The notes below the pieces were generated by a model that saw nothing but the letters and a program-made list of their open reading frames with translations, was not told the origin of the DNA and ran no database searches. A DNA stretch of 64,000 bases from an uncultured Verrucomicrobiae bacterium (lineage in GTDB: Bacteria; Verrucomicrobiota; Verrucomicrobiia; Limisphaerales; Palsa-1400), in contig OY969763.1 in the NCBI GenBank assembly GCA_963702845.1, forward strand, positions 5,376,001 to 5,440,000. Reading direction: 5' to 3'. How positions within the stretch are numbered: the stretch's first letter is position 1; each line of letters starts with the position of its first letter. Below are positions 1 through 64,000 of the stretch, piece by piece. Both the position numbers and the translations under genes were made by a program.

Positions 1-72
1 GGCGGATTGCAAGTGCAGGAGTGGGCCAATAACCGGTTGAAACGGGTGCCACGTTTGCAGACACTAGCGTCG

Positions 73-2669
73 ATGAAAGCCATTCTGAGGACTTTGCTCA
101 TGGCCGTACTATTGGCGACCCGGGCCAGTGCGGGTGAACCAATTCGAGTTGATTTGGACTATTTTCCTTCGCGTTTGCACGCGTTTGTTTTCCGCAATTG
201 GGACATCGTGCCGGTAGAACGAATTGCGAAAGGGTTGGGAACAGATGCGCGGACAGTGGGCAAAGTTGCCAAGGCGATGGGCCTGCAAAGTCCGGAGCGT
301 ATCACCGCCGAAATGCAGCGGCGAAATGTGGAGATCATCATTCGGCGCAATTGGCCGCTGGCGCCTCGTGGGCAGATTGAACAGCTTCTTGGGTATTCGG
401 CGAAGGAGTTGGATGAATTTCTAGGGAAAGAAATTTTTTTGCGGGCGCTGTTAGCCGCGCCGCCACCCGGGCTAACGCCGCTCCAGTACGAGGAACCAAC
501 CGCTGAAATTTCAGAACGCGTGAAATGGTTTAATAAACATACCAAGCAACACCAGGCTGCCGTTGCATCCGGACCGGTTGAGCCGAGAATGTTTTTTACG
601 AACGAACTATGCCGCGCTCACGATCCGGCTGATTTCGTGCCGGGAACGAAACCAAAACCGGGTGATGCGGCCTTGAGAAGAGGGTGGACGTTGGTGATGT
701 ATGATAAAACTCCGTTTCTTGGAGAGCGCGGCTGGGGATTTTGTTGATTATTGCAAGACGGTTCAGCGGGTGAAGTTGCGGACGGTGATTGGGAAACGCG
801 TCGTTGCGGATAAGAACAGTATTATTGTTTGGCAGGACGGAAAGTTAAAGGCGCCGGGGGAATTTGCGTTGGATATCGGTTCTGACATGGTTGGAGTTCG
901 CGCGGCGGATGAGCGGGCGATGGCGCGCGGTTTGATTGAACTTGAGCGACGGATGGGCGAGCGCGGCGGTCCGTTTCTCAGTTCGTGCCACGATACGATG
1001 ACGCCGTCGTTCACGCCGCGATATGTCTCGTCGTATTTTTCGTTGCTGACGGATGTGCTCGGGCAGGACGTGGTGGATCCGTTTCCAGAAGAATACTTGA
1101 ATCGCATCGCGCATCAGGACGCGGATGGTATCTGGATTTATACGTTGCTGCAGGATTTGGTGCCGTCGCCGGTGTTTGAAGGAATGGGCGTCGGCAGCGA
1201 ACAACGTCTGGTGCACTTGCGCGAAATCGTGCGGCGTGCGGAGCGACACGGTCTGAAAGTGTATTTGTATTTCAACGAACCGCGCGCGCAGTTTTTGCCG
1301 TTTTTCGACAAATATCCGCAGGTCAAGGGTCAGCCCGAAGGCAACACGGCGGCGCTTTGCACTTCGACTGAACTGGTGCAACAACATCTGCGCGGGTCGT
1401 GCAAAAAATTGTTCGAGGAAGTGCCGGGCCTGGGCGGGATTTTTGTCATCACGGCGAGCGAGAACTTGTGCAACTGCTACTCGCATGCGCACGGCGGTGT
1501 CACGGCATGTCCCCGTTGTTCGAAACGTTCACCGAGCGACGTCATTGCCGAATCAATTCGTTGCATGGCGGAAGGGGTTTGGGCCGCAGCACCGGGCGCG
1601 CAGGTGATTGTGTGGGATTGGAGCTGGCATTCGTTGTTCGGGGAGGCGGTCCCGGGCGACATCATTAAGAAATTGCCGAAGGGCGTTGGGCTCATGGCTG
1701 ATTTCGAACGTGGCATCGCGCATCGTTCGCGGTGGTGTGCCGATGAATGTCGAAGAGTATTCGATTTCGACCATCGGTCCGTCTCCTCGCGCTAAACTGC
1801 GCGCTCAACAGGCCGCGGAAAGTGATTTGAAGTTCTTTGCGAAGGTTCAACTTTCGACGACGTGGGAATGCGGCACGGTGCCGTTTATTCCGGTGCCGAA
1901 TCTGATCGCGCGGAAAGCGATTGCGATGCGCGATATCGGCGTGCGGGGCGCGATGGAAACGTGGACGATTGGAAGTTATCCATCGCCGAACACGGAGGCG
2001 TTCGCCGTGGCGCAATGGAATCCGCAGTTCTCCGAAAAGGAGGTCTTGAGGTATGTGGCCCAGCGACGTTACGGAGTTGAAGCGGCTGACGAAGTCGCGC
2101 GCGCGTGGACAAAAATGAGCGACGCGTTTGCAGAATTTCCATTCTCCAGTTCGCCTTATGCTTCACCGTTGCAACACGGGCCTTCGATGCCGTGGTATGC
2201 AAAACAAATCCCGCGCCCGTATGGTCACGCATCTTTGTTCAATCCGAAAGATGATTGGCGCGACTGGACGCCGCCGTATTCGCAGGAATTGATGGCGAAA
2301 CTCCTCCGGGATCTGAGCGCGAAATGGGAAGAAGGGATGGCCGATTTCAAAAAAGCGATGGAACGTATGCCAAAACCGCGCCGCTCAACAGCCGAACGGG
2401 ATCTCGGAGTAGCGTGGATGGTTGATTATACATATCGCGCATACGCGAACGCTTTGCATTTTTACGGAGCGCGCGACGGCGGCGATCACGCGACGATGGT
2501 AAAAATTGCGACCGAAGAAATTCAGGCGACCGAAGACGCGCTGCGCCACGTGAACGGGGACTCAAGGCTCGGGTGGGAAGCGGAGTTGCAATATTTTTAC
2601 AGGCCGAATGACGTGCTGGAGCGGCTGTTGTCGCTGGATGCCGTGGCGGAGCCTCTGCCGGGCCTGTAA
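73..2669 (+). CDS. Large secreted putative glycoside hydrolase-like protein, split by two frameshifts (ORFs 7-747, 701-1795, 1608-2669)
   Basis: Signal peptide MKAILRTLLMAVLLATRASAG. GH20/GH67-like N-terminal domain 2 segment (GEFALDIGSDMVGVRAADERAMARGL). Barrel-like region with HGLKVYLYFNEP and CNCYSH..CPRC. The three ORFs overlap and read as one protein. Confidence 0.5.
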
Positions 2670-2820
2670 GGGCTTTCATTACGATTTGTAAGGTTTTTGA
2701 ATTGCTATAGCGGGGCATGTCGTCCAAAATAGGCGCGCATCATTTCTCTCGTAGTCCAGACGACCAGTGGTGCGAGGCTGTCTGTAGGGGAAATCATTAC
2801 AAAGCTAAGATTGAAAAGAT

Positions 2821-4063
2821 ATGTCAGATGAAATGAAGTCGCCGACGGTTGAGACGACTGAACCGGTCATTCATAATACGGCCCCGCGCTGGAGATGGAG
2901 AATTGGCGCGGCGGCAGCGATGTGCGTCATCGCATATTGGATCGTCCATGCGCGCGGGACACATGCTTCATCCACCAGCGAAGCGACGGACACAACTGTG
3001 CCGGTTGCGGCGGTGAAGGTTGAGCGACATGATTTGTCGTTGCAGCAGAGTTTCGAAGCGGAGTTTCGGCCTTACCAGGAGGTGGAGATTGTATTCGAAA
3101 GTGTCCGGTTTCCTGCAAAATATCAGCGTCGATGTCGGCGATCGTGTTCAAGCAGGACAGGTGATTGCGAACATTGAAGTGCCCGAATTGAAGGACGATC
3201 TGGCGCATGCAGTTGCCGTCCAGCAACGCAGCGAGGCGGACGTGAAGCGCGCGGAATTCGACCATGAAGACACGCATCTGTCATTTACCCGGACGTTGTC
3301 GGCGGACAAGGAGCAACCAAATTTGATCGCGCAGCAGGATATTGATCGCGTTCGCGCGAAGGACGAAGAGGCTGACGCGGCGTTTGTTAGCAGCGCGCGA
3401 CCAGGTAGCGGTTGCGGTTGCCGACGTGAAGAAGCTTAATACGATGCTGAGCTTCTGCAAGATCACCGCGCCGTTCGGCGGTGTGATTACGAAACGGTCG
3501 ATCGATCCGGGCGCGTTGGTTCACGGGACGTCTTCGACCAGCCCGCTTGTGCGTTTGTCGCAAAACGACAAGTTGCGTTTGAATATTTCCTGTCTCGGTG
3601 TCTTACGTGCCGATCATCAAAGAGGGAGATCGCGATTCAAATCTATATTGGTTCGTTCAAACCAATTTCACCGGGAACGATTTCGCGATTCACACGCAAG
3701 ATCGACACCGCCACCCGCACGATGGAGGTCGAAGCGGACGTGACGAATGCCGATCTGAATCTTGTGCCAGGAATGTATGCGGCGGTCAAAGTTACGACAG
3801 AGCGGCACAATCAGGCGTTGGCGCTGCCGATTGAGGCCGTTTCGCGCCAGAAATCGTCAACGGTGTTTTTGGTCAACAAGCAAAGGCGAAATCGAAGAAC
3901 GCACGGTCACCACTGGATTGGAAACTGCCCACGTGAAGTGGAGATCGTTGAGCGGATTGAGCGAAGGAGACACGGTGATGATTGGCAGTCGTTCGCAGGT
4001 TCGCGTCGGGTCAAAAAGTACTCGCCCAAGTTGCTTGTCGCGAGCGCCAGCAACAACCAGTAA
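2821..4063 (+). CDS. RND efflux periplasmic adaptor subunit (several frameshifts)
   Basis: N-terminal TM helix. Motifs SKVSGFLQNISVDVGDRVQAGQ, ITAPFGGVITKR and MEVEADVTNADLNLVPGMYA are spread over consecutive frames. Confidence 0.9.
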
Positions 4064-4070
4064 TCGGCTT

Positions 4071-4752
4071 ATGGCAACTCCCCTTACTGCCGAACAACTG
4101 CAAGCTTTGCGCAGTTTAAGCACCTGCGCGGTGGCCAATGCTATCGAGACTTTGAAACCCGTTTGCGCAACGAAGGGTTTTCCGGGGCTGGAATTCGGGC
4201 CGATGTTCCCACAGCAAAAGCCGGTGGTCGGTTATGCCGTGACGGTGAAGATCCGATCTTCGTCGCCTCCGCCGGAAGGCCACAATTATTTGGAACACAC
4301 CGAGTGGTGGAATCAGAATTTGAAGAGCTCCCGCGCCGCGTATGGTTGTGATCGAGGATGTTGATCCGCAAGTCGGCCTCGGTGCATTGGTGGGTGAGGT
4401 GCATGCGAATATTTTGAAGAGCTTTGGGTTGCGTCGGAGTGGTGACAAATGGAGCGGTGCGCGATTTGCCTGCGCTTTGGAGGCTGCTGGGTTTGCGGCG
4501 TTTGCCGGCGGAATTTCGGTGTCGCACGCCTATGCGCATATGGTTGAGATAGGCATGCCAGTCGAGATCGCCGGTTTGAAAATCGAAACGGGAGATTTGT
4601 TGCACGCGGATTGTCACGGAGTGATTTCGATTCCGACAAAAATCGCAGCCGAAGTGCCAGCGGTTGCCGTGCGAATGATCGCGCGCGAAAAGGAAGTTAA
4701 TTCTTTGTGCAAACCCGACGGTGAACGTAGAGGAATTGCGTTCGGCAATTAG
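4071..4752 (+). CDS. RraA/HMG-aldolase family protein (frameshifted)
   Basis: STCAVANAIE, VVGYAVTVKI, ALVGEVHANIL and GDLLHADCHGVISIP motifs. Confidence 0.85.
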
Positions 4753-4782
4753 AAAATTTCGCAGCGCTCCTGTTTAGAACTT

Positions 4783-7700
4783 ATGTCCCGTTTTTCGCTT
4801 CGCTATCCATATTTTATCATCGTTTGCTGCCTGGTGGTGTGCGTCGTTGGCATCACGAGCCTCGTGCGCATGCCGGTGGATTTGTTTCCGACGATTCGCA
4901 TTCCAGTTGTTGTCGTCGCGACGTTTTATTCGGGCATGCCGCCGGAACAGATCGAGAACGGATATCACCGGGCGGTTTGAGCGGTTTTTCACGTTGGGCA
5001 GCGGCATCGATCACATCGAGTCACGTTCGTTGCCGGGTGTGAGTTTGATCAAGGTGTATTTCCAGCCGGGCGTGAATGCGGATTCGGCGGTGACGACGAT
5101 TGCGAATTTGGCGGCGGCGAATTTGCGAAGTTTGCCGCCGGGAACATTGCCGCCGGTTGTGTTGAAATTTGATGCGTCGAGTTTGCCGGTTTGCTTGATC
5201 ACCTTGAAAGGCGAGGGGATGAAGGAAGCGGAGTTGCGCGATCACGGCCAATACACCGTGCGTAATCAGGTGGCGAACGTGCCGGGCGCGTCGGTGCCGC
5301 AGCCGTTCGGTGGGCGTTATCGCCAGATCATGGTGTACGTGGATCCGCTGAAACTCGAGGCGCATCAGTTGAGCGTGATGGACGTGGTGCGCGCGGTGAA
5401 TGATTCGAACCTGATTCTGCCGGCGGGTGACGTGAAGATCGGGCCGTTTGATTACAATATTTATGCGAACAGCCAGCTTCGCGATATTGAGGACATTAAT
5501 AAGCTGCCGTTGAAGACGATTGGCGGCGCATCGGTGATGGTGGCTGATATCGGCGAAGCGAAAGACGCGTCGCAGATCCAGAACTCGAAGGTGCGCGTGG
5601 ATGGTCAGCCTTCGGTTTATTTGCCGGTGCTGAAGCAAGGCGGTGATGCGAATACGATTTCGGTGGTCAATGGAATTAAAGACGCGGTGGCAAATCTCGT
5701 CGATATCCCGGCGAATCTGGTGACAAAGGTGGTGTTCGATCAATCGGTGTTCGTGAAGAACGCGATTGAAAATCTGATTCATGAAGGCGCAATTGGATTG
5801 ATTCTGACCGGGATTGATGATTTTGGTGTTCCTCGGTAGCGCGCGCGCGACGTTGGCGGTGTTTCTTTCGATTCCATTTCAGCGCTGGCGACGTTCATCG
5901 CGCTTTCGTTCGGGGATAATTCGATCAACTCGATGATTCTTGGTGGGCTGGCGTTGGCGTTTTCGCGGTTGATCGATAACTCGGTCGTGGTGTTGGAAAA
6001 TATTTTCCGGCACCTGGAAATGGGTGAGTCGCCGGAAGTCGCCGCGGAGAAGGGCGGCAAGGAAGTGGCGTTGCCGGTGATTGTCGGCGACGTTGACGGC
6101 GGCGATTGTGTTTTTCCCGGTCATGTTTCTTTATGGTGTGAGCCGGTTTTTATTCACGGCGTTGGCGCTGGCGGTCATCATTTCGTTGTTCGCATCGTAT
6201 TTCGTGGCGATGACGGTGGTGCCGCTTGTTCTGCGCGAAATTTATCAAGAGCGGCGCATGGCGAACATGGAGCGGCGCATGAAGGCCGAAGAATTTCGGC
6301 GCGAAAGTTCAACATGTGGTTCAACACGCAGTTTCATCGCATGCTCGATAAATATGGCGGTTATTTGAAGCTGTCGTTGTTGCGGCCGGCGGCGACGGTC
6401 ATTGGCATTCTTGGAGTTTTTGTTCTCAGCTTTGGCCTCGCGCCTTTTGTCGGCGTTTCCTACTTCCCGAAAACTGACCCGGGTCAATTCGTCATCAATG
6501 TCAAAGCGCCCACAGGCACGCGTCTGGAGAATACCGAAGAATATGTGAAGAAGATCGAGCAGATCATTCGCGAAGAAGTTTCGCCGGACGAATTGGATGT
6601 GATTGTTTCGAACATCGGCGTGACGCCCGGGTTTTTCGTCGATGTATACGAGCAACTCGGGCCAACACACCGCAACGGTGCAGGCGAGCCTCAAGGAAAA
6701 GCATCGAAGGTCGGCAGCTATGAATATATGGCGCGGGTGCGGCGGCGGTTGCAGCAAGGAGCTTGCCGCAGGTGAACGCGTATTTTCAATCCGGCGGTTT
6801 GGCGGATGCGGTGTTGAATCTCGGTTTGCCCGCGCCGATCGACGTGCAGGTCAGCGGTTCGAACATCGAAGAGACGCACAAAATCGCGACTGACATCGCG
6901 CAGCAGGTCCCGCCTTGCCGGGCGTCAGCGACGTGCTCGTGCCGCAGGATATGGATTATCCGGCGTTGCAGTTCGAAGTGGATCGCAAACGCGCGAGTGA
7001 GTTGGGGCTGACTTCAAAGGAAGTGGTGCATAACGTCATCACGGCGTTGGTTTCGGACCAGATGATCGCGCCGAGTTATCTGGGTGGATCCAAAGAGCGG
7101 CAATGATTACATGCTGACGGTCCAGTATCCCGAACACCTGGTGAAAAATTTGTCCGACGTGGAATCGATCCCGATCCGGTCGCAATCGAACCCCAATTCG
7201 ACGCGCCTCGACACGGTCACCACGCTCAAGCACATCCATGCGCCGACGGAGGTGGACCATTACCAACTGCGGCGCGTGATGGACGTGTATGTGTCGCCGT
7301 CTGGCGAAGACCTGGGCAGCCTCGCTGCCAGCATCGACAAAATTGTCGCGAAGACGTCGATTCCCGAAAAATGTGCGCATTAATTTGCGCGGCATGGTGC
7401 AGGGCATGCGCATTTCGTTTAAGAGTTTTGGGATGGGATTATTGCTGGCTGTGCTGCTCGTGTATCTGGTTCTCGTCGCGCAGTTCCAATCGTTTGTTGA
7501 TCCATTGATCATTCTGCTGGCGGTGCCGACTGGGTTGACCGGCGTGTTGGTGATTCTGTTTCCTGACCGGCACGACGCTGAACGTCATGTCGCTCATGGG
7601 CGTGGTGATGATGGTGGGGATTGTCACCTCGAACAGCATTCTGATTGTTGAGTTCACGCGTCGTTTGCGCGACGACGGCAAATCAGTGCGCGAAGCGGTG

Positions 7701-7931
7701 GCATTGTCGTGCCGCGTTCGTTTGCGCCCGGTGTTGATGACGTCGTTGGCAACGTTGATCGGCTTGATTCCGATGGCGATGAAACTGGGCACCGGCAGTG
7801 AAGCTTATGCGCCGCTGGCGCAAGCGATCATCGGCGGACTCGCCGTTTCCGTGGTGTTGACGGTGTTCATCGTTCCCGCAGCCTATCTGTTGGTTCACGG
7901 CAAAGAAGACACAAAGCCAGTCACAACGTAA
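4783..7931 (+). CDS. RND efflux permease, AcrB/CusA family (many frameshifts)
   Basis: MPVDLFPTIRIPVVVV, IDNSVVVLENIFRHL and RLRPVLMTSLATLIGLIPMA motifs. Confidence 0.93.
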
Positions 7932-7932
7932 C

Positions 7933-9232
7933 ATGATCCGGAGTTTCCATTTTATCTTTCCGTTTGTTCTCGCAGGTGCGTTGCTGTCAAACGCACAAGC
8001 ACAAACGGCGCGGCGTTTGACCTTGGAAGAGGCGAAGGAAATCGCGCTTAAACATCATCCGCGGATAACGGTGGCGGAGTTGCGCGCACTGGCGGCGCAA
8101 CAAGCGGCCAAAGAAGTGCGAGCTGGTTTCTTTCCGACGGCGTCGATCAATGTGACGGCAGCGGGTGCGGACGGTCCTAGCGACGCGCATTGCGGCGGGT
8201 GGCGATTGAACAATCCGACGGTGTTTGAACGCAACGCCGAGGGTATCACGATTTCGCAGTTGATCACGGATTTTGGCCGCACGTGGGACTTGTCGAAAAC
8301 CGCCAAGCTGCGCGCGCAAGCCGAACGGATGAACAGCTCAGCAGCGCGGGAGCAGATTTTGTTGGAAGTGAATGCGGCATATTTTTCCGCGCTCGAAGCG
8401 CAATCTGTTTTGCACGTCGCGGAGGAAACGGCAAAATCGCGACAGTTGTTTTTGGACCAGGTCGCGAGCCTTGCCACGAACAAGCTGAAGTCCGAACTGG
8501 ACGTTAGCTTCGCCCGAGTGGATTACGAGCAGGCGCGGTTGTTGCGGGCCAAAGCGAGCAATGATTTGCAGGCGGCGTTCGCGACGTTATCGACGCTGCT
8601 TGGCGAACGTGAGCCGCAGGTTTTTGTTTTGGTCGATCAGACCATGCCGAAGCCGATTGCGGAAGATGCGCACCAATTGCTGCAACTGGCGATGCAACAA
8701 CGGCCCGATCTTGCAGGTTTGCGTTACCAACGCGATGCCGCCAAAGAATTCGCGTTGGCGGAGCGGAAGGTCAATTACCCGACGATCAGTGCGATTGCGG
8801 TGGGCGGTCATGGTGCCGGTGGGGGACCCGCGTCTGCCAGATCGATATGCCGCCGCAGGAGTGAACTTGAACATACCGCTTTTTGCGGGCGGTTTGTATC
8901 AGGGCCGTAAAGAAGAAGCCGCGTTGCGTGCGAGAGCGGCCGACGAAACGCTGCGTGACGAGGAAAACAATATCTCGCGCCAGGTTCAAATTTCGAAACT
9001 GAACGCCGACTACGCTTACGAACGCGTTGGCTTGACGGAACAGCTTCTGAAAAATGCGCGGCAAGCGTTTGGCCTGGCGCAAACGCGTTTCAAACTGGGC
9101 TCCAGTTCGATCTTTGAATTGAGCCAGGCTGAATTGAACCGGACTTCCGCCGAAATTGCACAGGCGAACGCGAAGTACGATTACATGGTGCAACGCGCAG
9201 CGCTGGATTTTCAGATTGGAGATTTGCATTAA
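7933..9232 (+). CDS. TolC family outer membrane efflux protein (one frameshift near 8800)
   Basis: Signal peptide, LTLEEAKEIALKHHP, RFKLGSSSIFELSQAE; last gene of the RND operon. Confidence 0.9.
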
Positions 9233-9320
9233 GCGTGCGGGATTCCCTCGCAAACGAATCAGTTATTCCTAGAGGCGGAAATCGTGACAATCCGCCGTTC
9301 GCTTAGCAAAATCCGCGCGC

Positions 9321-10736
9321 TTGAACAGCGCTGCCCGAAGCATATTCATCGCACTGGCTATTTTCGTTAGCTTGTTCGCGCGCGCGCAGACGAACAGCGC
9401 TCCCACTAGTGCAGGCCTGCTCAATGGCTATCTGCGCACGAACAACCCTGCACTCTATCAATGGGATTTTGGTGGCCAGCTTCGTATTCGTGGGGAACAT
9501 AAGGAATACTTTGCCAGCCAGGGCGCGGCTGTGGACTTCGCTGCACGCGGGGATGCGAACAACACGTATTTGTTGTTGCGCGAGAAAATTCACGTCGGCT
9601 ACACGCCGGAACCGTGGCTGACCATGTTTGTCGAAGGGCGCGACAGCTCTTCCCAGCTTGATGATCGTGATCCGAATCCGGAGTCGGATTCGATGGATTT
9701 GTATCAAGGTTACGTCAGACTTGGCGGGCAACCATCATTTCCACTTTCGTTGAAAGTGGGACGGCAAGAGTTGGTTTACGGTGATGAGTTGCTGATTGGC
9801 AGGGCTGATTTTAGCAATATTCCGCGGTCTTTCGACGCGATCAAAACACGTTATGAGAGCGGGACCTTAAAAGTGGACGCATTTACTGCTCGCCGCGTCA
9901 TCGCGCGAGCAAATGCATTCAATCAAGGCAACGATCGTGAAGTTTTCTCCGGCATTTACGCTGATACGAAGGGCACTTTACCGAAGCACGATTTGCAGCT
10001 TTACGCGCTGGCGCGGAACGTCGAGTCGCGTCCTTCAAATATTACTGTTCCGCTCAACACCATTCCATCGCCCCGCGATGTTTATACCGTGGGCGGTCGC
10101 ATCGAATCATTCACGACCACGTTGCCGGGATGGGATTATAACGCGGAAGGCGCGTATCAATTCGGGCGGTTCAAAAACACACTGACGAGTCCGAGTGAAA
10201 CGCAGGATGCTTTCGCGGCGCACTTCGCGGCTGGATATACTTGGGAGAAAGCTGCGCTCACTCCACGGATTGGCGTTGAATACAATTTCGCGTCCGGCGA
10301 TGACAACCCGAACGATGGAACGCACCGCACGTTCGACAATTTATTTCCAAGCAACCATCGGCCATACGGGTTAATGGATTTTGTTTCGTGGCAAAATATC
10401 CACGACGCGTGTTTGACGACATTGATCCACCCGATTCGCAATTTGAGCATCACGAACGAAGTGCATGGGTTTTGGTTGGCTAATACCCACGATTTTTTTT
10501 ACAACGTCAGTGGCGTGGCGCGGAAAACTGGCGGATACGGCATCAAGCCGGGTGCAGGCCAATTCGTCGGCGCTGAATACGATTTTCTAGCCAGCTATAA
10601 CATCAGCACGATTGCAAATCTGCAGCTCGGCTACGGACATTTTTTCGTGGGTGAATACGTGAGGAACTCACTCGCGCCGGTGGGCGGGGCGAAAGATGCG
10701 AATTGGGTTTACGCGCAGGTGAAGTTTGAGTTCTAA
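9321..10736 (+). CDS. Alginate export (AlgE-like) family outer membrane beta-barrel
   Basis: Signal peptide, LKVGRQELVYGDELLIG, ASGDDNPNDGTHRTFDNLFPSNH, C-terminal Phe. Confidence 0.85.
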   Translation: MNSAARSIFIALAIFVSLFARAQTNSAPTSAGLLNGYLRTNNPALYQWDFGGQLRIRGEHKEYFASQGAAVDFAARGDANNTYLLLREKIHVGYTPEPWLTMFVEGRDSSSQLDDRDPNPESDSMDLYQGYVRLGGQPSFPLSLKVGRQELVYGDELLIGRADFSNIPRSFDAIKTRYESGTLKVDAFTARRVIARANAFNQGNDREVFSGIYADTKGTLPKHDLQLYALARNVESRPSNITVPLNTIPSPRDVYTVGGRIESFTTTLPGWDYNAEGAYQFGRFKNTLTSPSETQDAFAAHFAAGYTWEKAALTPRIGVEYNFASGDDNPNDGTHRTFDNLFPSNHRPYGLMDFVSWQNIHDACLTTLIHPIRNLSITNEVHGFWLANTHDFFYNVSGVARKTGGYGIKPGAGQFVGAEYDFLASYNISTIANLQLGYGHFFVGEYVRNSLAPVGGAKDANWVYAQVKFEF

Positions 10737-11548
10737 CCCTGGCCGAGTTTTTTTGATTTGTCTGAGGCTGCGCGCACGGCGCTGATTAATGTCCCCCGCA
10801 GCTTACCCTTTTCCAATTCGTGCAAACCTTCGATGGTCGTGCCGCCGGGACTGGTGACCATGTCTTTCAGCGCGCCGGGATGCATGCCTGTTTCGAGCAC
10901 CATTTTGGCGCTGCCTAAAACCGTTTGTGCGGCGAGCTTCGTGGCGATATCACGAGGCAAACCCGAGGCAACACCACCGTCGCTGAGCGCTTCGATGATC
11001 ATGTAAACGTAAGCCGGGCCGCTTCCGCTCAGACCGGTGACCGCATCGAGCAACGCTTCTTTTAGTTGAAATGCCAGGCCGACGGCGGAGAAAAGCTTTT
11101 TGCACAACTCGCCATCTGCCGCGGTTGCTGACTTGCCGAGTGCGTAAGCCGTCGCAGAAGCGCCGAGTAAGGCCGGGGTATTCGGCATCACGCGAATGAT
11201 TCTAACCTTCTCACCAACGCCTGCTTCGAATTTTGCAATCGGCACACCGGCCGCAATCGAGATAATCAAATGGCCCGGCGTGATGCTGTCGTGAATTTCG
11301 CTGAGCAACTCGGGAACATTGCCGGGTTTGACTGCGACGATTAAGACGTTGGCAAACTTCGCAACGTCCACATTTGATTTGGCGGTTTTCGCGCCGGTTT
11401 CTTTGGCGAAAGCGGCTCCGGCTTCGGGCACCGGGTCAAACGCGCGGACCTGGTTTGTTTTTACGAGACCAGCGGAGATGAAACCCTTGGCGAGCGCAGT
11501 TCCCATTTTGCCTGCGCCAAGAAAACCGATTGTGAGTGTTGCAGCCAT
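10733..11548 (-). CDS. proC: Pyrroline-5-carboxylate reductase
   Basis: GFLGAGKMG, RVMPNTP, TGLSGSGPAY and VTSPGGTT motifs. Confidence 0.98.
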   Translation of the reverse strand: MAATLTIGFLGAGKMGTALAKGFISAGLVKTNQVRAFDPVPEAGAAFAKETGAKTAKSNVDVAKFANVLIVAVKPGNVPELLSEIHDSITPGHLIISIAAGVPIAKFEAGVGEKVRIIRVMPNTPALLGASATAYALGKSATAADGELCKKLFSAVGLAFQLKEALLDAVTGLSGSGPAYVYMIIEALSDGGVASGLPRDIATKLAAQTVLGSAKMVLETGMHPGALKDMVTSPGGTTIEGLHELEKGKLRGTLISAVRAASDKSKKLGQG

Positions 11549-11592
11549 TGGCCGTTTTCTAACAGGTCAGAAGCGGCAGCGCAAAGTATTTG

Positions 11593-12447
11593 CTACGCCG
11601 TCACGCCGAGTTCGCGTTTCAACTTCGCGATGTTGTGGTCAATGCGGTTCATATACCAACTCGGACCGTCGGGATACGGATCGCTCAGAAACTGATATAG
11701 CGCGAGGAAATCGTTGCTGATCTTGGCGCGGACATACTTTTCCCAAAACATTGGCGTCTTCTGCATCAGATCTTCCACGCTGTTGAAAAATCCGCCGCCC
11801 TTCATTTTGCCGTCGCTAAACCGCGCGGCTTCAGCAAATTCCGAATACAAGACCGGCAATTTTTCGACGTAATCCTCGGCAGCCATTTGTCCGAGGAGGT
11901 CGGCTGTTCCAAGTGCGTAGCCGGTGATTCGTTCAGCGTCGCTCTCAAACGCAATCGTATCAAGCTTCACGTTGATGCCGGTGCAACGAATCATCCTCTG
12001 CACCGACGCGATATCCCGTTGCGCATAATCGTGGTCACCCATCAATATCGCCGCAAACTCGACACTGCGATCGACGTGGGTCAGCGTGTATTTCGCACCG
12101 GTGCCGTTAGTATCGCCGCGTTTCTTCAAATAGCCGGTGTCGTGGAGCAAAATGGCGAGGGTGCCTAATTCGAACATGCGTTGGTCGACGACCGGCTGCG
12201 CGTTGGCTTTGAAACGGCCGAGAAGAAGGCGCGCCATGCAGAGCGTCCCCTGGAGGGTGTGCTCGAGGTCATGGTAGCGGGCGTCGATGGGTTGGTAATC
12301 GCGATATTCGCCGGCAAAACAGGAAATGCCCCACCCGAAAGCCTTCGGCACAAATTCACGGTTTCCGTGCGGAAACATCGCGTGATAGGCCTTTTGCACC
12401 TCCGCCTGAACCGCCAACGGTAGCTTTGTGTCAATGGGCGCCAGCAT
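11593..12447 (-). CDS. HD-domain metal-dependent phosphohydrolase
   Basis: YHDLEHT, LLHDTGYLK, HVDRS and TADLLGQMA motifs. Confidence 0.85.
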   Translation of the reverse strand: MLAPIDTKLPLAVQAEVQKAYHAMFPHGNREFVPKAFGWGISCFAGEYRDYQPIDARYHDLEHTLQGTLCMARLLLGRFKANAQPVVDQRMFELGTLAILLHDTGYLKKRGDTNGTGAKYTLTHVDRSVEFAAILMGDHDYAQRDIASVQRMIRCTGINVKLDTIAFESDAERITGYALGTADLLGQMAAEDYVEKLPVLYSEFAEAARFSDGKMKGGGFFNSVEDLMQKTPMFWEKYVRAKISNDFLALYQFLSDPYPDGPSWYMNRIDHNIAKLKRELGVTA

Positions 12448-12567
12448 TCAAATATACCATGGCTTTCCGGCGAAAATTTGCACGCTTTTTTTGACAGAAA
12501 GTGGACGTATTTACCCAGAATTTTTAATCCTTAATTCCTGGCGACGGACATGCCATAGTGATTCCGA

Positions 12568-13125
12568 TTGAGAATTTTAATCGCCATCACCGGGGCCAGC
12601 GGCGCGATCTACGCGCAACGGCTCTTCGATAATCTCGACCCACACCAGCACGAATTGCATCTCGTCATGAGTAACTACGCGCAGGTGGTGCTGAAGGAAG
12701 AGTTGCCCGAAGGCTTGCGTCTGCCGGAAGGCGTCAAGACGCACAGCTTGAAAAGCATGAACGCGCCGTTTGCCAGTGGATCCAATCCGCCGGATGCGAT
12801 GGTGGTGATTCCGTGCACGATGGGAACGCTGGGGCGAATCGCTCATGGTTTTAGTGAGGATGTTTTGTTGAGGTCGGCGGATGTCGTTTTGAAGGAGAAG
12901 CGAAAACTGATTCTGGTGCCGCGTGAGACGCCGCTCAGTCTTGTACACGTGAAAAATTTCGAGCTGCTTCTGCTGGCCGGAGCCACAATTTTGCCGGCGA
13001 ATCCTTCGTTCTATATGCGGCCGAAGACGATTGAGGAAGTTGCTGATACCGTAGTCTCGCGGGTGTTGGATCATTTGGGCGTTCCCAACAAACTCACGCC
13101 GAGATGGCAGGAGGAAAAGGATTGA
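12568..13125 (+). CDS. ubiX: Flavin prenyltransferase UbiX
   Basis: AITGASGAIYA, PFASGS, LVPRETP and PSFY motifs. Confidence 0.95.
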   Translation: MRILIAITGASGAIYAQRLFDNLDPHQHELHLVMSNYAQVVLKEELPEGLRLPEGVKTHSLKSMNAPFASGSNPPDAMVVIPCTMGTLGRIAHGFSEDVLLRSADVVLKEKRKLILVPRETPLSLVHVKNFELLLLAGATILPANPSFYMRPKTIEEVADTVVSRVLDHLGVPNKLTPRWQEEKD

Positions 13126-13153
13126 TGTTGGACGTTGGACGTTCGCATTAAGT

Positions 13154-14080
13154 ATGCTGCGCTCGATTCGAACATGGGCCGAATTTGTCAGGCTTTCCCA
13201 CACCATCTTCGCTCTTCCTTTTGCTCTTGCGTCGATGGCGTTGGCCGCTCGAGACAATCGTGGTTGGCCGGGCTTGCGGACATTTTTGCTGATTGTCGGA
13301 GCAATGGTGTGCGCGCGGACGGCTGCGATGGCGTTTAACCGGATTGTGGATCGGCAATTTGATCGAAGGAATCCGCGCACTGCGCAACGTCATTTGCCTG
13401 CAGGTAAGATTTCGTTGATTAGTGCGATGATGTTGTGTGCGGTGGCTTCGGCTGGCCTCGTGGTTGATGCGTATTTTATTAACCCTGTGTGTTTCTATTT
13501 GTCACCCGTCGCGTTAGTCGTCGTGTGCTTCTATTCGTTGACCAAACGGTTCACTGATTTTACCCACGTGTTTTTGGGAATTGCATTAGCATTGGCACCG
13601 ATTGGCGCGTGGCTTGCCGTGAAGGGAAGTTTTGACTTGTTTCCAACGACGCCCAACGGCTGGCCAGCAGTTGGGCATAGCGCGCTTCTTGCGCTGCTGC
13701 TTGCCGTCGCGGTTGTGTTCTGGCTGATTGGGTTCGATATCATTTACGCGCTGCAGGATTACGAATTCGACCGACAGCATGGCTTGCGCTCGTTGGTGGT
13801 GCGATGGGGCCCGAAGAACGCGCTCGGCGCGGCATTTCTGTCGCACATGGTCATGTGGCTTATCTTAATGGTGTTCGGCCTGCTCGCGGGTTTCAGGCTC
13901 GCATATTATATAGGCGGCGCGTTCATTCTCCTCTGCCTTCTTGCCGAGCATTGGCTGGCGCGTCGGCGCAGTTTCAATTGGGTGAACAATGCGTTTTTTC
14001 GTCTTAATGCGGTTATCAGCATTGTCTTTTTGGTCGCGACTTTGACCGAGGTAGTGTTTCCGTTTTTTCGAATGCGCTGA
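13154..14080 (+). CDS. UbiA-family prenyltransferase (MqnP-like, menaquinone futalosine pathway)
   Basis: HTIFALPFA, AMAFNRIVDRQFDRRNPRT and GFDIIYALQDYEFD motifs; follows ubiX. Confidence 0.9.
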   Translation: MLRSIRTWAEFVRLSHTIFALPFALASMALAARDNRGWPGLRTFLLIVGAMVCARTAAMAFNRIVDRQFDRRNPRTAQRHLPAGKISLISAMMLCAVASAGLVVDAYFINPVCFYLSPVALVVVCFYSLTKRFTDFTHVFLGIALALAPIGAWLAVKGSFDLFPTTPNGWPAVGHSALLALLLAVAVVFWLIGFDIIYALQDYEFDRQHGLRSLVVRWGPKNALGAAFLSHMVMWLILMVFGLLAGFRLAYYIGGAFILLCLLAEHWLARRRSFNWVNNAFFRLNAVISIVFLVATLTEVVFPFFRMR

Positions 14081-14135
14081 GTTTGAAGCGTGGTTTCTGC
14101 TTGCCCACGCCCAGCGAGAGAACTCTACTGCCATC

Positions 14136-14834
14136 ATGCCTCGTCTCTTAATCCTGCTGCTGGTTGCGCTTGCCGGCTGCACCACGCATCAAGCCGGTAA
14201 CGCAATTCATTTGCTGCAACCGCAGAATTTTTATTCCTTCCTCCGCGATTTCGGTCGCGACAAAGATCCCAATCAGGTCTTCCGATGGGAAGACGGCATG
14301 CTGCACATCACCGGGCAGGACTACGGTTATCTCGCGACGAAACAAACCAACTTCGCCAATTACAAACTAGTTGCAGAGTTCAAGTGGGGCGAAAAAACAT
14401 GGGCACCGCGCATCGACAACGCGCGTGATAGCGGCGTTCTAGTGCATTTTGTCGGGCGCGACCAGGTTTGGCCGAAGTCGATCGAGTGCCAAATGATTGA
14501 AGGCGGCACGGGAGACATTCTCGTTGTGAGCGGCGCATATCTCACGGTCGACGGAGTGCGCAAAGGCCCGCAGATCGCGCGGTTTGATCGGCCGGGTCGC
14601 AATCCGTGGGACGACGTAAAAGGATTTCGCGGTCCGCACGAATTTGAAAACCCACACGGCCAATGGAATCGTGTCGAAGTCATCTGCAATAATGATTTGG
14701 TGAGCATCAGCGTGAATGGGCATCACACGCTGACGGGCACGAACGCTTCGCCGACGATGGGTAAGATTGTTCTGCAGTCCGAGGGTGCGGAAGTGTTCTT
14801 CCGGCGGTTGGATTTGTACCCGCTGGACAAGTGA
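14136..14834 (+). CDS. DUF1080 (3-keto-disaccharide hydrolase-like) lipoprotein
   Basis: Lipobox LAGC; RDSGVLVH, GQWNRVEV and IVLQSEGAEVFFR motifs. Confidence 0.9.
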   Translation: MPRLLILLLVALAGCTTHQAGNAIHLLQPQNFYSFLRDFGRDKDPNQVFRWEDGMLHITGQDYGYLATKQTNFANYKLVAEFKWGEKTWAPRIDNARDSGVLVHFVGRDQVWPKSIECQMIEGGTGDILVVSGAYLTVDGVRKGPQIARFDRPGRNPWDDVKGFRGPHEFENPHGQWNRVEVICNNDLVSISVNGHHTLTGTNASPTMGKIVLQSEGAEVFFRRLDLYPLDK

Positions 14835-14858
14835 CCGGCGATCGCGGAGCGAAGCGCC

Positions 14859-16115
14859 CTACCTGGAACGAGCGGCCATGGTTTGCGTTAAATCTTTGGC
14901 TGCGCCTTCGATGTAGTCGGCTTCCCAAAATAAAATTTGTGATGCCTGGACTTTGTTTGCGAGCGTCAGTTGGCCCGTGAACTCGGCCACTGATTTGGGG
15001 ACCCACTGATAAAGCCACACATCGACCTTGCCGCCGGTCTCGTCTCTCAAAGCGCGATGCGCTTTTTCGGCGTCGCCACCATCGCGGTAATAACCGGCTG
15101 CGACCGCTGAATCCATCAAGCCGTCTTTTGCCCACGTGCTGATATCCAGAAGCATGCCACGAAGGTTGCCGTCGATTTTGTCGAGTTCGCCACGATAATG
15201 CCACGGATGGCCGACCATGACTGAAATTGGCAGATGATGTTTTCGCAGGAGCTTCGAAACCTCTCGCATGAACTGCGTTTGCGGTGCGGCGCGAAAGCGG
15301 AACGCGGCATCGTCATTCGCATCACGGAGTTCTTTGCCGGTTTGCTTGCGATAGGCTTCGCGCAATGGCGTTTCAAAGCCGTAATCGGCAGCGCCGGTTT
15401 TATCGTTTTGCGGATTGTCGCGGACGTCGCCGGTTCGAATCCAATCGAGGAAAAAGCCGTCGAGCTTGTAGTTGTCGATTAACTCGTGCACGAGCGAGAG
15501 TTTATATTTTCTGACTTCAGGAAACGCGAAGCTCAGTTGAGAGTGATAGGCGCGACCGTCGCGATGTTGCCAGCGAAATTGCGGATATTGTTTGGAGAAC
15601 TCGCTCTGCAAACCCCAGCCGTGATCGTCTTCGTTGATGCTTAACCACGCGTGAATCTTCATGCCGATTTTGTGGCCATAACGAATGGCTTCGGCAAGAG
15701 GATCGAAATGCGCGTAATCGAGCACATCGAACTTCGCCATCAGAGCCCGACGCTGCTCCGCGTTCATGTGCGTGTAGTGTTCGACCAAAGTGGTGTCGGC
15801 GGGCGATTGCGGACTCCAGAAACTGTCCGGGTCCCACTTGCCCATCGGCTTCAAGTATTTACTTTTGTAGAGGCCGCGACCGCCGTCGAACACACGCCAA
15901 TAAACCCGGTTCCAGCCGCACGCTTTGCACGCATCGAGCATGTGATGCACGCCGGCTGGCCCCAAGGCGATGCTAGGCTTGAGCATCCAATCGGAGTGCG
16001 TCAGGGGCGCGGATAAAATGAATTTGTCGCCAGCAGTTTCAGCTTTCGTGATGCGAATAGTCGGCCCAACGACGGCAGCAGCAACGGACGACTTGATAAA
16101 AGCGCGGCGGTTCAC
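14859..16115 (-). CDS. Tat-exported GHL10-like glycoside hydrolase
   Basis: NRRAFIK twin-arginine signal; DPLAEAIRYGHKIGMKIHAW, PEVRKYKL and YKLDGFFLDWIR motifs. Confidence 0.75.
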   Translation of the reverse strand: MNRRAFIKSSVAAAVVGPTIRITKAETAGDKFILSAPLTHSDWMLKPSIALGPAGVHHMLDACKACGWNRVYWRVFDGGRGLYKSKYLKPMGKWDPDSFWSPQSPADTTLVEHYTHMNAEQRRALMAKFDVLDYAHFDPLAEAIRYGHKIGMKIHAWLSINEDDHGWGLQSEFSKQYPQFRWQHRDGRAYHSQLSFAFPEVRKYKLSLVHELIDNYKLDGFFLDWIRTGDVRDNPQNDKTGAADYGFETPLREAYRKQTGKELRDANDDAAFRFRAAPQTQFMREVSKLLRKHHLPISVMVGHPWHYRGELDKIDGNLRGMLLDISTWAKDGLMDSAVAAGYYRDGGDAEKAHRALRDETGGKVDVWLYQWVPKSVAEFTGQLTLANKVQASQILFWEADYIEGAAKDLTQTMAARSR

Positions 16116-16118
16116 GCG

Positions 16119-17240
16119 CTATTGTTTTTTCAAACCGGAGAGAAAGGCAACTAAATCGGCGAACTCCTGTGGTGTCATGCCTTGCTGCAAACCGGTCGGC
16201 ATTATCGAGGTCTTCAACTTACGTTTGTTGAGCACCTCACTCTTTTTGTAATGCGTCACGATGCCCTTGGAATCTTTAATTGCGATGTCATTGGCGGTCT
16301 CGCTTACGAGAAGTCCGTAGGCATCATCGCCGGATTTTAAATCAAGGCTGTAGGTTTCGTAGCCGACGGAAATCCCGGCGCTTGGTTCGAGGATCGCTTC
16401 CACGATTGCCTCCTTCGCAAGTTTGGTGCCGATTTCCGAAAGGTCAGGCCCGACTTGGCCGCCTTTGGCGTGAATTGTGTGACACGCCGCACAACCGGGG
16501 AGCTGGCGATAAAACACTTTTTCGCCACTTGCGGCATCGGTGTTCATCTTCAGCAGTTCGACTGTTGATGGAAGTGGTTGCGATCCGATGGCGAGCGGCA
16601 GCGGCAAAACCTTCGCAGCCTCGCTTTTGATGTTCGTCCAATGAACACCGTTCAACTCGGTGCTCGCGGTAAATTTTAAATCTTCAGCCAGCGTGCCTTT
16701 TTTCGCCAGCTCGAGCAAAGCAGTCGCACCCTCCGATGTTCGGGCGAGCGCTCGAATGCACGCTTTCCGCAAAGATGGCTCCCGGTTCGCATCCACGGCG
16801 ATCGGTAACAACAATCCAACCGCATCCTTTTCCGCGGCGTCGCCCAACGCTTCAGCAGTGGCACTCGCGGTCTTGAAATCGGCGCTCTCCAGGCGTTTGT
16901 TAAATAAAACGAAGTTTTTGTGCGCCAACACGAGGCGAGTGGCTTCGACACCTGTTTCGCTGCCCGGAGCTTTCACCGCCAGATCGACTAAACCCGGATC
17001 GCAATCCTTCAGGTGAAATCGTTTTACGATTTCGAGGAATTTGTCGGTGCCGTGAGCTTTTTCCAGTAACCGATAGACCGCGTCCTTAAGTTGCGGATCC
17101 GATTCGAGATCAACGTTCTGGAGTCGGTTGAGTGACTCGAAGACGATCGTGTTGCGTTGTGCGTCTGTTAATTGGGATTCGGCACGACCGCAAATAGCCG
17201 CCGAGAACAAGACTGCGATGACAGCGGCGCGCAGCTTCAT
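16119..17240 (-). CDS. c-type cytochrome / PVC-type heme-binding domain protein with HEAT-like repeats
   Basis: CAACH heme motif; VGPDLSEIG, ILEPSAGIS and SIMPTGL motifs. Confidence 0.88.
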   Translation of the reverse strand: MKLRAAVIAVLFSAAICGRAESQLTDAQRNTIVFESLNRLQNVDLESDPQLKDAVYRLLEKAHGTDKFLEIVKRFHLKDCDPGLVDLAVKAPGSETGVEATRLVLAHKNFVLFNKRLESADFKTASATAEALGDAAEKDAVGLLLPIAVDANREPSLRKACIRALARTSEGATALLELAKKGTLAEDLKFTASTELNGVHWTNIKSEAAKVLPLPLAIGSQPLPSTVELLKMNTDAASGEKVFYRQLPGCAACHTIHAKGGQVGPDLSEIGTKLAKEAIVEAILEPSAGISVGYETYSLDLKSGDDAYGLLVSETANDIAIKDSKGIVTHYKKSEVLNKRKLKTSIMPTGLQQGMTPQEFADLVAFLSGLKKQ

Positions 17241-17734
17241 TCGCGATAATTAGTGATGTTCTCGCGTTGGAGAAGTTTGCGTTTCCAGTCGAGACCACTG
17301 GAAAATCCGCCCAACTTGCCGCCGCTGCCCAGCACGCGATGGCAGGGAATCAAGAGCGGAATCGGATTGGCTCCGCAAGCGTTACCCGTTGCACGAGCGC
17401 CTTTTGGTTTGCCGACAGCCGCCGCAACTTCAGAGTAACGCTTGGTCTTGCCGCACGAAATTTTTCGCAGCGCCTTCCAAACATTGCGTTGAAATTCTGT
17501 TCCACAGCTCAGGTCGAAAGGCGGAGGGGACGTGATCGGTTGGCCTTTGAAAACCTGTTCGATCGCGCGCGTGGTCAATTTGTGCCACTGCTTCGTTTTG
17601 GGATTGGTCGGTTCTGCCGGCTTGGCCGTGCGGCCGTTTGGAAAATCAAGACGCGCGAGACCCTTGTCAGAGTAATAGGCGACAAAAGTGCCTTCGCATG
17701 TCTGCACAGGACAGGCTAGGAGAGTGGCTTTCAT
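17237..17734 (-). CDS. ogt: Methylated-DNA--protein-cysteine S-methyltransferase
   Basis: GTEFQRNVW and active-site NPIPLLIPCHRV. Confidence 0.95.
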   Translation of the reverse strand: MKATLLACPVQTCEGTFVAYYSDKGLARLDFPNGRTAKPAEPTNPKTKQWHKLTTRAIEQVFKGQPITSPPPFDLSCGTEFQRNVWKALRKISCGKTKRYSEVAAAVGKPKGARATGNACGANPIPLLIPCHRVLGSGGKLGGFSSGLDWKRKLLQRENITNYRE

Positions 17735-17740
17735 AATGAA

Positions 17741-18268
17741 CTAATGGTGCTTTATCAGCGCCGCGCAAATTCCAAATAAGACTACCACGAGCACGAACGC
17801 CAGCGCCAGAAACCTGTTGCGCGCGACGCGTTTTTCGTAGCGCAACGGACGCAGGCCTTGAATGCTGCCCGCAGCAAGGTAGTTAACCAGTTTCGGATTC
17901 GACAACGGTGGTGGCCGGAAGATTTGTTCGAGTCGATCCAGGAATCCCATCTTTTGTTTCGGCGTGGAAAGGTCCTCAATCGGCACAGCAGATGAACGCT
18001 GGGAGGTCGCGTCCTTGATTGGCTTTTGATCGACCTCTTCGAAAACAGGTTCAGGCGCTTTTGGTGGAGGGGTGTTAGCCGTAAGAACAGTGCTGCTGTG
18101 GGGTAAAGCGGTAGAGCGCACGCGCGCGCCGGATTTATTTACTTCAGGTCTGCCCGTACCGGTCTGCTGGTTCAGCTTGTGAATCTTCGCCTCCAACGCG
18201 GCGATTTCCGCGTTCAAGGCTTTGGCGCGGTCTGAAAGAGGATCAACTTTCTTTTTCAGCAGGGCCAT
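17741..18268 (-). CDS. Hypothetical protein with N-terminal coiled coil and C-terminal TM anchor
   Basis: Closely packed ORF; C-terminal RPLRYEKRVARNRF followed by a hydrophobic helix. Confidence 0.7.
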   Translation of the reverse strand: MALLKKKVDPLSDRAKALNAEIAALEAKIHKLNQQTGTGRPEVNKSGARVRSTALPHSSTVLTANTPPPKAPEPVFEEVDQKPIKDATSQRSSAVPIEDLSTPKQKMGFLDRLEQIFRPPPLSNPKLVNYLAAGSIQGLRPLRYEKRVARNRFLALAFVLVVVLFGICAALIKHH

Positions 18269-18274
18269 TGGTTG

Positions 18275-18931
18275 TTAATGGCGAAGCAACACCAATCCCA
18301 TTAACGCGAACCCGACCGCAGCCAGCGGCCAGGTCAGTGCAAAACCAATTTTGCACAGCTCGCCAAAACTCGCATTGGCAGGGAAGAATTGTGTCGGTTG
18401 TTGGGTAGGGACTGATTCAGCGAGTTCGCCGGTCAGCAGGGGAAATTTGATTCGCGCGGAATTCCATTCCATCCGCGCATTTTCCAAGGTCGTCAACGCC
18501 GTCGTCAATTCGGCCTGGTAATTGTCTTGCGACCACGATCCGTCGTTGAGGCAGCGAACCTTGAGGAGCGCTTCGCGGAATCCTTCCAAAGTGCGAGCCA
18601 TCGATTCGGCGTCACGACGCACCCTGAGTTCCTGTTCTTCCAATAACCCGAGGCCGCGGGTGAGGTGCACGACCATTTCTTCTTTGCCGGTTTGGAATTC
18701 AGTCTGGCGGCGGCGCAATTCCTCAAGGCCGGCGCGTTCACGTTCCAATTCTTCCTGCGCGCGTTTGAGTTCGGCGAGCTTGAGCTGTTTCTCGCTGACC
18801 ATCGCTTCGATTTCTTCGCGTGTTGGGGGACGATTCATAGAGCCGGTCGGGACATCGCTCATGGCGGCGAAGCCGGTTTTCTGCGAGTCGAGCAAATCGG
18901 TATCAATAAACTCCGTAGAATCTTTCGGCAT
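18275..18931 (-). CDS. Hypothetical coiled-coil protein with C-terminal TM anchor
   Basis: Heptad-rich central region and hydrophobic C-terminus; start taken at MPKDST. Confidence 0.7.
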   Translation of the reverse strand: MPKDSTEFIDTDLLDSQKTGFAAMSDVPTGSMNRPPTREEIEAMVSEKQLKLAELKRAQEELERERAGLEELRRRQTEFQTGKEEMVVHLTRGLGLLEEQELRVRRDAESMARTLEGFREALLKVRCLNDGSWSQDNYQAELTTALTTLENARMEWNSARIKFPLLTGELAESVPTQQPTQFFPANASFGELCKIGFALTWPLAAVGFALMGLVLLRH

Positions 18932-19043
18932 GGCCGACTTTAAGACATCTTCGGCGCACGTGTAAAGAATGACGTGATGCATATGTCGATGTCGTGCGAT
19001 TCAGGACAATCCTGATTTGACGTGACAGGTGCTCGGGGTATAA

Positions 19044-19778
<735 letters not shown>

Positions 19779-19793
19779 TTTGAAACGCATCCT

Positions 19794-20354
19794 ATGATGA
19801 CTCCTGACGAAATTCTGTTAGAGGCCGAAGAGAAGATGATTAAAACCGATGAGTTCGTGCAACACGAGTTCACCGGCGTGCGCACGGGAAAGGCTTCCCC
19901 GACGATGGTCGAAAACCTGATGGCGGAAGTTTACGGCTCGCAAATGCGCATCCGCGAACTGGCCGGAATCACCACTCCTGAGCCGCGCATGCTCGTCATT
20001 ACCCCGTGGGACGCTAGCGCGCTGCACGCGATCGAAAAGGCCATTCAAAAAAGCAGCATTGGCATCAATCCCATGATTCATGGCAAAGCGATTCGTTTGA
20101 TTTTGCCCGAGCTCAGCACCGAGCGCCGCCAGGAAATGGTAAAGATGGCGCATAAGATGGCCGAAGACGGCCGCGTCGCCATTCGTCACGTTCGCCGCGA
20201 CGCGATGGAACTCCTTCGCAAAGCCAAAACTGCCGGACTAGCCGAAGACCAGGAAAAAGCCGCCGAAAAAGAAATTCAAAAGCTCACCGATCAGTACATC
20301 GGCAAAATCGACGAGCACTTGAAGCACAAAGAAAAAGAAGTCATGACGGTATAG
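19794..20354 (+). CDS. frr: Ribosome recycling factor
   Basis: VRTGKASP, PELSTERRQE and RVAIRHVRRD motifs; follows pyrH. Confidence 0.99.
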   Translation: MMTPDEILLEAEEKMIKTDEFVQHEFTGVRTGKASPTMVENLMAEVYGSQMRIRELAGITTPEPRMLVITPWDASALHAIEKAIQKSSIGINPMIHGKAIRLILPELSTERRQEMVKMAHKMAEDGRVAIRHVRRDAMELLRKAKTAGLAEDQEKAAEKEIQKLTDQYIGKIDEHLKHKEKEVMTV

Positions 20355-20396
20355 TCGGAGCGGGTACGGCTTGTCAGCGTTTCAGATCTCGTGCAG

Positions 20397-20708
20397 TCAA
20401 CGCACTGAGGAATTCGTCGCGGGCGGATCGAAGTGCACGACGTTCTCGCCCGGCTTCGCGTAACTGAGCCGCTCGCGAGCGAGGCGCTCGATTGTTTTGG
20501 GATCCTTCAAAGAGCGCAATTGCGAATCGAGCTTTTTTGCGGATTCCGTTTCCTTTTGGATTTTCGAGTCGAGTTCCAGTTTATCCTGGCGCATGCGCTC
20601 GTTTGCTTCGACAACCGGCCGATACCAGAGTGCCATTCCCAAAACTGCCGCAGCCAACAACAGGACGAGCACCACGCGAGTGAGCTTGTCCCAGATGTTG
20701 TCTTTCAT
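20397..20708 (-). CDS. Septum formation initiator (FtsB/DivIC) family protein
   Basis: TM helix, coiled coil, then DPKTIERLARERLSYAKPGE. Confidence 0.85.
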   Translation of the reverse strand: MKDNIWDKLTRVVLVLLLAAAVLGMALWYRPVVEANERMRQDKLELDSKIQKETESAKKLDSQLRSLKDPKTIERLARERLSYAKPGENVVHFDPPATNSSVR

Positions 20709-20801
20709 GCGCGCAGTTAAACACGCAGGCGGAAAAAACGGAAGTGGAAATCGAGCTTTCCTGTTGACTGAGCCGCACAACCGCGCAGCATTTCAGCATC
20801 C

Positions 20802-21695
20802 ATGAAAACGTTGCAAAAGCTGTTCACGATTCTTGTCCTGTTGACGTGGGGTTCGGCGCTGCACGCGGAAACGAAGTTTAAGCGTAAGCAGGACGTGATC
20901 TACGGTCGCAAATTTGGCACGGCCTTAACGATGGACGTGTTCACACCAGAAAAGCCAAACGGCTACGGCATCATCTGGGTGGTGAGTGGCGGTTGGCTTT
21001 CATCACATGAAGCCATCATGACGAACTATCCCAGTTTCCTTGATCGGGGCTACACCGTGTTCGCTGTCGTTCACGGGTCGCAACCCAAATTTACGATCAC
21101 GGAAATCGTGCCCGACATGATGCGTTCGGTGCGGTTCATTCGGCACAATGCCAAGCGCTATGGTATTCACCCGGACAAAATCGGCGTGAGCGGAGGCAGC
21201 GCCGGTGGTCACCTATCGCTCACGCTTGGGACGCAGGGCGGCCCGGGCGATGCGAACGCAAAAGACCCAGTTGACCGCGAAAGCAGCGCCGTCCAGTGCG
21301 TCGCGTGCTTTTTTCCACCAACCGATTTTATCAACTATGGCAAACCCGACGGCGACGGTGTCGGGTTCGGCATCCTCAAAGGGTTCAAAGCCGCGTTTGG
21401 TCCGGAAGCCGACACCGCGCCGGGCCGTTACAAACTAGGCAAAGCGATTTCGCCGATCTATTTCGTACACTCCAACCAACCGCCGATATTGATCATCCAT
21501 GGTGATGCCGATGATTTGGTGCCGATCCAGCAGGCGCAGACGTTCGTTGAAAAATGCAAACAGACCGGCGACATTGCTAAATTGAGCGTGCGTCCGGGCA
21601 AAGGCCACGGCTGGCCTGATTGGCTCGGGGACATGAAGGAATTTGCTGATTGGTATGACGAGCATCTCCGTGGAATCAAGCCGTCAAATCAATAG
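20802..21695 (+). CDS. Secreted alpha/beta hydrolase (esterase)
   Basis: GGSAGGHL nucleophile elbow; IIHGDADDLVP and GKGHGW motifs. Confidence 0.92.
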   Translation: MKTLQKLFTILVLLTWGSALHAETKFKRKQDVIYGRKFGTALTMDVFTPEKPNGYGIIWVVSGGWLSSHEAIMTNYPSFLDRGYTVFAVVHGSQPKFTITEIVPDMMRSVRFIRHNAKRYGIHPDKIGVSGGSAGGHLSLTLGTQGGPGDANAKDPVDRESSAVQCVACFFPPTDFINYGKPDGDGVGFGILKGFKAAFGPEADTAPGRYKLGKAISPIYFVHSNQPPILIIHGDADDLVPIQQAQTFVEKCKQTGDIAKLSVRPGKGHGWPDWLGDMKEFADWYDEHLRGIKPSNQ

Positions 21696-21767
21696 CGGTG
21701 CTGTCAGACATAACACTTCCGCAAAACATCAGGTTGCAACTCTCCGGATTTCCGGTAAATTGTAGGC

Positions 21768-21971
21768 ATGGATTGGCAGCAGCTCATCGCGCTGATCATT
21801 GTTGCTGGCACGGCTGGCATCTTTGTTTGGTCAAAAATCCGTCGGCGTCAGTTGGCCTTCGGTGGCGACACGCATTGTGGATGCTCTTCCACTGCCGCTC
21901 CTTATAAGTCATTGACCATCTGCTCGCGCCGTGGGGAACGTCCGAGGGTCACTATCCAAAACAACCATTAG
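21768..21971 (+). CDS. Small Cys-containing membrane protein (FeoB-associated Cys-rich-like)
   Basis: MDWQQLIALIIV TM segment followed by HCGC. Confidence 0.6.
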   Translation: MDWQQLIALIIVAGTAGIFVWSKIRRRQLAFGGDTHCGCSSTAAPYKSLTICSRRGERPRVTIQNNH

Positions 21972-22029
21972 GTCGCATGCCAGCGCTAGCATCATCACCT
22001 CGTCGTAATACCCTCTACGTCTAACAGCC

Positions 22030-22434
22030 ATGCAAAAAACCAGTTCAACATTGCAGTTTGCCCGGCGCCGTTTGTCAGGGCTTAACCTCCAAACCGATGC
22101 GCATTGGGTTCCAAACACCGATGTTTATGTCACCGAAACCGGAGTCGTCATCAAAGTGGAATTGGCCGGAATGCAGCGCGAGAACCTGCAACTGAACATC
22201 GAGGGCAATCGCCTCAAAATCAGCGGTAATCGTCCCGATGGTTGCCGGACCTCCTCAAAGTGCAAGTTTCTGGTGATGGAAATTAACTACGGTACTTTCG
22301 AAAGTGTTATCGAACTTCCCGCGGGCTACGACCTCTGCCAGGCCAAAGCCACTTATCAAAACGGCTTCCTTCGTATCGATGTCCCGGTGTTGGCGAAATC
22401 CAATCGCCCGCTGACCGTGACGGTCGAGGGTTAA
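22030..22434 (+). CDS. Hsp20/alpha-crystallin family protein
   Basis: WVPNTDVYVTE, MEINYGTFE and ATYQNGFLRI motifs. Confidence 0.92.
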   Translation: MQKTSSTLQFARRRLSGLNLQTDAHWVPNTDVYVTETGVVIKVELAGMQRENLQLNIEGNRLKISGNRPDGCRTSSKCKFLVMEINYGTFESVIELPAGYDLCQAKATYQNGFLRIDVPVLAKSNRPLTVTVEG

Positions 22435-23327
22435 TCCGCAGGCTCTTTGCTCATCTCCTGCGCGGATTGAAGGAATTTTTCCGCTGCTGCCGACATTGGC
22501 TTCTTCGGCCAATACGCTCCAATAATCACTGGGTGTAATACTGGTGAAAACGGTATAAACTTTAAGCGCCACCCCGCCGTGCATTTTAGCGAATTGGGCA
22601 CCACAGCTACGCCTGCGCCGGATTCAATCGCCGCGATCAAACTACTCATGCTGTCGTGTTCCTCGACTATTCGTGGTTTGATTTTTGAGCTGGCAAAAAG
22701 ACTCATCACCATTTTGTAAGCTTCCGGATAATCCTTGCGGCTGTAACTGACGAGCGGCTCGCGGACGGCCTGATCGAGTGTAACACTACGGTTCCTGGCC
22801 AATTTGTGTTTCGGCGGCACCGCCAATAACAAAGTTTCACGCGTCAGTTCCACGAAATTAAATTCCCGGATGATCCGCGAGTCCACGCGGACCGTCAGCG
22901 CCAATTGCAATTTACCGCTACGCAAGTCAGCGAGCATTTCTTCGGTGGAACAATCGTGCAGTTTGACGCGGACTTTCGGCATTGCTGATTGAAACGCGCG
23001 CAACGCCTGCGGCAAAAACCGCGCTGTGAGGGAGGGGGCATAACCGACATGCAATTCACCGCTGCCAGCCGAAACCGCCCGCGCATTCTTCACCGCGTCA
23101 TCCGCTCTTTGCAAAACAGCGCGGGATTCCTTGAGAAAAACATTTCCGGCAGCGGTGAGCTTCAGCGATTTTGCCGTACGCTGAAACAAATCAAAACCAA
23201 TCTCCTCTTCCAAATCACGAATCTGCCGGCTGATCCCCGGTTGTGAAACGTGCAACTTCAAGGCCGCGCGCGAGACATTTTCCTCTTCGGCCGCGGCGAT
23301 GAAATATCGGAGATGACGCAGTTCCAT
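22431..23327 (-). CDS. LysR family transcriptional regulator
   Basis: MELRHLRYF...AALKLHVSQPGISRQIRDLEEEIG HTH. Confidence 0.97.
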   Translation of the reverse strand: MELRHLRYFIAAAEEENVSRAALKLHVSQPGISRQIRDLEEEIGFDLFQRTAKSLKLTAAGNVFLKESRAVLQRADDAVKNARAVSAGSGELHVGYAPSLTARFLPQALRAFQSAMPKVRVKLHDCSTEEMLADLRSGKLQLALTVRVDSRIIREFNFVELTRETLLLAVPPKHKLARNRSVTLDQAVREPLVSYSRKDYPEAYKMVMSLFASSKIKPRIVEEHDSMSSLIAAIESGAGVAVVPNSLKCTAGWRLKFIPFSPVLHPVIIGAYWPKKPMSAAAEKFLQSAQEMSKEPAD

Positions 23328-23337
23328 TCAGGTGAGC

Positions 23338-23358
23338 AGCATAACCAATGGTTATGCT
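23338..23358. promoter_or_regulatory. Probable LysR recognition site
   Basis: AGCATAACCAATGGTTATGCT is a near-perfect palindrome with a T-N11-A core, between the divergent LysR and pirin genes. Confidence 0.7.
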
Positions 23359-23413
23359 AAGGCAAGAATCATGGTCTTTCTCAACTACACCCTCAGTGTG
23401 CGACCCTATCTCC

Positions 23414-24106
23414 ATGATGAATATTCGAAAATCAAATGAACGAGGCCACGCCGAACATGGTTGGCTCGACTCCTATCACACATTCAGTTTTGCGGATTAC
23501 TACGATCCCAAATGGATGGGCTATCGTACGTTGCGCGTTATCAACGACGACCTCGTCATGCCTGGCCAGGGCTTCGGCATGCATCCGCATCGTGACATGG
23601 AAATCGTTACCTACATCCTGAGCGGGGCACTGCAGCACAAAGACTCCATGGGCAATGGCCGTGTCATCCGGCCCGGCGACTTCCAATATATGTCGGCCGG
23701 CACCGGCGTGTTGCACAGCGAATTCAATCCGTCGACGGAGGAAGCTGTGCGCCTGTTGCAAATCTGGATCATGCCCGACGAAAAAGGTGTGAAACCGGGC
23801 TATGCCGAAAAATCGTTCGCCAAAGCGCCCGCTGGTTTCTACCTCGTTACGAGCAAGACCGGACGCGATGGATCGATCGGCGTCCATCAGGATGCGGACC
23901 TCTGGTTGGCCAAGTTCGACGGGACCAATCACGTGAGCCACAAACTCGCGCCCGGCCGCAACGCCTGGGTCCACGTCGCTGAAGGTGAAGTCACCATCAA
24001 TGGTAAGAAACTGTCCGTTGGCGATGCCGCAGCGGTCACCGACGAGAAAGCAATCGAACTGAGTGCCAACAAACCCGCACAGGTTCTCTTGTTCGATTTG
24101 AACTGA
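23414..24106 (+). CDS. Pirin family protein (YhhW-like)
   Basis: HGWLDSYHTFSFADYYDP, GMHPHRDMEI and MSAGTGVLHSEFN motifs. Confidence 0.96.
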   Translation: MMNIRKSNERGHAEHGWLDSYHTFSFADYYDPKWMGYRTLRVINDDLVMPGQGFGMHPHRDMEIVTYILSGALQHKDSMGNGRVIRPGDFQYMSAGTGVLHSEFNPSTEEAVRLLQIWIMPDEKGVKPGYAEKSFAKAPAGFYLVTSKTGRDGSIGVHQDADLWLAKFDGTNHVSHKLAPGRNAWVHVAEGEVTINGKKLSVGDAAAVTDEKAIELSANKPAQVLLFDLN

Positions 24107-24112
24107 AACAAC

Positions 24113-24142
24113 AACGCCGCGTTCCGAAAGGAGCGCGGCGTT
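24113..24142 (+). terminator. Strong intergenic hairpin (possible terminator or mRNA-stability element)
   Basis: AACGCCGCGTTCC-GAAA-GGAGCGCGGCGTT; the U-tract is weak. Confidence 0.5.
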
Positions 24143-24179
24143 AAACCAACTAAAACTAATTAATCACAAACCAAAACAT

Positions 24180-24932
24180 ATGAATACCAATACAAATAAA
24201 CTTGCAGGCAAGGTCGCTCTCGTCACCGGCGGTTCGCGCAGCATTGGTGCGGCGATCGTAAAACGGCTCGCGTCCGACGGTGCTGCTGTAGCATTCACTT
24301 ACAGTTCTTCCAAGGCCAAGGCCGATGAAGTTGTGACCCAAATTCAATCCGCTGGTGGTAAAGCGATCGCGATTGAGGCCGATTCCGGTAATGAGGCAGC
24401 CGTGCGCGCCGCCGTAAAAGAGACCGTCAAAACCTTTGGCGCTTTGGATATCCTGGTCAACAACGCCGGCGCGTTGGCAATCGCGCCAATCGACCAATTT
24501 AAAACCGAAGACTTCGACAAACTCATCGCCGTCAACGTGCGCGGTGTCTTCATTGCCATTCAGGAATCGTCACAGCATCTTCGCGATGGCGGGCGCATTA
24601 TCAACATCGGCAGCACTAACAGCGACCGTATGCCTTTCGCCGGCGGTTCTGTTTACGCCCTTACAAAAGGTGCAATCGCCGCTTTCACCAAGGGCCTTGC
24701 GCGCGACCTTGGCGCGCGTGCAATCACAGTCAACAACGTTCAGCCCGGTCCGGTCGACACAGACATGAACCCTGCAACAACCGATTTTGCCAAAGCCACC
24801 CTTCCGCTGCTGGCTGTCGGCCGCTACGGACGCACCGAAGAAATCGCCAGTTTCGTTGCGTATCTTGCCAGTCCCGAAGCGAGCTACATCACCGGCGCGA
24901 GTCTTACTGCCGACGGTGGCTACTCAGCGTAA
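24180..24932 (+). CDS. Short-chain dehydrogenase/reductase
   Basis: TGGSRSIG, NNAG, YALTK and QPGPVDTDMNP motifs. Confidence 0.96.
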   Translation: MNTNTNKLAGKVALVTGGSRSIGAAIVKRLASDGAAVAFTYSSSKAKADEVVTQIQSAGGKAIAIEADSGNEAAVRAAVKETVKTFGALDILVNNAGALAIAPIDQFKTEDFDKLIAVNVRGVFIAIQESSQHLRDGGRIINIGSTNSDRMPFAGGSVYALTKGAIAAFTKGLARDLGARAITVNNVQPGPVDTDMNPATTDFAKATLPLLAVGRYGRTEEIASFVAYLASPEASYITGASLTADGGYSA

Positions 24933-24981
24933 CTCTCCATCACCTGAACTCTGAAGTACAATAATAACCACAGACCATCCA

Positions 24982-25479
24982 ATGAAACCAAACATCCTTA
25001 AAACGAACGACACCACGCTCCCCACCATTGCCCGCTTAACGCTAGGCATAGTCATGTTCCCACACGGTGCTCAAAAAGTCCTCGGCTGGTTTGGCGGCTA
25101 CGGCTTTAGCGGCACGATGAACTTCTTCACCGGCCAGATGCACATCCCGGCGGCGTTCGCCTTTCTCGCCATTGCCGCTGAATTTGCTGGTTCACTTGGC
25201 CTGATAACCGGCTTCCTCTCGCGCATCGCTGCATTCGGAATCGCAATGAACATGATTGTTGCTGTCGTGATGGTTCATGCCGGGAACGGGTTTTTCATGA
25301 ACTGGTTCGGCAACCAAAAAGGCGAAGGCATCGAATATCACATCCTCGCAATCGGACTCGCCTTGATCGTCATGAGTGCGGGCGCCGGAAAACTCTCCGT
25401 CGACCGAGCCCTGACCGCCGAAAAGCAGCCGCATAACGCCCTTTCAAAAACCCAGTCTGTCCCTGTTGCCAATTCTTGA
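24982..25479 (+). CDS. DoxX family membrane protein
   Basis: PHGAQKVLGWFGGYG and GFFMNWFGNQKGEGIEYH motifs. Confidence 0.93.
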   Translation: MKPNILKTNDTTLPTIARLTLGIVMFPHGAQKVLGWFGGYGFSGTMNFFTGQMHIPAAFAFLAIAAEFAGSLGLITGFLSRIAAFGIAMNMIVAVVMVHAGNGFFMNWFGNQKGEGIEYHILAIGLALIVMSAGAGKLSVDRALTAEKQPHNALSKTQSVPVANS

Positions 25480-25518
25480 CTTTAACGGGTGAACCTTGGA
25501 CATTACCACGCTCTGGTC

Positions 25519-25604
25519 GGTAGGTTACCCAAGTGGCCAACGGGGGCAGACTGTAAATCTGCTGGCTTACGCCTTCGATGGTTCGAATCCATCACCTACC
25601 ACCA
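25519..25604 (+). tRNA. tRNA-Tyr(GTA)
   Basis: Acceptor stem GGTAGGT/ACCTACC, anticodon loop CTGTAAA, long variable arm, TTCGAAT T-loop, encoded CCA. Confidence 0.97.
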
Positions 25605-25666
25605 TCTTTTCTTTTTGAGCGCGAAGCCTTGTGCGCCTTCTTTTGTGGGTCCCTTTTCACTTTGAT

Positions 25667-26785
25667 TTAACTAGCCAGCAATTCGCTGAGATGCGACATC
25701 GTCGGGACGCGGTCACTGATAACTTTGATTGATACCAGGATCGGGACGGACAGGAGCGCACCAGGAATTCCCCAGAGCGCTGTCCAAAAAATCAGCGAGA
25801 CGAAGATGACGACGGGATTAAGAGTGAACCGGCGCCCAAGCAGGATGGGCGTAATCAAGTTTGATTCAAGTAGATGGAGTAGTAAATACCAAGCGGGTGG
25901 AAGCAGGGCTTGCCACAAGGATGTTTCGAATGTGAGGAGACCGACCGCTGCCAGCAGAAGCACCCCAGCGACCGGACCGAAGTAGGGGACGAAGTTGAAG
26001 GACGCCACCAAAATGCCCCAAAGCGCGGCGTTGGGGACGCCAGCGAAATAAAGGCCGGCGCTGACTGCGATGCCGAGGCCGACGTTGATAAGGGTGATAG
26101 AGAAAAAATAATTGGAAATGCTCTGCTGAATCTCGTGACTGATCTCAACGGCGTTTTTCTTGTTGCTCAATGTCGGCATCATCCGCACGAGCTTCTGCAA
26201 AAACAAATCGCCGGAAGCGAGCAGGAGATAGAGCAGCACCAGTGTTTCGCCGATTCCTATCATAAACGTCTCGGTCCAATTCAGAAACGAAGTCGGGGCA
26301 GAAGTATTCTTGAGCTGGACGGTCGGCGTTTTCTTTTGTTCCGCTTTTTTTTCGGCCTCGGTAGCTCCGAGATTGCTTACGGCGGCGGCGGCATCGCTGA
26401 AGCGCGCGCTGGGTGGGAGAATTTTTTGGACGCGTTGGCGCAGGTCTGTCATGTGTTGTGGCGCGTCGTTGATCCAGGCGACGGCAGGATGGCCGAGTTT
26501 GTAAAAACCAAATCCGGCGGCCGCAACGACGCAACTAAGCACGATCGCCGCCGAGAGCGCAGGGGGAATGTGACAGTAAGACATCCAGCGGATCACTGGT
26601 TTCAAAGTCATTGCCGCTACACAAGCCAGGAAGATCGGCAACATGACAGGGCGCGCGAGATAAAGCAGAGGAATCGCGCCAAGCAAAAGCAAGACGACTT
26701 GCAGCGACGGGGCTTTGGTCGGGACAAAAGGTGCGACAACGGCTTCCTCTTTTGCGTCAGCCAGCGGGATTATTTCTGCATTCAT
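25667..26785 (-). CDS. AI-2E family transporter
   Basis: Multi-TM protein with FNFVPYFGP, LESNLITPILLGRRFTLNPV and WGIPGALLSVP. Confidence 0.93.
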   Translation of the reverse strand: MNAEIIPLADAKEEAVVAPFVPTKAPSLQVVLLLLGAIPLLYLARPVMLPIFLACVAAMTLKPVIRWMSYCHIPPALSAAIVLSCVVAAAGFGFYKLGHPAVAWINDAPQHMTDLRQRVQKILPPSARFSDAAAAVSNLGATEAEKKAEQKKTPTVQLKNTSAPTSFLNWTETFMIGIGETLVLLYLLLASGDLFLQKLVRMMPTLSNKKNAVEISHEIQQSISNYFFSITLINVGLGIAVSAGLYFAGVPNAALWGILVASFNFVPYFGPVAGVLLLAAVGLLTFETSLWQALLPPAWYLLLHLLESNLITPILLGRRFTLNPVVIFVSLIFWTALWGIPGALLSVPILVSIKVISDRVPTMSHLSELLAS

Positions 26786-26791
26786 AAGAAA

Positions 26792-27097
26792 TCACGGGCG
26801 ACGTGACCGGTAGGCGAGCCAGACGGATCCGGCCAACTTCGCGCCTTTGAAAATTGTGTTGAGCCACGATGATTTGCCGGTGGACGGTTCGGGATTGCGA
26901 AGTGGAAATGCGGACACGAGCAACGTCGCTGCTGAAGCGAGTGAGCCGACAGACTTGACGCGATCGGTCAAAGTGCGGACGCCGTTGGAAATTTCCTGCC
27001 ATTCGTCGAGCATTTCGGCGCGGTTGATTTCGCTTTCCGCGATCAAAAGTTGTTTGCGCGTCTGCAGCGGATTTACTCGAGGTTTTGTTCCAAACAT
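26792..27097 (-). CDS. Small YqjK-like protein
   Basis: RKQLLIAESEINR; third gene of a yqjD/E/K-like cluster. Confidence 0.6.
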   Translation of the reverse strand: MFGTKPRVNPLQTRKQLLIAESEINRAEMLDEWQEISNGVRTLTDRVKSVGSLASAATLLVSAFPLRNPEPSTGKSSWLNTIFKGAKLAGSVWLAYRSRRP

Positions 27098-27462
27098 GCG
27101 CGGTCCTTTCTGAGTTGGTCGAGCGTAGCCGGAAGGTTTTGCCAATCGCGCAGCAGCACGCTCAGACGGTGATAGAGAAAACCGGCAGCCGCAGCATAAA
27201 AGACGATCAGGGCCAGGAGCACTGACACGGGCGACTGGTTCCAAAACAAAACTACAATCAGCGCGGTGAAGGCCACCCCGGCAAGGAGACCCATGGCCGC
27301 TGCGGCGAGCGCCAGCAAAATTGCGCGCACAAGGCGTTCGCGTTCTTCCTGGACTTCGACCATCAACAATTCGATGCGGTTCTCGCCGATGGTGAGCAGG
27401 CGCCGCGCGAATTGCTTCGACGCAGCGCCGAGTTGACCGAAACTGACGGTGGTTTCCTCCAT
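27073..27462 (-). CDS. YqjE / 'phage holin family' membrane protein
   Basis: NRIELLMVEVQEER, two TM helices, ATLDQLRKDR. Confidence 0.85.
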   Translation of the reverse strand: MEETTVSFGQLGAASKQFARRLLTIGENRIELLMVEVQEERERLVRAILLALAAAAMGLLAGVAFTALIVVLFWNQSPVSVLLALIVFYAAAAGFLYHRLSVLLRDWQNLPATLDQLRKDRACLEQNLE

Positions 27463-27466
27463 ACGA

Positions 27467-27772
27467 TCAATCCTTTGCGCGAACAACGGCGCGCGATGCA
27501 GGAAACCGAGAATGGCTCCGACGCCGACGCCGATGGCGATCGCTTGATAAGGATTTTCGCGCACGGTTTTATCGGCGGCTTTTGCTCCTTCAACCGCTTT
27601 GTCGCGAACGTCGCCATAAATTTCTTTGCCGCGTTCGAGCGCAACTGACGAGGCGCTTGCGAGCGTCGTTGACTTTTTCTCCGGCGACATCAGCGGTGGC
27701 AGACATCAAGGCACGCGCGTCTTCGGCCAACTGGCCCATGTCGTTACTGATAGTTTGTGTTTGTTTGTTCAT
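27467..27772 (-). CDS. ElaB/YqjD (DUF883) family protein (frameshifted)
   Basis: LAEDARALMSATADVAGEK and ADKTVRENPYQAIAIGVGVGAILG lie in adjacent frames. Confidence 0.88.
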
Positions 27773-27859
27773 ATTTTTGAAAATGGTTTAGCTTCGGAGC
27801 CGCAAAATTTTCGCGACTCTGACTGGCAGCAGGGTAGGCATAGCCACGGAGATTCACTA

Positions 27860-27875
27860 TGGGGTGTACACCCCA
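27860..27875. promoter_or_regulatory. Perfect 16-bp palindrome, candidate transcription factor site
   Basis: TGGGGTGTACACCCCA about 90 bp upstream of the elaB-like start; related sites occur elsewhere in the window. Confidence 0.6.
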
Positions 27876-27915
27876 GCCGAAGACATTTGGGTCGTTCGTT
27901 TGATGGAGTAGTGAG

Positions 27916-27944
27916 ACGGACGACGCAGCGCGATCGTCCCTACC
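27916..27944 (-). repeat. GTAG-type REP-like hairpin, copy 1
   Basis: Minus strand GGTAGGGACGATCGCGCTGCGTCGTCCGT; 27/29 identical to 28432-28460. Confidence 0.7.
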
Positions 27945-28096
27945 TTTCATAAAAGCGGTTCGGTGTAGTCGCATGTAAAAATGACCGAATGTGACCATTT
28001 TTGAAAAATGATGGTTGAGAGCCGTTCAGTGTTCTGATCACTGAATCGCACCAAGTGGCACTAAACGGCACCGAATGGCACCGAAAAATGTTTTAC

Positions 28097-28148
28097 TGAC
28101 GAGTGACGAGTGACGAGTGACGAGTGACGAGTGACGAGTGACGAGTGA
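28097..28148. repeat. Heptamer tandem repeat (TGACGAG)x7
   Basis: Seven perfect copies plus TGA. Confidence 0.97.
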
Positions 28149-28206
28149 TCAGCAACGGCCCGTGGGAAGAGACCGCCCGCGCTTGCCTTTTTCCGGATTG
28201 GCAGAC

Positions 28207-28287
28207 ACCGCAGTGAACCGCACTGAACCGCACTGAACCGCACTGAACCGCACTGAACCGCACTGAACCGCACTGAACCGCACTGAA
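28207..28287. repeat. Decamer tandem repeat (ACCGCACTGA)x8
   Basis: Seven perfect copies preceded by one single-mismatch copy. Confidence 0.97.
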
Positions 28288-28429
28288 TTTGCGAAAATTT
28301 CACACCTTTCGGTTTCGTTGCGCGCATGATCTTGGTTCGGCTGCCGGCAAGTAGCGCGGCTTGTTGATGGTTGATTGTCGACATGTTGGTGGATTTCACT
28401 TTTGTTCGCGTTTAACTTTGTCAGTGACT

Positions 28430-29593
28430 TCACGGACGGCGCAGCGCGACCGTCCCTACCAGTTGATTCGATTGCGTGTCTTGAACGTGAGATGGTGTGA
28501 CGGCGGAGGAGGTTTGGTTTTTAGTTTCTGGCCGCGGGGAAGGTTGGCCATAGACCCGTTTTAGGGCATCGGCGAATTGGATTCGGAGCGATGATTTGGC
28601 GGAATCTGTGGTCTCGGAAACATCGGATGCGGACAGAGCGAGTCGACCGATGGTTGAGGAAGTGTTCAAAGCCTGGGCGACTTGTGAGAGCGTCATCTTC
28701 TCCACCTGTTGCTCGCCACAAGTTTCCAAATAGCATTCAACCGCGGAGAGCATTTTTTGTGCGGCGGTCCATTCCTGACGGCGAAAGTGTGCCATGCGAG
28801 CGGCCCGTTCGGCCGCTTCTTCCTGCTGCGCGGCGGCCTCGGCAGCGGCTTGTTGCTGCAGAATGCCAGCATTGAACGCGTGGATACGGTCGTTCCAATT
28901 GAACTTGCTCGACCATCTTTTGATTGCGTCGATGCTTTCATCCAATTTATCGGTGACTGCTGGCAGTGAGCGGGTGTGGCCGAGTTGGAAGAAAGTGATG
29001 AAGGCGCTATAGGCGCGAGGGCTTTCGCCGGGGAAACGAGGGAACGATTTAAAGTCAGAATTCAAAATGCAGAATTCAGAATTCTTTGGCGCGGCTGCGC
29101 TCGCTTCGTTGGGTGTTGATCCGCCTACGTCGCACTTCGGCGCGACGAGCGGTTGCTCGATGAACGATTCGGAAGTTTTTGGAGGTTCGGAAATTGCAGT
29201 TTGGGCACCGACAAAGGGTCGGGTCACGCCAAGAAATGGCATCGATTGTCGAGCGCCGCCTCCGGAGTTACGTAACGTGGGATCGGCAGCAGGGCAGACT
29301 GGGTGCGGCTGAGTAAGTTGGTTGCTTTGTTCGGTGCAGGACTGAGAATTTGGTTCGTCGTGAATTTCCGCGTTCGCCAAGGGAATGATCGACGGGCCGG
29401 ATGCCGGACCTCGGACAGATGACTGTCGGGGAGGGCCGCCGTCGACAATTCGAGGTCGGCGGTCAATTTGTTCGTCACTACGCTCGGAACTCAGTTCGTT
29501 CGGTGTTGAAGCATCGGAAATATTCATATTTGCCGCCCATGTTACAAAAGTCACTTGGACAGTTACGGGGTGTCGCTCGAGAAAGTTATTCAC
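28430..29593 (-). CDS. Hypothetical protein with phage terminase-small-subunit-like HTH domain; start uncertain
   Basis: PGESPRAYSAFITFFQLGHTRSL...IKRWSSKFNWNDRIHAFN followed by a coiled coil; long low-complexity N-terminus. Confidence 0.55.
   Translation of the reverse strand: MNNFLERHPVTVQVTFVTWAANMNISDASTPNELSSERSDEQIDRRPRIVDGGPPRQSSVRGPASGPSIIPLANAEIHDEPNSQSCTEQSNQLTQPHPVCPAADPTLRNSGGGARQSMPFLGVTRPFVGAQTAISEPPKTSESFIEQPLVAPKCDVGGSTPNEASAAAPKNSEFCILNSDFKSFPRFPGESPRAYSAFITFFQLGHTRSLPAVTDKLDESIDAIKRWSSKFNWNDRIHAFNAGILQQQAAAEAAAQQEEAAERAARMAHFRRQEWTAAQKMLSAVECYLETCGEQQVEKMTLSQVAQALNTSSTIGRLALSASDVSETTDSAKSSLRIQFADALKRVYGQPSPRPETKNQTSSAVTPSHVQDTQSNQLVGTVALRRP
28432..28460 (-). repeat. GTAG-type REP-like hairpin, copy 2
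   Basis: Minus strand GGTAGGGACGGTCGCGCTGCGCCGTCCGT. Confidence 0.7.
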
Positions 29594-29956
29594 AACCTGT
29601 GAATTTCGCTTAAACCATTGATGGGAAGGTTGTTTTATTTACAAAAACTTTTCAAAATGGGGGTTGAAGAGCTAGGTTTGAGGCTTAAAAGGGCAAACCC
29701 TGGGCTGGAGGCTGCAACCGCATTGGGGTTGCGCGAGCATGGGTTGGATGACGGGAAGGGCGGGGTGGCGGGTTCTCCTCGCTCCCAGCGGGCATGGTCG
29801 TCAGCGAAATCCTGGCGTACCATGTGGCCGATCGATAATCCTTATCTGACAAACCGCAGTGTGATTCATTTCCAAATGAAGGCAGTTTTTCTAATGACTC
29901 AACACTTGCTAAAAATGGGGCACTTGAAGAAGCTTTTTGCAAGCGAGTGACCCTCC

Positions 29957-31885
29957 ATGGAAAGCAACCGCCAACCGGAATCCGAAGATAACAAATTGCG
30001 GCAACGGCTCGAGGAGTGCCGGTTGCGGGCGCGTCAATTGGACGCCGCGACCCGTGCTCCCGCCAATCTGCCGCTGATCGACGAGCCGCCTCCGCTGACC
30101 TTGCCGATGCGGAAACCTTTTTTGCCGGGCTCGATTTTAACGACTTTATTCCGCCATCCGAAAAACGGGCGGACTATCATCTTCAAGCCGGATGAGTTGT
30201 CCCAACTGGACAACATGAAGAGCAATTATTTGCTTAAATATTACCAGGACCAGGGTCTGTTCCTGCCTGAAGTCGCGGGCCGTCTGCAAAAGGCGATGGA
30301 CGATTGCGGCGCTCGATTCGGACGTTTCTTGCGCCACGGCGATTGGCGGGCCACCGTGTTTCAATATGATTCCGGCAAAGAAGCGGATCTGTTGCAGGCA
30401 CTGCTTCAGTTGCGTCTTTTGGTGGAATGCATCGAAATCTTAACGCCGCCTCTTCTCACCATCAAACGCCTCGCCGATGAAGAATTCGACCTGATCGATG
30501 ATCTCAACGATTTGACGCGTCTACTTATCTTTTCGTTGTGGGACCGAATCATGGACGGCTGTTCCGAACCGTTAAGCTACGGTTCGCTCGCCTTGTGCAT
30601 CGCCGGAACGAGCCCCAAATCAGCTGACGCTGTCGCCATGTTGGAATCCGGCTATGCGGCGAGCAACGGTGATCCCGAAGCTTTCAAGAGATGGCTGGGT
30701 AAAGGCAATGGCCGCAAAGCCATCGACCAGATCAAAAATATTTTGCGCGAGATAGACAAACACGGCCTCGACGAATTGCTTTCACTGCTCACCCGCCATG
30801 CGCTCGACCTTGGTTTGCAACCAGTGACGATCGAGTTCGCCCAGCAGACGCTGCAAAACGTCATTTCGACGCTTGTTTCCCTGGACGGGGAAACATCCGA
30901 ACCCGAGCGGCGTCGCAGCGCGGTATTGGCCGCACAATTCACGGAAGTTTCACGCCGATATGCGGCAAACTTTTCGGCCGGCAATGCGGATCCGAAAGTC
31001 AGTGAAGAAGATTTAAATGCCATCATGGCAGAATTGGATGCCATGGTGGGCATGGACGCGGTCAAACACGACATTCATCGCGCGACCAGCTTCGCGCGTG
31101 TGCAAATGCTGCGGCGCGAACAAGGGCTGCCGGTCGTCCAGGCCAGTCTTCACAGCGTATTCCTCGGCAACCCGGGCACTGGCAAAACCACTGTCGCCCG
31201 GTTGATGGGACGAATCTATAAATCTCTCGGACTCCTCAAGCGCGGGCATGTCGTCGAATGCGATCGAGGCCGGCTCGTCGCCGAATACGTTGGCCAAACC
31301 GCTGTGCGAACTCACGCAGTCATCGACTCCGCGCTCGATGGTATCCTGTTCATCGATGAAGCCTACAACCTGGCTGGGCGCGGCGAGGAAGATTTCGGTG
31401 GTGAAGCGATCGAAACATTGCTTAAACGGATGGAAGATGACCGTAACCGGTTGATCGTGATCGTGGCCGGTTACCCTGAGTTGATGCAGGAGTTCATCAA
31501 TTCCAATCCAGGGTTGGAATCGAGATTCACCAACTATTTAAAATTCGAGGATTATCGACCCGAGCAATTGCAGGAAATCTTTCGGCGTATGACTGCGCAA
31601 AGCGGCCTGACCTGTTCGCCGGAAGCGGACCGAAAAGTGGTCGAGGTCTGTGCGCGGCTTTATGCGCAGAGAAACGAGCAATTCGGCAACGCCCGCGCCA
31701 TGCGCAACTTCTTCGAGCTGGCCGTCCGAAACCAGAGCATGCGCGTAATCACCAGCGGCCGAACCGATCGCGAGGCCCTGACATTACTGCAACCAGAAGA
31801 CTTGCCCGGCGATGTCGAAATTACGATACCCGGTCCGCTGGAGCGTGAGACACAAAAGTCGAGGATCGCTTCACGGCCGAATTAA
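29957..31885 (+). CDS. CbxX/CfxQ (SpoVK/EccA-like) AAA+ ATPase with unknown N-terminal domain
   Basis: Walker A GNPGTGKT, LVAEYVGQTA, Walker B ILFIDEAY, SNPGLESRF and FGNARAMRN. Confidence 0.92.
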   Translation: MESNRQPESEDNKLRQRLEECRLRARQLDAATRAPANLPLIDEPPPLTLPMRKPFLPGSILTTLFRHPKNGRTIIFKPDELSQLDNMKSNYLLKYYQDQGLFLPEVAGRLQKAMDDCGARFGRFLRHGDWRATVFQYDSGKEADLLQALLQLRLLVECIEILTPPLLTIKRLADEEFDLIDDLNDLTRLLIFSLWDRIMDGCSEPLSYGSLALCIAGTSPKSADAVAMLESGYAASNGDPEAFKRWLGKGNGRKAIDQIKNILREIDKHGLDELLSLLTRHALDLGLQPVTIEFAQQTLQNVISTLVSLDGETSEPERRRSAVLAAQFTEVSRRYAANFSAGNADPKVSEEDLNAIMAELDAMVGMDAVKHDIHRATSFARVQMLRREQGLPVVQASLHSVFLGNPGTGKTTVARLMGRIYKSLGLLKRGHVVECDRGRLVAEYVGQTAVRTHAVIDSALDGILFIDEAYNLAGRGEEDFGGEAIETLLKRMEDDRNRLIVIVAGYPELMQEFINSNPGLESRFTNYLKFEDYRPEQLQEIFRRMTAQSGLTCSPEADRKVVEVCARLYAQRNEQFGNARAMRNFFELAVRNQSMRVITSGRTDREALTLLQPEDLPGDVEITIPGPLERETQKSRIASRPN

Positions 31886-32030
31886 CTGACTTCTTAGGAG
31901 GCATTAATTCTTAATTTTTAAATCTTAATTTCTTCTGTCCTGTTGGATCGCGCTGAATAGTTCAGCCGTGATGACGGCGAATGCTGCGTTTCCCGCACTT
32001 GTCAATACTAAGAACCGACCCCTTTTTGAG

Positions 32031-33224
32031 CTACCCTTCTACAACTCTCGCCGTCTCGCGGTCATATCGAAAGTTTTCTAAGGTGCCTTCGATGAGTTTG
32101 TCGATTGCTTGTTCGATCGCAGGCAATGGGACAAGAAACCATTCCCTTGGTTCGACTTGGCCACCAAAGCGGTCTTTTAATTCCAAATCCAAACGAGCGC
32201 CTTGGAAAAACTTATGCAGAAGTGCTTCAAGTCGTTTCCGGTTGATATTCGCCAGTTTAAAAGTTGCTACGATTTCCACGTCCGCAAGTAGATATGTAGG
32301 ATCCCGTTTGGCACTACCGACGCGAGTTTTTATATCCGCGCCGGTCACACCAATTTTGTGAATAACCGACCTATGCTCTGCTACGAATGGGTGTTCTGAT
32401 TTGCTTCGCAATACATAGATGTATCCGGTTGGCAGGTCATCGGGTTCCTCGATGCCAGAAAAAAGCGGCCCGAAATCTCGAGGCATGATGCGCCGGCTGG
32501 CTTTGTCCTTGTTTAAAGCACGCTGCAACGAACGAAGGAGAAGGTCGCTTTCGGTAGCATTGTCATAAATGACGCGCAGCCTGCGATCAGGGCGGCCGTA
32601 ATCGGTTACAAAAGGCTCGTCCATTTCAGCAACAACTATCTTTTGCCCATCCAAGATGAAGAGGTCGCCCTTTTTGACTTCGGCGTTGTCCTCGTATTTC
32701 GTTGTTTGTCTCTGTCCTTCTTTGAGCTCGCTTTGAACTTGCTCGAAGATCAGTTGGAAATCGGCGAAGTCTTTGCAGGGATTTCGCTGAGCGATTTCTT
32801 CTGCGGCTTTTATTTCGTCGCGGGGCCGAACGTGTACGAGCTTGGTGACATCATCTTTCGGTTCAACGTCAACGCCGAGCATCGACAGCAAAGCCTCGTC
32901 GGTAGGTTCGTCTTTCAACTGCGCAACGGCATGATCTGCTTCAGCACCAAGCAATCCGCGTGAATCCAACTCTCGTAACACCGCGCGACATTCTGCCGAC
33001 GCGCGAATTTGATCGAGCCGAACAGCGTAAAGACGCTCGAAAATGTCGCGATTTTCTCCATGCTGAGGTACACGCCCATTTTCCTCAATGAATTGAACAA
33101 TTTCCTCATAGCCGGCAATGATGCGCTGTTCTCGGGCAGGCCGCCCGCCGCTCGAAGTGGGTTCGGTATCGACACCAAGTTCGCCTAAAAGGTCCAAGTC
33201 ATCGTCGTTAATACGGTCAGCCAT
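32031..33224 (-). CDS. YeeC-like GIY-YIG (T5orf172-type) nuclease family protein
   Basis: GYIYVLRS...HKIGVT...LEALLHKFF...PREWF. Confidence 0.9.
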   Translation of the reverse strand: MADRINDDDLDLLGELGVDTEPTSSGGRPAREQRIIAGYEEIVQFIEENGRVPQHGENRDIFERLYAVRLDQIRASAECRAVLRELDSRGLLGAEADHAVAQLKDEPTDEALLSMLGVDVEPKDDVTKLVHVRPRDEIKAAEEIAQRNPCKDFADFQLIFEQVQSELKEGQRQTTKYEDNAEVKKGDLFILDGQKIVVAEMDEPFVTDYGRPDRRLRVIYDNATESDLLLRSLQRALNKDKASRRIMPRDFGPLFSGIEEPDDLPTGYIYVLRSKSEHPFVAEHRSVIHKIGVTGADIKTRVGSAKRDPTYLLADVEIVATFKLANINRKRLEALLHKFFQGARLDLELKDRFGGQVEPREWFLVPLPAIEQAIDKLIEGTLENFRYDRETARVVEG

Positions 33225-35417
33225 TTTTTTCTTCCTTCGCTTTCTGTTGTAGGAAAGCCACCCCTTCTGCCATCCTTTTCTCCCATGGATCTTGCGCGGT
33301 TAGCGAAGGCAGCCTGCCCTTTTCCTGCTTGAACCGTAGTGCCCGCTTTGCCAATTCGCGTGCGTCCTCAATCGTTAGGTTAATCCGCCGACCAGCGATG
33401 ACTGCAGCTACCTGTTTTAGGCGTTCTTCAGTCATTGACTTGGCGAGAATGGTGTACGCTTCCCCAAAAGGATTGATGCGGTCGATAAGATCAATGTCAA
33501 GTTCGGTCACAGACAGAGCGAACTTCCGGATACCATCAATCAACGATGTGTTTGGCGACGCCACATTTCCTGACTCAGTCAGCAATTTTTTTGCCTGCTG
33601 AACGATATTTAGAGCAGCGATAGCGTGTTGCCGGACAGCTTCCTGATCTTCATCATTTAGATTTGGGAACTTCTCTTTTACAATTTTCCCCATTCGCAAT
33701 TGCGTCAGTTCCTCTGGAACCAACTCTTCGTCAAACATCCCTCGCTCGATCGCTTGTTTGTCCTGCACAAAAGCAGTAATCAACTCAGTCAAATCCTCGC
33801 GGCAGATGCGCTCTGCCTCCTGGCTTTTTGGCTCGGCAAGGCCTTTAATTTCAAGTTGGATTCGACCCGTGTCGGAGTTAATGCCAACATTACATTTGCT
33901 CGGATCATAACCACCTTCACCGTAATTGAACCCCTCGCTTGGACCGCTGTTCTGGTTTTTTGGCTTGAACTCAAATCGCGGTGCTAATACCTGCTCCATT
34001 AACAGGCTGGCAGCGATCGCCTTCAATGTATCATTGACCGCTTCGGTCACTGCGCCTTCGGTCGCGTCGGGTTCGGCAATAAGATTGGTGAAACGGGCAC
34101 GCGTTTTGCCGGGCGCATCGCGAGTAGTGCGACCTATGATCTGGTACAATTTCGGTGAGGCTCGAGCGATAACCAACGGTGAGGGCGTGTTCGCACCATA
34201 TCCAATCGAAACCCTCCTTAGCCATCCCTAGAGCAATGATAATATCGACGTGGTCTCGATTGTTCTTTTGCGCCGAGTCCTTAAGGGCTGATGAAACCTT
34301 CTCCCGTTTTGAAGGAGTATCATCTACCAAATCCGCGATTTTCAGGATTTTTCCGCTCGCCGTTTTCACGAGCTGAAAACCAGTTTGAGGGTCCGCACCT
34401 TGCCATTCACCAAGTTCCTCGATGATATGCTCAACCTCTCGAATCTTATCTTTTGTGCTCTCCCGAGCGTTGACGTTAGGTATGTGGACAATCGTTTTCT
34501 CGTAAGGGTTTAGAACGTTTAGAATCTCGCTGGTGAAATTGCCCGCGTAAAAATAGTAACCAATGTCAAGCTGCTTCAGGTATTCGTAACCGTTTAGCTG
34601 CTCGTAATAAGTGTAAGTTACCGTATCAAACCTTGATTCGTCATCGGGGTGTAATACCGCTTCGGCGTCCCCACGAAAGTACGAACCGGTCATCGCGACG
34701 ATATGTGTTTTGTCACGCGCCATCAACTGCCGGATGTTTTCACCCAGCCTGTTGTCAGGATTCGCGGAAATATGATGAAATTCGTCCACAGCAATGAGTC
34801 GGTCGTCGAATGCTTCCACGCCAAACCGATCTACGGCAAACCGAAACGTTGCATGAGTGCAAACCAACGTTTTATCTATGGTTTGCAAAAACTTCTGTAC
34901 CGAATCTACCTTTCCGTTGGTATCGGAACCGGGTGCATCGCACAGATTCCACTTCGGTTTGTACTTTCCAATCGGCCCAAAAGCCAAACTGGCTTAACGG
35001 CTCATCGTGGAAGCTGGCCCCAATCGATCTCTCCGGCACAACGATGATCGCCTGCTGCAAGTTTTGGTTTGTAAGCTTATCTAAGGCTACGAACATTAGA
35101 GCCCGGCTTTTTCCTGAAGCTGGAGGTGATTTAATAAGGAGGTACTGTTCGCCGCGCTTTTGCCAAACGCGTTCCTGCATTGGGCGCATTCCCATGGCGT
35201 TGGGTTTTGTCGAGCTACCGTTATGAGCATATTTTACGGTAACGCACGGGATCGATTGTTTACTACGAAAGACCTCACGAGATTGCTCGACATCGCCGGA
35301 TCGCTCGTGGTGACGAGCGAGCAGGTCAGGCAATTCCTTTTCAAACTGATCGCGTATCGTTTGATATTCGGCAGCTTTATCAAGCGAAATATGTTGCTGG
35401 CGGATGATACGTTTCAT
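33217..35417 (-). CDS. YeeB-like SF2 helicase (two frameshifts), as assembled with an N-terminal ~50-aa antitoxin-like extension
   Basis: GMRPMQER, Walker A SPPASGKS, DEFHH, MTGSYFRGD, ALGMAKEGFDW and QIIGRTTRD over ORFs 34872-35417, 34031-34987 and 33217-34176. Confidence 0.88.
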
Positions 35418-35692
35418 GGTCGTTTCTTTCTCGGCACGTCGAAGGCTGTAACGGGATAAATGGTATCGCGGTCGATTTGCTCGTAGGCAACCATCAGGTG
35501 TCGACCCGCGACGGTATCTCCAAAGACGACCGGCCTACCGGAGGACCGGCTAATATCTGTGCCTTTAGGATTCTGCACGGCCTCTTCGACTTCCTCCTTA
35601 GTTATGCAGTGCTTCTTCGCGATATGTTGCACGTTTCCATTTGGGTCGTCGTCGCGGTCCCAAAGTATGCAATTGAAGTTCGGCCAGCTCAT
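35414..35692 (-). CDS. BrnT/RelE-like toxin (putative ribonuclease)
   Basis: 92 aa with WD...NVQHIAKKHCITKEEVEEA...FGDTVAGRHLMVAY...YPVTAF pattern; 4-bp ATGA overlaps on both sides. Confidence 0.75.
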   Translation of the reverse strand: MSWPNFNCILWDRDDDPNGNVQHIAKKHCITKEEVEEAVQNPKGTDISRSSGRPVVFGDTVAGRHLMVAYEQIDRDTIYPVTAFDVPRKKRP

Positions 35693-38460
35693 TCGACGCA
35701 GCCTTTCGTGTTGCCACCGGTGCCTTTTTTAACTGGCTCCGTCCGCGAAGTCATCTGCGTGTAAAGTTCAAAAAGTTTTTCAAGTCGCTCAGTGTCATTC
35801 TTAAAACGACGACCGATATAGATTCGTTCTAAAGTCTCATCGGTCCGTTGGTGTGCTTCGCACAAGTTTAACGGCATCGTCTCACCGTCGTAAAGTTCGG
35901 CTATTGTTGCCGGGAAATGAGACTCGCGTGCTAACAGGATTTCTTCGGCGCACCGTGTTAATTCTGCTTTGTTTCGCTCGGTAAGCATGGGAACCGGGAA
36001 AGTGTTCCAACCCAATGTATTCGAATACGAAAACCGCATTTCCAATCTTACGCAAACTGTACCAATCCAAACCCAATGGAGGCGGGACGCAACGAGCGCC
36101 ATTGTCCAAAGAGGTTGATCATACAATGCAAAGCACTTGTTCGAAACTACACTATCGTTTCTGAAGAGATCGACCGGCAGAACATCCCGATTCTCGGACG
36201 ATACAACAGGGATAGCTAGCAGGTGACGCTCACTTCGGTTCATTTCGCGGAACTGATGCAGGCGTTTAACCATGCCGTTTGACATTGCGTCCTTGGAGTT
36301 TGCGCGTTCCTTCGCACCACTTAGTAGACGCGCCCGAATGTCTGCGATCGCGACCACGTGGGGCTCGGGCTCGTTCTCGAACCAGAGACAGTAACGCGGT
36401 CTCCCGTTGATTACTTCGGTGGATCCATAGAAGCGTTTCACGTATTCTTTAGGAAAACCCGATTGAAGGTATCTATTTCTTTCGTTTTGGCTCAGCAACA
36501 GGTGTGCCGAAAGTCCATAATAGTTGCCTTTAACCATCGCAGGCACAGCCGAAATCGGCCGGCTTGCCGACGTGACCCAATGATTCGGCTGCGGCAGCAG
36601 GTAGGCATTTATGTTTTCGGCTTCTACCTTGAGATCACCATCAAAAATGATGGCCTTTCCTGTCTTAAATGCCGCGCCAATCACTACGACCGTCACACCG
36701 GCATCGTGCGCAGCCAGATTGCTCCACTTGAACGAACGCACGGCAAAAACAAACCTCAATCCACGATTAAAAAGTGGCAGCCAAAAATTCGAAACGTGCT
36801 GCCCTTGACAAATGCTATTCGTCGCGACAAATGCGAATTGAGCAGAGCTAAGTGCAGCGAACTCATACGCCTTGTAAAACCAGCCGCAAACGTAATCAAG
36901 CAGTCCCCATTTTTCCACCTTGCCCGCGAAGAGCCGCCGAAGGTCTTCTTTCTGTTGCAGCGATTTTCGCGCGTTTCCCTTGTACGGGGGGTTGCCGCAA
37001 ATGTAAATTTCTCCACCTTCGTTTTGAAACTGAATTTCGGCCTGGTCTAATGGTGTATTGAATAGATCATCGCCTTGGAGTTTCACCACCTTGCCTTCCG
37101 GTCGGCATACACTGACCCAATCAAGGCGCAGTGCGTTTCCACACGTAATCCAGTTCGCAGCTTCCAACGGCAGAAATTCGGCAAGAGCTAGTTTTTGCCC
37201 ACGATAAAGTACGTCACATTGATACTCGGCAATAATTAGCGCGAGGCGCGCGATTTCGGCGGGAAAGTCCCGAAGTTCGATACCGCGAAAATTCGTAAGT
37301 GGTATTTCGGATGAGTGTTCCAGTTCATTGCGGCGCCGATTGATTTCCGCTTCAATTTCTCGCATTGCCTTGTATGCGATAACAAGGAAATTGCCCGAGC
37401 CACACGCTGGATCGAAAACGCGGATTCGAGAAAGGCGCTGGCGAACGTTGAGAAGCTTGCGCGGATTGTCTCCTGCTTCCTGCAGTTTCGCCCGAAGATC
37501 ATCTAGGAAAAGCGGGTTTAGAACCTTGAGTATATTGGGGACACTTGTGTAATGCATGCCCAGCGCACCGCGTTCCTCATCGTCGGCGACGGCTTGGATC
37601 ATGGAGCCGAAAATATCCGGATTGATTTTTGTCCAGTCTAACCCACCAACGTGAAGAAGATATGAGCGCGCGATCTTGCTGAATCGAGGAACGTCGAGGG
37701 AGCCCGAAAAAAGGCCGCCATTTACGTACGGAAATAAGTTCGCCCAACTACGGATTTTGGCCGACTCGCGATCCGTAAGCTTGGTGTTCATCGAGCGAAA
37801 TAACTCGGCGATTACCTCATGTGTGTTGGAGGAATCCCTCGCGCTCATTTGATCGATCGTGGCTGTAAACAGGCCCTTTCCGTGAAAGATGTCAGTGTCT
37901 TCGGCAAAGAAGCAGAAGATGAGTCGCGCCATAAAATGATTCATGTCATGACGGCGTTGCTCAGTGCCCCAATCTGGATTGTCCTTGAGCAACTCAATGT
38001 AAAGGCGGTTCAGGCGGCCGGTGGCCTTGATGTCAAACGCGTTTTCCCGAATCTGTTTAACCGTGGTAATTCCAGCGAGCGTTAAGAAGAAGCCGAAATG
38101 GTCGGAAAAGTCGGCGTAAGCACAGGCAACGGTTTCGCCGTCGCCTACGTTTTCGGCCTCGAAGGTTTTGCCATCGGTCGCGAGGATGAATTTCGCCTTC
38201 TGACGGATAGTTGCGGGGCTTTGTCGCAGCGCCCCGAGCGTGGCGGTCACTTCACCTTCAGCGCAAACTTTAATGTGTATGTTATTCCGTTGAAGAATCG
38301 CTCCAGGCAAGTCGGACTGATTTGAGTTCCCGCTGCGCAGGCGTTTGATTGTCGTATCCTTGTTTCCAAATGCCTCAAGAAAGGCGTACGGAAAGTTGGC
38401 TGCGTCAAAGGGCGCTGCGGCAAGGTTTGAAACTGCTTCTTCGATCTCAACTGCGTTCAT
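35689..38460 (-). CDS. MmeI-family / DnmA(YeeA)-like N6-adenine DNA methyltransferase with target-recognition domain
   Basis: RLIFCFFAEDT, FPYVNGGLF, GMHYTS, motif I FDPACGSGNF, motif IV GNPPY, YSNTLGWNTFP. Confidence 0.93.
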   Translation of the reverse strand: MNAVEIEEAVSNLAAAPFDAANFPYAFLEAFGNKDTTIKRLRSGNSNQSDLPGAILQRNNIHIKVCAEGEVTATLGALRQSPATIRQKAKFILATDGKTFEAENVGDGETVACAYADFSDHFGFFLTLAGITTVKQIRENAFDIKATGRLNRLYIELLKDNPDWGTEQRRHDMNHFMARLIFCFFAEDTDIFHGKGLFTATIDQMSARDSSNTHEVIAELFRSMNTKLTDRESAKIRSWANLFPYVNGGLFSGSLDVPRFSKIARSYLLHVGGLDWTKINPDIFGSMIQAVADDEERGALGMHYTSVPNILKVLNPLFLDDLRAKLQEAGDNPRKLLNVRQRLSRIRVFDPACGSGNFLVIAYKAMREIEAEINRRRNELEHSSEIPLTNFRGIELRDFPAEIARLALIIAEYQCDVLYRGQKLALAEFLPLEAANWITCGNALRLDWVSVCRPEGKVVKLQGDDLFNTPLDQAEIQFQNEGGEIYICGNPPYKGNARKSLQQKEDLRRLFAGKVEKWGLLDYVCGWFYKAYEFAALSSAQFAFVATNSICQGQHVSNFWLPLFNRGLRFVFAVRSFKWSNLAAHDAGVTVVVIGAAFKTGKAIIFDGDLKVEAENINAYLLPQPNHWVTSASRPISAVPAMVKGNYYGLSAHLLLSQNERNRYLQSGFPKEYVKRFYGSTEVINGRPRYCLWFENEPEPHVVAIADIRARLLSGAKERANSKDAMSNGMVKRLHQFREMNRSERHLLAIPVVSSENRDVLPVDLFRNDSVVSNKCFALYDQPLWTMALVASRLHWVWIGTVCVRLEMRFSYSNTLGWNTFPVPMLTERNKAELTRCAEEILLARESHFPATIAELYDGETMPLNLCEAHQRTDETLERIYIGRRFKNDTERLEKLFELYTQMTSRTEPVKKGTGGNTKGCVE

Positions 38461-38885
38461 CTGGCAGTCCTATATCTTATCCCACCTCTGGTGGATTTGA
38501 AGGAGCAATCCGTTTTCACTTTTTTTTGCGTTCCGATGAGCGACAGTCTTATGCGAGAGATGGTTAAAGTGGAAGGAATTTTGCGCGTACGAGTATGCAA
38601 ACGAGCCGGTCTCTCGGCTGCCATGTTTCTGCCAAGTGGTAATTGCCGAGCGCAAAGAACTTCATCCGCTCGCAAATGCAGTTTCCCAAGCCCTGCTTGA
38701 CACAGTAGCGACTTTACTATATTCTGCAGCCGCTGCTGAATTTGCAGCTTTGGGCCGACACCCAAAAACGCTCTTTGAAAGTCATTTGAGCCACTGCGAC
38801 GGGACCGTTAAGAACACCAATTTAATGTTGTTCGTCTCGTGCCCGCCGACGTGATCAACGGAAACCCCTGCGTTCAATTCAGACG

Positions 38886-39070
38886 TAACCAAATATGACT
38901 AAATATGAGTAATTATGACCAAAAATATTTTTTCTTACCTTGGAAGTAGGGATTTAAATTTTCTCTGAAGTTGGTGGCCGCGTGCTAACGTAGGTGGCCG
39001 CGTGCTAACGCACCCGTCACGAAAGTCGCAACAAGTTGCCAGAAGTAGAAGGAAGTTGCAGGAAGTTGAA
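38886..39070. repeat. Cluster of degenerate decamer arrays and a 20-bp-period tandem duplication
   Basis: TGACYAAATA-like x4 (38886-38925); GGTGGCCGCGTGCTAACG x2 (38973-39010); RGAAGTTGCA-like x5 (39021-39070). Confidence 0.8.
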
Positions 39071-39165
39071 ACATTTTCGCATGTTTTTTTCCGCTTCGAA
39101 ATTCGATCGCGACCCGCACGTTCCTGTCCTTGCGTCTTTTTGGGGCCCTTGCGACTTTGCGTTGA

Positions 39166-42100
39166 TCACCGGCGCGTGGCTGCCAACTGCGCATCGAGAC
39201 GTTTAGATGAAACGGAAATTGCGGTGCCGAGCTCTTGCGCGAACAGAGAGACTTTATACTCCTCGACCATCCAACGATAAGTGTTGAGTTGGGTGCGCTG
39301 TTCGGTGGACCGGATTGGTTCCGCTTCAAGCTGTTTCAACGCTTCGACATAAGGCGCGAGTTGGCGCAATCGCTCCTGATTCTTAACTGGATTCAAGGCG
39401 GCGCGCTCAGCTCGAATCAGGAGCGCTTTGAGATAACGAGGCAAGTGCGTCAATCGTTCGTAATCGATTCGTTCCAGAAAACGCGATGGCATGAGATGAG
39501 TCAATTCATCGGTCAGCGGATTCACGCCCGCTGGACTCACGCCCGTTGGACCGGCAGCTCCAATTTGGCTGAAGGATGAAAGCGTCTGAGCACGTGGCTT
39601 CGTTATGGGAACGGACGCGCCAATTTTTTGTTGTACTTGTTGTCGCAATTGCAGAATCGGCCCGAGACGATCGATGAATTGCTGGGCAAGTCCGGGCAGC
39701 CGTTCTCGCGCAGCGGCGACGGCGGCTTGAAAATCTTTTTGGGTCAATGCGGCTAATGGTTCTGCCGGCAAAAGATAATGCTTCAGATGTTCCAGTGCAG
39801 TTTCGCGCAACTCCTCACTATCGCCCAGCGGCGCATAAAGCGCGTCGTAACGAGCCAAGGCGCGCAAATCTTTTTCCAACCACGCAAGATCTTTTTGAAT
39901 GGCGAGTTCAACAAGACGTTGCGTTCCGAGCAGACTCGAGTTTCGCGCAAGATCGGCGCTGCGAAACAAACGCAGGTTCACCACTCCTTCTGCGAATTCC
40001 AATCCCGGCCACGCGTAGAGAGGGAGGCCCGACCCTTCGCTGACCGTGATGCGTTCAGGCAAATCGCCGCACGTCCATTCCGTAACGCCAAAGCGTTCCC
40101 ATTTCTCAGCGGCACGCGTCCAATCTGCCGAGTCGGATTTCGGCGACGGCTCGGTTTTGGCTTGCTGGAGATTTCGTTGCAGTTGCGCGAGGTCGCGTCC
40201 GCTGCCGAGCGATTTGCGATTGTGATCGAGAATGTCGATGCGCGGTCGCAGGTGCGCCGGCAAGGCATTGGCAGGCCATGCCGAAACTGGAACTTCCACG
40301 CCATAACGCTTGTGAATAAAGCTGGCGAGATCCTGGAGAAACGAATTTCCCGACGGCTGAAAGTCGCTGACGATCTCGGAGACCTTCGGCGGAAAGGGCA
40401 TCAACTGCTTTCGAATCGCCTTTGGAAGTGCGCGTAAAAGTTCGCCGATCATTTCTTCGCGCAAACCGGGCACGGCCCACTCGATCAACGAAGCCGAAGT
40501 GGACTGCGCAATGGCGAAAGGTAATTCGATCGTCACGCCATCATGTTCTTCGCCTGGAGCATACGCATAAGCGAGCGGTACTGGCTGGCCTCCGATCGGC
40601 ACCACTTCGGGAAAAGCGTTCGCATCGAATTGCAACGTTTCGCCGCCGGCTAAATCAGCTTCAGAAATACAGAGACGTTCTTGCGCACCGGGTTCGCGCA
40701 AGAAACGGTTCAGGTCGTGAATCGAAGAAACGTTCTCGAGATGCTTCGCGTAAAACTCACTCAACACCTGGTCGAAATCACCGAGGTCATACTTACGAAC
40801 GCGCGTGCGCCAGTTCTCGATCTTTTCGCGAATGCTGCGGTTGTGAGCGAGAAAATTATATTGAGGCGGCAACTCTGGTTTGTTCTCCGCCGTCGGAGTG
40901 AGAATGCGAACTTCATCGCGGTCGGCGTCGCGCTCATCGCTTTGTCGAGCGCGCGAAGGAAATAAACTCTCCTCCACCAAAGCGGAGCGAATGAAAATTG
41001 CGGTGGCTTCTTTCGCGTTGATATTCCCGTAGGCAACTTTGCGACGCTGCACTTCCAATCCGTGCAACGTGATGATTTCTTCAACGAGCACATTTCCGGC
41101 AATTGGCGTTCCAATGCGGATTCTGGTGCGTGACTTTGCAGCAATGCGGTGCGAGTTGAAAAATCCATTGCGGATCAATGCCCGCCAAAGTGCGCGCAAA
41201 CAGTTGTGACGTTTCCACAATTTCCCCAGCGACAATCCATTGAGGCTGATTGGATTTTGGTTTCGGCGGCGGCTTGGTGCCTTTGGTGATTTGTTTTTTC
41301 TGCGGCTCGCCGCGCGAATAAAGAGCCGAACCAGGAAACACGGAGACCATGCGGTTGCCCGCCGCCTTGTAATTGTTGCGCTCTTCGAAACGCGCGACGT
41401 GGCCGATCAGTCCGGCGAGAATCGAGCGATGGATCGCGTCGTAAGCGGCGTTGCTCTCGTTCAGCTTGAACGTGCCGAGATCCTCGAGCGCATCGTGCAA
41501 TTGGGAATAAACGTCCTGCCATTCGCGCATCCGCAAGTAGGAAAGAAATGTTGGCTTGCAGAATTTGCGACGCTGGCCTTGCGTGCGCAGACGATCCCAC
41601 TGGTCATGAACGGCGTTCCAAATATTGAGCAGCGAAAGAAAATCCGATTGTGGATCGGTGAACTTTTGTGCGCGGCGGCGGCAGCCTCTTTTTGGTCGAG
41701 CGGACGTTCGCGGGGATCTTGAATGCTCAAACCGGCGGCGATGATCAATAATTCCGCGTCGCGTGTTCGTGCTGCGATTGGAGCAACATGCGGCCAAGCG
41801 TGGGATCAATCGGAAGCCGCGCGAGGTCTTCGCCGAGACGCGTGAGTGCGCGATGTGCATCCAGCGCGCCGAGTTCCTGCAAGCAGCGCATAGCCATTTG
41901 CAATCGCAGCGGGCGCGGGCGGTTGGACGAACGGAAATGTTTCGATGTCGCCGAGATGAAACGCTTTCATCCGCAGAATGACTTCCGCGAGATTGGCGCG
42001 TTGAATTTCCGGCTGCGTGAATGCGGGACGCGCGTTGAAATCCTCCTCGGAATAAAGCCGAATACAAACGCCGTCCTCGACGCGTCCGGCGCGACCTTTT

Positions 42101-43287
42101 CGTTGGTTCGCGCTGCTCTGCGAAACGGGCTCCACGGGCAAACGTTTCGTGCGCGTTCGCGGGTTGTAACGACTGATGCGCGCAAGTCCGGCGTCAATGA
42201 CATAACGGATTCCCGGAATGGTCAGCGATGTTTCCGCGATGTTCGTGGCGATAACAATTTTGCGTCGCGATGAAGGAGCGAAAACACGTTGTTGATCTCC
42301 CGCGCTGAGCCGGCCGAACAACGGAATCACCTCCGCTTCACCGGAAAAACGCCCTTCGAGTTGATCGCCGGTTTCGCGAATGTCGCGTTCCCCCGGCATG
42401 AAAATCAGCACGTCGCCGGAACTGATCTCATAAAGTATGCGCTCGGCTGCTTGCACTGCAGCATCCACGTAACTCATATCCCCGCGTTCCTCGGAGACGG
42501 CGTCGAGCGGTTGATACTGAACTTCGACGGGATAAAGCCGTCCGGAAACTTCGATGATCGGCGCGTCGCCGAAATGGCGCGAAAACATCTCCGTATCAAT
42601 CGTCGCCGAGGTGATGATCAGTTTTAAATCGTGACGGCGCGCCAGCAAGCCTTTCAAGTGGCCGAGCAGGAAATCGATGTTCAAACTGCGCTCGTGCGCT
42701 TCATCAATAATGATCGCGTTGTATTCCGAGAGATCAGGATCGCCCTGCGTTTCGGCGAGCAAAATTCCATCGGTCATCAGCTTGATATAAGTTTGCGCAC
42801 TGGACCGATCATCGAAACGGATTTTGCATCCGACTTCACGACCCCAACTGACGTTCAATTCTTCCGCAATACGTCGCGAAATAGAAAGCGCGGCGACGCG
42901 ACGCGGTTGGGTGCAACCAATTTTCGCTTCGATGCCCAACCCGGCTTCGAGACACATCTTGGGAATCTGCGTGGTCTTTCCTGAACCCGTTTCACCAGCA
43001 ATAACGACCACTTGATGCGCCCGAATCGCGGCAACGATTTCATCTTTCCGAGGAGTGATCGGAAGATCCGGCGGATACGTCACTCGCGGAACCTTGAGCC
43101 GACGCTCTTCGCGCAAAGCGATGGAGGTGCGAACTTGTTGGAGCAATCGATCCAACAACGCATCGCGCTGACCCGGATGATGTCGATCGCGCAGCAATCG
43201 TCCGACCCGCCGACCGAGTCGAACCCAGTCGGGCAAGAGACATTGCGGTAGCAGCTTTTTTAGTTCTTCGATTCGAGCGTCAACCAT
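39166..43287 (-). CDS. hrpA: ATP-dependent RNA helicase HrpA (frameshifted at 41.1-41.9 kb)
   Basis: [35 protein letters not shown] and QRKGRAGR; C-terminal [18 protein letters not shown]. Confidence 0.96.
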
Positions 43288-43397
43288 GCAAGCAAAGTAA
43301 GGATAGCTTGGTGGGACTACTCTGGAAAGCGCGGGAACTTTTTGGTTTTGTGCCGGGGGGTTCGCAATCAGTCCCCGACGATGATCGACAGAATTTT

Positions 43398-43450
43398 ATG
43401 AATGTATTTATCACAGGCCAGCGGTGGATCAGCGAATCAGAACCGGATTG
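43398..43450 (+). pseudogene. rapA: 5' scar of RNA polymerase-associated protein RapA
   Basis: MNVFITGQRWISESEP matches the RapA N-terminus (GQRWIS..E.ELGLG); similarity stops after about 17 codons. Confidence 0.6.
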
Positions 43451-43646
43451 GAATCAAAATCCGCCAATACGACACGGGCAACCGCAACTAGTTGAGGCAC
43501 ACCTACCGTCCACAGTGGCGCACTTGCAGTGGACGGGTGCGAATCTGAGTAGCGTTGTGTCACGTCAATTCACCTTTCCTAATCTTCTGCATCCATATGG
43601 ACACGAGACGATGTTATGTTTAGTGGACCGGGCCTTCGGAGACTGA

Positions 43647-43739
43647 GGAGAAGGTGGCGACAATCCGGCGGATGCGTTTCGTTACCTGGTCGCGACGAAG
43701 TCGCGCGTGGTTGTGCAACGGAAGTTGAGCGGGTTGTGA
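43647..43739 (+). pseudogene. 3' remnant resembling a phage terminase large subunit C-terminus
   Basis: GEGGDNPADAFRYLVATKSRVVVQRKLSGL-stop, with the D..D..RY nuclease-domain tail; an in-frame stop lies immediately upstream and there is no start codon. Confidence 0.55.
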
Positions 43740-43835
43740 ACTAGGGCTCGCCTCTGGTTATTTCTTCGTTGTTAATGGTCTTCAGCCGCGTCAGCGCTGC
43801 CTCGGCCATAGGCTTTGGTTGCGAGGAAAAATGCG

Positions 43836-44147
43836 ATGATCTCAATTAAAACGGCAGAACATTACTGTTGGGCGGGGAAATGTGATGGATGGCATTTGTT
43901 AAAAGATAACGCCTGCAGCGTGATCCAGGAGCGAATGCCGCCAAAAACGTCAGAAATCGCGCACTATCACATTAAGTCGCGACAGTTCTTTTATGTTCTG
44001 TCTGGCGAACTTTCCATCGTGCTCGATGGTCAATTACATGAACTACACGTTGAAGAAGGGCTGGAAGTTCCTCCAAAAGCAACTCATCGGGTCTTCAATG
44101 GTGCAGACAATGAGGCTCGTTTCATAGTCATCCGCGTAAAAGTCTGA
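43836..44147 (+). CDS. Cupin domain protein, possibly C-terminally truncated
   Basis: AEHYCW..CDGWHL, VIQERMPP, HYHIKSRQFFYVLSGE and HRVFN. Confidence 0.85.
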   Translation: MISIKTAEHYCWAGKCDGWHLLKDNACSVIQERMPPKTSEIAHYHIKSRQFFYVLSGELSIVLDGQLHELHVEEGLEVPPKATHRVFNGADNEARFIVIRVKV

Positions 44148-44431
44148 ACGTTGTCGCAGGCACTGCGCCGTTCACGAACGGTAAAGACAAACCCTTTCCT
44201 CCTTGCCGGACGGGCTAGTTGTTGGGCCTACGCAGCAATTAATTGAGACCTTGGCCTGCTGGGAGGTGTTTCGGAACTTCGAACGCGCGGTCATATCGGT
44301 AACGGGCCGCCTTTGACGCTGCGGCCCTGGGTGGTCGGGTTACACCTAATAGCGGATGGCAGCTTTATATCGTACGGTGTGAATGAAAGGGGTTATTACG
44401 ATGAATATTAATTCACTAACCCGCAAATTGT

Positions 44432-44617
44432 ATGAAAACTGATGATTCAAAAACCTTGCGGCGAGTAAAGTGGGATGAAGTCGTCAGGCAGGGCGACTTC
44501 GTCATTGCCGGAAAAGGTTTCGAGCCTTGGGAAGGGCCGACTGGTTTCCGAGCCGATTCGTTTCTGAAACCCATCTACCGCACGCGGCAGTCCATTCCAA
44601 CGCGACTTGAAAAATGA
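44432..44617 (+). CDS. Small hypothetical protein
   Basis: 61-aa ORF (GFEPWEGPTGFRADSF) following an AT-rich promoter-like region. Confidence 0.55.
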   Translation: MKTDDSKTLRRVKWDEVVRQGDFVIAGKGFEPWEGPTGFRADSFLKPIYRTRQSIPTRLEK

Positions 44618-44653
44618 AGGTTTAAAAAGATTAGCGAACGACTGCAAGTTGTT

Positions 44654-44830
44654 GTGAACTTTTTAAAGACAATACTCCTGACCTGCGTCCAATTAATCAA
44701 ACAGGTTTGGTTACTTCCCGAGACAATCCTGAACGCGTTCCGCATGCGAGAGCGGGCAATCGTATTGGATGAACGTGAAGCCGAACGGCTCGACCGGTTG
44801 CGCAATCCGTCAAAGTATCGAGGAAAATAA
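44654..44830 (+). CDS. Small hypothetical protein (58 aa, not in the ORF track)
   Basis: GTG start; MNFLKTILLTCVQLIKQVWLLPE...EAERLDRLRNPSKYRGK-stop. Confidence 0.55.
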   Translation: MNFLKTILLTCVQLIKQVWLLPETILNAFRMRERAIVLDEREAERLDRLRNPSKYRGK

Positions 44831-44863
44831 TCAGCCCAGAAAGCTGCGGCTCAATTGACACGC

Positions 44864-44900
44864 CACTACACGACCCAAGCTCAGCGCTCTTGTGTTAGGC
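44864..44900 (-). mobile_element. Degenerate, internally deleted attC site
   Basis: Minus strand GCCTAAC (contains the cassette stop codon) ... CGCTGAGCTTGGGTCGTGTAG. Confidence 0.55.
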
Positions 44901-45116
44901 GTTGCCGTCATCAGGACGTCCAGAAAAAAGTCGGCGGATCGTTTGTCCCTTCCACATCCACAGCCCCGAGAGGAGCACGACGGGAAAATAGAAATAACGA
45001 AAAAAAGGGAGATACTGCCGTGTCTCTTCTGGCGGCCCGTAAATGTAGCCAAGAAGCGTCAGGCCGAAGACGATGTGAATCCAGCGAAGAATCGAACGTT
45101 TGGTTGTGTCTTTCAT
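44895..45116 (-). CDS. Integron cassette: small two-TM membrane protein
   Basis: LRWIHIVFGLTLLGYIYGP...LSGLWMWKG; flanked by GTTAGGC and GCCTAAC. Confidence 0.75.
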   Translation of the reverse strand: MKDTTKRSILRWIHIVFGLTLLGYIYGPPEETRQYLPFFRYFYFPVVLLSGLWMWKGQTIRRLFSGRPDDGNA

Positions 45117-45172
45117 TGTGGATGAATGTGGTCTCGATTTTCTGTGCGAGTGTGGCGGCGTCTAACATTGGC

Positions 45173-45263
45173 GCCTAACACATAGCTCAGCGACCCGGCC
45201 CACGGGACGCACCGATTGCAACCAGAGCGCGCGTGCCGGGTTCGCTGCAGCGCATGGTTGGCG
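45173..45263 (-). mobile_element. Integron attC recombination site
   Basis: Minus strand CGCCAAC-CATG-CGCTGCAGCGAACCCGGC...GCCGGGTCGCTGAGC-TATGT-GTTAGGC; imperfect palindrome with extrahelical bases. Confidence 0.85.
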
Positions 45264-45286
45264 GCTGGTATCGCATCTCAAAATCC

Positions 45287-45580
45287 CTACTGCTCGTGAA
45301 CAAGCTTGTCATCTACAAAAACCCGATACACCACCTGCGGACGAAAGCTTGCGTAAAGTAATGGTCGCTGCTTCTCCAAGACAACCTTGTGTTTTTCTGC
45401 ACTGCCGACCATGAACTCATATCGGCGCGGCAGCCTGAAACTAAAACGTGTGAAAATGGATGGACTCTGCGGTGCAACCTGCCGACCGTCCACAATAGCC
45501 CCCGGCGAACCCGTTAACCAATTCTGGGAGAACTCAATTTTCGATTTTTCTTTGTCACCAACCTCAATTGTAAATCTCAT
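45287..45580 (-). CDS. Integron cassette: small beta-rich hypothetical protein
   Basis: 97 aa, AGGAG RBS, preceded by GTTGGGC and followed by attC; internal VG..EK.K repeat. Confidence 0.75.
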   Translation of the reverse strand: MRFTIEVGDKEKSKIEFSQNWLTGSPGAIVDGRQVAPQSPSIFTRFSFRLPRRYEFMVGSAEKHKVVLEKQRPLLYASFRPQVVYRVFVDDKLVHEQ

Positions 45581-45603
45581 AAATGCTCCTGACGCTCGAA
45601 GTC

Positions 45604-45675
45604 GCCCAACAATTAATATACGACAACTGTTCGCATAATTTTAATAGGCGAACAAGGGTTTTATGGGGGCGCGGA
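45604..45675 (-). mobile_element. Candidate attI-like site
   Basis: AT-rich, non-palindromic TATATTAATT-GTTGGGC before the first cassette; the flank TTAATAGGCGAACAAGGGTTTTAT is repeated at 49414. Confidence 0.5.
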
Positions 45676-46408
45676 TTTGGAGGACTTGCCGAACATGCCT
45701 TATTAACTCCTTCGTCGCCGCTGCGCGAAAGTGAGAGAGGCTTTGTGGTTTGTTTCCCAAGGTAGCGCCCCGCATCCCTCCGCACATCAGAACAAGTTAT
45801 TTTGGGGACGCTTGCGCGTGGCCCTGGGCTGAGTGCTGTAACGCCTTTGGCGTATCAGAACCCTGTCATAACTTTTTTTCTGGTCGAAAAATTGCGCGTC
45901 GATGCGCGCCTATCAACCTGATTTCTCATCTTGCCCGGCTCATCGGAACGTCACCCAGTCCGATTGTGGGGGAGATATTTTATTGTCCCGATGCTACTGT
46001 GCATTGAAATGACCACTCTTGGCTGCCAGCGTCACAAATTTCAGATCCAGTTCGTCGACTTTGAATGGATGGACTTGAAATCCAATCCTGATTTCATCAC
46101 GGCATGGAACACTGATCAATTCAGCGCTTGCGCAAAAATCGCACGACGCTTGTTCAATCGCGCCGTGCCGTGGCGCAACCGCAAAACATGTTCCTGAAAC
46201 GGAACACCCTCTTCGTAAGCCATCAGCGTAAAAGTCTGACAGGTTGTCGCAGGCACTGCGCCGTTCACGGCGTTAATCACGCGTGACATGTCGTGCGAAA
46301 CGGCCATACATATTGGCGGCGCGGGTGCGTTCAATGGACAGGTGAGCTACGTTGATTCCGGTTATCAGATCATGGGCATGCAGGCAGGTTGGACATGCCC
46401 ATTGCCCT

Positions 46409-49063
46409 ATGCCATCAACGAAAAATTCGGACTCACGCCCCCAGACTGCTGAGTTAATGCGGGACGCGGCGATGCAGGATGCCGCGACAATCTTGCAGCG
46501 CCTCGCGACATCGCTCAGCGGCTTGAGCGAAGAAGAAGCCGCGCGCCGGCTGGAAGCTTACGGCGTCAACGAAGTGGCGGAGGAACGACGGCACGGGTGG
46601 CTCGACCGATTCTGGCTCGCCGTTCGCAATCCGCTCGTCATCCTCCTGACTTTTCTTTCGATAGTTTCTTTCGCCACCGGCGACATGCGCGCGGGGGCAG
46701 TGATGATGTTGATGGTTATCCTCGGTGTTTCGCTACGCTTCGTGCAGGAAACGCGCGCGAACAAAGCCGCCGCGAAGCTCAAAGCGATGATCAGTGTCAC
46801 CGCGACGGTAGTGCGAGATGGGCAACAAAGAGAACTTCCACTGAAAGACCTCGTCCCTGGCGACATCATCAAACTGTGTTCCGGGGACATGGTTCCGGGA
46901 GACGTTCGACTCATCACAGCCAAGGACTTGTTCGTCACTCAAGCCACGCTTACGGGAGAATCTCTGCCGGTCGAAAAATCTGAAACTCCGGACACCCGAC
47001 CCAATCTTTCTCCCATCGAACGCAGCAATCTTTGTTTTCTCGGGACAAGCGTTGAATCAGGTTCGGCAACCGCGGTGATCATCGTGACGGGGCAGCACAC
47101 TTATTTTGGCCAGGTCGCGCGCAGCCTTGCCGACCAACCGGCCGATACGTCATTCGACAGAGGCGTCAAGAATTTCACCTGGATGATGATTCGTTTCATG
47201 TTGGTGATGGTCCCGTTGGTTTTCTTCATCAATGGTTTGACCAAGCACGATTGGAAAGAGGCGTTCTTCTTCGCGCTCGCCGTAGCAGTGGGGCTCACTC
47301 CAGAAATGTTGCCGATGATCGCCTCAGTGTGCTTATCCAAAGGCGCGATCGCGATGTCGCGCAAAAAAGTCATCGTCAAAAAACTCAACTCGATCCAGAA
47401 CTTCGGCGCGATGGACGTGTTGTGCACCGACAAAACGGGCACCCTCACCATCAACCACGTCATCCTCGAATTGTACGTGGACGTTTTTGGAAAGGAGAGT
47501 GAAGAGGTCCTTCGCGACGCTTACGTCATCAGCCATATCCAGACAGGACTTAAGAACGTCCTCGATCGCGCAATCCTCAAACACCAGGAGATACACCACG
47601 AATTGAACGTCGAGAAATATACCAAGCTCGACGAGTTGCCGTTCGATTTTTCGCGCCGAATGATGTCCGTGGTGGTCACCGATCCAGCCGGGCAAGCGCA
47701 ACTGTTCACCAAAGGCGCCCCCGAATCGGTCTTCGCCAAATGCACCCATTTTGAAAGTCAGGGAGAAATTTTTCCGATGGACCCGATTTTTGTCGGCGAC
47801 CTCATCGAAGAAGTCAACGATTTGTGCGAGGATGGATTTCGCGTCCTCGCCGTCGCCAGCAAGAACGTCGAGAAACGCGCCGTCTACACCAAAGATGACG
47901 AGTGCGAACTGGTCTTGACTGGTTATCTGGCTTTTCTTGATCCGCCTAAAGACAGCGCCCGCAAGGCGATTGAAGCACTGCGCCAGCATGGCGTCGCGGT
48001 CAAGGTCCTGACCGGCGACAACGACCTTGTCACACGCAAGGTTTGCAGTGAAGTCGGCATTCCCGCCGAAAAAATTGTGCTGGGCCACGAGGTCGAAACC
48101 ATGACCGATGCGCAATTATCGCAAGCGGTCGAAAGCGTCGACGTCTTCGCGCGACTTTCGCCCACGCACAAACAACGCGTCGTCAAAGCGCTGCAAAACA
48201 ACAAACACGTGGTCGGCTACATGGGTGATGGCATCAATGACGCCCCGGCATTGCGCGCGGCGGATGTCGGCATTTCGGTCGATAACGCCGTCGATATCGC
48301 AAAGGAATCGGCCGATATGATCCTGTTGGAAAAAAGTTTAATGGTGTTGGATGAAGGCGTCCTCGAAGGGCGCAAAGTCTTCGTCAACATCACGAAATAT
48401 GTTCGCATGGGGGCCAGCTCGAATTTCGGCAATATGTTCAGCGTCATCGGCGCGAGCGCCTGGCTTCCCTTCGTGCCCATGTCACCCATCCAGGTTCTGA
48501 CCAACAACTTGCTCTACGATTTTTCACAAGTGCCGATCCCAACGGACAACGTCGGCGAGCCACAGATCCAGCGGCCGCGACCGTGGAACATGGGCGAGAT
48601 CGGCAAGTTTATTGTCTTCATCGGCCCGATCAGTTCGATCTTCGACTACACCACCTATTTAATGATGTGGTTCGTATTCAAATGCAGCCAACTGACGCTG
48701 ATGCCACCGGCGGAACTAGGCGCGCGGTTTGCGCGCGTCACCTCACCAAACGCCACCTACGCCGCCGCATTGTTTCACACCGGGTGGTTCGTCGAGTCGC
48801 TCATGACGCAAACGCTGATTGTGCACGTCATCCGTACGAATCGTCTGCCCTTCATCCATTCGCGTGCGAGCTGGCAATTAACTATCACTACGGTGCTGAT
48901 CATGGCGATTGCAGCCTACTTACCGTATTCGCCACTCAGTGAAACGCTGGGTTTTGTTCCGCTGCCGCCTCTTTACTGGTTGTTATTGCTGCTCACGCTG
49001 ATTTGCTACGTGGCGTTCACCCAAATGGTAAAAACGCGGCTGCTACGAAAGTCCTGGATATAG
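46409..49063 (+). CDS. mgtA: Magnesium-translocating P-type ATPase
   Basis: LTGESLPVEK, AVGLTPEMLPMI, DKTGTLT, GDGINDAP, ASSNFGNMFS and TGWFVESL motifs. Confidence 0.96.
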   Translation: MPSTKNSDSRPQTAELMRDAAMQDAATILQRLATSLSGLSEEEAARRLEAYGVNEVAEERRHGWLDRFWLAVRNPLVILLTFLSIVSFATGDMRAGAVMMLMVILGVSLRFVQETRANKAAAKLKAMISVTATVVRDGQQRELPLKDLVPGDIIKLCSGDMVPGDVRLITAKDLFVTQATLTGESLPVEKSETPDTRPNLSPIERSNLCFLGTSVESGSATAVIIVTGQHTYFGQVARSLADQPADTSFDRGVKNFTWMMIRFMLVMVPLVFFINGLTKHDWKEAFFFALAVAVGLTPEMLPMIASVCLSKGAIAMSRKKVIVKKLNSIQNFGAMDVLCTDKTGTLTINHVILELYVDVFGKESEEVLRDAYVISHIQTGLKNVLDRAILKHQEIHHELNVEKYTKLDELPFDFSRRMMSVVVTDPAGQAQLFTKGAPESVFAKCTHFESQGEIFPMDPIFVGDLIEEVNDLCEDGFRVLAVASKNVEKRAVYTKDDECELVLTGYLAFLDPPKDSARKAIEALRQHGVAVKVLTGDNDLVTRKVCSEVGIPAEKIVLGHEVETMTDAQLSQAVESVDVFARLSPTHKQRVVKALQNNKHVVGYMGDGINDAPALRAADVGISVDNAVDIAKESADMILLEKSLMVLDEGVLEGRKVFVNITKYVRMGASSNFGNMFSVIGASAWLPFVPMSPIQVLTNNLLYDFSQVPIPTDNVGEPQIQRPRPWNMGEIGKFIVFIGPISSIFDYTTYLMMWFVFKCSQLTLMPPAELGARFARVTSPNATYAAALFHTGWFVESLMTQTLIVHVIRTNRLPFIHSRASWQLTITTVLIMAIAAYLPYSPLSETLGFVPLPPLYWLLLLLTLICYVAFTQMVKTRLLRKSWI

Positions 49064-49215
49064 AAGTTCCAGCGCGCGGCGAGGTGTCTTGAACTTTGCA
49101 CCCCCGATCGAGACGGGTCGTGGCAACCCAGTCATTGTCTCGCGACAAAACCAGCCGGAAAGAATGGTGTCAGAGCCCAACGAGGACGCCTTGCGAGCGA
49201 GGATGATAAAAACGG

Positions 49216-49409
49216 TTTGGGTAGGTAGTCCAGAAGCTGGGCGAAAACGGTGCGCCCTTCATTCATAAGGTGAAAACCCGCTGGCTGGCGGTAAAACACC
49301 TTTGAAAACCTGGCGTGAAATTGAAATCGAAAAACGTTCCTACAATGAGAAACCGCCGGTATTATCGACCCAAAATCACTGTCACTAGAAACTTAACCGG
49401 ACAGTAGTG
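49216..49409 (-). mobile_element. IS4-family remnant: terminal IR plus first 17 codons of transposase
   Basis: End sequence CACTACTGTCCGGTTAAG; MNEGRTVFAQLLDYLPK resembles a DUF4372-type IS4 transposase N-terminus. Confidence 0.75.
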
Positions 49410-49618
49410 AATCTTAATAGGCGAACAAGGGTTTTATAGGGGGCGCGCAGGTTTGCGGAACATGTCCGTGAAAATCACGCGCCCGCCGCGCCCGCCCGCC
49501 AAAAAAATATTTAGGGACGTTTTACCCAGGGTAGGTCCCTGTTGCCCTAACCAACCCTGGGCTGAGTTCTGTAACCCCTTCGGGGTTTCGGAGTAGCTTC
49601 GCGATTTTCGGAGAGCGG

Positions 49619-49683
49619 CACGGACTTTCACGGACGAACACGGACTGGCACGGAGATTTCAGATTTCAAATTTGAGATTTCGA
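49619..49683. repeat. Decamer (CACGGACNNN)x4 followed by heptamer (AGATTTC)-like x4
   Basis: Read directly from the sequence. Confidence 0.8.
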
Positions 49684-49735
49684 AGGCTGAGGAATACGGG
49701 CGAGGCGAAAGGCAGATGGGTGATCGGGAGGGTGC

Positions 49736-50410
49736 CTAAACAAACCGAATGGATGGTTTGTATTCGAACGTGGGTTTTTTGACTTCGAAAACTCTCCCCA
49801 GGAGCCAGTGGGTCGGCCAGTAGGCCAAAAGCCAGAGCGCACCAAGCCAGCCGATGACGTAAACGTTTTGGTTGATCCAGGTTTGCGGATGTTGATCGTT
49901 GAAGCCGTAAGTATAATTGAGATTGATCGGAATGTTGGGATCGGCCAGATGCGCGCCGGCGGGCGGCGTGAACCAATAGCAAATCAGCACGAGCGCGGCG
50001 GCCAGCGCGGTCCAGGCAATCAGCGCGCGTTTGTCGTAACCGAGCCGGCGCAGCAACCAGAGAAGTAACAGCGGCAGCCAGCCGTGAAACAAAGACAGCC
50101 CTCGCGTGAACAATGGCAGGTCGGAATCAAACATGTAAGTGGTCAAACCGAACAAGCGGAATCCCAGCAAGTGACTGCTGAAGTCCACGAGCCAAAGGCA
50201 TTGCGGAATGAGAATGCCGACGGCGCACATGCTGATGATGAGCGAACTTTCCATCCACATGCCCGCGACGGTGAGAATGAGCGCGGCATCGCAAAACCAC
50301 AAAAAATTCGTCGGCCCGTAAGAGTGCAAATAGACAGGGATGAGGACGGCAAGGAACGCAGTGACCGTTATCTTTGCGGTCAGTGGAATTTTTATGGGCG
50401 AGGCGTTCAA
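49736..50410 (-). CDS. Multi-pass membrane protein of unknown function
   Basis: YGPTNFLWFCD, RGLSLFHGWLP and NLNYTYG; probable TTG start overlapping the upstream stop. Confidence 0.8.
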   Translation of the reverse strand: MNASPIKIPLTAKITVTAFLAVLIPVYLHSYGPTNFLWFCDAALILTVAGMWMESSLIISMCAVGILIPQCLWLVDFSSHLLGFRLFGLTTYMFDSDLPLFTRGLSLFHGWLPLLLLWLLRRLGYDKRALIAWTALAAALVLICYWFTPPAGAHLADPNIPINLNYTYGFNDQHPQTWINQNVYVIGWLGALWLLAYWPTHWLLGRVFEVKKPTFEYKPSIRFV

Positions 50411-50628
50411 AGTGATGGAACTGCGTTTTGTCGCGGCGTCTCCATGTCCATCCCCAAGTAGCGGCAAATATGGTGGGCCTCGGCCACGTCGACGAAACTA
50501 AGCGCGTCTTTGACTTCAGGCGTCCAACGGTGGACGCCGCGGAAATAATCGCTGGTGTCGATGTCTTGCAAGAACACGCGGTTGTCCGGGTCGAGATTGG
50601 AGACGCAGAGGACGGTTCGGTTGGTCAT
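50407..50628 (-). CDS. Small hypothetical protein
   Basis: 73-aa ORF coupled to the downstream gene by a TTGA overlap. Confidence 0.5.
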   Translation of the reverse strand: MTNRTVLCVSNLDPDNRVFLQDIDTSDYFRGVHRWTPEVKDALSFVDVAEAHHICRYLGMDMETPRQNAVPSL

Positions 50629-50678
50629 AAAATATTTTCTTTCGTTTGAATTTGGTTTCAGTGACTGCCCCCTAAAGG

Positions 50679-50721
50679 GCCAACCGAAGGAGCAGAATTT
50701 CTTCCGCCGCCTTCGGTTGGC
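50679..50721 (-). terminator. Inverted repeat downstream of the giant gene (possible terminator)
   Basis: GCCAACCGAAGG...CCTTCGGTTGGC 12-bp stem. Confidence 0.4.
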
Positions 50722-50745
50722 TGGGCACCTGGTGTTATTTAATCG

Positions 50746-53700
50746 TTATGGCGCGGCTTGAAACATGACGCGTCCGTTATCGTTGGTGCCGGGGAAGTAA
50801 CCCGCACCGAGGTTGGCCTTCTGCAAGACTGCTCCGCCGAAGGTCGTGCGATGGGTCGTGCCGGGTTCAACGAATGTTCCGCTGAACATTCCGCTGGAGA
50901 GCGTGAAGTAGAGCGTCACTTTGTTGATGCCGGCGCTGGTGACTTTGCTTCCGCTGCCGAGGGTGACGTCATTGTCCGAGGCTTCGGACAAGTTTCCTCC
51001 GCTGAGGCTGACGACACCGTTGGTGATGTTGAGCACGCGAGTGGCCAGGCCAATCGGCGCGACGTAACGGGAACCGGTTGATTCGGCGTCGGTCGCAAAA
51101 CCGGCGGCGAAGAGTCGGCTCGTGGCAACGGCGGGACGGATCCAGCTCAGTCGGCCGGAGACGTCGTCGCTGGTGCGGTTGGTGAATGTCAACCAACCCA
51201 ACAGTGAACCGCGTCCGGCATACAGCGAGACATAGACCGGCCATTCACCATTTTTGGAGATGGCTGAGGATTGCGAGACGTGTGTGCCGTCGGCGAGTGT
51301 TCCTGTGAGGAGCACTGTGCCATTAGCGTTGACTGTGACTGCGGCGTAGCCGTCGCCTTGACGTGAGACGGTCTTGCCGACATTGCCAGGGATGACGACG
51401 GTGTATTTTCCGGCCTGCAGTGCCGGCTGGGTGCGTGCATCGAAGGTGCCGCGATCGCCAGCGAGTAATGAGACCCATTTACCGTCGCTGACCGTGCCGG
51501 AGATGCTGTCGGAATTATCCAACGCAACATTCCAGTTGGCGGCGAGTGCAGTGGCGCCGGGGCGTGTGACGGAGCTGTTGCCAGTTCCATCAACGTTCAA
51601 GCGGCCGCTGGTGACGTAGCGTTTGCCTTCAGAGGAGAGCGCTGCGGTGTAAGCACCCTGGTCGCTGAGGACGAGAGTGAATGCGCCGGAGTTGGCGTTT
51701 TCGACTGAGGCCGCTCCCATGAACAGGCCGTTGAACGTGCCTTTGGCGCGGAGGAACGGATTAGGCACGAAGTTCGCGGTGATATAGACCCCGCCTTGCA
51801 TCGTGAAGGTCAGCACAGTTTGGCTGGAAGCTCCTGGGACACCTGTCCAGCTTGCCAACACCTGGCCTGTGCCAGGTTTCGCTGTGAGCGTGTAGGTCTT
51901 GCCGATCTGGAGGAATTGTCCGTCCAGGTTTGGAGTGACTGTTCCAATGCCGGTCGTGAAGAGGCGGAATTGGGCGAGCGTGATGGCTTTGATCGGACCG
52001 GCGCAATTGGCGGAGGCGACGGCTGTGCGTCCCTGGCAAGTGTCAGTGCCGCGGGCAGTGATGACTTCCGTTGCAGGATGCGTTGCCAATGTCATCGTAT
52101 AACTACCGCTGAAGTCCTCTGATTCACCGGGCGCGAGTTCGATCGGCCCGAGCAAGACAGTGTTCGTAACGGGGTAGCTGCTAACAACATAGACGTTGGT
52201 CAGGACGATATTGCCGGTGTTAGTGACCGAACCGGTGAACGCATACAAGCCGCCGAGAGGCACTGTGCCGGACGGACAGTTCTTGAACACTGCAATGAGC
52301 GGTGTCGTGAGCAACGGACATTCAGCGGACGAGGTCGCGGACACTGTGTCGCCTGAGCAACGGTCCTGGCCGGTGGCGGTGAGCGTGTCAACAATCTGGC
52401 AGCAGCAGAGCGGAGCTGTGTAAGTGTTACTGAAGCTTGCCGTGCCACCAGGAACGAGCGTGATAGGTCCGATAACCGGCGTATTGTTCGTCGGCATATC
52501 GTCAACCACGAACACGTTGGTGAGCGTTACATTTCCAGTATTGGTCACAGTGCCAGTGAATGTATAAGGCGCGCCGCGCGGAGTCGGGAACTGCGGGCAG
52601 TTCTTGATGACTGCGATTGCAGGGAGCGTCGCTTTGACAGGGCAGGTCGTCGTCACGCTATTGGAAACAGCGGATTGCGAGCATGCGTCGAATCCGATGG
52701 CAGTGACAGTGTCGTTGCCGCAGAAGTCTGCGATAACCGTGTAGGAACCGGTGTATTCAACGACTTCTCCCGGTGCGAGGGTGATGGGGCCGAACACGCG
52801 GGTGTTGTTGCGAGGCTGGGTGTTCACGATGGTCACGTTGACCAGGGTGATGTCGCCGGAGTTACTGACGCTGCCGCTATAGTGCAACACATCGCCAGGA
52901 TTGGTGATCGTTGGAGGACATTGTTTCGTAACAACGATTGCGGGCGTCGTGAGCACCGGACACGTTTTCGTATCGGTGTCGCTAACGATCATTCCGGTGC
53001 AAGGCACAACGCCTGTTGCGGTTGCCGTGCTGGACTGCGAGCAGCAGTTCAACGGCACATGATAGCTGCCGCTGAAGGTTGCGCTTGCGCCAGGGGCGAG
53101 GATGGGAACCGTCAGGATCGGCGCGGAGCCGCTGCGGTTATTGTAGACGAGGACGTTCGTCAGTGTGACGGTGCCGTCATTGGCCACGATGCCGGTGTAA
53201 TTCATTATACCACCGGGGCTCGGCGCGGTTGCGGGGCAGAACTGGGTGACTTCGATGCTCGGAAGTCCGCCGGTGACGGGGCAAGTGGTCGTTGCGGAGT
53301 TGCTTGCGATCGTGCCGTTACAATCGGCGCCGGTCGCAGTCGCGGTCGTAGTGACGGAGCAAGCTTCCGGAGGGACAACATAGGTTCCGACGAAGTTCGC
53401 TGTGGCGTTCGGCGCGAGTGAAGCGATCGTCGTTACCGGCGAACTGCCGGTGCGGTCGGTAGTCACGACGATGTTGGTGATTGTGACGTTACCGGTGTTT
53501 TTGACGCTGCCGGTAAATGCTAACGGGCTGCCTCCGCCGACCGGGACTGTCGAGCAGTTCAGGTTAACGACCAGGCGTGGATTCGTTGTGAGTGGGCAAG
53601 TTGCCGACGCTGTGTTTGTGATCGAACGCGAGGTGCAAACATCCGTGCCTCGGGCACTGACCGTGCTCGTGACGGAGCAGGAATTAGCCGGCGCAGTGAA

Positions 53701-56700
53701 CGTCGCGGTGAAGTTCGCGGATGCTCCGATGGCCAAATTCGCAACCGTGAGCACGGTGCTCGGCGACGCTTGAGTATCGGTGACGACCACGTTGTTCAAC
53801 GCGATATTGCCGGTATTGCTGACTGTGCCCGTGTAGGTGATCGAACCACCGGTCGACGCTTGTATCGCGGGACAATTCAACGAGACCGCAAGAGCCGGCG
53901 CTGTTGTCAGCGGACAGGTATTGGTGATCTTGTTTGTGACGTTGTTGCCGCTGCAAGTGTCGGTCGCAGTAATCGTGGCGATCGAGGTGACACTGCAAGT
54001 ATTGGTGATGGCGACAATGAAACTGCCGGTGAAGTTGGTGGACGCTCCAGGGGCGAGCGTTGGCGTTGTAAACACCGGTTGCTGCGCACCGTTTCCGCTG
54101 AGGAAGTAGAACAAGTTCGGGCCGAAACCGACGTCGGTCGCGGTAAACGTCAATTCATTCAGATTGTTTCCGATGGTAACGCGATCAGTGACGACGCCTG
54201 CACCGGTGATTGTCCCGAGCGTTGAATGGCCTGTGCCGTCATGGCGCAGGTAGTAGAACTGGTTGACGCCGAATCCGACATCAGTCACCGAGAACATTAA
54301 TGCGTCTGAATTGTTGGCGACCTGGAAACGATCGGTGATCGTGCCAGGTAGAGCGGGGTTGATCGTGCCGAAGAACGAACGTCCTGTGCTGTCATGGCGC
54401 AAGTAGTAGAACAAGTTGGCTCCATAACCAACGTCCGGAGCTGAGAATGTCAGGGCATCAAAGTTATTACCGAGCACAAACAAATCGGCAACCGTGCCAA
54501 CCACACCACCGGGTTTGATGACACCGAAACTGGACAGGCCAGAGCTGTCATGGCTGATGTAGTAGAAGTTCACCGGTCCATATCCGACATCGGGCGCGGC
54601 GAAGGTGAGGGCATCGAAGGCCTTAACGCCGAGATCAAATCGGGCAGTCACCGTTGCATTGGCATTGATGGTGACGAATGTTGAATTTCCCGACAATTCG
54701 CGGCGAATCGCATAGAACTGTGTCGCTCCGTAGCCTTCGTCCTGACCAGCGAAGGTCAATCCGGTGAAGTTGTTACCGACACCGAAACGGTCGGTGAGAA
54801 TACCAGCGGCGGAAAGTGTCCCGAAGGTGGAGGGGCCGCTATTGACGTTAAGCTGCGGTTGGTTATTCACCACGACGATGTTGCTCAAGGTGATGTTGCC
54901 GGCGTTGCTGATCGAGCCGGTGTAGGTGAGAATGCCGCCAGGCCCTGTGGGGTCGATCGGACAATTCTGCGTGATGACGATGGCCGGTGCGCTGATGAGC
55001 GGGCAAGTGATGGCCGCGGTGGCAATCAGGTTTTGGCCGCCGCATTGGTCGGTGGCGCGGGCGGTGACAGAGGTGTCGCTGGAACAAGCGTCGGTGCGCG
55101 CAACAGTGTAACTATTGGTGAATCGTGCGCTCCCGCCGACGGCGATGCTGGTTGCCGAGAAGATAACGGTGCCGGGCGCAGGCGTATCACGCGTTACGGT
55201 GACATTCGTCAGTGTAAGGCTTCCGGTATTGTTCACAACGCCGGTGTAAGTGAGAGTTCCGCCGAGCGCAGTCGCGCTGGTAGGACAGGTCAACGAGACG
55301 GCCAATGATGAATTGCCGGAAACCGAGCAAGTCGAAGTCACCGAAGCAGCGACATTCGCGCCGCTGCATTTGTTGTTGGCGTTCGCGGTAAGCGTTGAAG
55401 TAATTCCGCAGGCGCTGGTCAATGGGACGGTGTAGCTGCCGGTGAAATTGCGGGTTGCGCCGGGAGCGAGCGTCGCTGTCGTGAAAACCGGTGTTGAACC
55501 AGTGCGATCATTCGTCACAACAACGTTCGTCAAGGTGATCGTGCCTGCGTTGCTGACAGTACCGGTATAGGTAAGCGTTCCGCCCAAAGTCGCGGGAATG
55601 GCAGGGCAGTTTTCAGTTACGACCAAGCGCGGCGTATTCAGCAGCGGGCACGTCGTAGACGCGCTGTTGGTCACGATCGCAGATGTGCAATTATCGCTGC
55701 CGGTCGCAATAACCGTGCTGCTCACTGAGCAACTATCCGCAGGCGTGGTGAAAGTGGCGGTGAAAGCAGCTGAAGCTCCGGCCGCAAGGCTCGGTACGGT
55801 GAGGACGGTGCTCGGAGAGGCTTGGTTGTCGATAACGATGACGTTGTTCAACGTGACGTTACCCGTGTTATTGACGGTTCCAGTGTAGGTGATCGAACCG
55901 CCGCTGGTCGCAGTGGTCGCGGGACAAACCAACGAGACTGAAATCGCCGGTGTAGTGAGAACCGGGCAGATGGTCGTTGTGCTGTTGGTGACTGCGTTAA
56001 GAGTGCAAATATCGCGCGCGGTTCCTTTGAACGTCGTGCTAATCGAGCAACTATTCGCTGGAACAGAATAGGTTCCGGTGAAATTGGCGGACGCGCCAGG
56101 GGCGAGTGTGTTGACGGTGAAGACCGTTGTGTTTGGTGATGGGCGATCGCTCACTACGAGCACGTTGGTCAACGTAATGTTTCCAGCATTCTGGACCGTG
56201 CCGCTATAGGTTACGGAACCGCCGGATAAGACTGGCGTCCCGGGGCAATTCGCTGTCACGACGATCTGCGGTGTGGTCAAAATTGGGCAGGTCGTTGTCG
56301 CCGAGTTTGCGACAAGCACACCGCAAACGCTGCGAGCCGTCGCAGTCGAGGTGCTGGTGCTGGAGCAATTGGTTGGGGCCAAATAGCTGCCGGTGAAATT
56401 CGTAGTCGCGCCGGGTGCCAGGGTGGCCACGGTGAGGAGAGGCGTTGATCCGGTTTGATTGTTGAGAACAACGACGTTAGTGACGGTGATGTTGCCTGAA
56501 TTGCTGACTGAACCTGTGTAAGTCAGGACTGAACCGGGAGTTGCCGGGTTCGCGGGACAAAGCTGGGTGACGACAATGCTCGGCGTGCTACCCAAGGGGC
56601 AGGTGGCGGAGGCAACATTGCTGACGGGGTTGGCGGTGCAGGCGTCGCTACCGTTGGCTGTGACATTGGCGGTTACTGTGCAACCAGTGGCTGGGGCAGT

Positions 56701-58362
56701 GAAGCTCGAGCTAAAGTTGGCCGATGCTCCCGGTGCGAGACTGGCAACAGTCAACACCGTGCTCGGCGAGGACTGCGCGTTAACCACAGTGACGTTATTC
56801 AAAGTGACATTGCCCGTGTTATTGACGGCGCCAGTATAAGTGATCGTTCCGCCAGCAATCGCTGCGACAGCGGGACAATTCAACGAAACGGCGATGTTTG
56901 GAGTCGTGATTACATTGCAAGTCGTCGCGACCGAATTAGTGACGCGGTTTGCTGTGCAGACATCGCTGCCGATGCCGCTGAACGAGGCCGTGACTGAGCA
57001 GACGTTGGCCGGAACAATGACGCTAACAGTGAAACTGGCGGAAGCACCCGGAGCGAGTGACGGCGCAGTGAACACGGTGGTGTTCGGTGAGGGGCGGTCC
57101 GCGAGGACAACGACATTCGCCAAAGTGATATTTCCAGTATTCCGAACGGTGGCGTTATAAATTAGTGAACCACCAACCGAGGCCGGTGTGGCCGGGCAAG
57201 CCACTGTCACAGCGATTTGCGGAGTGGTTAAAATAGGGCAAGTGACGCTCGCTGTGCTGGTCACCGGGATGCCGCAGGTGCTCGAGGCATTAGCGGTCAA
57301 AGTATCGGATGTGGAACAGTTCGTCGGCGCGATGTAGCTGCCGGTGAAATTCGCTGATGCGCCAACGGCTAGCGTGGCCAATGTGAACACTGGTGTGTTG
57401 AGAGCCGGTTGATTGTCTACCACGATGATGTTGTTCAACGCGACGTTACCGGTATTGCTGACGCTGCCGGAGAAAACCAGCAACTGACCGGGCGACACTG
57501 GCTGTGCGGGACAAGCCTTCGTCACGTTGATTCCAGGGGTTAACGCCAGGCTGCAAGTGGTGTTGTTGCTGCTGGAAACGGTGCGGGGATGCGTCGTGAA
57601 TTGGTCAATGCCCTGAGCGACGAACGTTGCGGTGCTCGAAGCACACGGATTGGAGGGAACCCAGCTTCCACTGAAATTGGCGATCTGCCCCTGGAGAAGA
57701 TTCGTGATGAACGTGACTTGAAATTGGCCGCCGTTAACAAAATTCGTGACCGTCACACCGACCAATGTGTTATTGCCGCAATTGGTCACCGTGCCGGTAA
57801 AAGTGATCGCGCCATTTTCGCCGACGCCGCCGGCGCATTGCACCAGCAATTGAATACAAGGCAAGCTGACTTCCGTATTCACACCTTGATTACCGCCGCC
57901 CTGGCTGTCGGTATCGTTTTGGTGAATGACGCCAGTGTCGCTGGCGGTGGCGCGAACGGTGCCGTCGGGGCGCACATCCTGCGCGCGAACGACGTAGCTG
58001 ACGGTGTTCGAATAATAATCCGATTGGCCGTTAACCAGCGCGGTGTTCTGCAGAGTCAGCGGATGGGTCACACCGTCCGGCGTGACTATCGATGCGGTAA
58101 TGGCGGTCGCATCGCAAACGACAGGGCCGTTGCCAGTGCCGTTAAAGATCGTCGCGCTATAATTAAGCGTGTCGCCGATATGCACATCTGGCGAGTCGGT
58201 GAACAGCAAGATGCCCAAACCGCTGCCGGTGCAGCCCGGCGGATTGGCATGTGCGTGGGCGGAGGTCGCGCCGAATAAAACAAGCAGCAATCCCGCGAGC
58301 AGCGCTGCGAACGTGAAACGACCTGACGTCTTGCGTAAGGTCGTGAATATAGGGGTGGTCAT
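50746..58362 (-). CDS. Giant (~2540 aa) secreted surface protein with 16 Cys-containing DUF11-like Ig repeats and an inserted propeller-like domain
   Basis: Signal peptide ending ATSAHA. Repeats P.I.V...CP......G..LTYTG.V.N.GN.TL.NV...LAPGAS..FT. Distinct ~400-aa C-terminal region. Start taken at MTTPIF. Confidence 0.88.
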   Translation of the reverse strand: MTTPIFTTLRKTSGRFTFAALLAGLLLVLFGATSAHAHANPPGCTGSGLGILLFTDSPDVHIGDTLNYSATIFNGTGNGPVVCDATAITASIVTPDGVTHPLTLQNTALVNGQSDYYSNTVSYVVRAQDVRPDGTVRATASDTGVIHQNDTDSQGGGNQGVNTEVSLPCIQLLVQCAGGVGENGAITFTGTVTNCGNNTLVGVTVTNFVNGGQFQVTFITNLLQGQIANFSGSWVPSNPCASSTATFVAQGIDQFTTHPRTVSSSNNTTCSLALTPGINVTKACPAQPVSPGQLLVFSGSVSNTGNVALNNIIVVDNQPALNTPVFTLATLAVGASANFTGSYIAPTNCSTSDTLTANASSTCGIPVTSTASVTCPILTTPQIAVTVACPATPASVGGSLIYNATVRNTGNITLANVVVLADRPSPNTTVFTAPSLAPGASASFTVSVIVPANVCSVTASFSGIGSDVCTANRVTNSVATTCNVITTPNIAVSLNCPAVAAIAGGTITYTGAVNNTGNVTLNNVTVVNAQSSPSTVLTVASLAPGASANFSSSFTAPATGCTVTANVTANGSDACTANPVSNVASATCPLGSTPSIVVTQLCPANPATPGSVLTYTGSVSNSGNITVTNVVVLNNQTGSTPLLTVATLAPGATTNFTGSYLAPTNCSSTSTSTATARSVCGVLVANSATTTCPILTTPQIVVTANCPGTPVLSGGSVTYSGTVQNAGNITLTNVLVVSDRPSPNTTVFTVNTLAPGASANFTGTYSVPANSCSISTTFKGTARDICTLNAVTNSTTTICPVLTTPAISVSLVCPATTATSGGSITYTGTVNNTGNVTLNNVIVIDNQASPSTVLTVPSLAAGASAAFTATFTTPADSCSVSSTVIATGSDNCTSAIVTNSASTTCPLLNTPRLVVTENCPAIPATLGGTLTYTGTVSNAGTITLTNVVVTNDRTGSTPVFTTATLAPGATRNFTGSYTVPLTSACGITSTLTANANNKCSGANVAASVTSTCSVSGNSSLAVSLTCPTSATALGGTLTYTGVVNNTGSLTLTNVTVTRDTPAPGTVIFSATSIAVGGSARFTNSYTVARTDACSSDTSVTARATDQCGGQNLIATAAITCPLISAPAIVITQNCPIDPTGPGGILTYTGSISNAGNITLSNIVVVNNQPQLNVNSGPSTFGTLSAAGILTDRFGVGNNFTGLTFAGQDEGYGATQFYAIRRELSGNSTFVTINANATVTARFDLGVKAFDALTFAAPDVGYGPVNFYYISHDSSGLSSFGVIKPGGVVGTVADLFVLGNNFDALTFSAPDVGYGANLFYYLRHDSTGRSFFGTINPALPGTITDRFQVANNSDALMFSVTDVGFGVNQFYYLRHDGTGHSTLGTITGAGVVTDRVTIGNNLNELTFTATDVGFGPNLFYFLSGNGAQQPVFTTPTLAPGASTNFTGSFIVAITNTCSVTSIATITATDTCSGNNVTNKITNTCPLTTAPALAVSLNCPAIQASTGGSITYTGTVSNTGNIALNNVVVTDTQASPSTVLTVANLAIGASANFTATFTAPANSCSVTSTVSARGTDVCTSRSITNTASATCPLTTNPRLVVNLNCSTVPVGGGSPLAFTGSVKNTGNVTITNIVVTTDRTGSSPVTTIASLAPNATANFVGTYVVPPEACSVTTTATATGADCNGTIASNSATTTCPVTGGLPSIEVTQFCPATAPSPGGIMNYTGIVANDGTVTLTNVLVYNNRSGSAPILTVPILAPGASATFSGSYHVPLNCCSQSSTATATGVVPCTGMIVSDTDTKTCPVLTTPAIVVTKQCPPTITNPGDVLHYSGSVSNSGDITLVNVTIVNTQPRNNTRVFGPITLAPGEVVEYTGSYTVIADFCGNDTVTAIGFDACSQSAVSNSVTTTCPVKATLPAIAVIKNCPQFPTPRGAPYTFTGTVTNTGNVTLTNVFVVDDMPTNNTPVIGPITLVPGGTASFSNTYTAPLCCCQIVDTLTATGQDRCSGDTVSATSSAECPLLTTPLIAVFKNCPSGTVPLGGLYAFTGSVTNTGNIVLTNVYVVSSYPVTNTVLLGPIELAPGESEDFSGSYTMTLATHPATEVITARGTDTCQGRTAVASANCAGPIKAITLAQFRLFTTGIGTVTPNLDGQFLQIGKTYTLTAKPGTGQVLASWTGVPGASSQTVLTFTMQGGVYITANFVPNPFLRAKGTFNGLFMGAASVENANSGAFTLVLSDQGAYTAALSSEGKRYVTSGRLNVDGTGNSSVTRPGATALAANWNVALDNSDSISGTVSDGKWVSLLAGDRGTFDARTQPALQAGKYTVVIPGNVGKTVSRQGDGYAAVTVNANGTVLLTGTLADGTHVSQSSAISKNGEWPVYVSLYAGRGSLLGWLTFTNRTSDDVSGRLSWIRPAVATSRLFAAGFATDAESTGSRYVAPIGLATRVLNITNGVVSLSGGNLSEASDNDVTLGSGSKVTSAGINKVTLYFTLSSGMFSGTFVEPGTTHRTTFGGAVLQKANLGAGYFPGTNDNGRVMFQAAP

Positions 58363-58620
58363 GATTTTTTTGATTTCCAATGGATGTGATTGCGAAGCCG
58401 ACGCGGGGTGAGAGTGCGCAGCCCAGACTGATGTTTGAAAATGGTTTTCGCGATTCACGGGTGCGAGAATAGGTGAACGCCGCGAGCCGGATAATGGGGT
58501 GTAACCCTCTGGGGATTTCACCCCATACGATTTTTTCCCGTTGATCGGAGCTTTCGTTGACAACGCAGGCGCGCTGTTACGATGGATTTGACAGACGCAG
58601 TCCTGGCACTGCCGGGCGCG

Positions 58621-59037
58621 TCACGGCGCGCAACTGACCACCACCACGTTGCTGAAGTTGCCGATTTCCTCGTCGTGCAAAACGTAGCGGCAACGGTACT
58701 GGCGCACTCCGGTTTGCCTTCGACCAACAGCGGGCGCTCGTCGAAAGCCGGCGGGTTCGTGTCGGTGGTCAACAGTTTCCATTCCGTTTCGTCGCCGCGT
58801 TGCGAATAAATATTCACGCCGTGGCTGAGCGATTTTTTGTAACGCAACAGCACGCGACTGCGCCCGAGATCGCACCCGTGCAACTCCGGCCTGGCCTCGC
58901 GCAATTTGACCGACGGCTCATGCCCGACGATGCTCATCAAACGCCCGAGCGGTTCGTTGTAACTGGGATGCGCCTTGGCGCGGCGGCCAAAAGCGCGCCT
59001 GAGCGACTCGAGTCGTTGACAGCGCCCGTGTCGTCAT
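58621..59037 (-). pseudogene. Truncated or frameshifted FN3-like hypothetical protein
   Basis: GVNIYSQRGDETEWKLLTTDTNPP..DERPLLVEGKPE and RQYRCRYVLHDEEIGNFSNVVVVSCAP lie in adjacent frames. Confidence 0.5.
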
Positions 59038-59213
59038 AAGATCACGCAAACGCCAGATCCGTGTCCTTAAGTCATTTGCCTCCCGCCCCATTTTTCCACG
59101 GCTTCCCCTCAGTATTTCACCCCATACAAATTGGTTTGGTGAATCACCAACCATGCAGCAGTGTGTGAGGTGTCTGCATTGACGGGTTGTCTGTGCCACA
59201 GGAAAACGTTTTC

Positions 59214-61496
59214 ATGCCGCTCACTTCTGCCATTCGCAAGGTCGCGTTTCTCGGGGATTATCTCCCGAGGAAATGTGGCATCGCCACCTTCACGACGGAC
59301 TTGCGTTGCGCGGTCGCAGCTGAGTTTCCGGCGATCCAATGCCCGGTCGTGCCGGTCAACGACATCGAGGAGGGTTACGATTATCCGAAGGAAGTGCGCT
59401 TCGAAATCGCCGAGCAGGACCTGCCTTCGTATCTGCGCGCGGCGGATTTCCTGAACATCAGCGACGTGGATGTAGTCTGTCTCGAACACGAGTTCGGGAT
59501 TTTTGGCGGCACGGCCGGCAGCCATGTCCTGGCGCTGTTGCGCGAGCTGCGGATGCCGATTGTCACCACGCTGCACACAGTCTTGCGCGAGCCCAATGCC
59601 GATCAGCGGCGCGTGATGCGTGAGTTGATCCGCCTGACCACGCGACTGGTCGTGATGAGCGAACGCGGCCGGGAATTTCTGCGCGATGTTTATCAGGCGC
59701 CGGAAAATAAAATCGATCTTATCCCGCACGGCATTCCCGACATGCCGTTTGCCGATCCGAATTTTTTCAAAGACGAATTCGCCGTTGCCGGCAAGCAGGT
59801 GATGCTCACGTTCGGTTTGCTCTCGCCTAACAAAGGGATTGAGTTCGCCTTGCGCGCGTTGCCCGACATCATCCGCGAATTTCCCAACGTCGTTTACATC
59901 GTGCTCGGCCAAACGCATCCGAATCTGCTGCGCAACGAGGGCGAAGCGTATCGCTTGAGCCTGGAGCGATTGGCCAAAGATCTGGGTGTGCAGAAACACG
60001 TCGTGTTCTTCAATCGGTTCGTTGAACTGGACGAATTGATGCGCTTCATCGGCGCGGCGGATATTTATCTCACGCCCTATCTGACCGAGGCACAGATTAC
60101 TTCTGGCACGCTGGCCTATGCCTTCGGCGCCGGAAACGCCGTGGTGTCGACGCCTTATTGGCATGCGGCAGAATTACTGACGGAAGAACGCGGCAAACTC
60201 GTGCCGTTCCGCGATGCGAAAGCGATCTCCACCGCCGTGGTCGAATTGCTGCGCGATGATCCGACGCGTCATTCGATGCGCAAGAACGCTTACAAGCTGG
60301 GCCGGGACATGGTCTGGAGCCGCGTGGCGCAACTTTATGTAAAATCCTTTGAACAGGCGCGGCACGACCACAGCTTCGTCGGGACCAAATCTTCGCCAAT
60401 CAAAACTCTCGACGAGCAACCCGGCCAATTGCCGGAGCTCAAGCTCGACCACCTGTTTCGTCTGAGCGATTCGACCGGCATGTTCCAACATGCCAGTTTC
60501 ACGGTGCCGAATTTTGCAGAGGGCTATTGCACCGATGACAACGCGCGCGCCCTGGTGCTGGCGATGATGTTGCGGCAATTGGGCCACAGCTCCACGCGGC
60601 TCGACGAGCGCGGGACCACCTATGCTGCTTTTTTAAACCACGCGTTCGACCGCGAGCGGAAGCGCTTTCGTAATTTCATGAGTTTCGACCGCCAATGGAT
60701 CGAACAAATGGGTTCGGAGGATTGTCACGGCCATGCCTTGTGGGCGCTTGGATTGTGCGTTGCGCAGGCGGGCCATAGCGGTTTTCAAATGCTGGCGGCA
60801 CAACTTTTTGAGCAGGCGATGCCGGGAGTCGTCGAGTTTTCGTCCCCGCGCGCGTGGGCGCTGACGCTCATCGGCATTGATCAATACCTCCGTCGATTGA
60901 GCGGCGACCGGCGCGTGACGCAGTTTCGCGAACTGCTCACCTCCAAACTCGTGCAGCGTTACAACGATGCCGCAACCGAGGACTGGCATTGGTTCGAGGA
61001 CACGGTTTCGTACGCGAACGCGAAGCTGCCGCATGCGTTGATTCTCAGCGGGCGCAGCATGGACAACAAATCCCTGCTCGACCTTGGGCTGAAAGCGTTG
61101 CGCTGGCTGGTAAAAGTTCAAACCTCGGACGCAGGTTCGTTTCGTCCGATCGGATCGAATGGATTTTATCCGCGCGGCAAGAAACCGGCGCTGTTCGATC
61201 AACAGCCCATCGAAGCTCAGGCCACTGTATCGGCCTGCATTGAAGCTTATCAGGCGACAAATGATATGTTCTGGGTCGCGGAAGCGCGCCGCGCCTTCGA
61301 ATGGTTTCTTGGCCGCAACGATTTGGGGCTGGCACTCTACGATTCGACCACCGGCGGTTGCCGCGACGGTTTGCACATCGATCGCTTGAGTCAAAACCAG
61401 GGCGCGGAATCCACCCTCGCATTCCTCCTTGCGCTCACGGAAATGCAGGGTTTGCAGAACACGCTGACCAGCTTCAAAGAGCCAGCCGGGAAATGA
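59214..61496 (+). CDS. GT4 glycosyltransferase fused to an (alpha/alpha)6 glycosidase-like domain
   Basis: PRKCGIATFT, FGLLSPNKGIE and QITSGTLAYA; C-terminal GYCTDDNARAL, FDQQPIEA and NQGAESTL. Confidence 0.92.
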   Translation: MPLTSAIRKVAFLGDYLPRKCGIATFTTDLRCAVAAEFPAIQCPVVPVNDIEEGYDYPKEVRFEIAEQDLPSYLRAADFLNISDVDVVCLEHEFGIFGGTAGSHVLALLRELRMPIVTTLHTVLREPNADQRRVMRELIRLTTRLVVMSERGREFLRDVYQAPENKIDLIPHGIPDMPFADPNFFKDEFAVAGKQVMLTFGLLSPNKGIEFALRALPDIIREFPNVVYIVLGQTHPNLLRNEGEAYRLSLERLAKDLGVQKHVVFFNRFVELDELMRFIGAADIYLTPYLTEAQITSGTLAYAFGAGNAVVSTPYWHAAELLTEERGKLVPFRDAKAISTAVVELLRDDPTRHSMRKNAYKLGRDMVWSRVAQLYVKSFEQARHDHSFVGTKSSPIKTLDEQPGQLPELKLDHLFRLSDSTGMFQHASFTVPNFAEGYCTDDNARALVLAMMLRQLGHSSTRLDERGTTYAAFLNHAFDRERKRFRNFMSFDRQWIEQMGSEDCHGHALWALGLCVAQAGHSGFQMLAAQLFEQAMPGVVEFSSPRAWALTLIGIDQYLRRLSGDRRVTQFRELLTSKLVQRYNDAATEDWHWFEDTVSYANAKLPHALILSGRSMDNKSLLDLGLKALRWLVKVQTSDAGSFRPIGSNGFYPRGKKPALFDQQPIEAQATVSACIEAYQATNDMFWVAEARRAFEWFLGRNDLGLALYDSTTGGCRDGLHIDRLSQNQGAESTLAFLLALTEMQGLQNTLTSFKEPAGK

Positions 61497-61528
61497 TCGC
61501 GCCGTGAAGATCACGGCAGAAAAATTTT

Positions 61529-62998
61529 ATGACCAATCTCAATCCGTCCACCGTCCACGCCAAACGCATTGGCCCCACTCTTGTTCCCGATCGTTCACGG
61601 GTTTTGATGCGGCCTTTTCGTCCCTCCACGGAAGGCATCGCGCGCAGAATCGTGGTGCAAGTGATGGCGTTTTCAGAGGCAGAAGTAGCGCGGGTTCTTG
61701 GGGGTGTCATGGCGGAGTTCGGAGAGCGCCATCACGCGGTCGAGATTTTTTTCCGTAATCGATTTTCGCAGGTGAGCTATCTCATCGCTGGAAGACAAAA
61801 ATTATCAACGAAGCGCCAGTTGCTGATTGGCGCATATTTCACGCACGAATATTCGCCGGAATCGGCTGCGTTATTTAATCCGTCGATTGTGCCGCATCCC
61901 GACCAAAGCGAATTGCCAAATGGGGCAATGCGTTTTGTGATGAGCTTGCGGGCCACGGGCGAAGGGCACATTTCTTCAATTACATTTCGCGTTGGCGTCG
62001 TCAGTGCGCGCTACAAGGTGACGCTGACGGCACCGGTGGAATTCGCGACCGAGCCTGAGCGGGTGCCGAATGTCACTTACGACAAAGCCCTCTTCGGTCG
62101 TAAATTGCAGGAATTGGGAGTGCAGAACAGGTTTTGCCTGGGCGTCATGGAACAACTTCGCGATTCATTCACCATCACTGAACTGCGCCGAGTTCTTTCC
62201 GCATCCTTAAAGCATGCCGGGGAATCTGATGCAGCCGCGGCGCGCGCTGGTCGCGGAATCCTGCTCCTGGCAGAGTCCAATTACGAAGTGCGGTTCGCCA
62301 AAGGCCAGCCGGTTTCGCAGCGCGTGATCTTTCCATCCACTCCGAGCCAGAGTAACGGCATCGAGGACGCGAGGTTTGTCCGCTTCGCCAACGACGATGG
62401 CACTTTCACCTACTACGCCACTTACACCGCGTACGACGGCAAAATAATTTTACCGCAACTGTTGGAGACGCCGGATTTTGTCCATTTCAAATTCATCACG
62501 CTCAACGGTCCGGCCGTACAGAACAAAGGCATGGCGTTGTTCCCACGCAAGATTGATGGCCGTTACGCGATGATCTCGCGTCAGGACGACGAGAACATTC
62601 TCATCATGTTCTCCGACAACATCCACTTTTGGGCCGATCCAACAATTTTGCTTTCGCCGGCGCAACCCTGGGAATTGGTGAAGATGGGGAATTGCGGATC
62701 GCCAATCGAAACGGACGCGGGTTGGCTGGTGCTCAGCCACGGCGTGGGGGCGATGCGCAAATATTGTATCGGCGCATTCCTGCTCGACTTAAAAGATCCC
62801 ACCCGCGTGATAGGCCGCTTGCGCGAACCGCTGCTCTCCCCGAATGAAGCCGAGCGCGAAGGCTACGTGCCGAATGTGGTTTATACCTGCGGAGCCTTGT
62901 TGCACGGCAGGGAATTGATCATCCCCTACGCGATGAGTGATTCCGCGACCAGCTTTGCCAGCGTGCCATTGGACAAGCTGCTGGCCGCGATGGAATGA
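61529..62998 (+). CDS. Glycoside hydrolase family 130-like protein
   Basis: AALFNPSIV, NGIEDARFVRF, YYATYTAYDG and EGYVPNVVYTCG motifs. Confidence 0.92.
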   Translation: MTNLNPSTVHAKRIGPTLVPDRSRVLMRPFRPSTEGIARRIVVQVMAFSEAEVARVLGGVMAEFGERHHAVEIFFRNRFSQVSYLIAGRQKLSTKRQLLIGAYFTHEYSPESAALFNPSIVPHPDQSELPNGAMRFVMSLRATGEGHISSITFRVGVVSARYKVTLTAPVEFATEPERVPNVTYDKALFGRKLQELGVQNRFCLGVMEQLRDSFTITELRRVLSASLKHAGESDAAAARAGRGILLLAESNYEVRFAKGQPVSQRVIFPSTPSQSNGIEDARFVRFANDDGTFTYYATYTAYDGKIILPQLLETPDFVHFKFITLNGPAVQNKGMALFPRKIDGRYAMISRQDDENILIMFSDNIHFWADPTILLSPAQPWELVKMGNCGSPIETDAGWLVLSHGVGAMRKYCIGAFLLDLKDPTRVIGRLREPLLSPNEAEREGYVPNVVYTCGALLHGRELIIPYAMSDSATSFASVPLDKLLAAME

Positions 62999-63038
62999 AG
63001 CCGGCTATACAGCCGGCCGCAGCCATCGCGAAAGCAAA

Positions 63039-63263
63039 CTAATGAATAATGATTTCCGGGGGGCGCACGACGAGCACCGGGCGAGGTGGCGCAATTATGA
63101 CAGGGTGTTCGACGATGACCTCGGAATGGCTTTCATAGTGGGCGTGTCCGTAGGCATGACCGTGTCCGTGTCCTTCTTCAGCGACGAGGCAGCCTGTGGC
63201 GGTGAGGGCGAGGGCGGCGGCGCAACCGGCGACTAACAATGTTTTTTTCATATAACGTTTCAT
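63039..63263 (-). CDS. Small His-rich lipoprotein
   Basis: MKKTLLVAGCAAALALTATGC lipobox followed by GHGHGHAYGHAH; the start may be the second Met. Confidence 0.7.
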   Translation of the reverse strand: MKRYMKKTLLVAGCAAALALTATGCLVAEEGHGHGHAYGHAHYESHSEVIVEHPVIIAPPRPVLVVRPPEIIIH

Positions 63264-63335
63264 ACTCTTTCTGTAGTAACGTTATAACTTTGTGATACGG
63301 GTCTCAATGGGGTGTAACCCGCACAGACCGGCTCC

Positions 63336-64000
63336 CTACTCGGCTTTCGGAGAGGCTGGTTTCAACTCGCCGAGCGCTTCCAGAATGGTCTTTTGCACAA
63401 TCGGATTGAAAAGATTCCCGAGATGGCCGCCTTCGGTAAAGATCGTCAATTGTTCCGGGGCGAAGGTGGCGTGGAACCAATCGAGGTCCTTTTCCGTCAG
63501 GAGAAAATCGTTGTGATTGACGATGATGCGCACGTTGTGATTGGCGGCGAGTTGGCGCTCGTAGGTGTGCAAGTCCCCGGCTTTTTCCAACGCCTCAGCG
63601 GCAGGCGAGCCAATATCTCTGCTCTGGTAATATGGGCTGGCGAACTTCTCGAAATAATCTTTGTAGGAATATTGGAGAATTTCCTGATAGACCGGTTCAC
63701 GCCGAAAATCTCTGATCGGCTCCTGCAAAATATGCTGATTGTTTCGGCGCTGGCTGCTGTAGATCACGTCGCGCAGGATGAGTCGAAAGGTGAGGCCGAT
63801 GAGAAACTTTGATTCAATTTCGTTAAAGGGCAGAGAGATTTGCGGGGTGAGCGTGCTCTTGCTCAACGCGGCCACTTTCAGAAATGTATTCTCAATATTG
63901 GCAGTTCGATCGGCTGCAGGCCACTTCAAGGGCGCTCGGTAAAATTCGTCGAGCTTTCCGATGCCTTGCAACATTCGCACCGGCGTGTTGATGGCAACGT
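63336..64000 (-). CDS. C-terminal part of an alpha/beta-hydrolase-fold protein (partial)
   Basis: NDFLL and GGHLGNL catalytic Asp/His-like motifs; the ORF runs off the window end. Confidence 0.65.
   Translation of the reverse strand, partial: VAINTPVRMLQGIGKLDEFYRAPLKWPAADRTANIENTFLKVAALSKSTLTPQISLPFNEIESKFLIGLTFRLILRDVIYSSQRRNNQHILQEPIRDFRREPVYQEILQYSYKDYFEKFASPYYQSRDIGSPAAEALEKAGDLHTYERQLAANHNVRIIVNHNDFLLTEKDLDWFHATFAPEQLTIFTEGGHLGNLFNPIVQKTILEALGELKPASPKAE

Follow-up and report, generated by a model that had tools for sequence, protein, structure and literature searches.

A predicted BrnT-fold toxin gene between yeeA and yeeB, with an antitoxin-like segment fused to the YeeB helicase, in a verrucomicrobial operon

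Within a 64,000-nucleotide stretch of DNA from an uncultured Verrucomicrobiae bacterium (contig OY969763.1, positions 5,376,001 to 5,440,000; hereafter the window), a small ORF sits among the genes of a DnmA/YeeA-YeeB-YeeC-like operon, raising the question of how a toxin-antitoxin (TA) module comes to lie there and what would hold its toxin in check. All four genes are on the minus strand: yeeA (dnmA) at 35689..38460, the 92-aa ORF at 35414..35692, the helicase gene yeeB from 35417 down to 33217, and yeeC at 32031..33224. Read from the window sequence, the overlaps are ATGA at 35689-35692 (yeeA/92-aa ORF), ATGA at 35414-35417 (92-aa ORF/helicase) and the 8 bp ATGGCTGA at 33217-33224 (helicase/yeeC), confirming the four-gene operon with three overlaps described in the initial annotation. 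The overlaps are conserved across the eight loci with DNA in which a toxin is embedded in this way: the ATGA at the toxin stop is found in 8/8, its ATG lying two codons upstream of MKRI in L103 and L105, and the yeeA/toxin ATGA in 7/8, the exception being L104, with an insert of ~280 bp there. GC content is 0.502 in the operon and 0.54 in the genome. Scans of the locus for promoters, terminators and repeats gave no signal beyond the chance level, nor did they mark out distinct boundaries of an insertion.

The genes flanking the small ORF have the features of the DnmA(YeeA)-YeeB-YeeC trio, the ‘second group’ of MmeI homologues as presented in the accessible parts of PMC2731913 and PMC9973331: a nuclease-less MmeI-like methyltransferase, an SF2 helicase and a T5orf172/GIY-YIG gene, in the same order. 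YeeA (923 aa) is an MmeI-like N6-adenine methyltransferase with a target-recognition domain; all five MmeI Pfam domains (MmeI_N, _hel, _Mtase, _TRD and _C) score above cut-off, motifs I and IV are present (FDPACGSGNF at residue 349, GNPPY at 489), and PD..ExK was not found in the first 130 aa. Its residues 501-800 are only 20-43% identical to the L102 homologue, as against 75-84% for residues 1-500 and 801-900. YeeC (397 aa), a predicted GIY-YIG-type nuclease, matches Pfam T5orf172 (E=1.5e-12) and MUG113 (E=2.8e-12) and is 66% identical to its homologue in L008; such a gene follows the helicase in both L008 and L102, where the helicase is intact, while yeeA of L008 is frameshifted as assembled. 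Pfam domains and gene order thus bear out the trio’s identity. Of the defence-system search proposed alongside it, the yeeA part succeeded, matching the PADLOC type IIG model at E=1e-260, but PADLOC holds no model for the toxin or YeeB. The initial annotation’s further statement, that the trio’s part in defence is unsettled, needs qualifying: the B. subtilis dnmA/yeeA cluster showed no phenotype (PMC9973331), whereas in Vibrio crassostreae yeeAB deletion restored phage sensitivity (bioRxiv 10.1101/2021.05.05.442762), as far as the accessible text of both sources goes.

The 92-aa ORF had been likened to BrnT/RelE-type RNases, and that fold was upheld. Its AF2 model (pLDDT 87.9) found as the top two among 48,161 chains the Salmonella toxin 7VD7 (7vd7_A; Z 8.8, rmsd 2.9, 82 aligned) and Brucella abortus BrnT (3u97; Z 8.3, rmsd 2.5, 74 aligned), the next reaching Z 6.2; Foldseek gave E 2.9e-3 and 7.8e-3, hence none at E<=0.001, and hhalign against a canonical BrnT-type protein gave a probability of 96.7. 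Fold searches place the toxin closer to BrnT than to HigB2. Identity to 3U97 and 7VD7 is only 12-18%, the score against Pfam BrnT (PF04365) lies below the gathering cut-off (17.9 vs 34.5 bits), and searching PDB sequences with a profile of the toxin returned nothing meaningful; 43 of 45 family members match PF04365 at E<=0.01, the best at 2.3e-7. We found 618 homologues. Invariant in 45 sequences are W11-D12, N20, E36, R53 and G58, and the W-D, H, E and central R motifs, including H28 and R53, align to the canonical protein. The arginine of the canonical ISAR motif is replaced by Y/F (VTA(Y/F)) family-wide, stand-alone pairs included. Residues given for B. abortus BrnT (D6, E7, K9, R41, E78) in the accessible part of a review (PMC5086665) could not be transferred to the toxin by alignment. 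We regard the ORF as a predicted RNase toxin of BrnT fold (RelE superfamily), belonging to an operon-associated subclade.

A separate antitoxin gene is absent from the locus. Instead, codons 1-39 of the helicase gene (35301..35417) correspond to the N-terminal part of an HTH protein, ~112 aa long, encoded after the toxin homologue in stand-alone pairs; tblastn revealed no second copy of this segment in the 6.03-Mb genome. In place of the antitoxin’s HTH domain comes a linker (codons 40-55, 35253..35300), fused in frame to the SF2 helicase core (33217..35252; Walker A ASGKS, DEFH, QIIGR). The description of the locus as an embedded TA module therefore needs amending: the toxin is in the operon, but its antitoxin is no free gene, being reduced to a predicted toxin-binding segment on the helicase. 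Mean pairwise identity over residues 1-39 is 71% in 18 fused proteins and 66% in stand-alone antitoxins, whereas over residues 40-52 it is 18.5% and 50%; seven loci selected by the toxin alone gave 72% and 15% for the two intervals. Across eight loci, pN/pS is 0.29 for the toxin, 0.33 for the segment, 0.69 for the linker and 0.12 for the helicase core. In-frame ATG, GTG or TTG codons, which could yield unfused YeeB, occur in the linker in 6/8 loci and in neither the window nor the L102 copy.

Modelling of the toxin with the YeeB N-terminus gave a complex score of 0.70, against 0.02 for the best of three controls, a mark reached by 116/157 solved pairs and 2/215 mismatched pairs; the complex was folded from custom alignments of mostly stand-alone pairs and may score well through resemblance to TA complexes of solved structure. 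At least 93% of contacts are shared between runs, the partner has a pLDDT of at least 74, and the predicted interface comprises YeeB residues 1-40. The segment is predicted to bind across the β-sheet face of the toxin, as the HigA2 N-terminus binds HigB2; HigA2 peptide 3-22 neutralises HigB2 by itself, according to the available text of PMC5416850. The match to stand-alone antitoxins, this interface and conservation together support the earlier suggestion that the downstream N-terminal ~50 aa act as antidote.

As assembled, the window helicase is split into three frames of 181, 318 and 319 aa by +1 shifts near 34960 and 34143 (tblastn junctions). The pieces align end to end with P0121-P0123, with 70-76% identity to P0121, and homologues are unbroken at 728-745 aa, including 12 intact full-length fused proteins (P0121-P0123, P0125 and P0127-P0134); the two shifts are probably assembly errors. 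Frameshifts were present in 2 of 31 other genes sampled genome-wide, and neighbouring hrpA carries six single-base gaps relative to a 94.5%-identical relative, so indels are not special to yeeB. GTAC was considered as a general cause and dropped, as it was contained in only 2 of 15 junctions found, both in yeeB. The G002 contig ends inside hrpA. Helicase fold matches, from a low-confidence model, were to DEAD-box, RadD and HsdR helicases; the full-length fused model (pTM 0.39) is too weak to place the segment and holds no confident segment-helicase contact, and in the full-length P0127 model the linker pLDDT is low (segment 38-70).

The arrangement recurs, as had been anticipated for yeeABC loci. 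The order yeeA-toxin-[antitoxin::YeeB] is present in eight loci with DNA (the window, L008 and six metagenome loci), and 18 distinct fused N-termini are known. L008 is the one embedded case among 59 GTDB toxin loci; the metagenome loci were retrieved by a toxin-only DNA pattern, and 6/6 proved embedded and fused, so that all eight subclade toxins whose surrounding DNA could be read sit between yeeA and yeeB. The same fusion appears in independent NCBI, JGI, ENA and Logan assemblies. Stand-alone relatives are toxin-first pairs with an HTH_3/XRE antitoxin, and 33/38 have a palindromic -10/operator within 150 bp upstream; this element is found in 0/8 embedded loci, and the HTH is absent from 8/8. 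The alignments drew on the window and 44 of 65 toxin loci, leaving out truncated or broken-ORF loci and L103; the toxin tree also omitted L059. In that tree a single branch (SH-aLRT 99) separates 7 embedded from 37 stand-alone toxins, and 35 further toxins, chosen by a similar N-terminus without DNA context, fall on the embedded side. Toxin and segment distances are correlated (Mantel rho 0.67, p=0.0005, 12 pairs, 4 of them matched only by equal size of their source contigs), and toxin distance follows the helicase core less closely (rho 0.37).

The yeeA..yeeB junction itself is a variable site. Among 16 other junctions, 15 carried unrelated inserts and none a toxin-antitoxin::YeeB pair (2 of 19 non-own yeeB-positive genomes were omitted for short contigs, and L123 for lacking yeeA and yeeC), so that some embedded gene is usual at this position; among the inserts are Hachiman, SIR2-HerA, a Drt8-like RT, a KwaB-like gene and PDC-M19, indicating that defence genes are recruited to it. 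In genome samples the fused form of YeeB is uncommon: it was found in 1 of 20 yeeB-positive genomes among 401 (the window’s own), in 1 of 11 among 301, and in 1 of 3 (again the own genome) in a second sample of 401. In 401 Planctomycetota genomes nothing matched at E<=1e-20, a threshold run without a positive control. Plasmids held no match to the toxin, and plasmid YeeBs matched at most 74% of the fused N-terminus, none from residue 1. A single origin of the fusion, suggested by our first tree and unrejected in the smaller set, was withdrawn after 12 unfused YeeB rows were added: close unfused relatives are interspersed with fused ones, the fused label needs six changes, two of them forced by well-supported branches, and the test of monophyly falls at the border of rejection (p-AU 0.050 with all 12 fused proteins, 0.029 without P0134). 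Interspersion and the cargo hotspot together indicate that the module is optional, which weakens the notion of an obligate guard of the PrrC type.

The segment is also found outside this operon. Among the best 150 representatives, the tails behind it were HTH in 31, short in 47, YeeB in 4 and other in 68, so read-through fusions of the segment appear to arise easily. The varied tails prompted a search for phage-borne antitoxin mimics, which viral scans did not support: IMG/VR yielded no confirmed locus and 0 pattern matches, one match being spurious, in a phage head-morphogenesis-like ORF; a GenBank phage set gave no match; and PHROGs matched only 5 of 39 tailed segment proteins. A viral scan with the fused N-terminus returned one locus, also spurious, and one with the toxin returned 12, comprising a clear toxin-HTH pair (L125) and 11 weak matches. 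Annotation can hide the fusion: in the NCBI record the L008 helicase (MBA3832287.1, 681 aa) begins only at codon 48, leaving the toxin apparently orphaned.

Set beside known systems, compared here from the accessible parts of the papers cited, the locus differs from the DnmA(YeeA)-YeeB-YeeC and V. crassostreae yeeAB arrangements in a toxin gene between yeeA and yeeB and an antitoxin-derived N-terminal extension of YeeB (~55 aa), neither of which finds mention in those parts of PMC2731913, PMC9973331 and 10.1101/2021.05.05.442762. BrnT/BrnA shares the toxin’s fold and toxin-first order, but BrnA is an RHH antitoxin whereas this family’s is XRE-HTH, without any DNA-binding domain when embedded. 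HigBA2 of Vibrio cholerae (PMC5416850), a toxin-first RelE-superfamily pair whose antitoxin joins an N-terminal neutralising segment to a C-terminal HTH, has the layout of the stand-alone relatives; the embedded form has a ~680-aa helicase in place of the HTH and has lost both promoter and operator. PrrC in EcoprrI and RonA with HsdMS in Ronin are toxic effectors within restriction-type operons (10.1101/2023.04.06.535777), there restrained by native R-M subunits, whereas the window toxin would be restrained by a captured type II antitoxin segment on a motor subunit; phage anti-restriction triggers are known for PrrC and Ronin, and for the optional module in the window are only proposed. In Pez-Ham (PezAT beside Hachiman; PMC13064477) and ptuXYZ (PMC11980606), too, a defence operon has taken over a TA pair or an RNase of RelE type. 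Pez, which gave no defence by itself, retains its regulator and acts by repressing expression, a route closed to the HTH-less embedded form; PtuZ adjoins an ATPase and a DUF262 protein, and the accessible part of PMC11980606 describes no antitoxin-helicase fusion.

On sequence grounds, it is very probable that the locus arose from a TA pair, through fusion and losses, and that it recurs under purifying selection. By this account a type II pair inserted at the yeeA/yeeB junction and was absorbed, losing promoter, operator and antitoxin HTH and retaining the toxin and a 39-residue segment as the YeeB N-terminus, as one of many cassettes swapped at that site. Through the ATGA overlaps, the operon mRNA would yield toxin and antitoxin::YeeB at a constant ratio, leaving the RNase docked on the helicase; it would stay inactive only as long as YeeB is being produced with its exposed N-terminus undamaged. 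A phage might then free the toxin, to cut RNA and halt the infected cell, by shutting off host expression, by bringing about proteolytic cleavage of YeeB or of its disordered linker, or by remodelling YeeABC. Such a tripwire, released when YeeABC is attacked or shut off, would be a back-up abortive layer behind methylation-based restriction that also makes the operon addictive; we give this a little less than an even chance. A stricter form, in which the RNase is gated directly by the helicase’s own physical condition, as altered by a bound phage inhibitor, ATP- or DNA-driven remodelling or proteolysis, is conceivable but doubtful, and equally doubtful is its corollary of a chaperone-free, HTH-free TA system with the defence enzyme itself as antitoxin.

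Alternatively, the pair may be hotspot cargo, the segment left on YeeB when HTH and stop were deleted by accident; toxin and segment would persist as a self-contained TA unit, sensing for instance transcription shut-off, with the helicase an inert carrier. The alternative inserts at 15 of 16 junctions, the interspersed unfused YeeBs, the segment’s many unrelated tails, the closer tracking of toxin with segment than with helicase core and the want of a confident segment-helicase contact all suit this account. It sits less well with a linker that varies from 12 to 17 aa yet is in frame and stop-free in 18/18 fused proteins (a count biased towards intact frames, since 12 of the 18 were identified as full-length proteins), with the unbiased toxin-only retrieval of six loci, all fused, with the absence from all eight embedded loci of a free 40-55-aa antitoxin beside a separately started YeeB, and with YeeB being the sole recurring non-HTH partner recognised among the best 150 representatives; we think it somewhat unlikely. 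Slightly less likely still, in our estimation, is that the toxin has no role in infection and only enforces retention and expression of a costly restriction-like operon, whose loss or silencing would deplete antitoxin::YeeB and kill the cell. The operon is indeed patchy (20/401 genomes yeeB-positive) and below the genome in GC, neighbouring TA genes are suggested in the accessible text of PMC9973331 to maintain the B. subtilis locus, and lost autoregulation leaves toxin control wholly dependent on operon expression. However, the module is repeatedly lost or replaced, and a frameshift past codon 39, as assembled in the window, would kill the helicase and spare the antidote, making the fusion a poor guard of yeeB integrity. 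That the toxin is inactive or the fusion mis-assembled, in a decaying pseudo-operon, is very improbable. Two yeeB frameshifts against two in 31 other genes, a sub-threshold Pfam score and the missing ISAR arginine hint at decay, but hrpA is similarly gapped, Y/F at that position is family-wide, toxin and segment are under purifying selection, and four independent assembly sources share the fusion; for the family as a whole this explanation is largely refuted.

The locus thus lays out a clear evolutionary route from selfish TA pair to system-coupled effector: the pair enters a defence hotspot, its promoter, operator and HTH are shed, and of the antitoxin only the predicted toxin-binding segment is kept, on a defence enzyme. 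If the coupling is real, toxin release would make it possible to select for phage proteins, or states of DNA, that act on YeeB, and would offer a way into the YeeABC mechanism; were the helicase’s state itself to gate the RNase, the toxin would report, as a built-in live/dead signal, which events activate or disable YeeABC. Naturally occurring fused and unfused YeeB near-orthologues, 70-76% identical, are ready controls.

Four minus-strand genes joined by three overlaps make up the operon at window positions 32031 to 38460, as the initial annotation had described: yeeA, a 92-aa ORF, the helicase gene yeeB and yeeC. Its assignment to dnmA(yeeA)-yeeB-yeeC was likewise borne out, as YeeA carries the complete MmeI domain set with motifs I and IV, YeeC carries a T5orf172 domain, and the layout agrees with the 'second group' of MmeI homologues in the relevant passages of PMC2731913. 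The PD-ExK motif is absent from the first 130 residues of YeeA. In the excerpts concerned, yeeAB is reported to hold off some phages in Vibrio crassostreae (10.1101/2021.05.05.442762) and to give no phage protection in B. subtilis (PMC9973331). Convergent with the operon is a CbbX/SpoVK-like AAA ATPase gene (29957-31885, plus strand), whose N-terminal region of ~340 aa is unannotated and whose homologues were found in two of five relatives searched. A tRNA-Tyr (25519-25604, plus strand) lies ~6.4 kb from the operon end, and a 2538-aa ORF (50746-58362, minus strand) begins with a sequence resembling a signal peptide.

The 92-aa ORF scores under the Pfam cut-off, and many of its 618 homologues carry a DUF497/BrnT label. 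Among 48,161 chains, the best two matches to its AlphaFold model (pLDDT 87.9) were 7vd7_A (Z 8.8, rmsd 2.9, 82 aligned) and then BrnT 3u97 (Z 8.3, rmsd 2.5, 74 aligned); the same two headed the Foldseek results, neither at E<=0.001. The family profile aligned with a canonical BrnT-type protein at a probability of 96.7, and that protein itself matched 7vd7_A (E=1e-7). Together these matches support the BrnT-like fold proposed from sequence. The family conserves W-D, N, H, E and the central R, and has VTA(Y/F) throughout in place of the terminal ISAR. Judged by its fold, the protein is a predicted RNase.

Among 59 GTDB loci having a toxin homologue, 47 encode a downstream XRE-HTH antitoxin, most of 110-122 aa, and one a truncated antitoxin; in 10, an antitoxin adjoining the toxin went undetected (contig ends, frameshifts or distant homologues). 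The layout of the window was found in one, a Chthoniobacterales MAG (L008). Residues 1-39 of the window's helicase ORF correspond to the N-terminal segment of the stand-alone antitoxin; the HTH is missing, a 16-residue linker leads into the YeeB core, and the window's genome contains no second copy of the segment. A complex model of the toxin with residues 1-52, built on alignments that we made ourselves, scored 0.70 against 0.02 for the best control, a score that resemblance to solved toxin-antitoxin (TA) complexes may have helped. In calibration, 116 of 157 solved pairs attained the mark used for such models, as did 2 of 215 mismatched pairs. The modelled interface falls on residues 1-40, and three runs had at least 93% of contacts in common, with a partner pLDDT of at least 74. 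In V. cholerae HigBA2, the N-terminal peptide alone neutralises the toxin, according to the part of PMC5416850 that treats it; from the model, the segment is predicted to bind the toxin here.

Stand-alone pairs, in which the toxin precedes a separate antitoxin, are headed by a TTGAC...TATAAT promoter whose -10 box is covered by a 20-bp palindrome. This motif, derived from the stand-alone loci themselves and matched within 5 mismatches, is present in 33 of 38 stand-alone versus 0 of 8 embedded loci, and nothing within 4 mismatches occurs anywhere in the window's genome. With the operator absent from all eight embedded loci and the HTH gone, every autoregulatory part has been lost; what remains is the toxin together with its predicted binding segment. 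The conserved palindromic promoter lies upstream of toxin genes in the retrieved loci L001-L053 (for example, L043:5925-5995). The BrnT-like/XRE pairs, found mostly in Planctomycetota and Acidobacteriota, look like a TA family not yet characterised. On a viral contig (L125:2950-3566), beside a ParB-like gene, an HTH antitoxin-like ORF follows a more distant homologue of the toxin.

A search with a DNA pattern of the toxin subclade's start, which is blind to neighbouring genes, returned six metagenome loci, and all six have the order yeeA, toxin, segment-fused yeeB. Recurrence in yeeABC loci, which the initial annotation set as a check, was seen among these toxin-pattern loci; of 16 other full loci surveyed in the host's phylum, none has the pair. 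Protein searches of NCBI, JGI, ENA and Logan yielded 12 fused proteins at full length (728-745 aa). Across 18 distinct fused N-termini, identity over residues 1-39 is 71%, against 66% in 36 stand-alone antitoxins, whereas residues 40-52 are 18.5% identical in the fused set versus 50% in the stand-alone set; the fused linker ranges from 12 to 17 residues, in frame throughout. Seven loci selected via the toxin alone gave 72% and 15% for the two stretches. Across eight loci, pN/pS was 0.12 for the helicase core, 0.29 for the toxin, 0.33 for the segment and 0.69 for the linker. Embedded and stand-alone toxins are parted on the toxin tree by a branch with SH-aLRT 99; 35 further toxins, selected for similar N-termini, group with the embedded side. 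At the level of sequence, these comparisons show a TA pair that was captured, lost its regulation and was maintained as a fusion under purifying selection.

A divergent fused YeeB (P0134) has the same segment, is 64% identical to the fused protein P0127 and sits on a long branch; it may have split off early or stem from a separate fusion event. In one locus, a ~280-bp element of repeated, partly palindromic units (L104:462-741) lies between yeeA and the toxin gene, disrupting their overlap and leaving that of toxin and fusion intact. In L008, on a contig whose name indicates low coverage, yeeA is frameshifted as assembled (L008:3219-6004; 285 + 643 aa).

A yeeB match was found in 20 of 401 genomes of the host's phylum. 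We retrieved 17 of the 19 other than the host's own; 16 had a full yeeABC locus, and in 15 of these other genes stand between yeeA and yeeB. The inserts include YhcG, Schlafen, RhuM and KilA-N, as well as Hachiman with YhcG (L120), SIR2-HerA (L119), a Drt8-like RT (L122), a KwaB-like gene with unannotated ORFs of 466 and 330 aa (L117), PDC-M19 with HEPN (L121), a second type IIG-like methyltransferase with a 228-236-aa partner of unassigned family (L110, L112) and an unannotated 134-aa ORF (L113). The yeeA/yeeB junction acts as a defence-cargo hotspot, and the junctions of L107-L122 are a source of candidate defence genes.

Fused YeeB was rare in genome samples, being present in 1 of 11 yeeB-positive genomes among 301 from the order of L008, and in 1 of 3, the host itself, among 401 from the host's order. 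On a first tree, 11 of 12 fused proteins grouped in a single clade with one unfused protein nested in it. On a tree with more unfused relatives, the fused label needs six changes, two forced by strong branches, and monophyly was borderline rejected (p-AU 0.050 and 0.029). It follows that the module has been repeatedly lost or swapped and that YeeB does not depend on it. The in-operon position of the toxin holds in all six pattern-found loci; the idea of an obligate guard is weakened by the cargo hotspot and the interspersed tree. A possible in-frame start also lies within the linker in six of eight loci, with none in the window or in the intact locus L102, and the full-length fused YeeB model showed no confident contact between segment and helicase.

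We tentatively favour, at somewhat under even probability, a reading in which translational coupling would park the RNase toxin on YeeB; were YeeB lost, cleaved or remodelled during infection, the toxin would be freed and could act as a back-up abortive layer. Restriction-modification subunits hold effectors in check in Ronin and PrrC, in the portion of 10.1101/2023.04.06.535777 that covers them. A stricter version, with the toxin gated by the state of the helicase, is doubtful. It is unlikely that the pair is a passenger and the helicase an inert carrier. Among the best 150 of 510 segment representatives, the segment heads many unrelated tails. Fusions of this kind thus form readily, and the sole repeated non-HTH partner recognised in that set is YeeB.

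Addiction alone is less likely still. A relic or artefact, set against the pN/pS values of toxin and segment, is very improbable. The Pez TA beside Hachiman merely tunes expression, in the extract of PMC13064477 concerned, but such tuning needs a DNA-binding domain and the embedded form has none. Toxin-antitoxin gene fusions are given in PMC11980606, whose relevant sections name no helicase. The full-text literature searched, which covers main texts and few subscription journals, yielded no description of YeeB, or of any restriction helicase, carrying a fused antitoxin segment; the component families are all known, and the architecture appears undescribed.

Many unrelated singleton proteins (P0137-P0286) likewise begin with the ~40-aa segment; some have phage-type tails (methyltransferase P0242, RNA ligase P0270), and others are free 54-60-aa peptides (P0279, P0262). 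These singletons could be antitoxin mimics of phage or artefacts of read-through; scans of viral sequences gave no support for mimics.

The window's yeeB lies in three frames, with +1 shifts near 34960 and 34143, in an assembly of one 6.03-Mb contig that is 89.8% complete. The neighbouring hrpA-type helicase gene (DUF3418; 39166-43287, minus strand) has six single-base indels, from 41100 to 41883, relative to a 94.5%-identical relative (G002) in which the frame is open (1355 aa); these are likely assembly errors. Of 31 genes sampled elsewhere in the genome, 2 carry frameshifts. We consider base-calling error the probable source of the yeeB shifts; if they are real, the window copy yields a 181-aa product with the antidote still on it. 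GTAC, the most depleted genomic 4-mer (observed/expected 0.41), immediately precedes both shifts (34961-34964 and 34144-34147) and is not at 13 other frameshift junctions. This pattern hints that GTAC is a restriction site under methylation and that foreign DNA gave rise to the operon, where GTAC occurs at 13 sites in 6.5 kb versus 0.69 per kb genome-wide.
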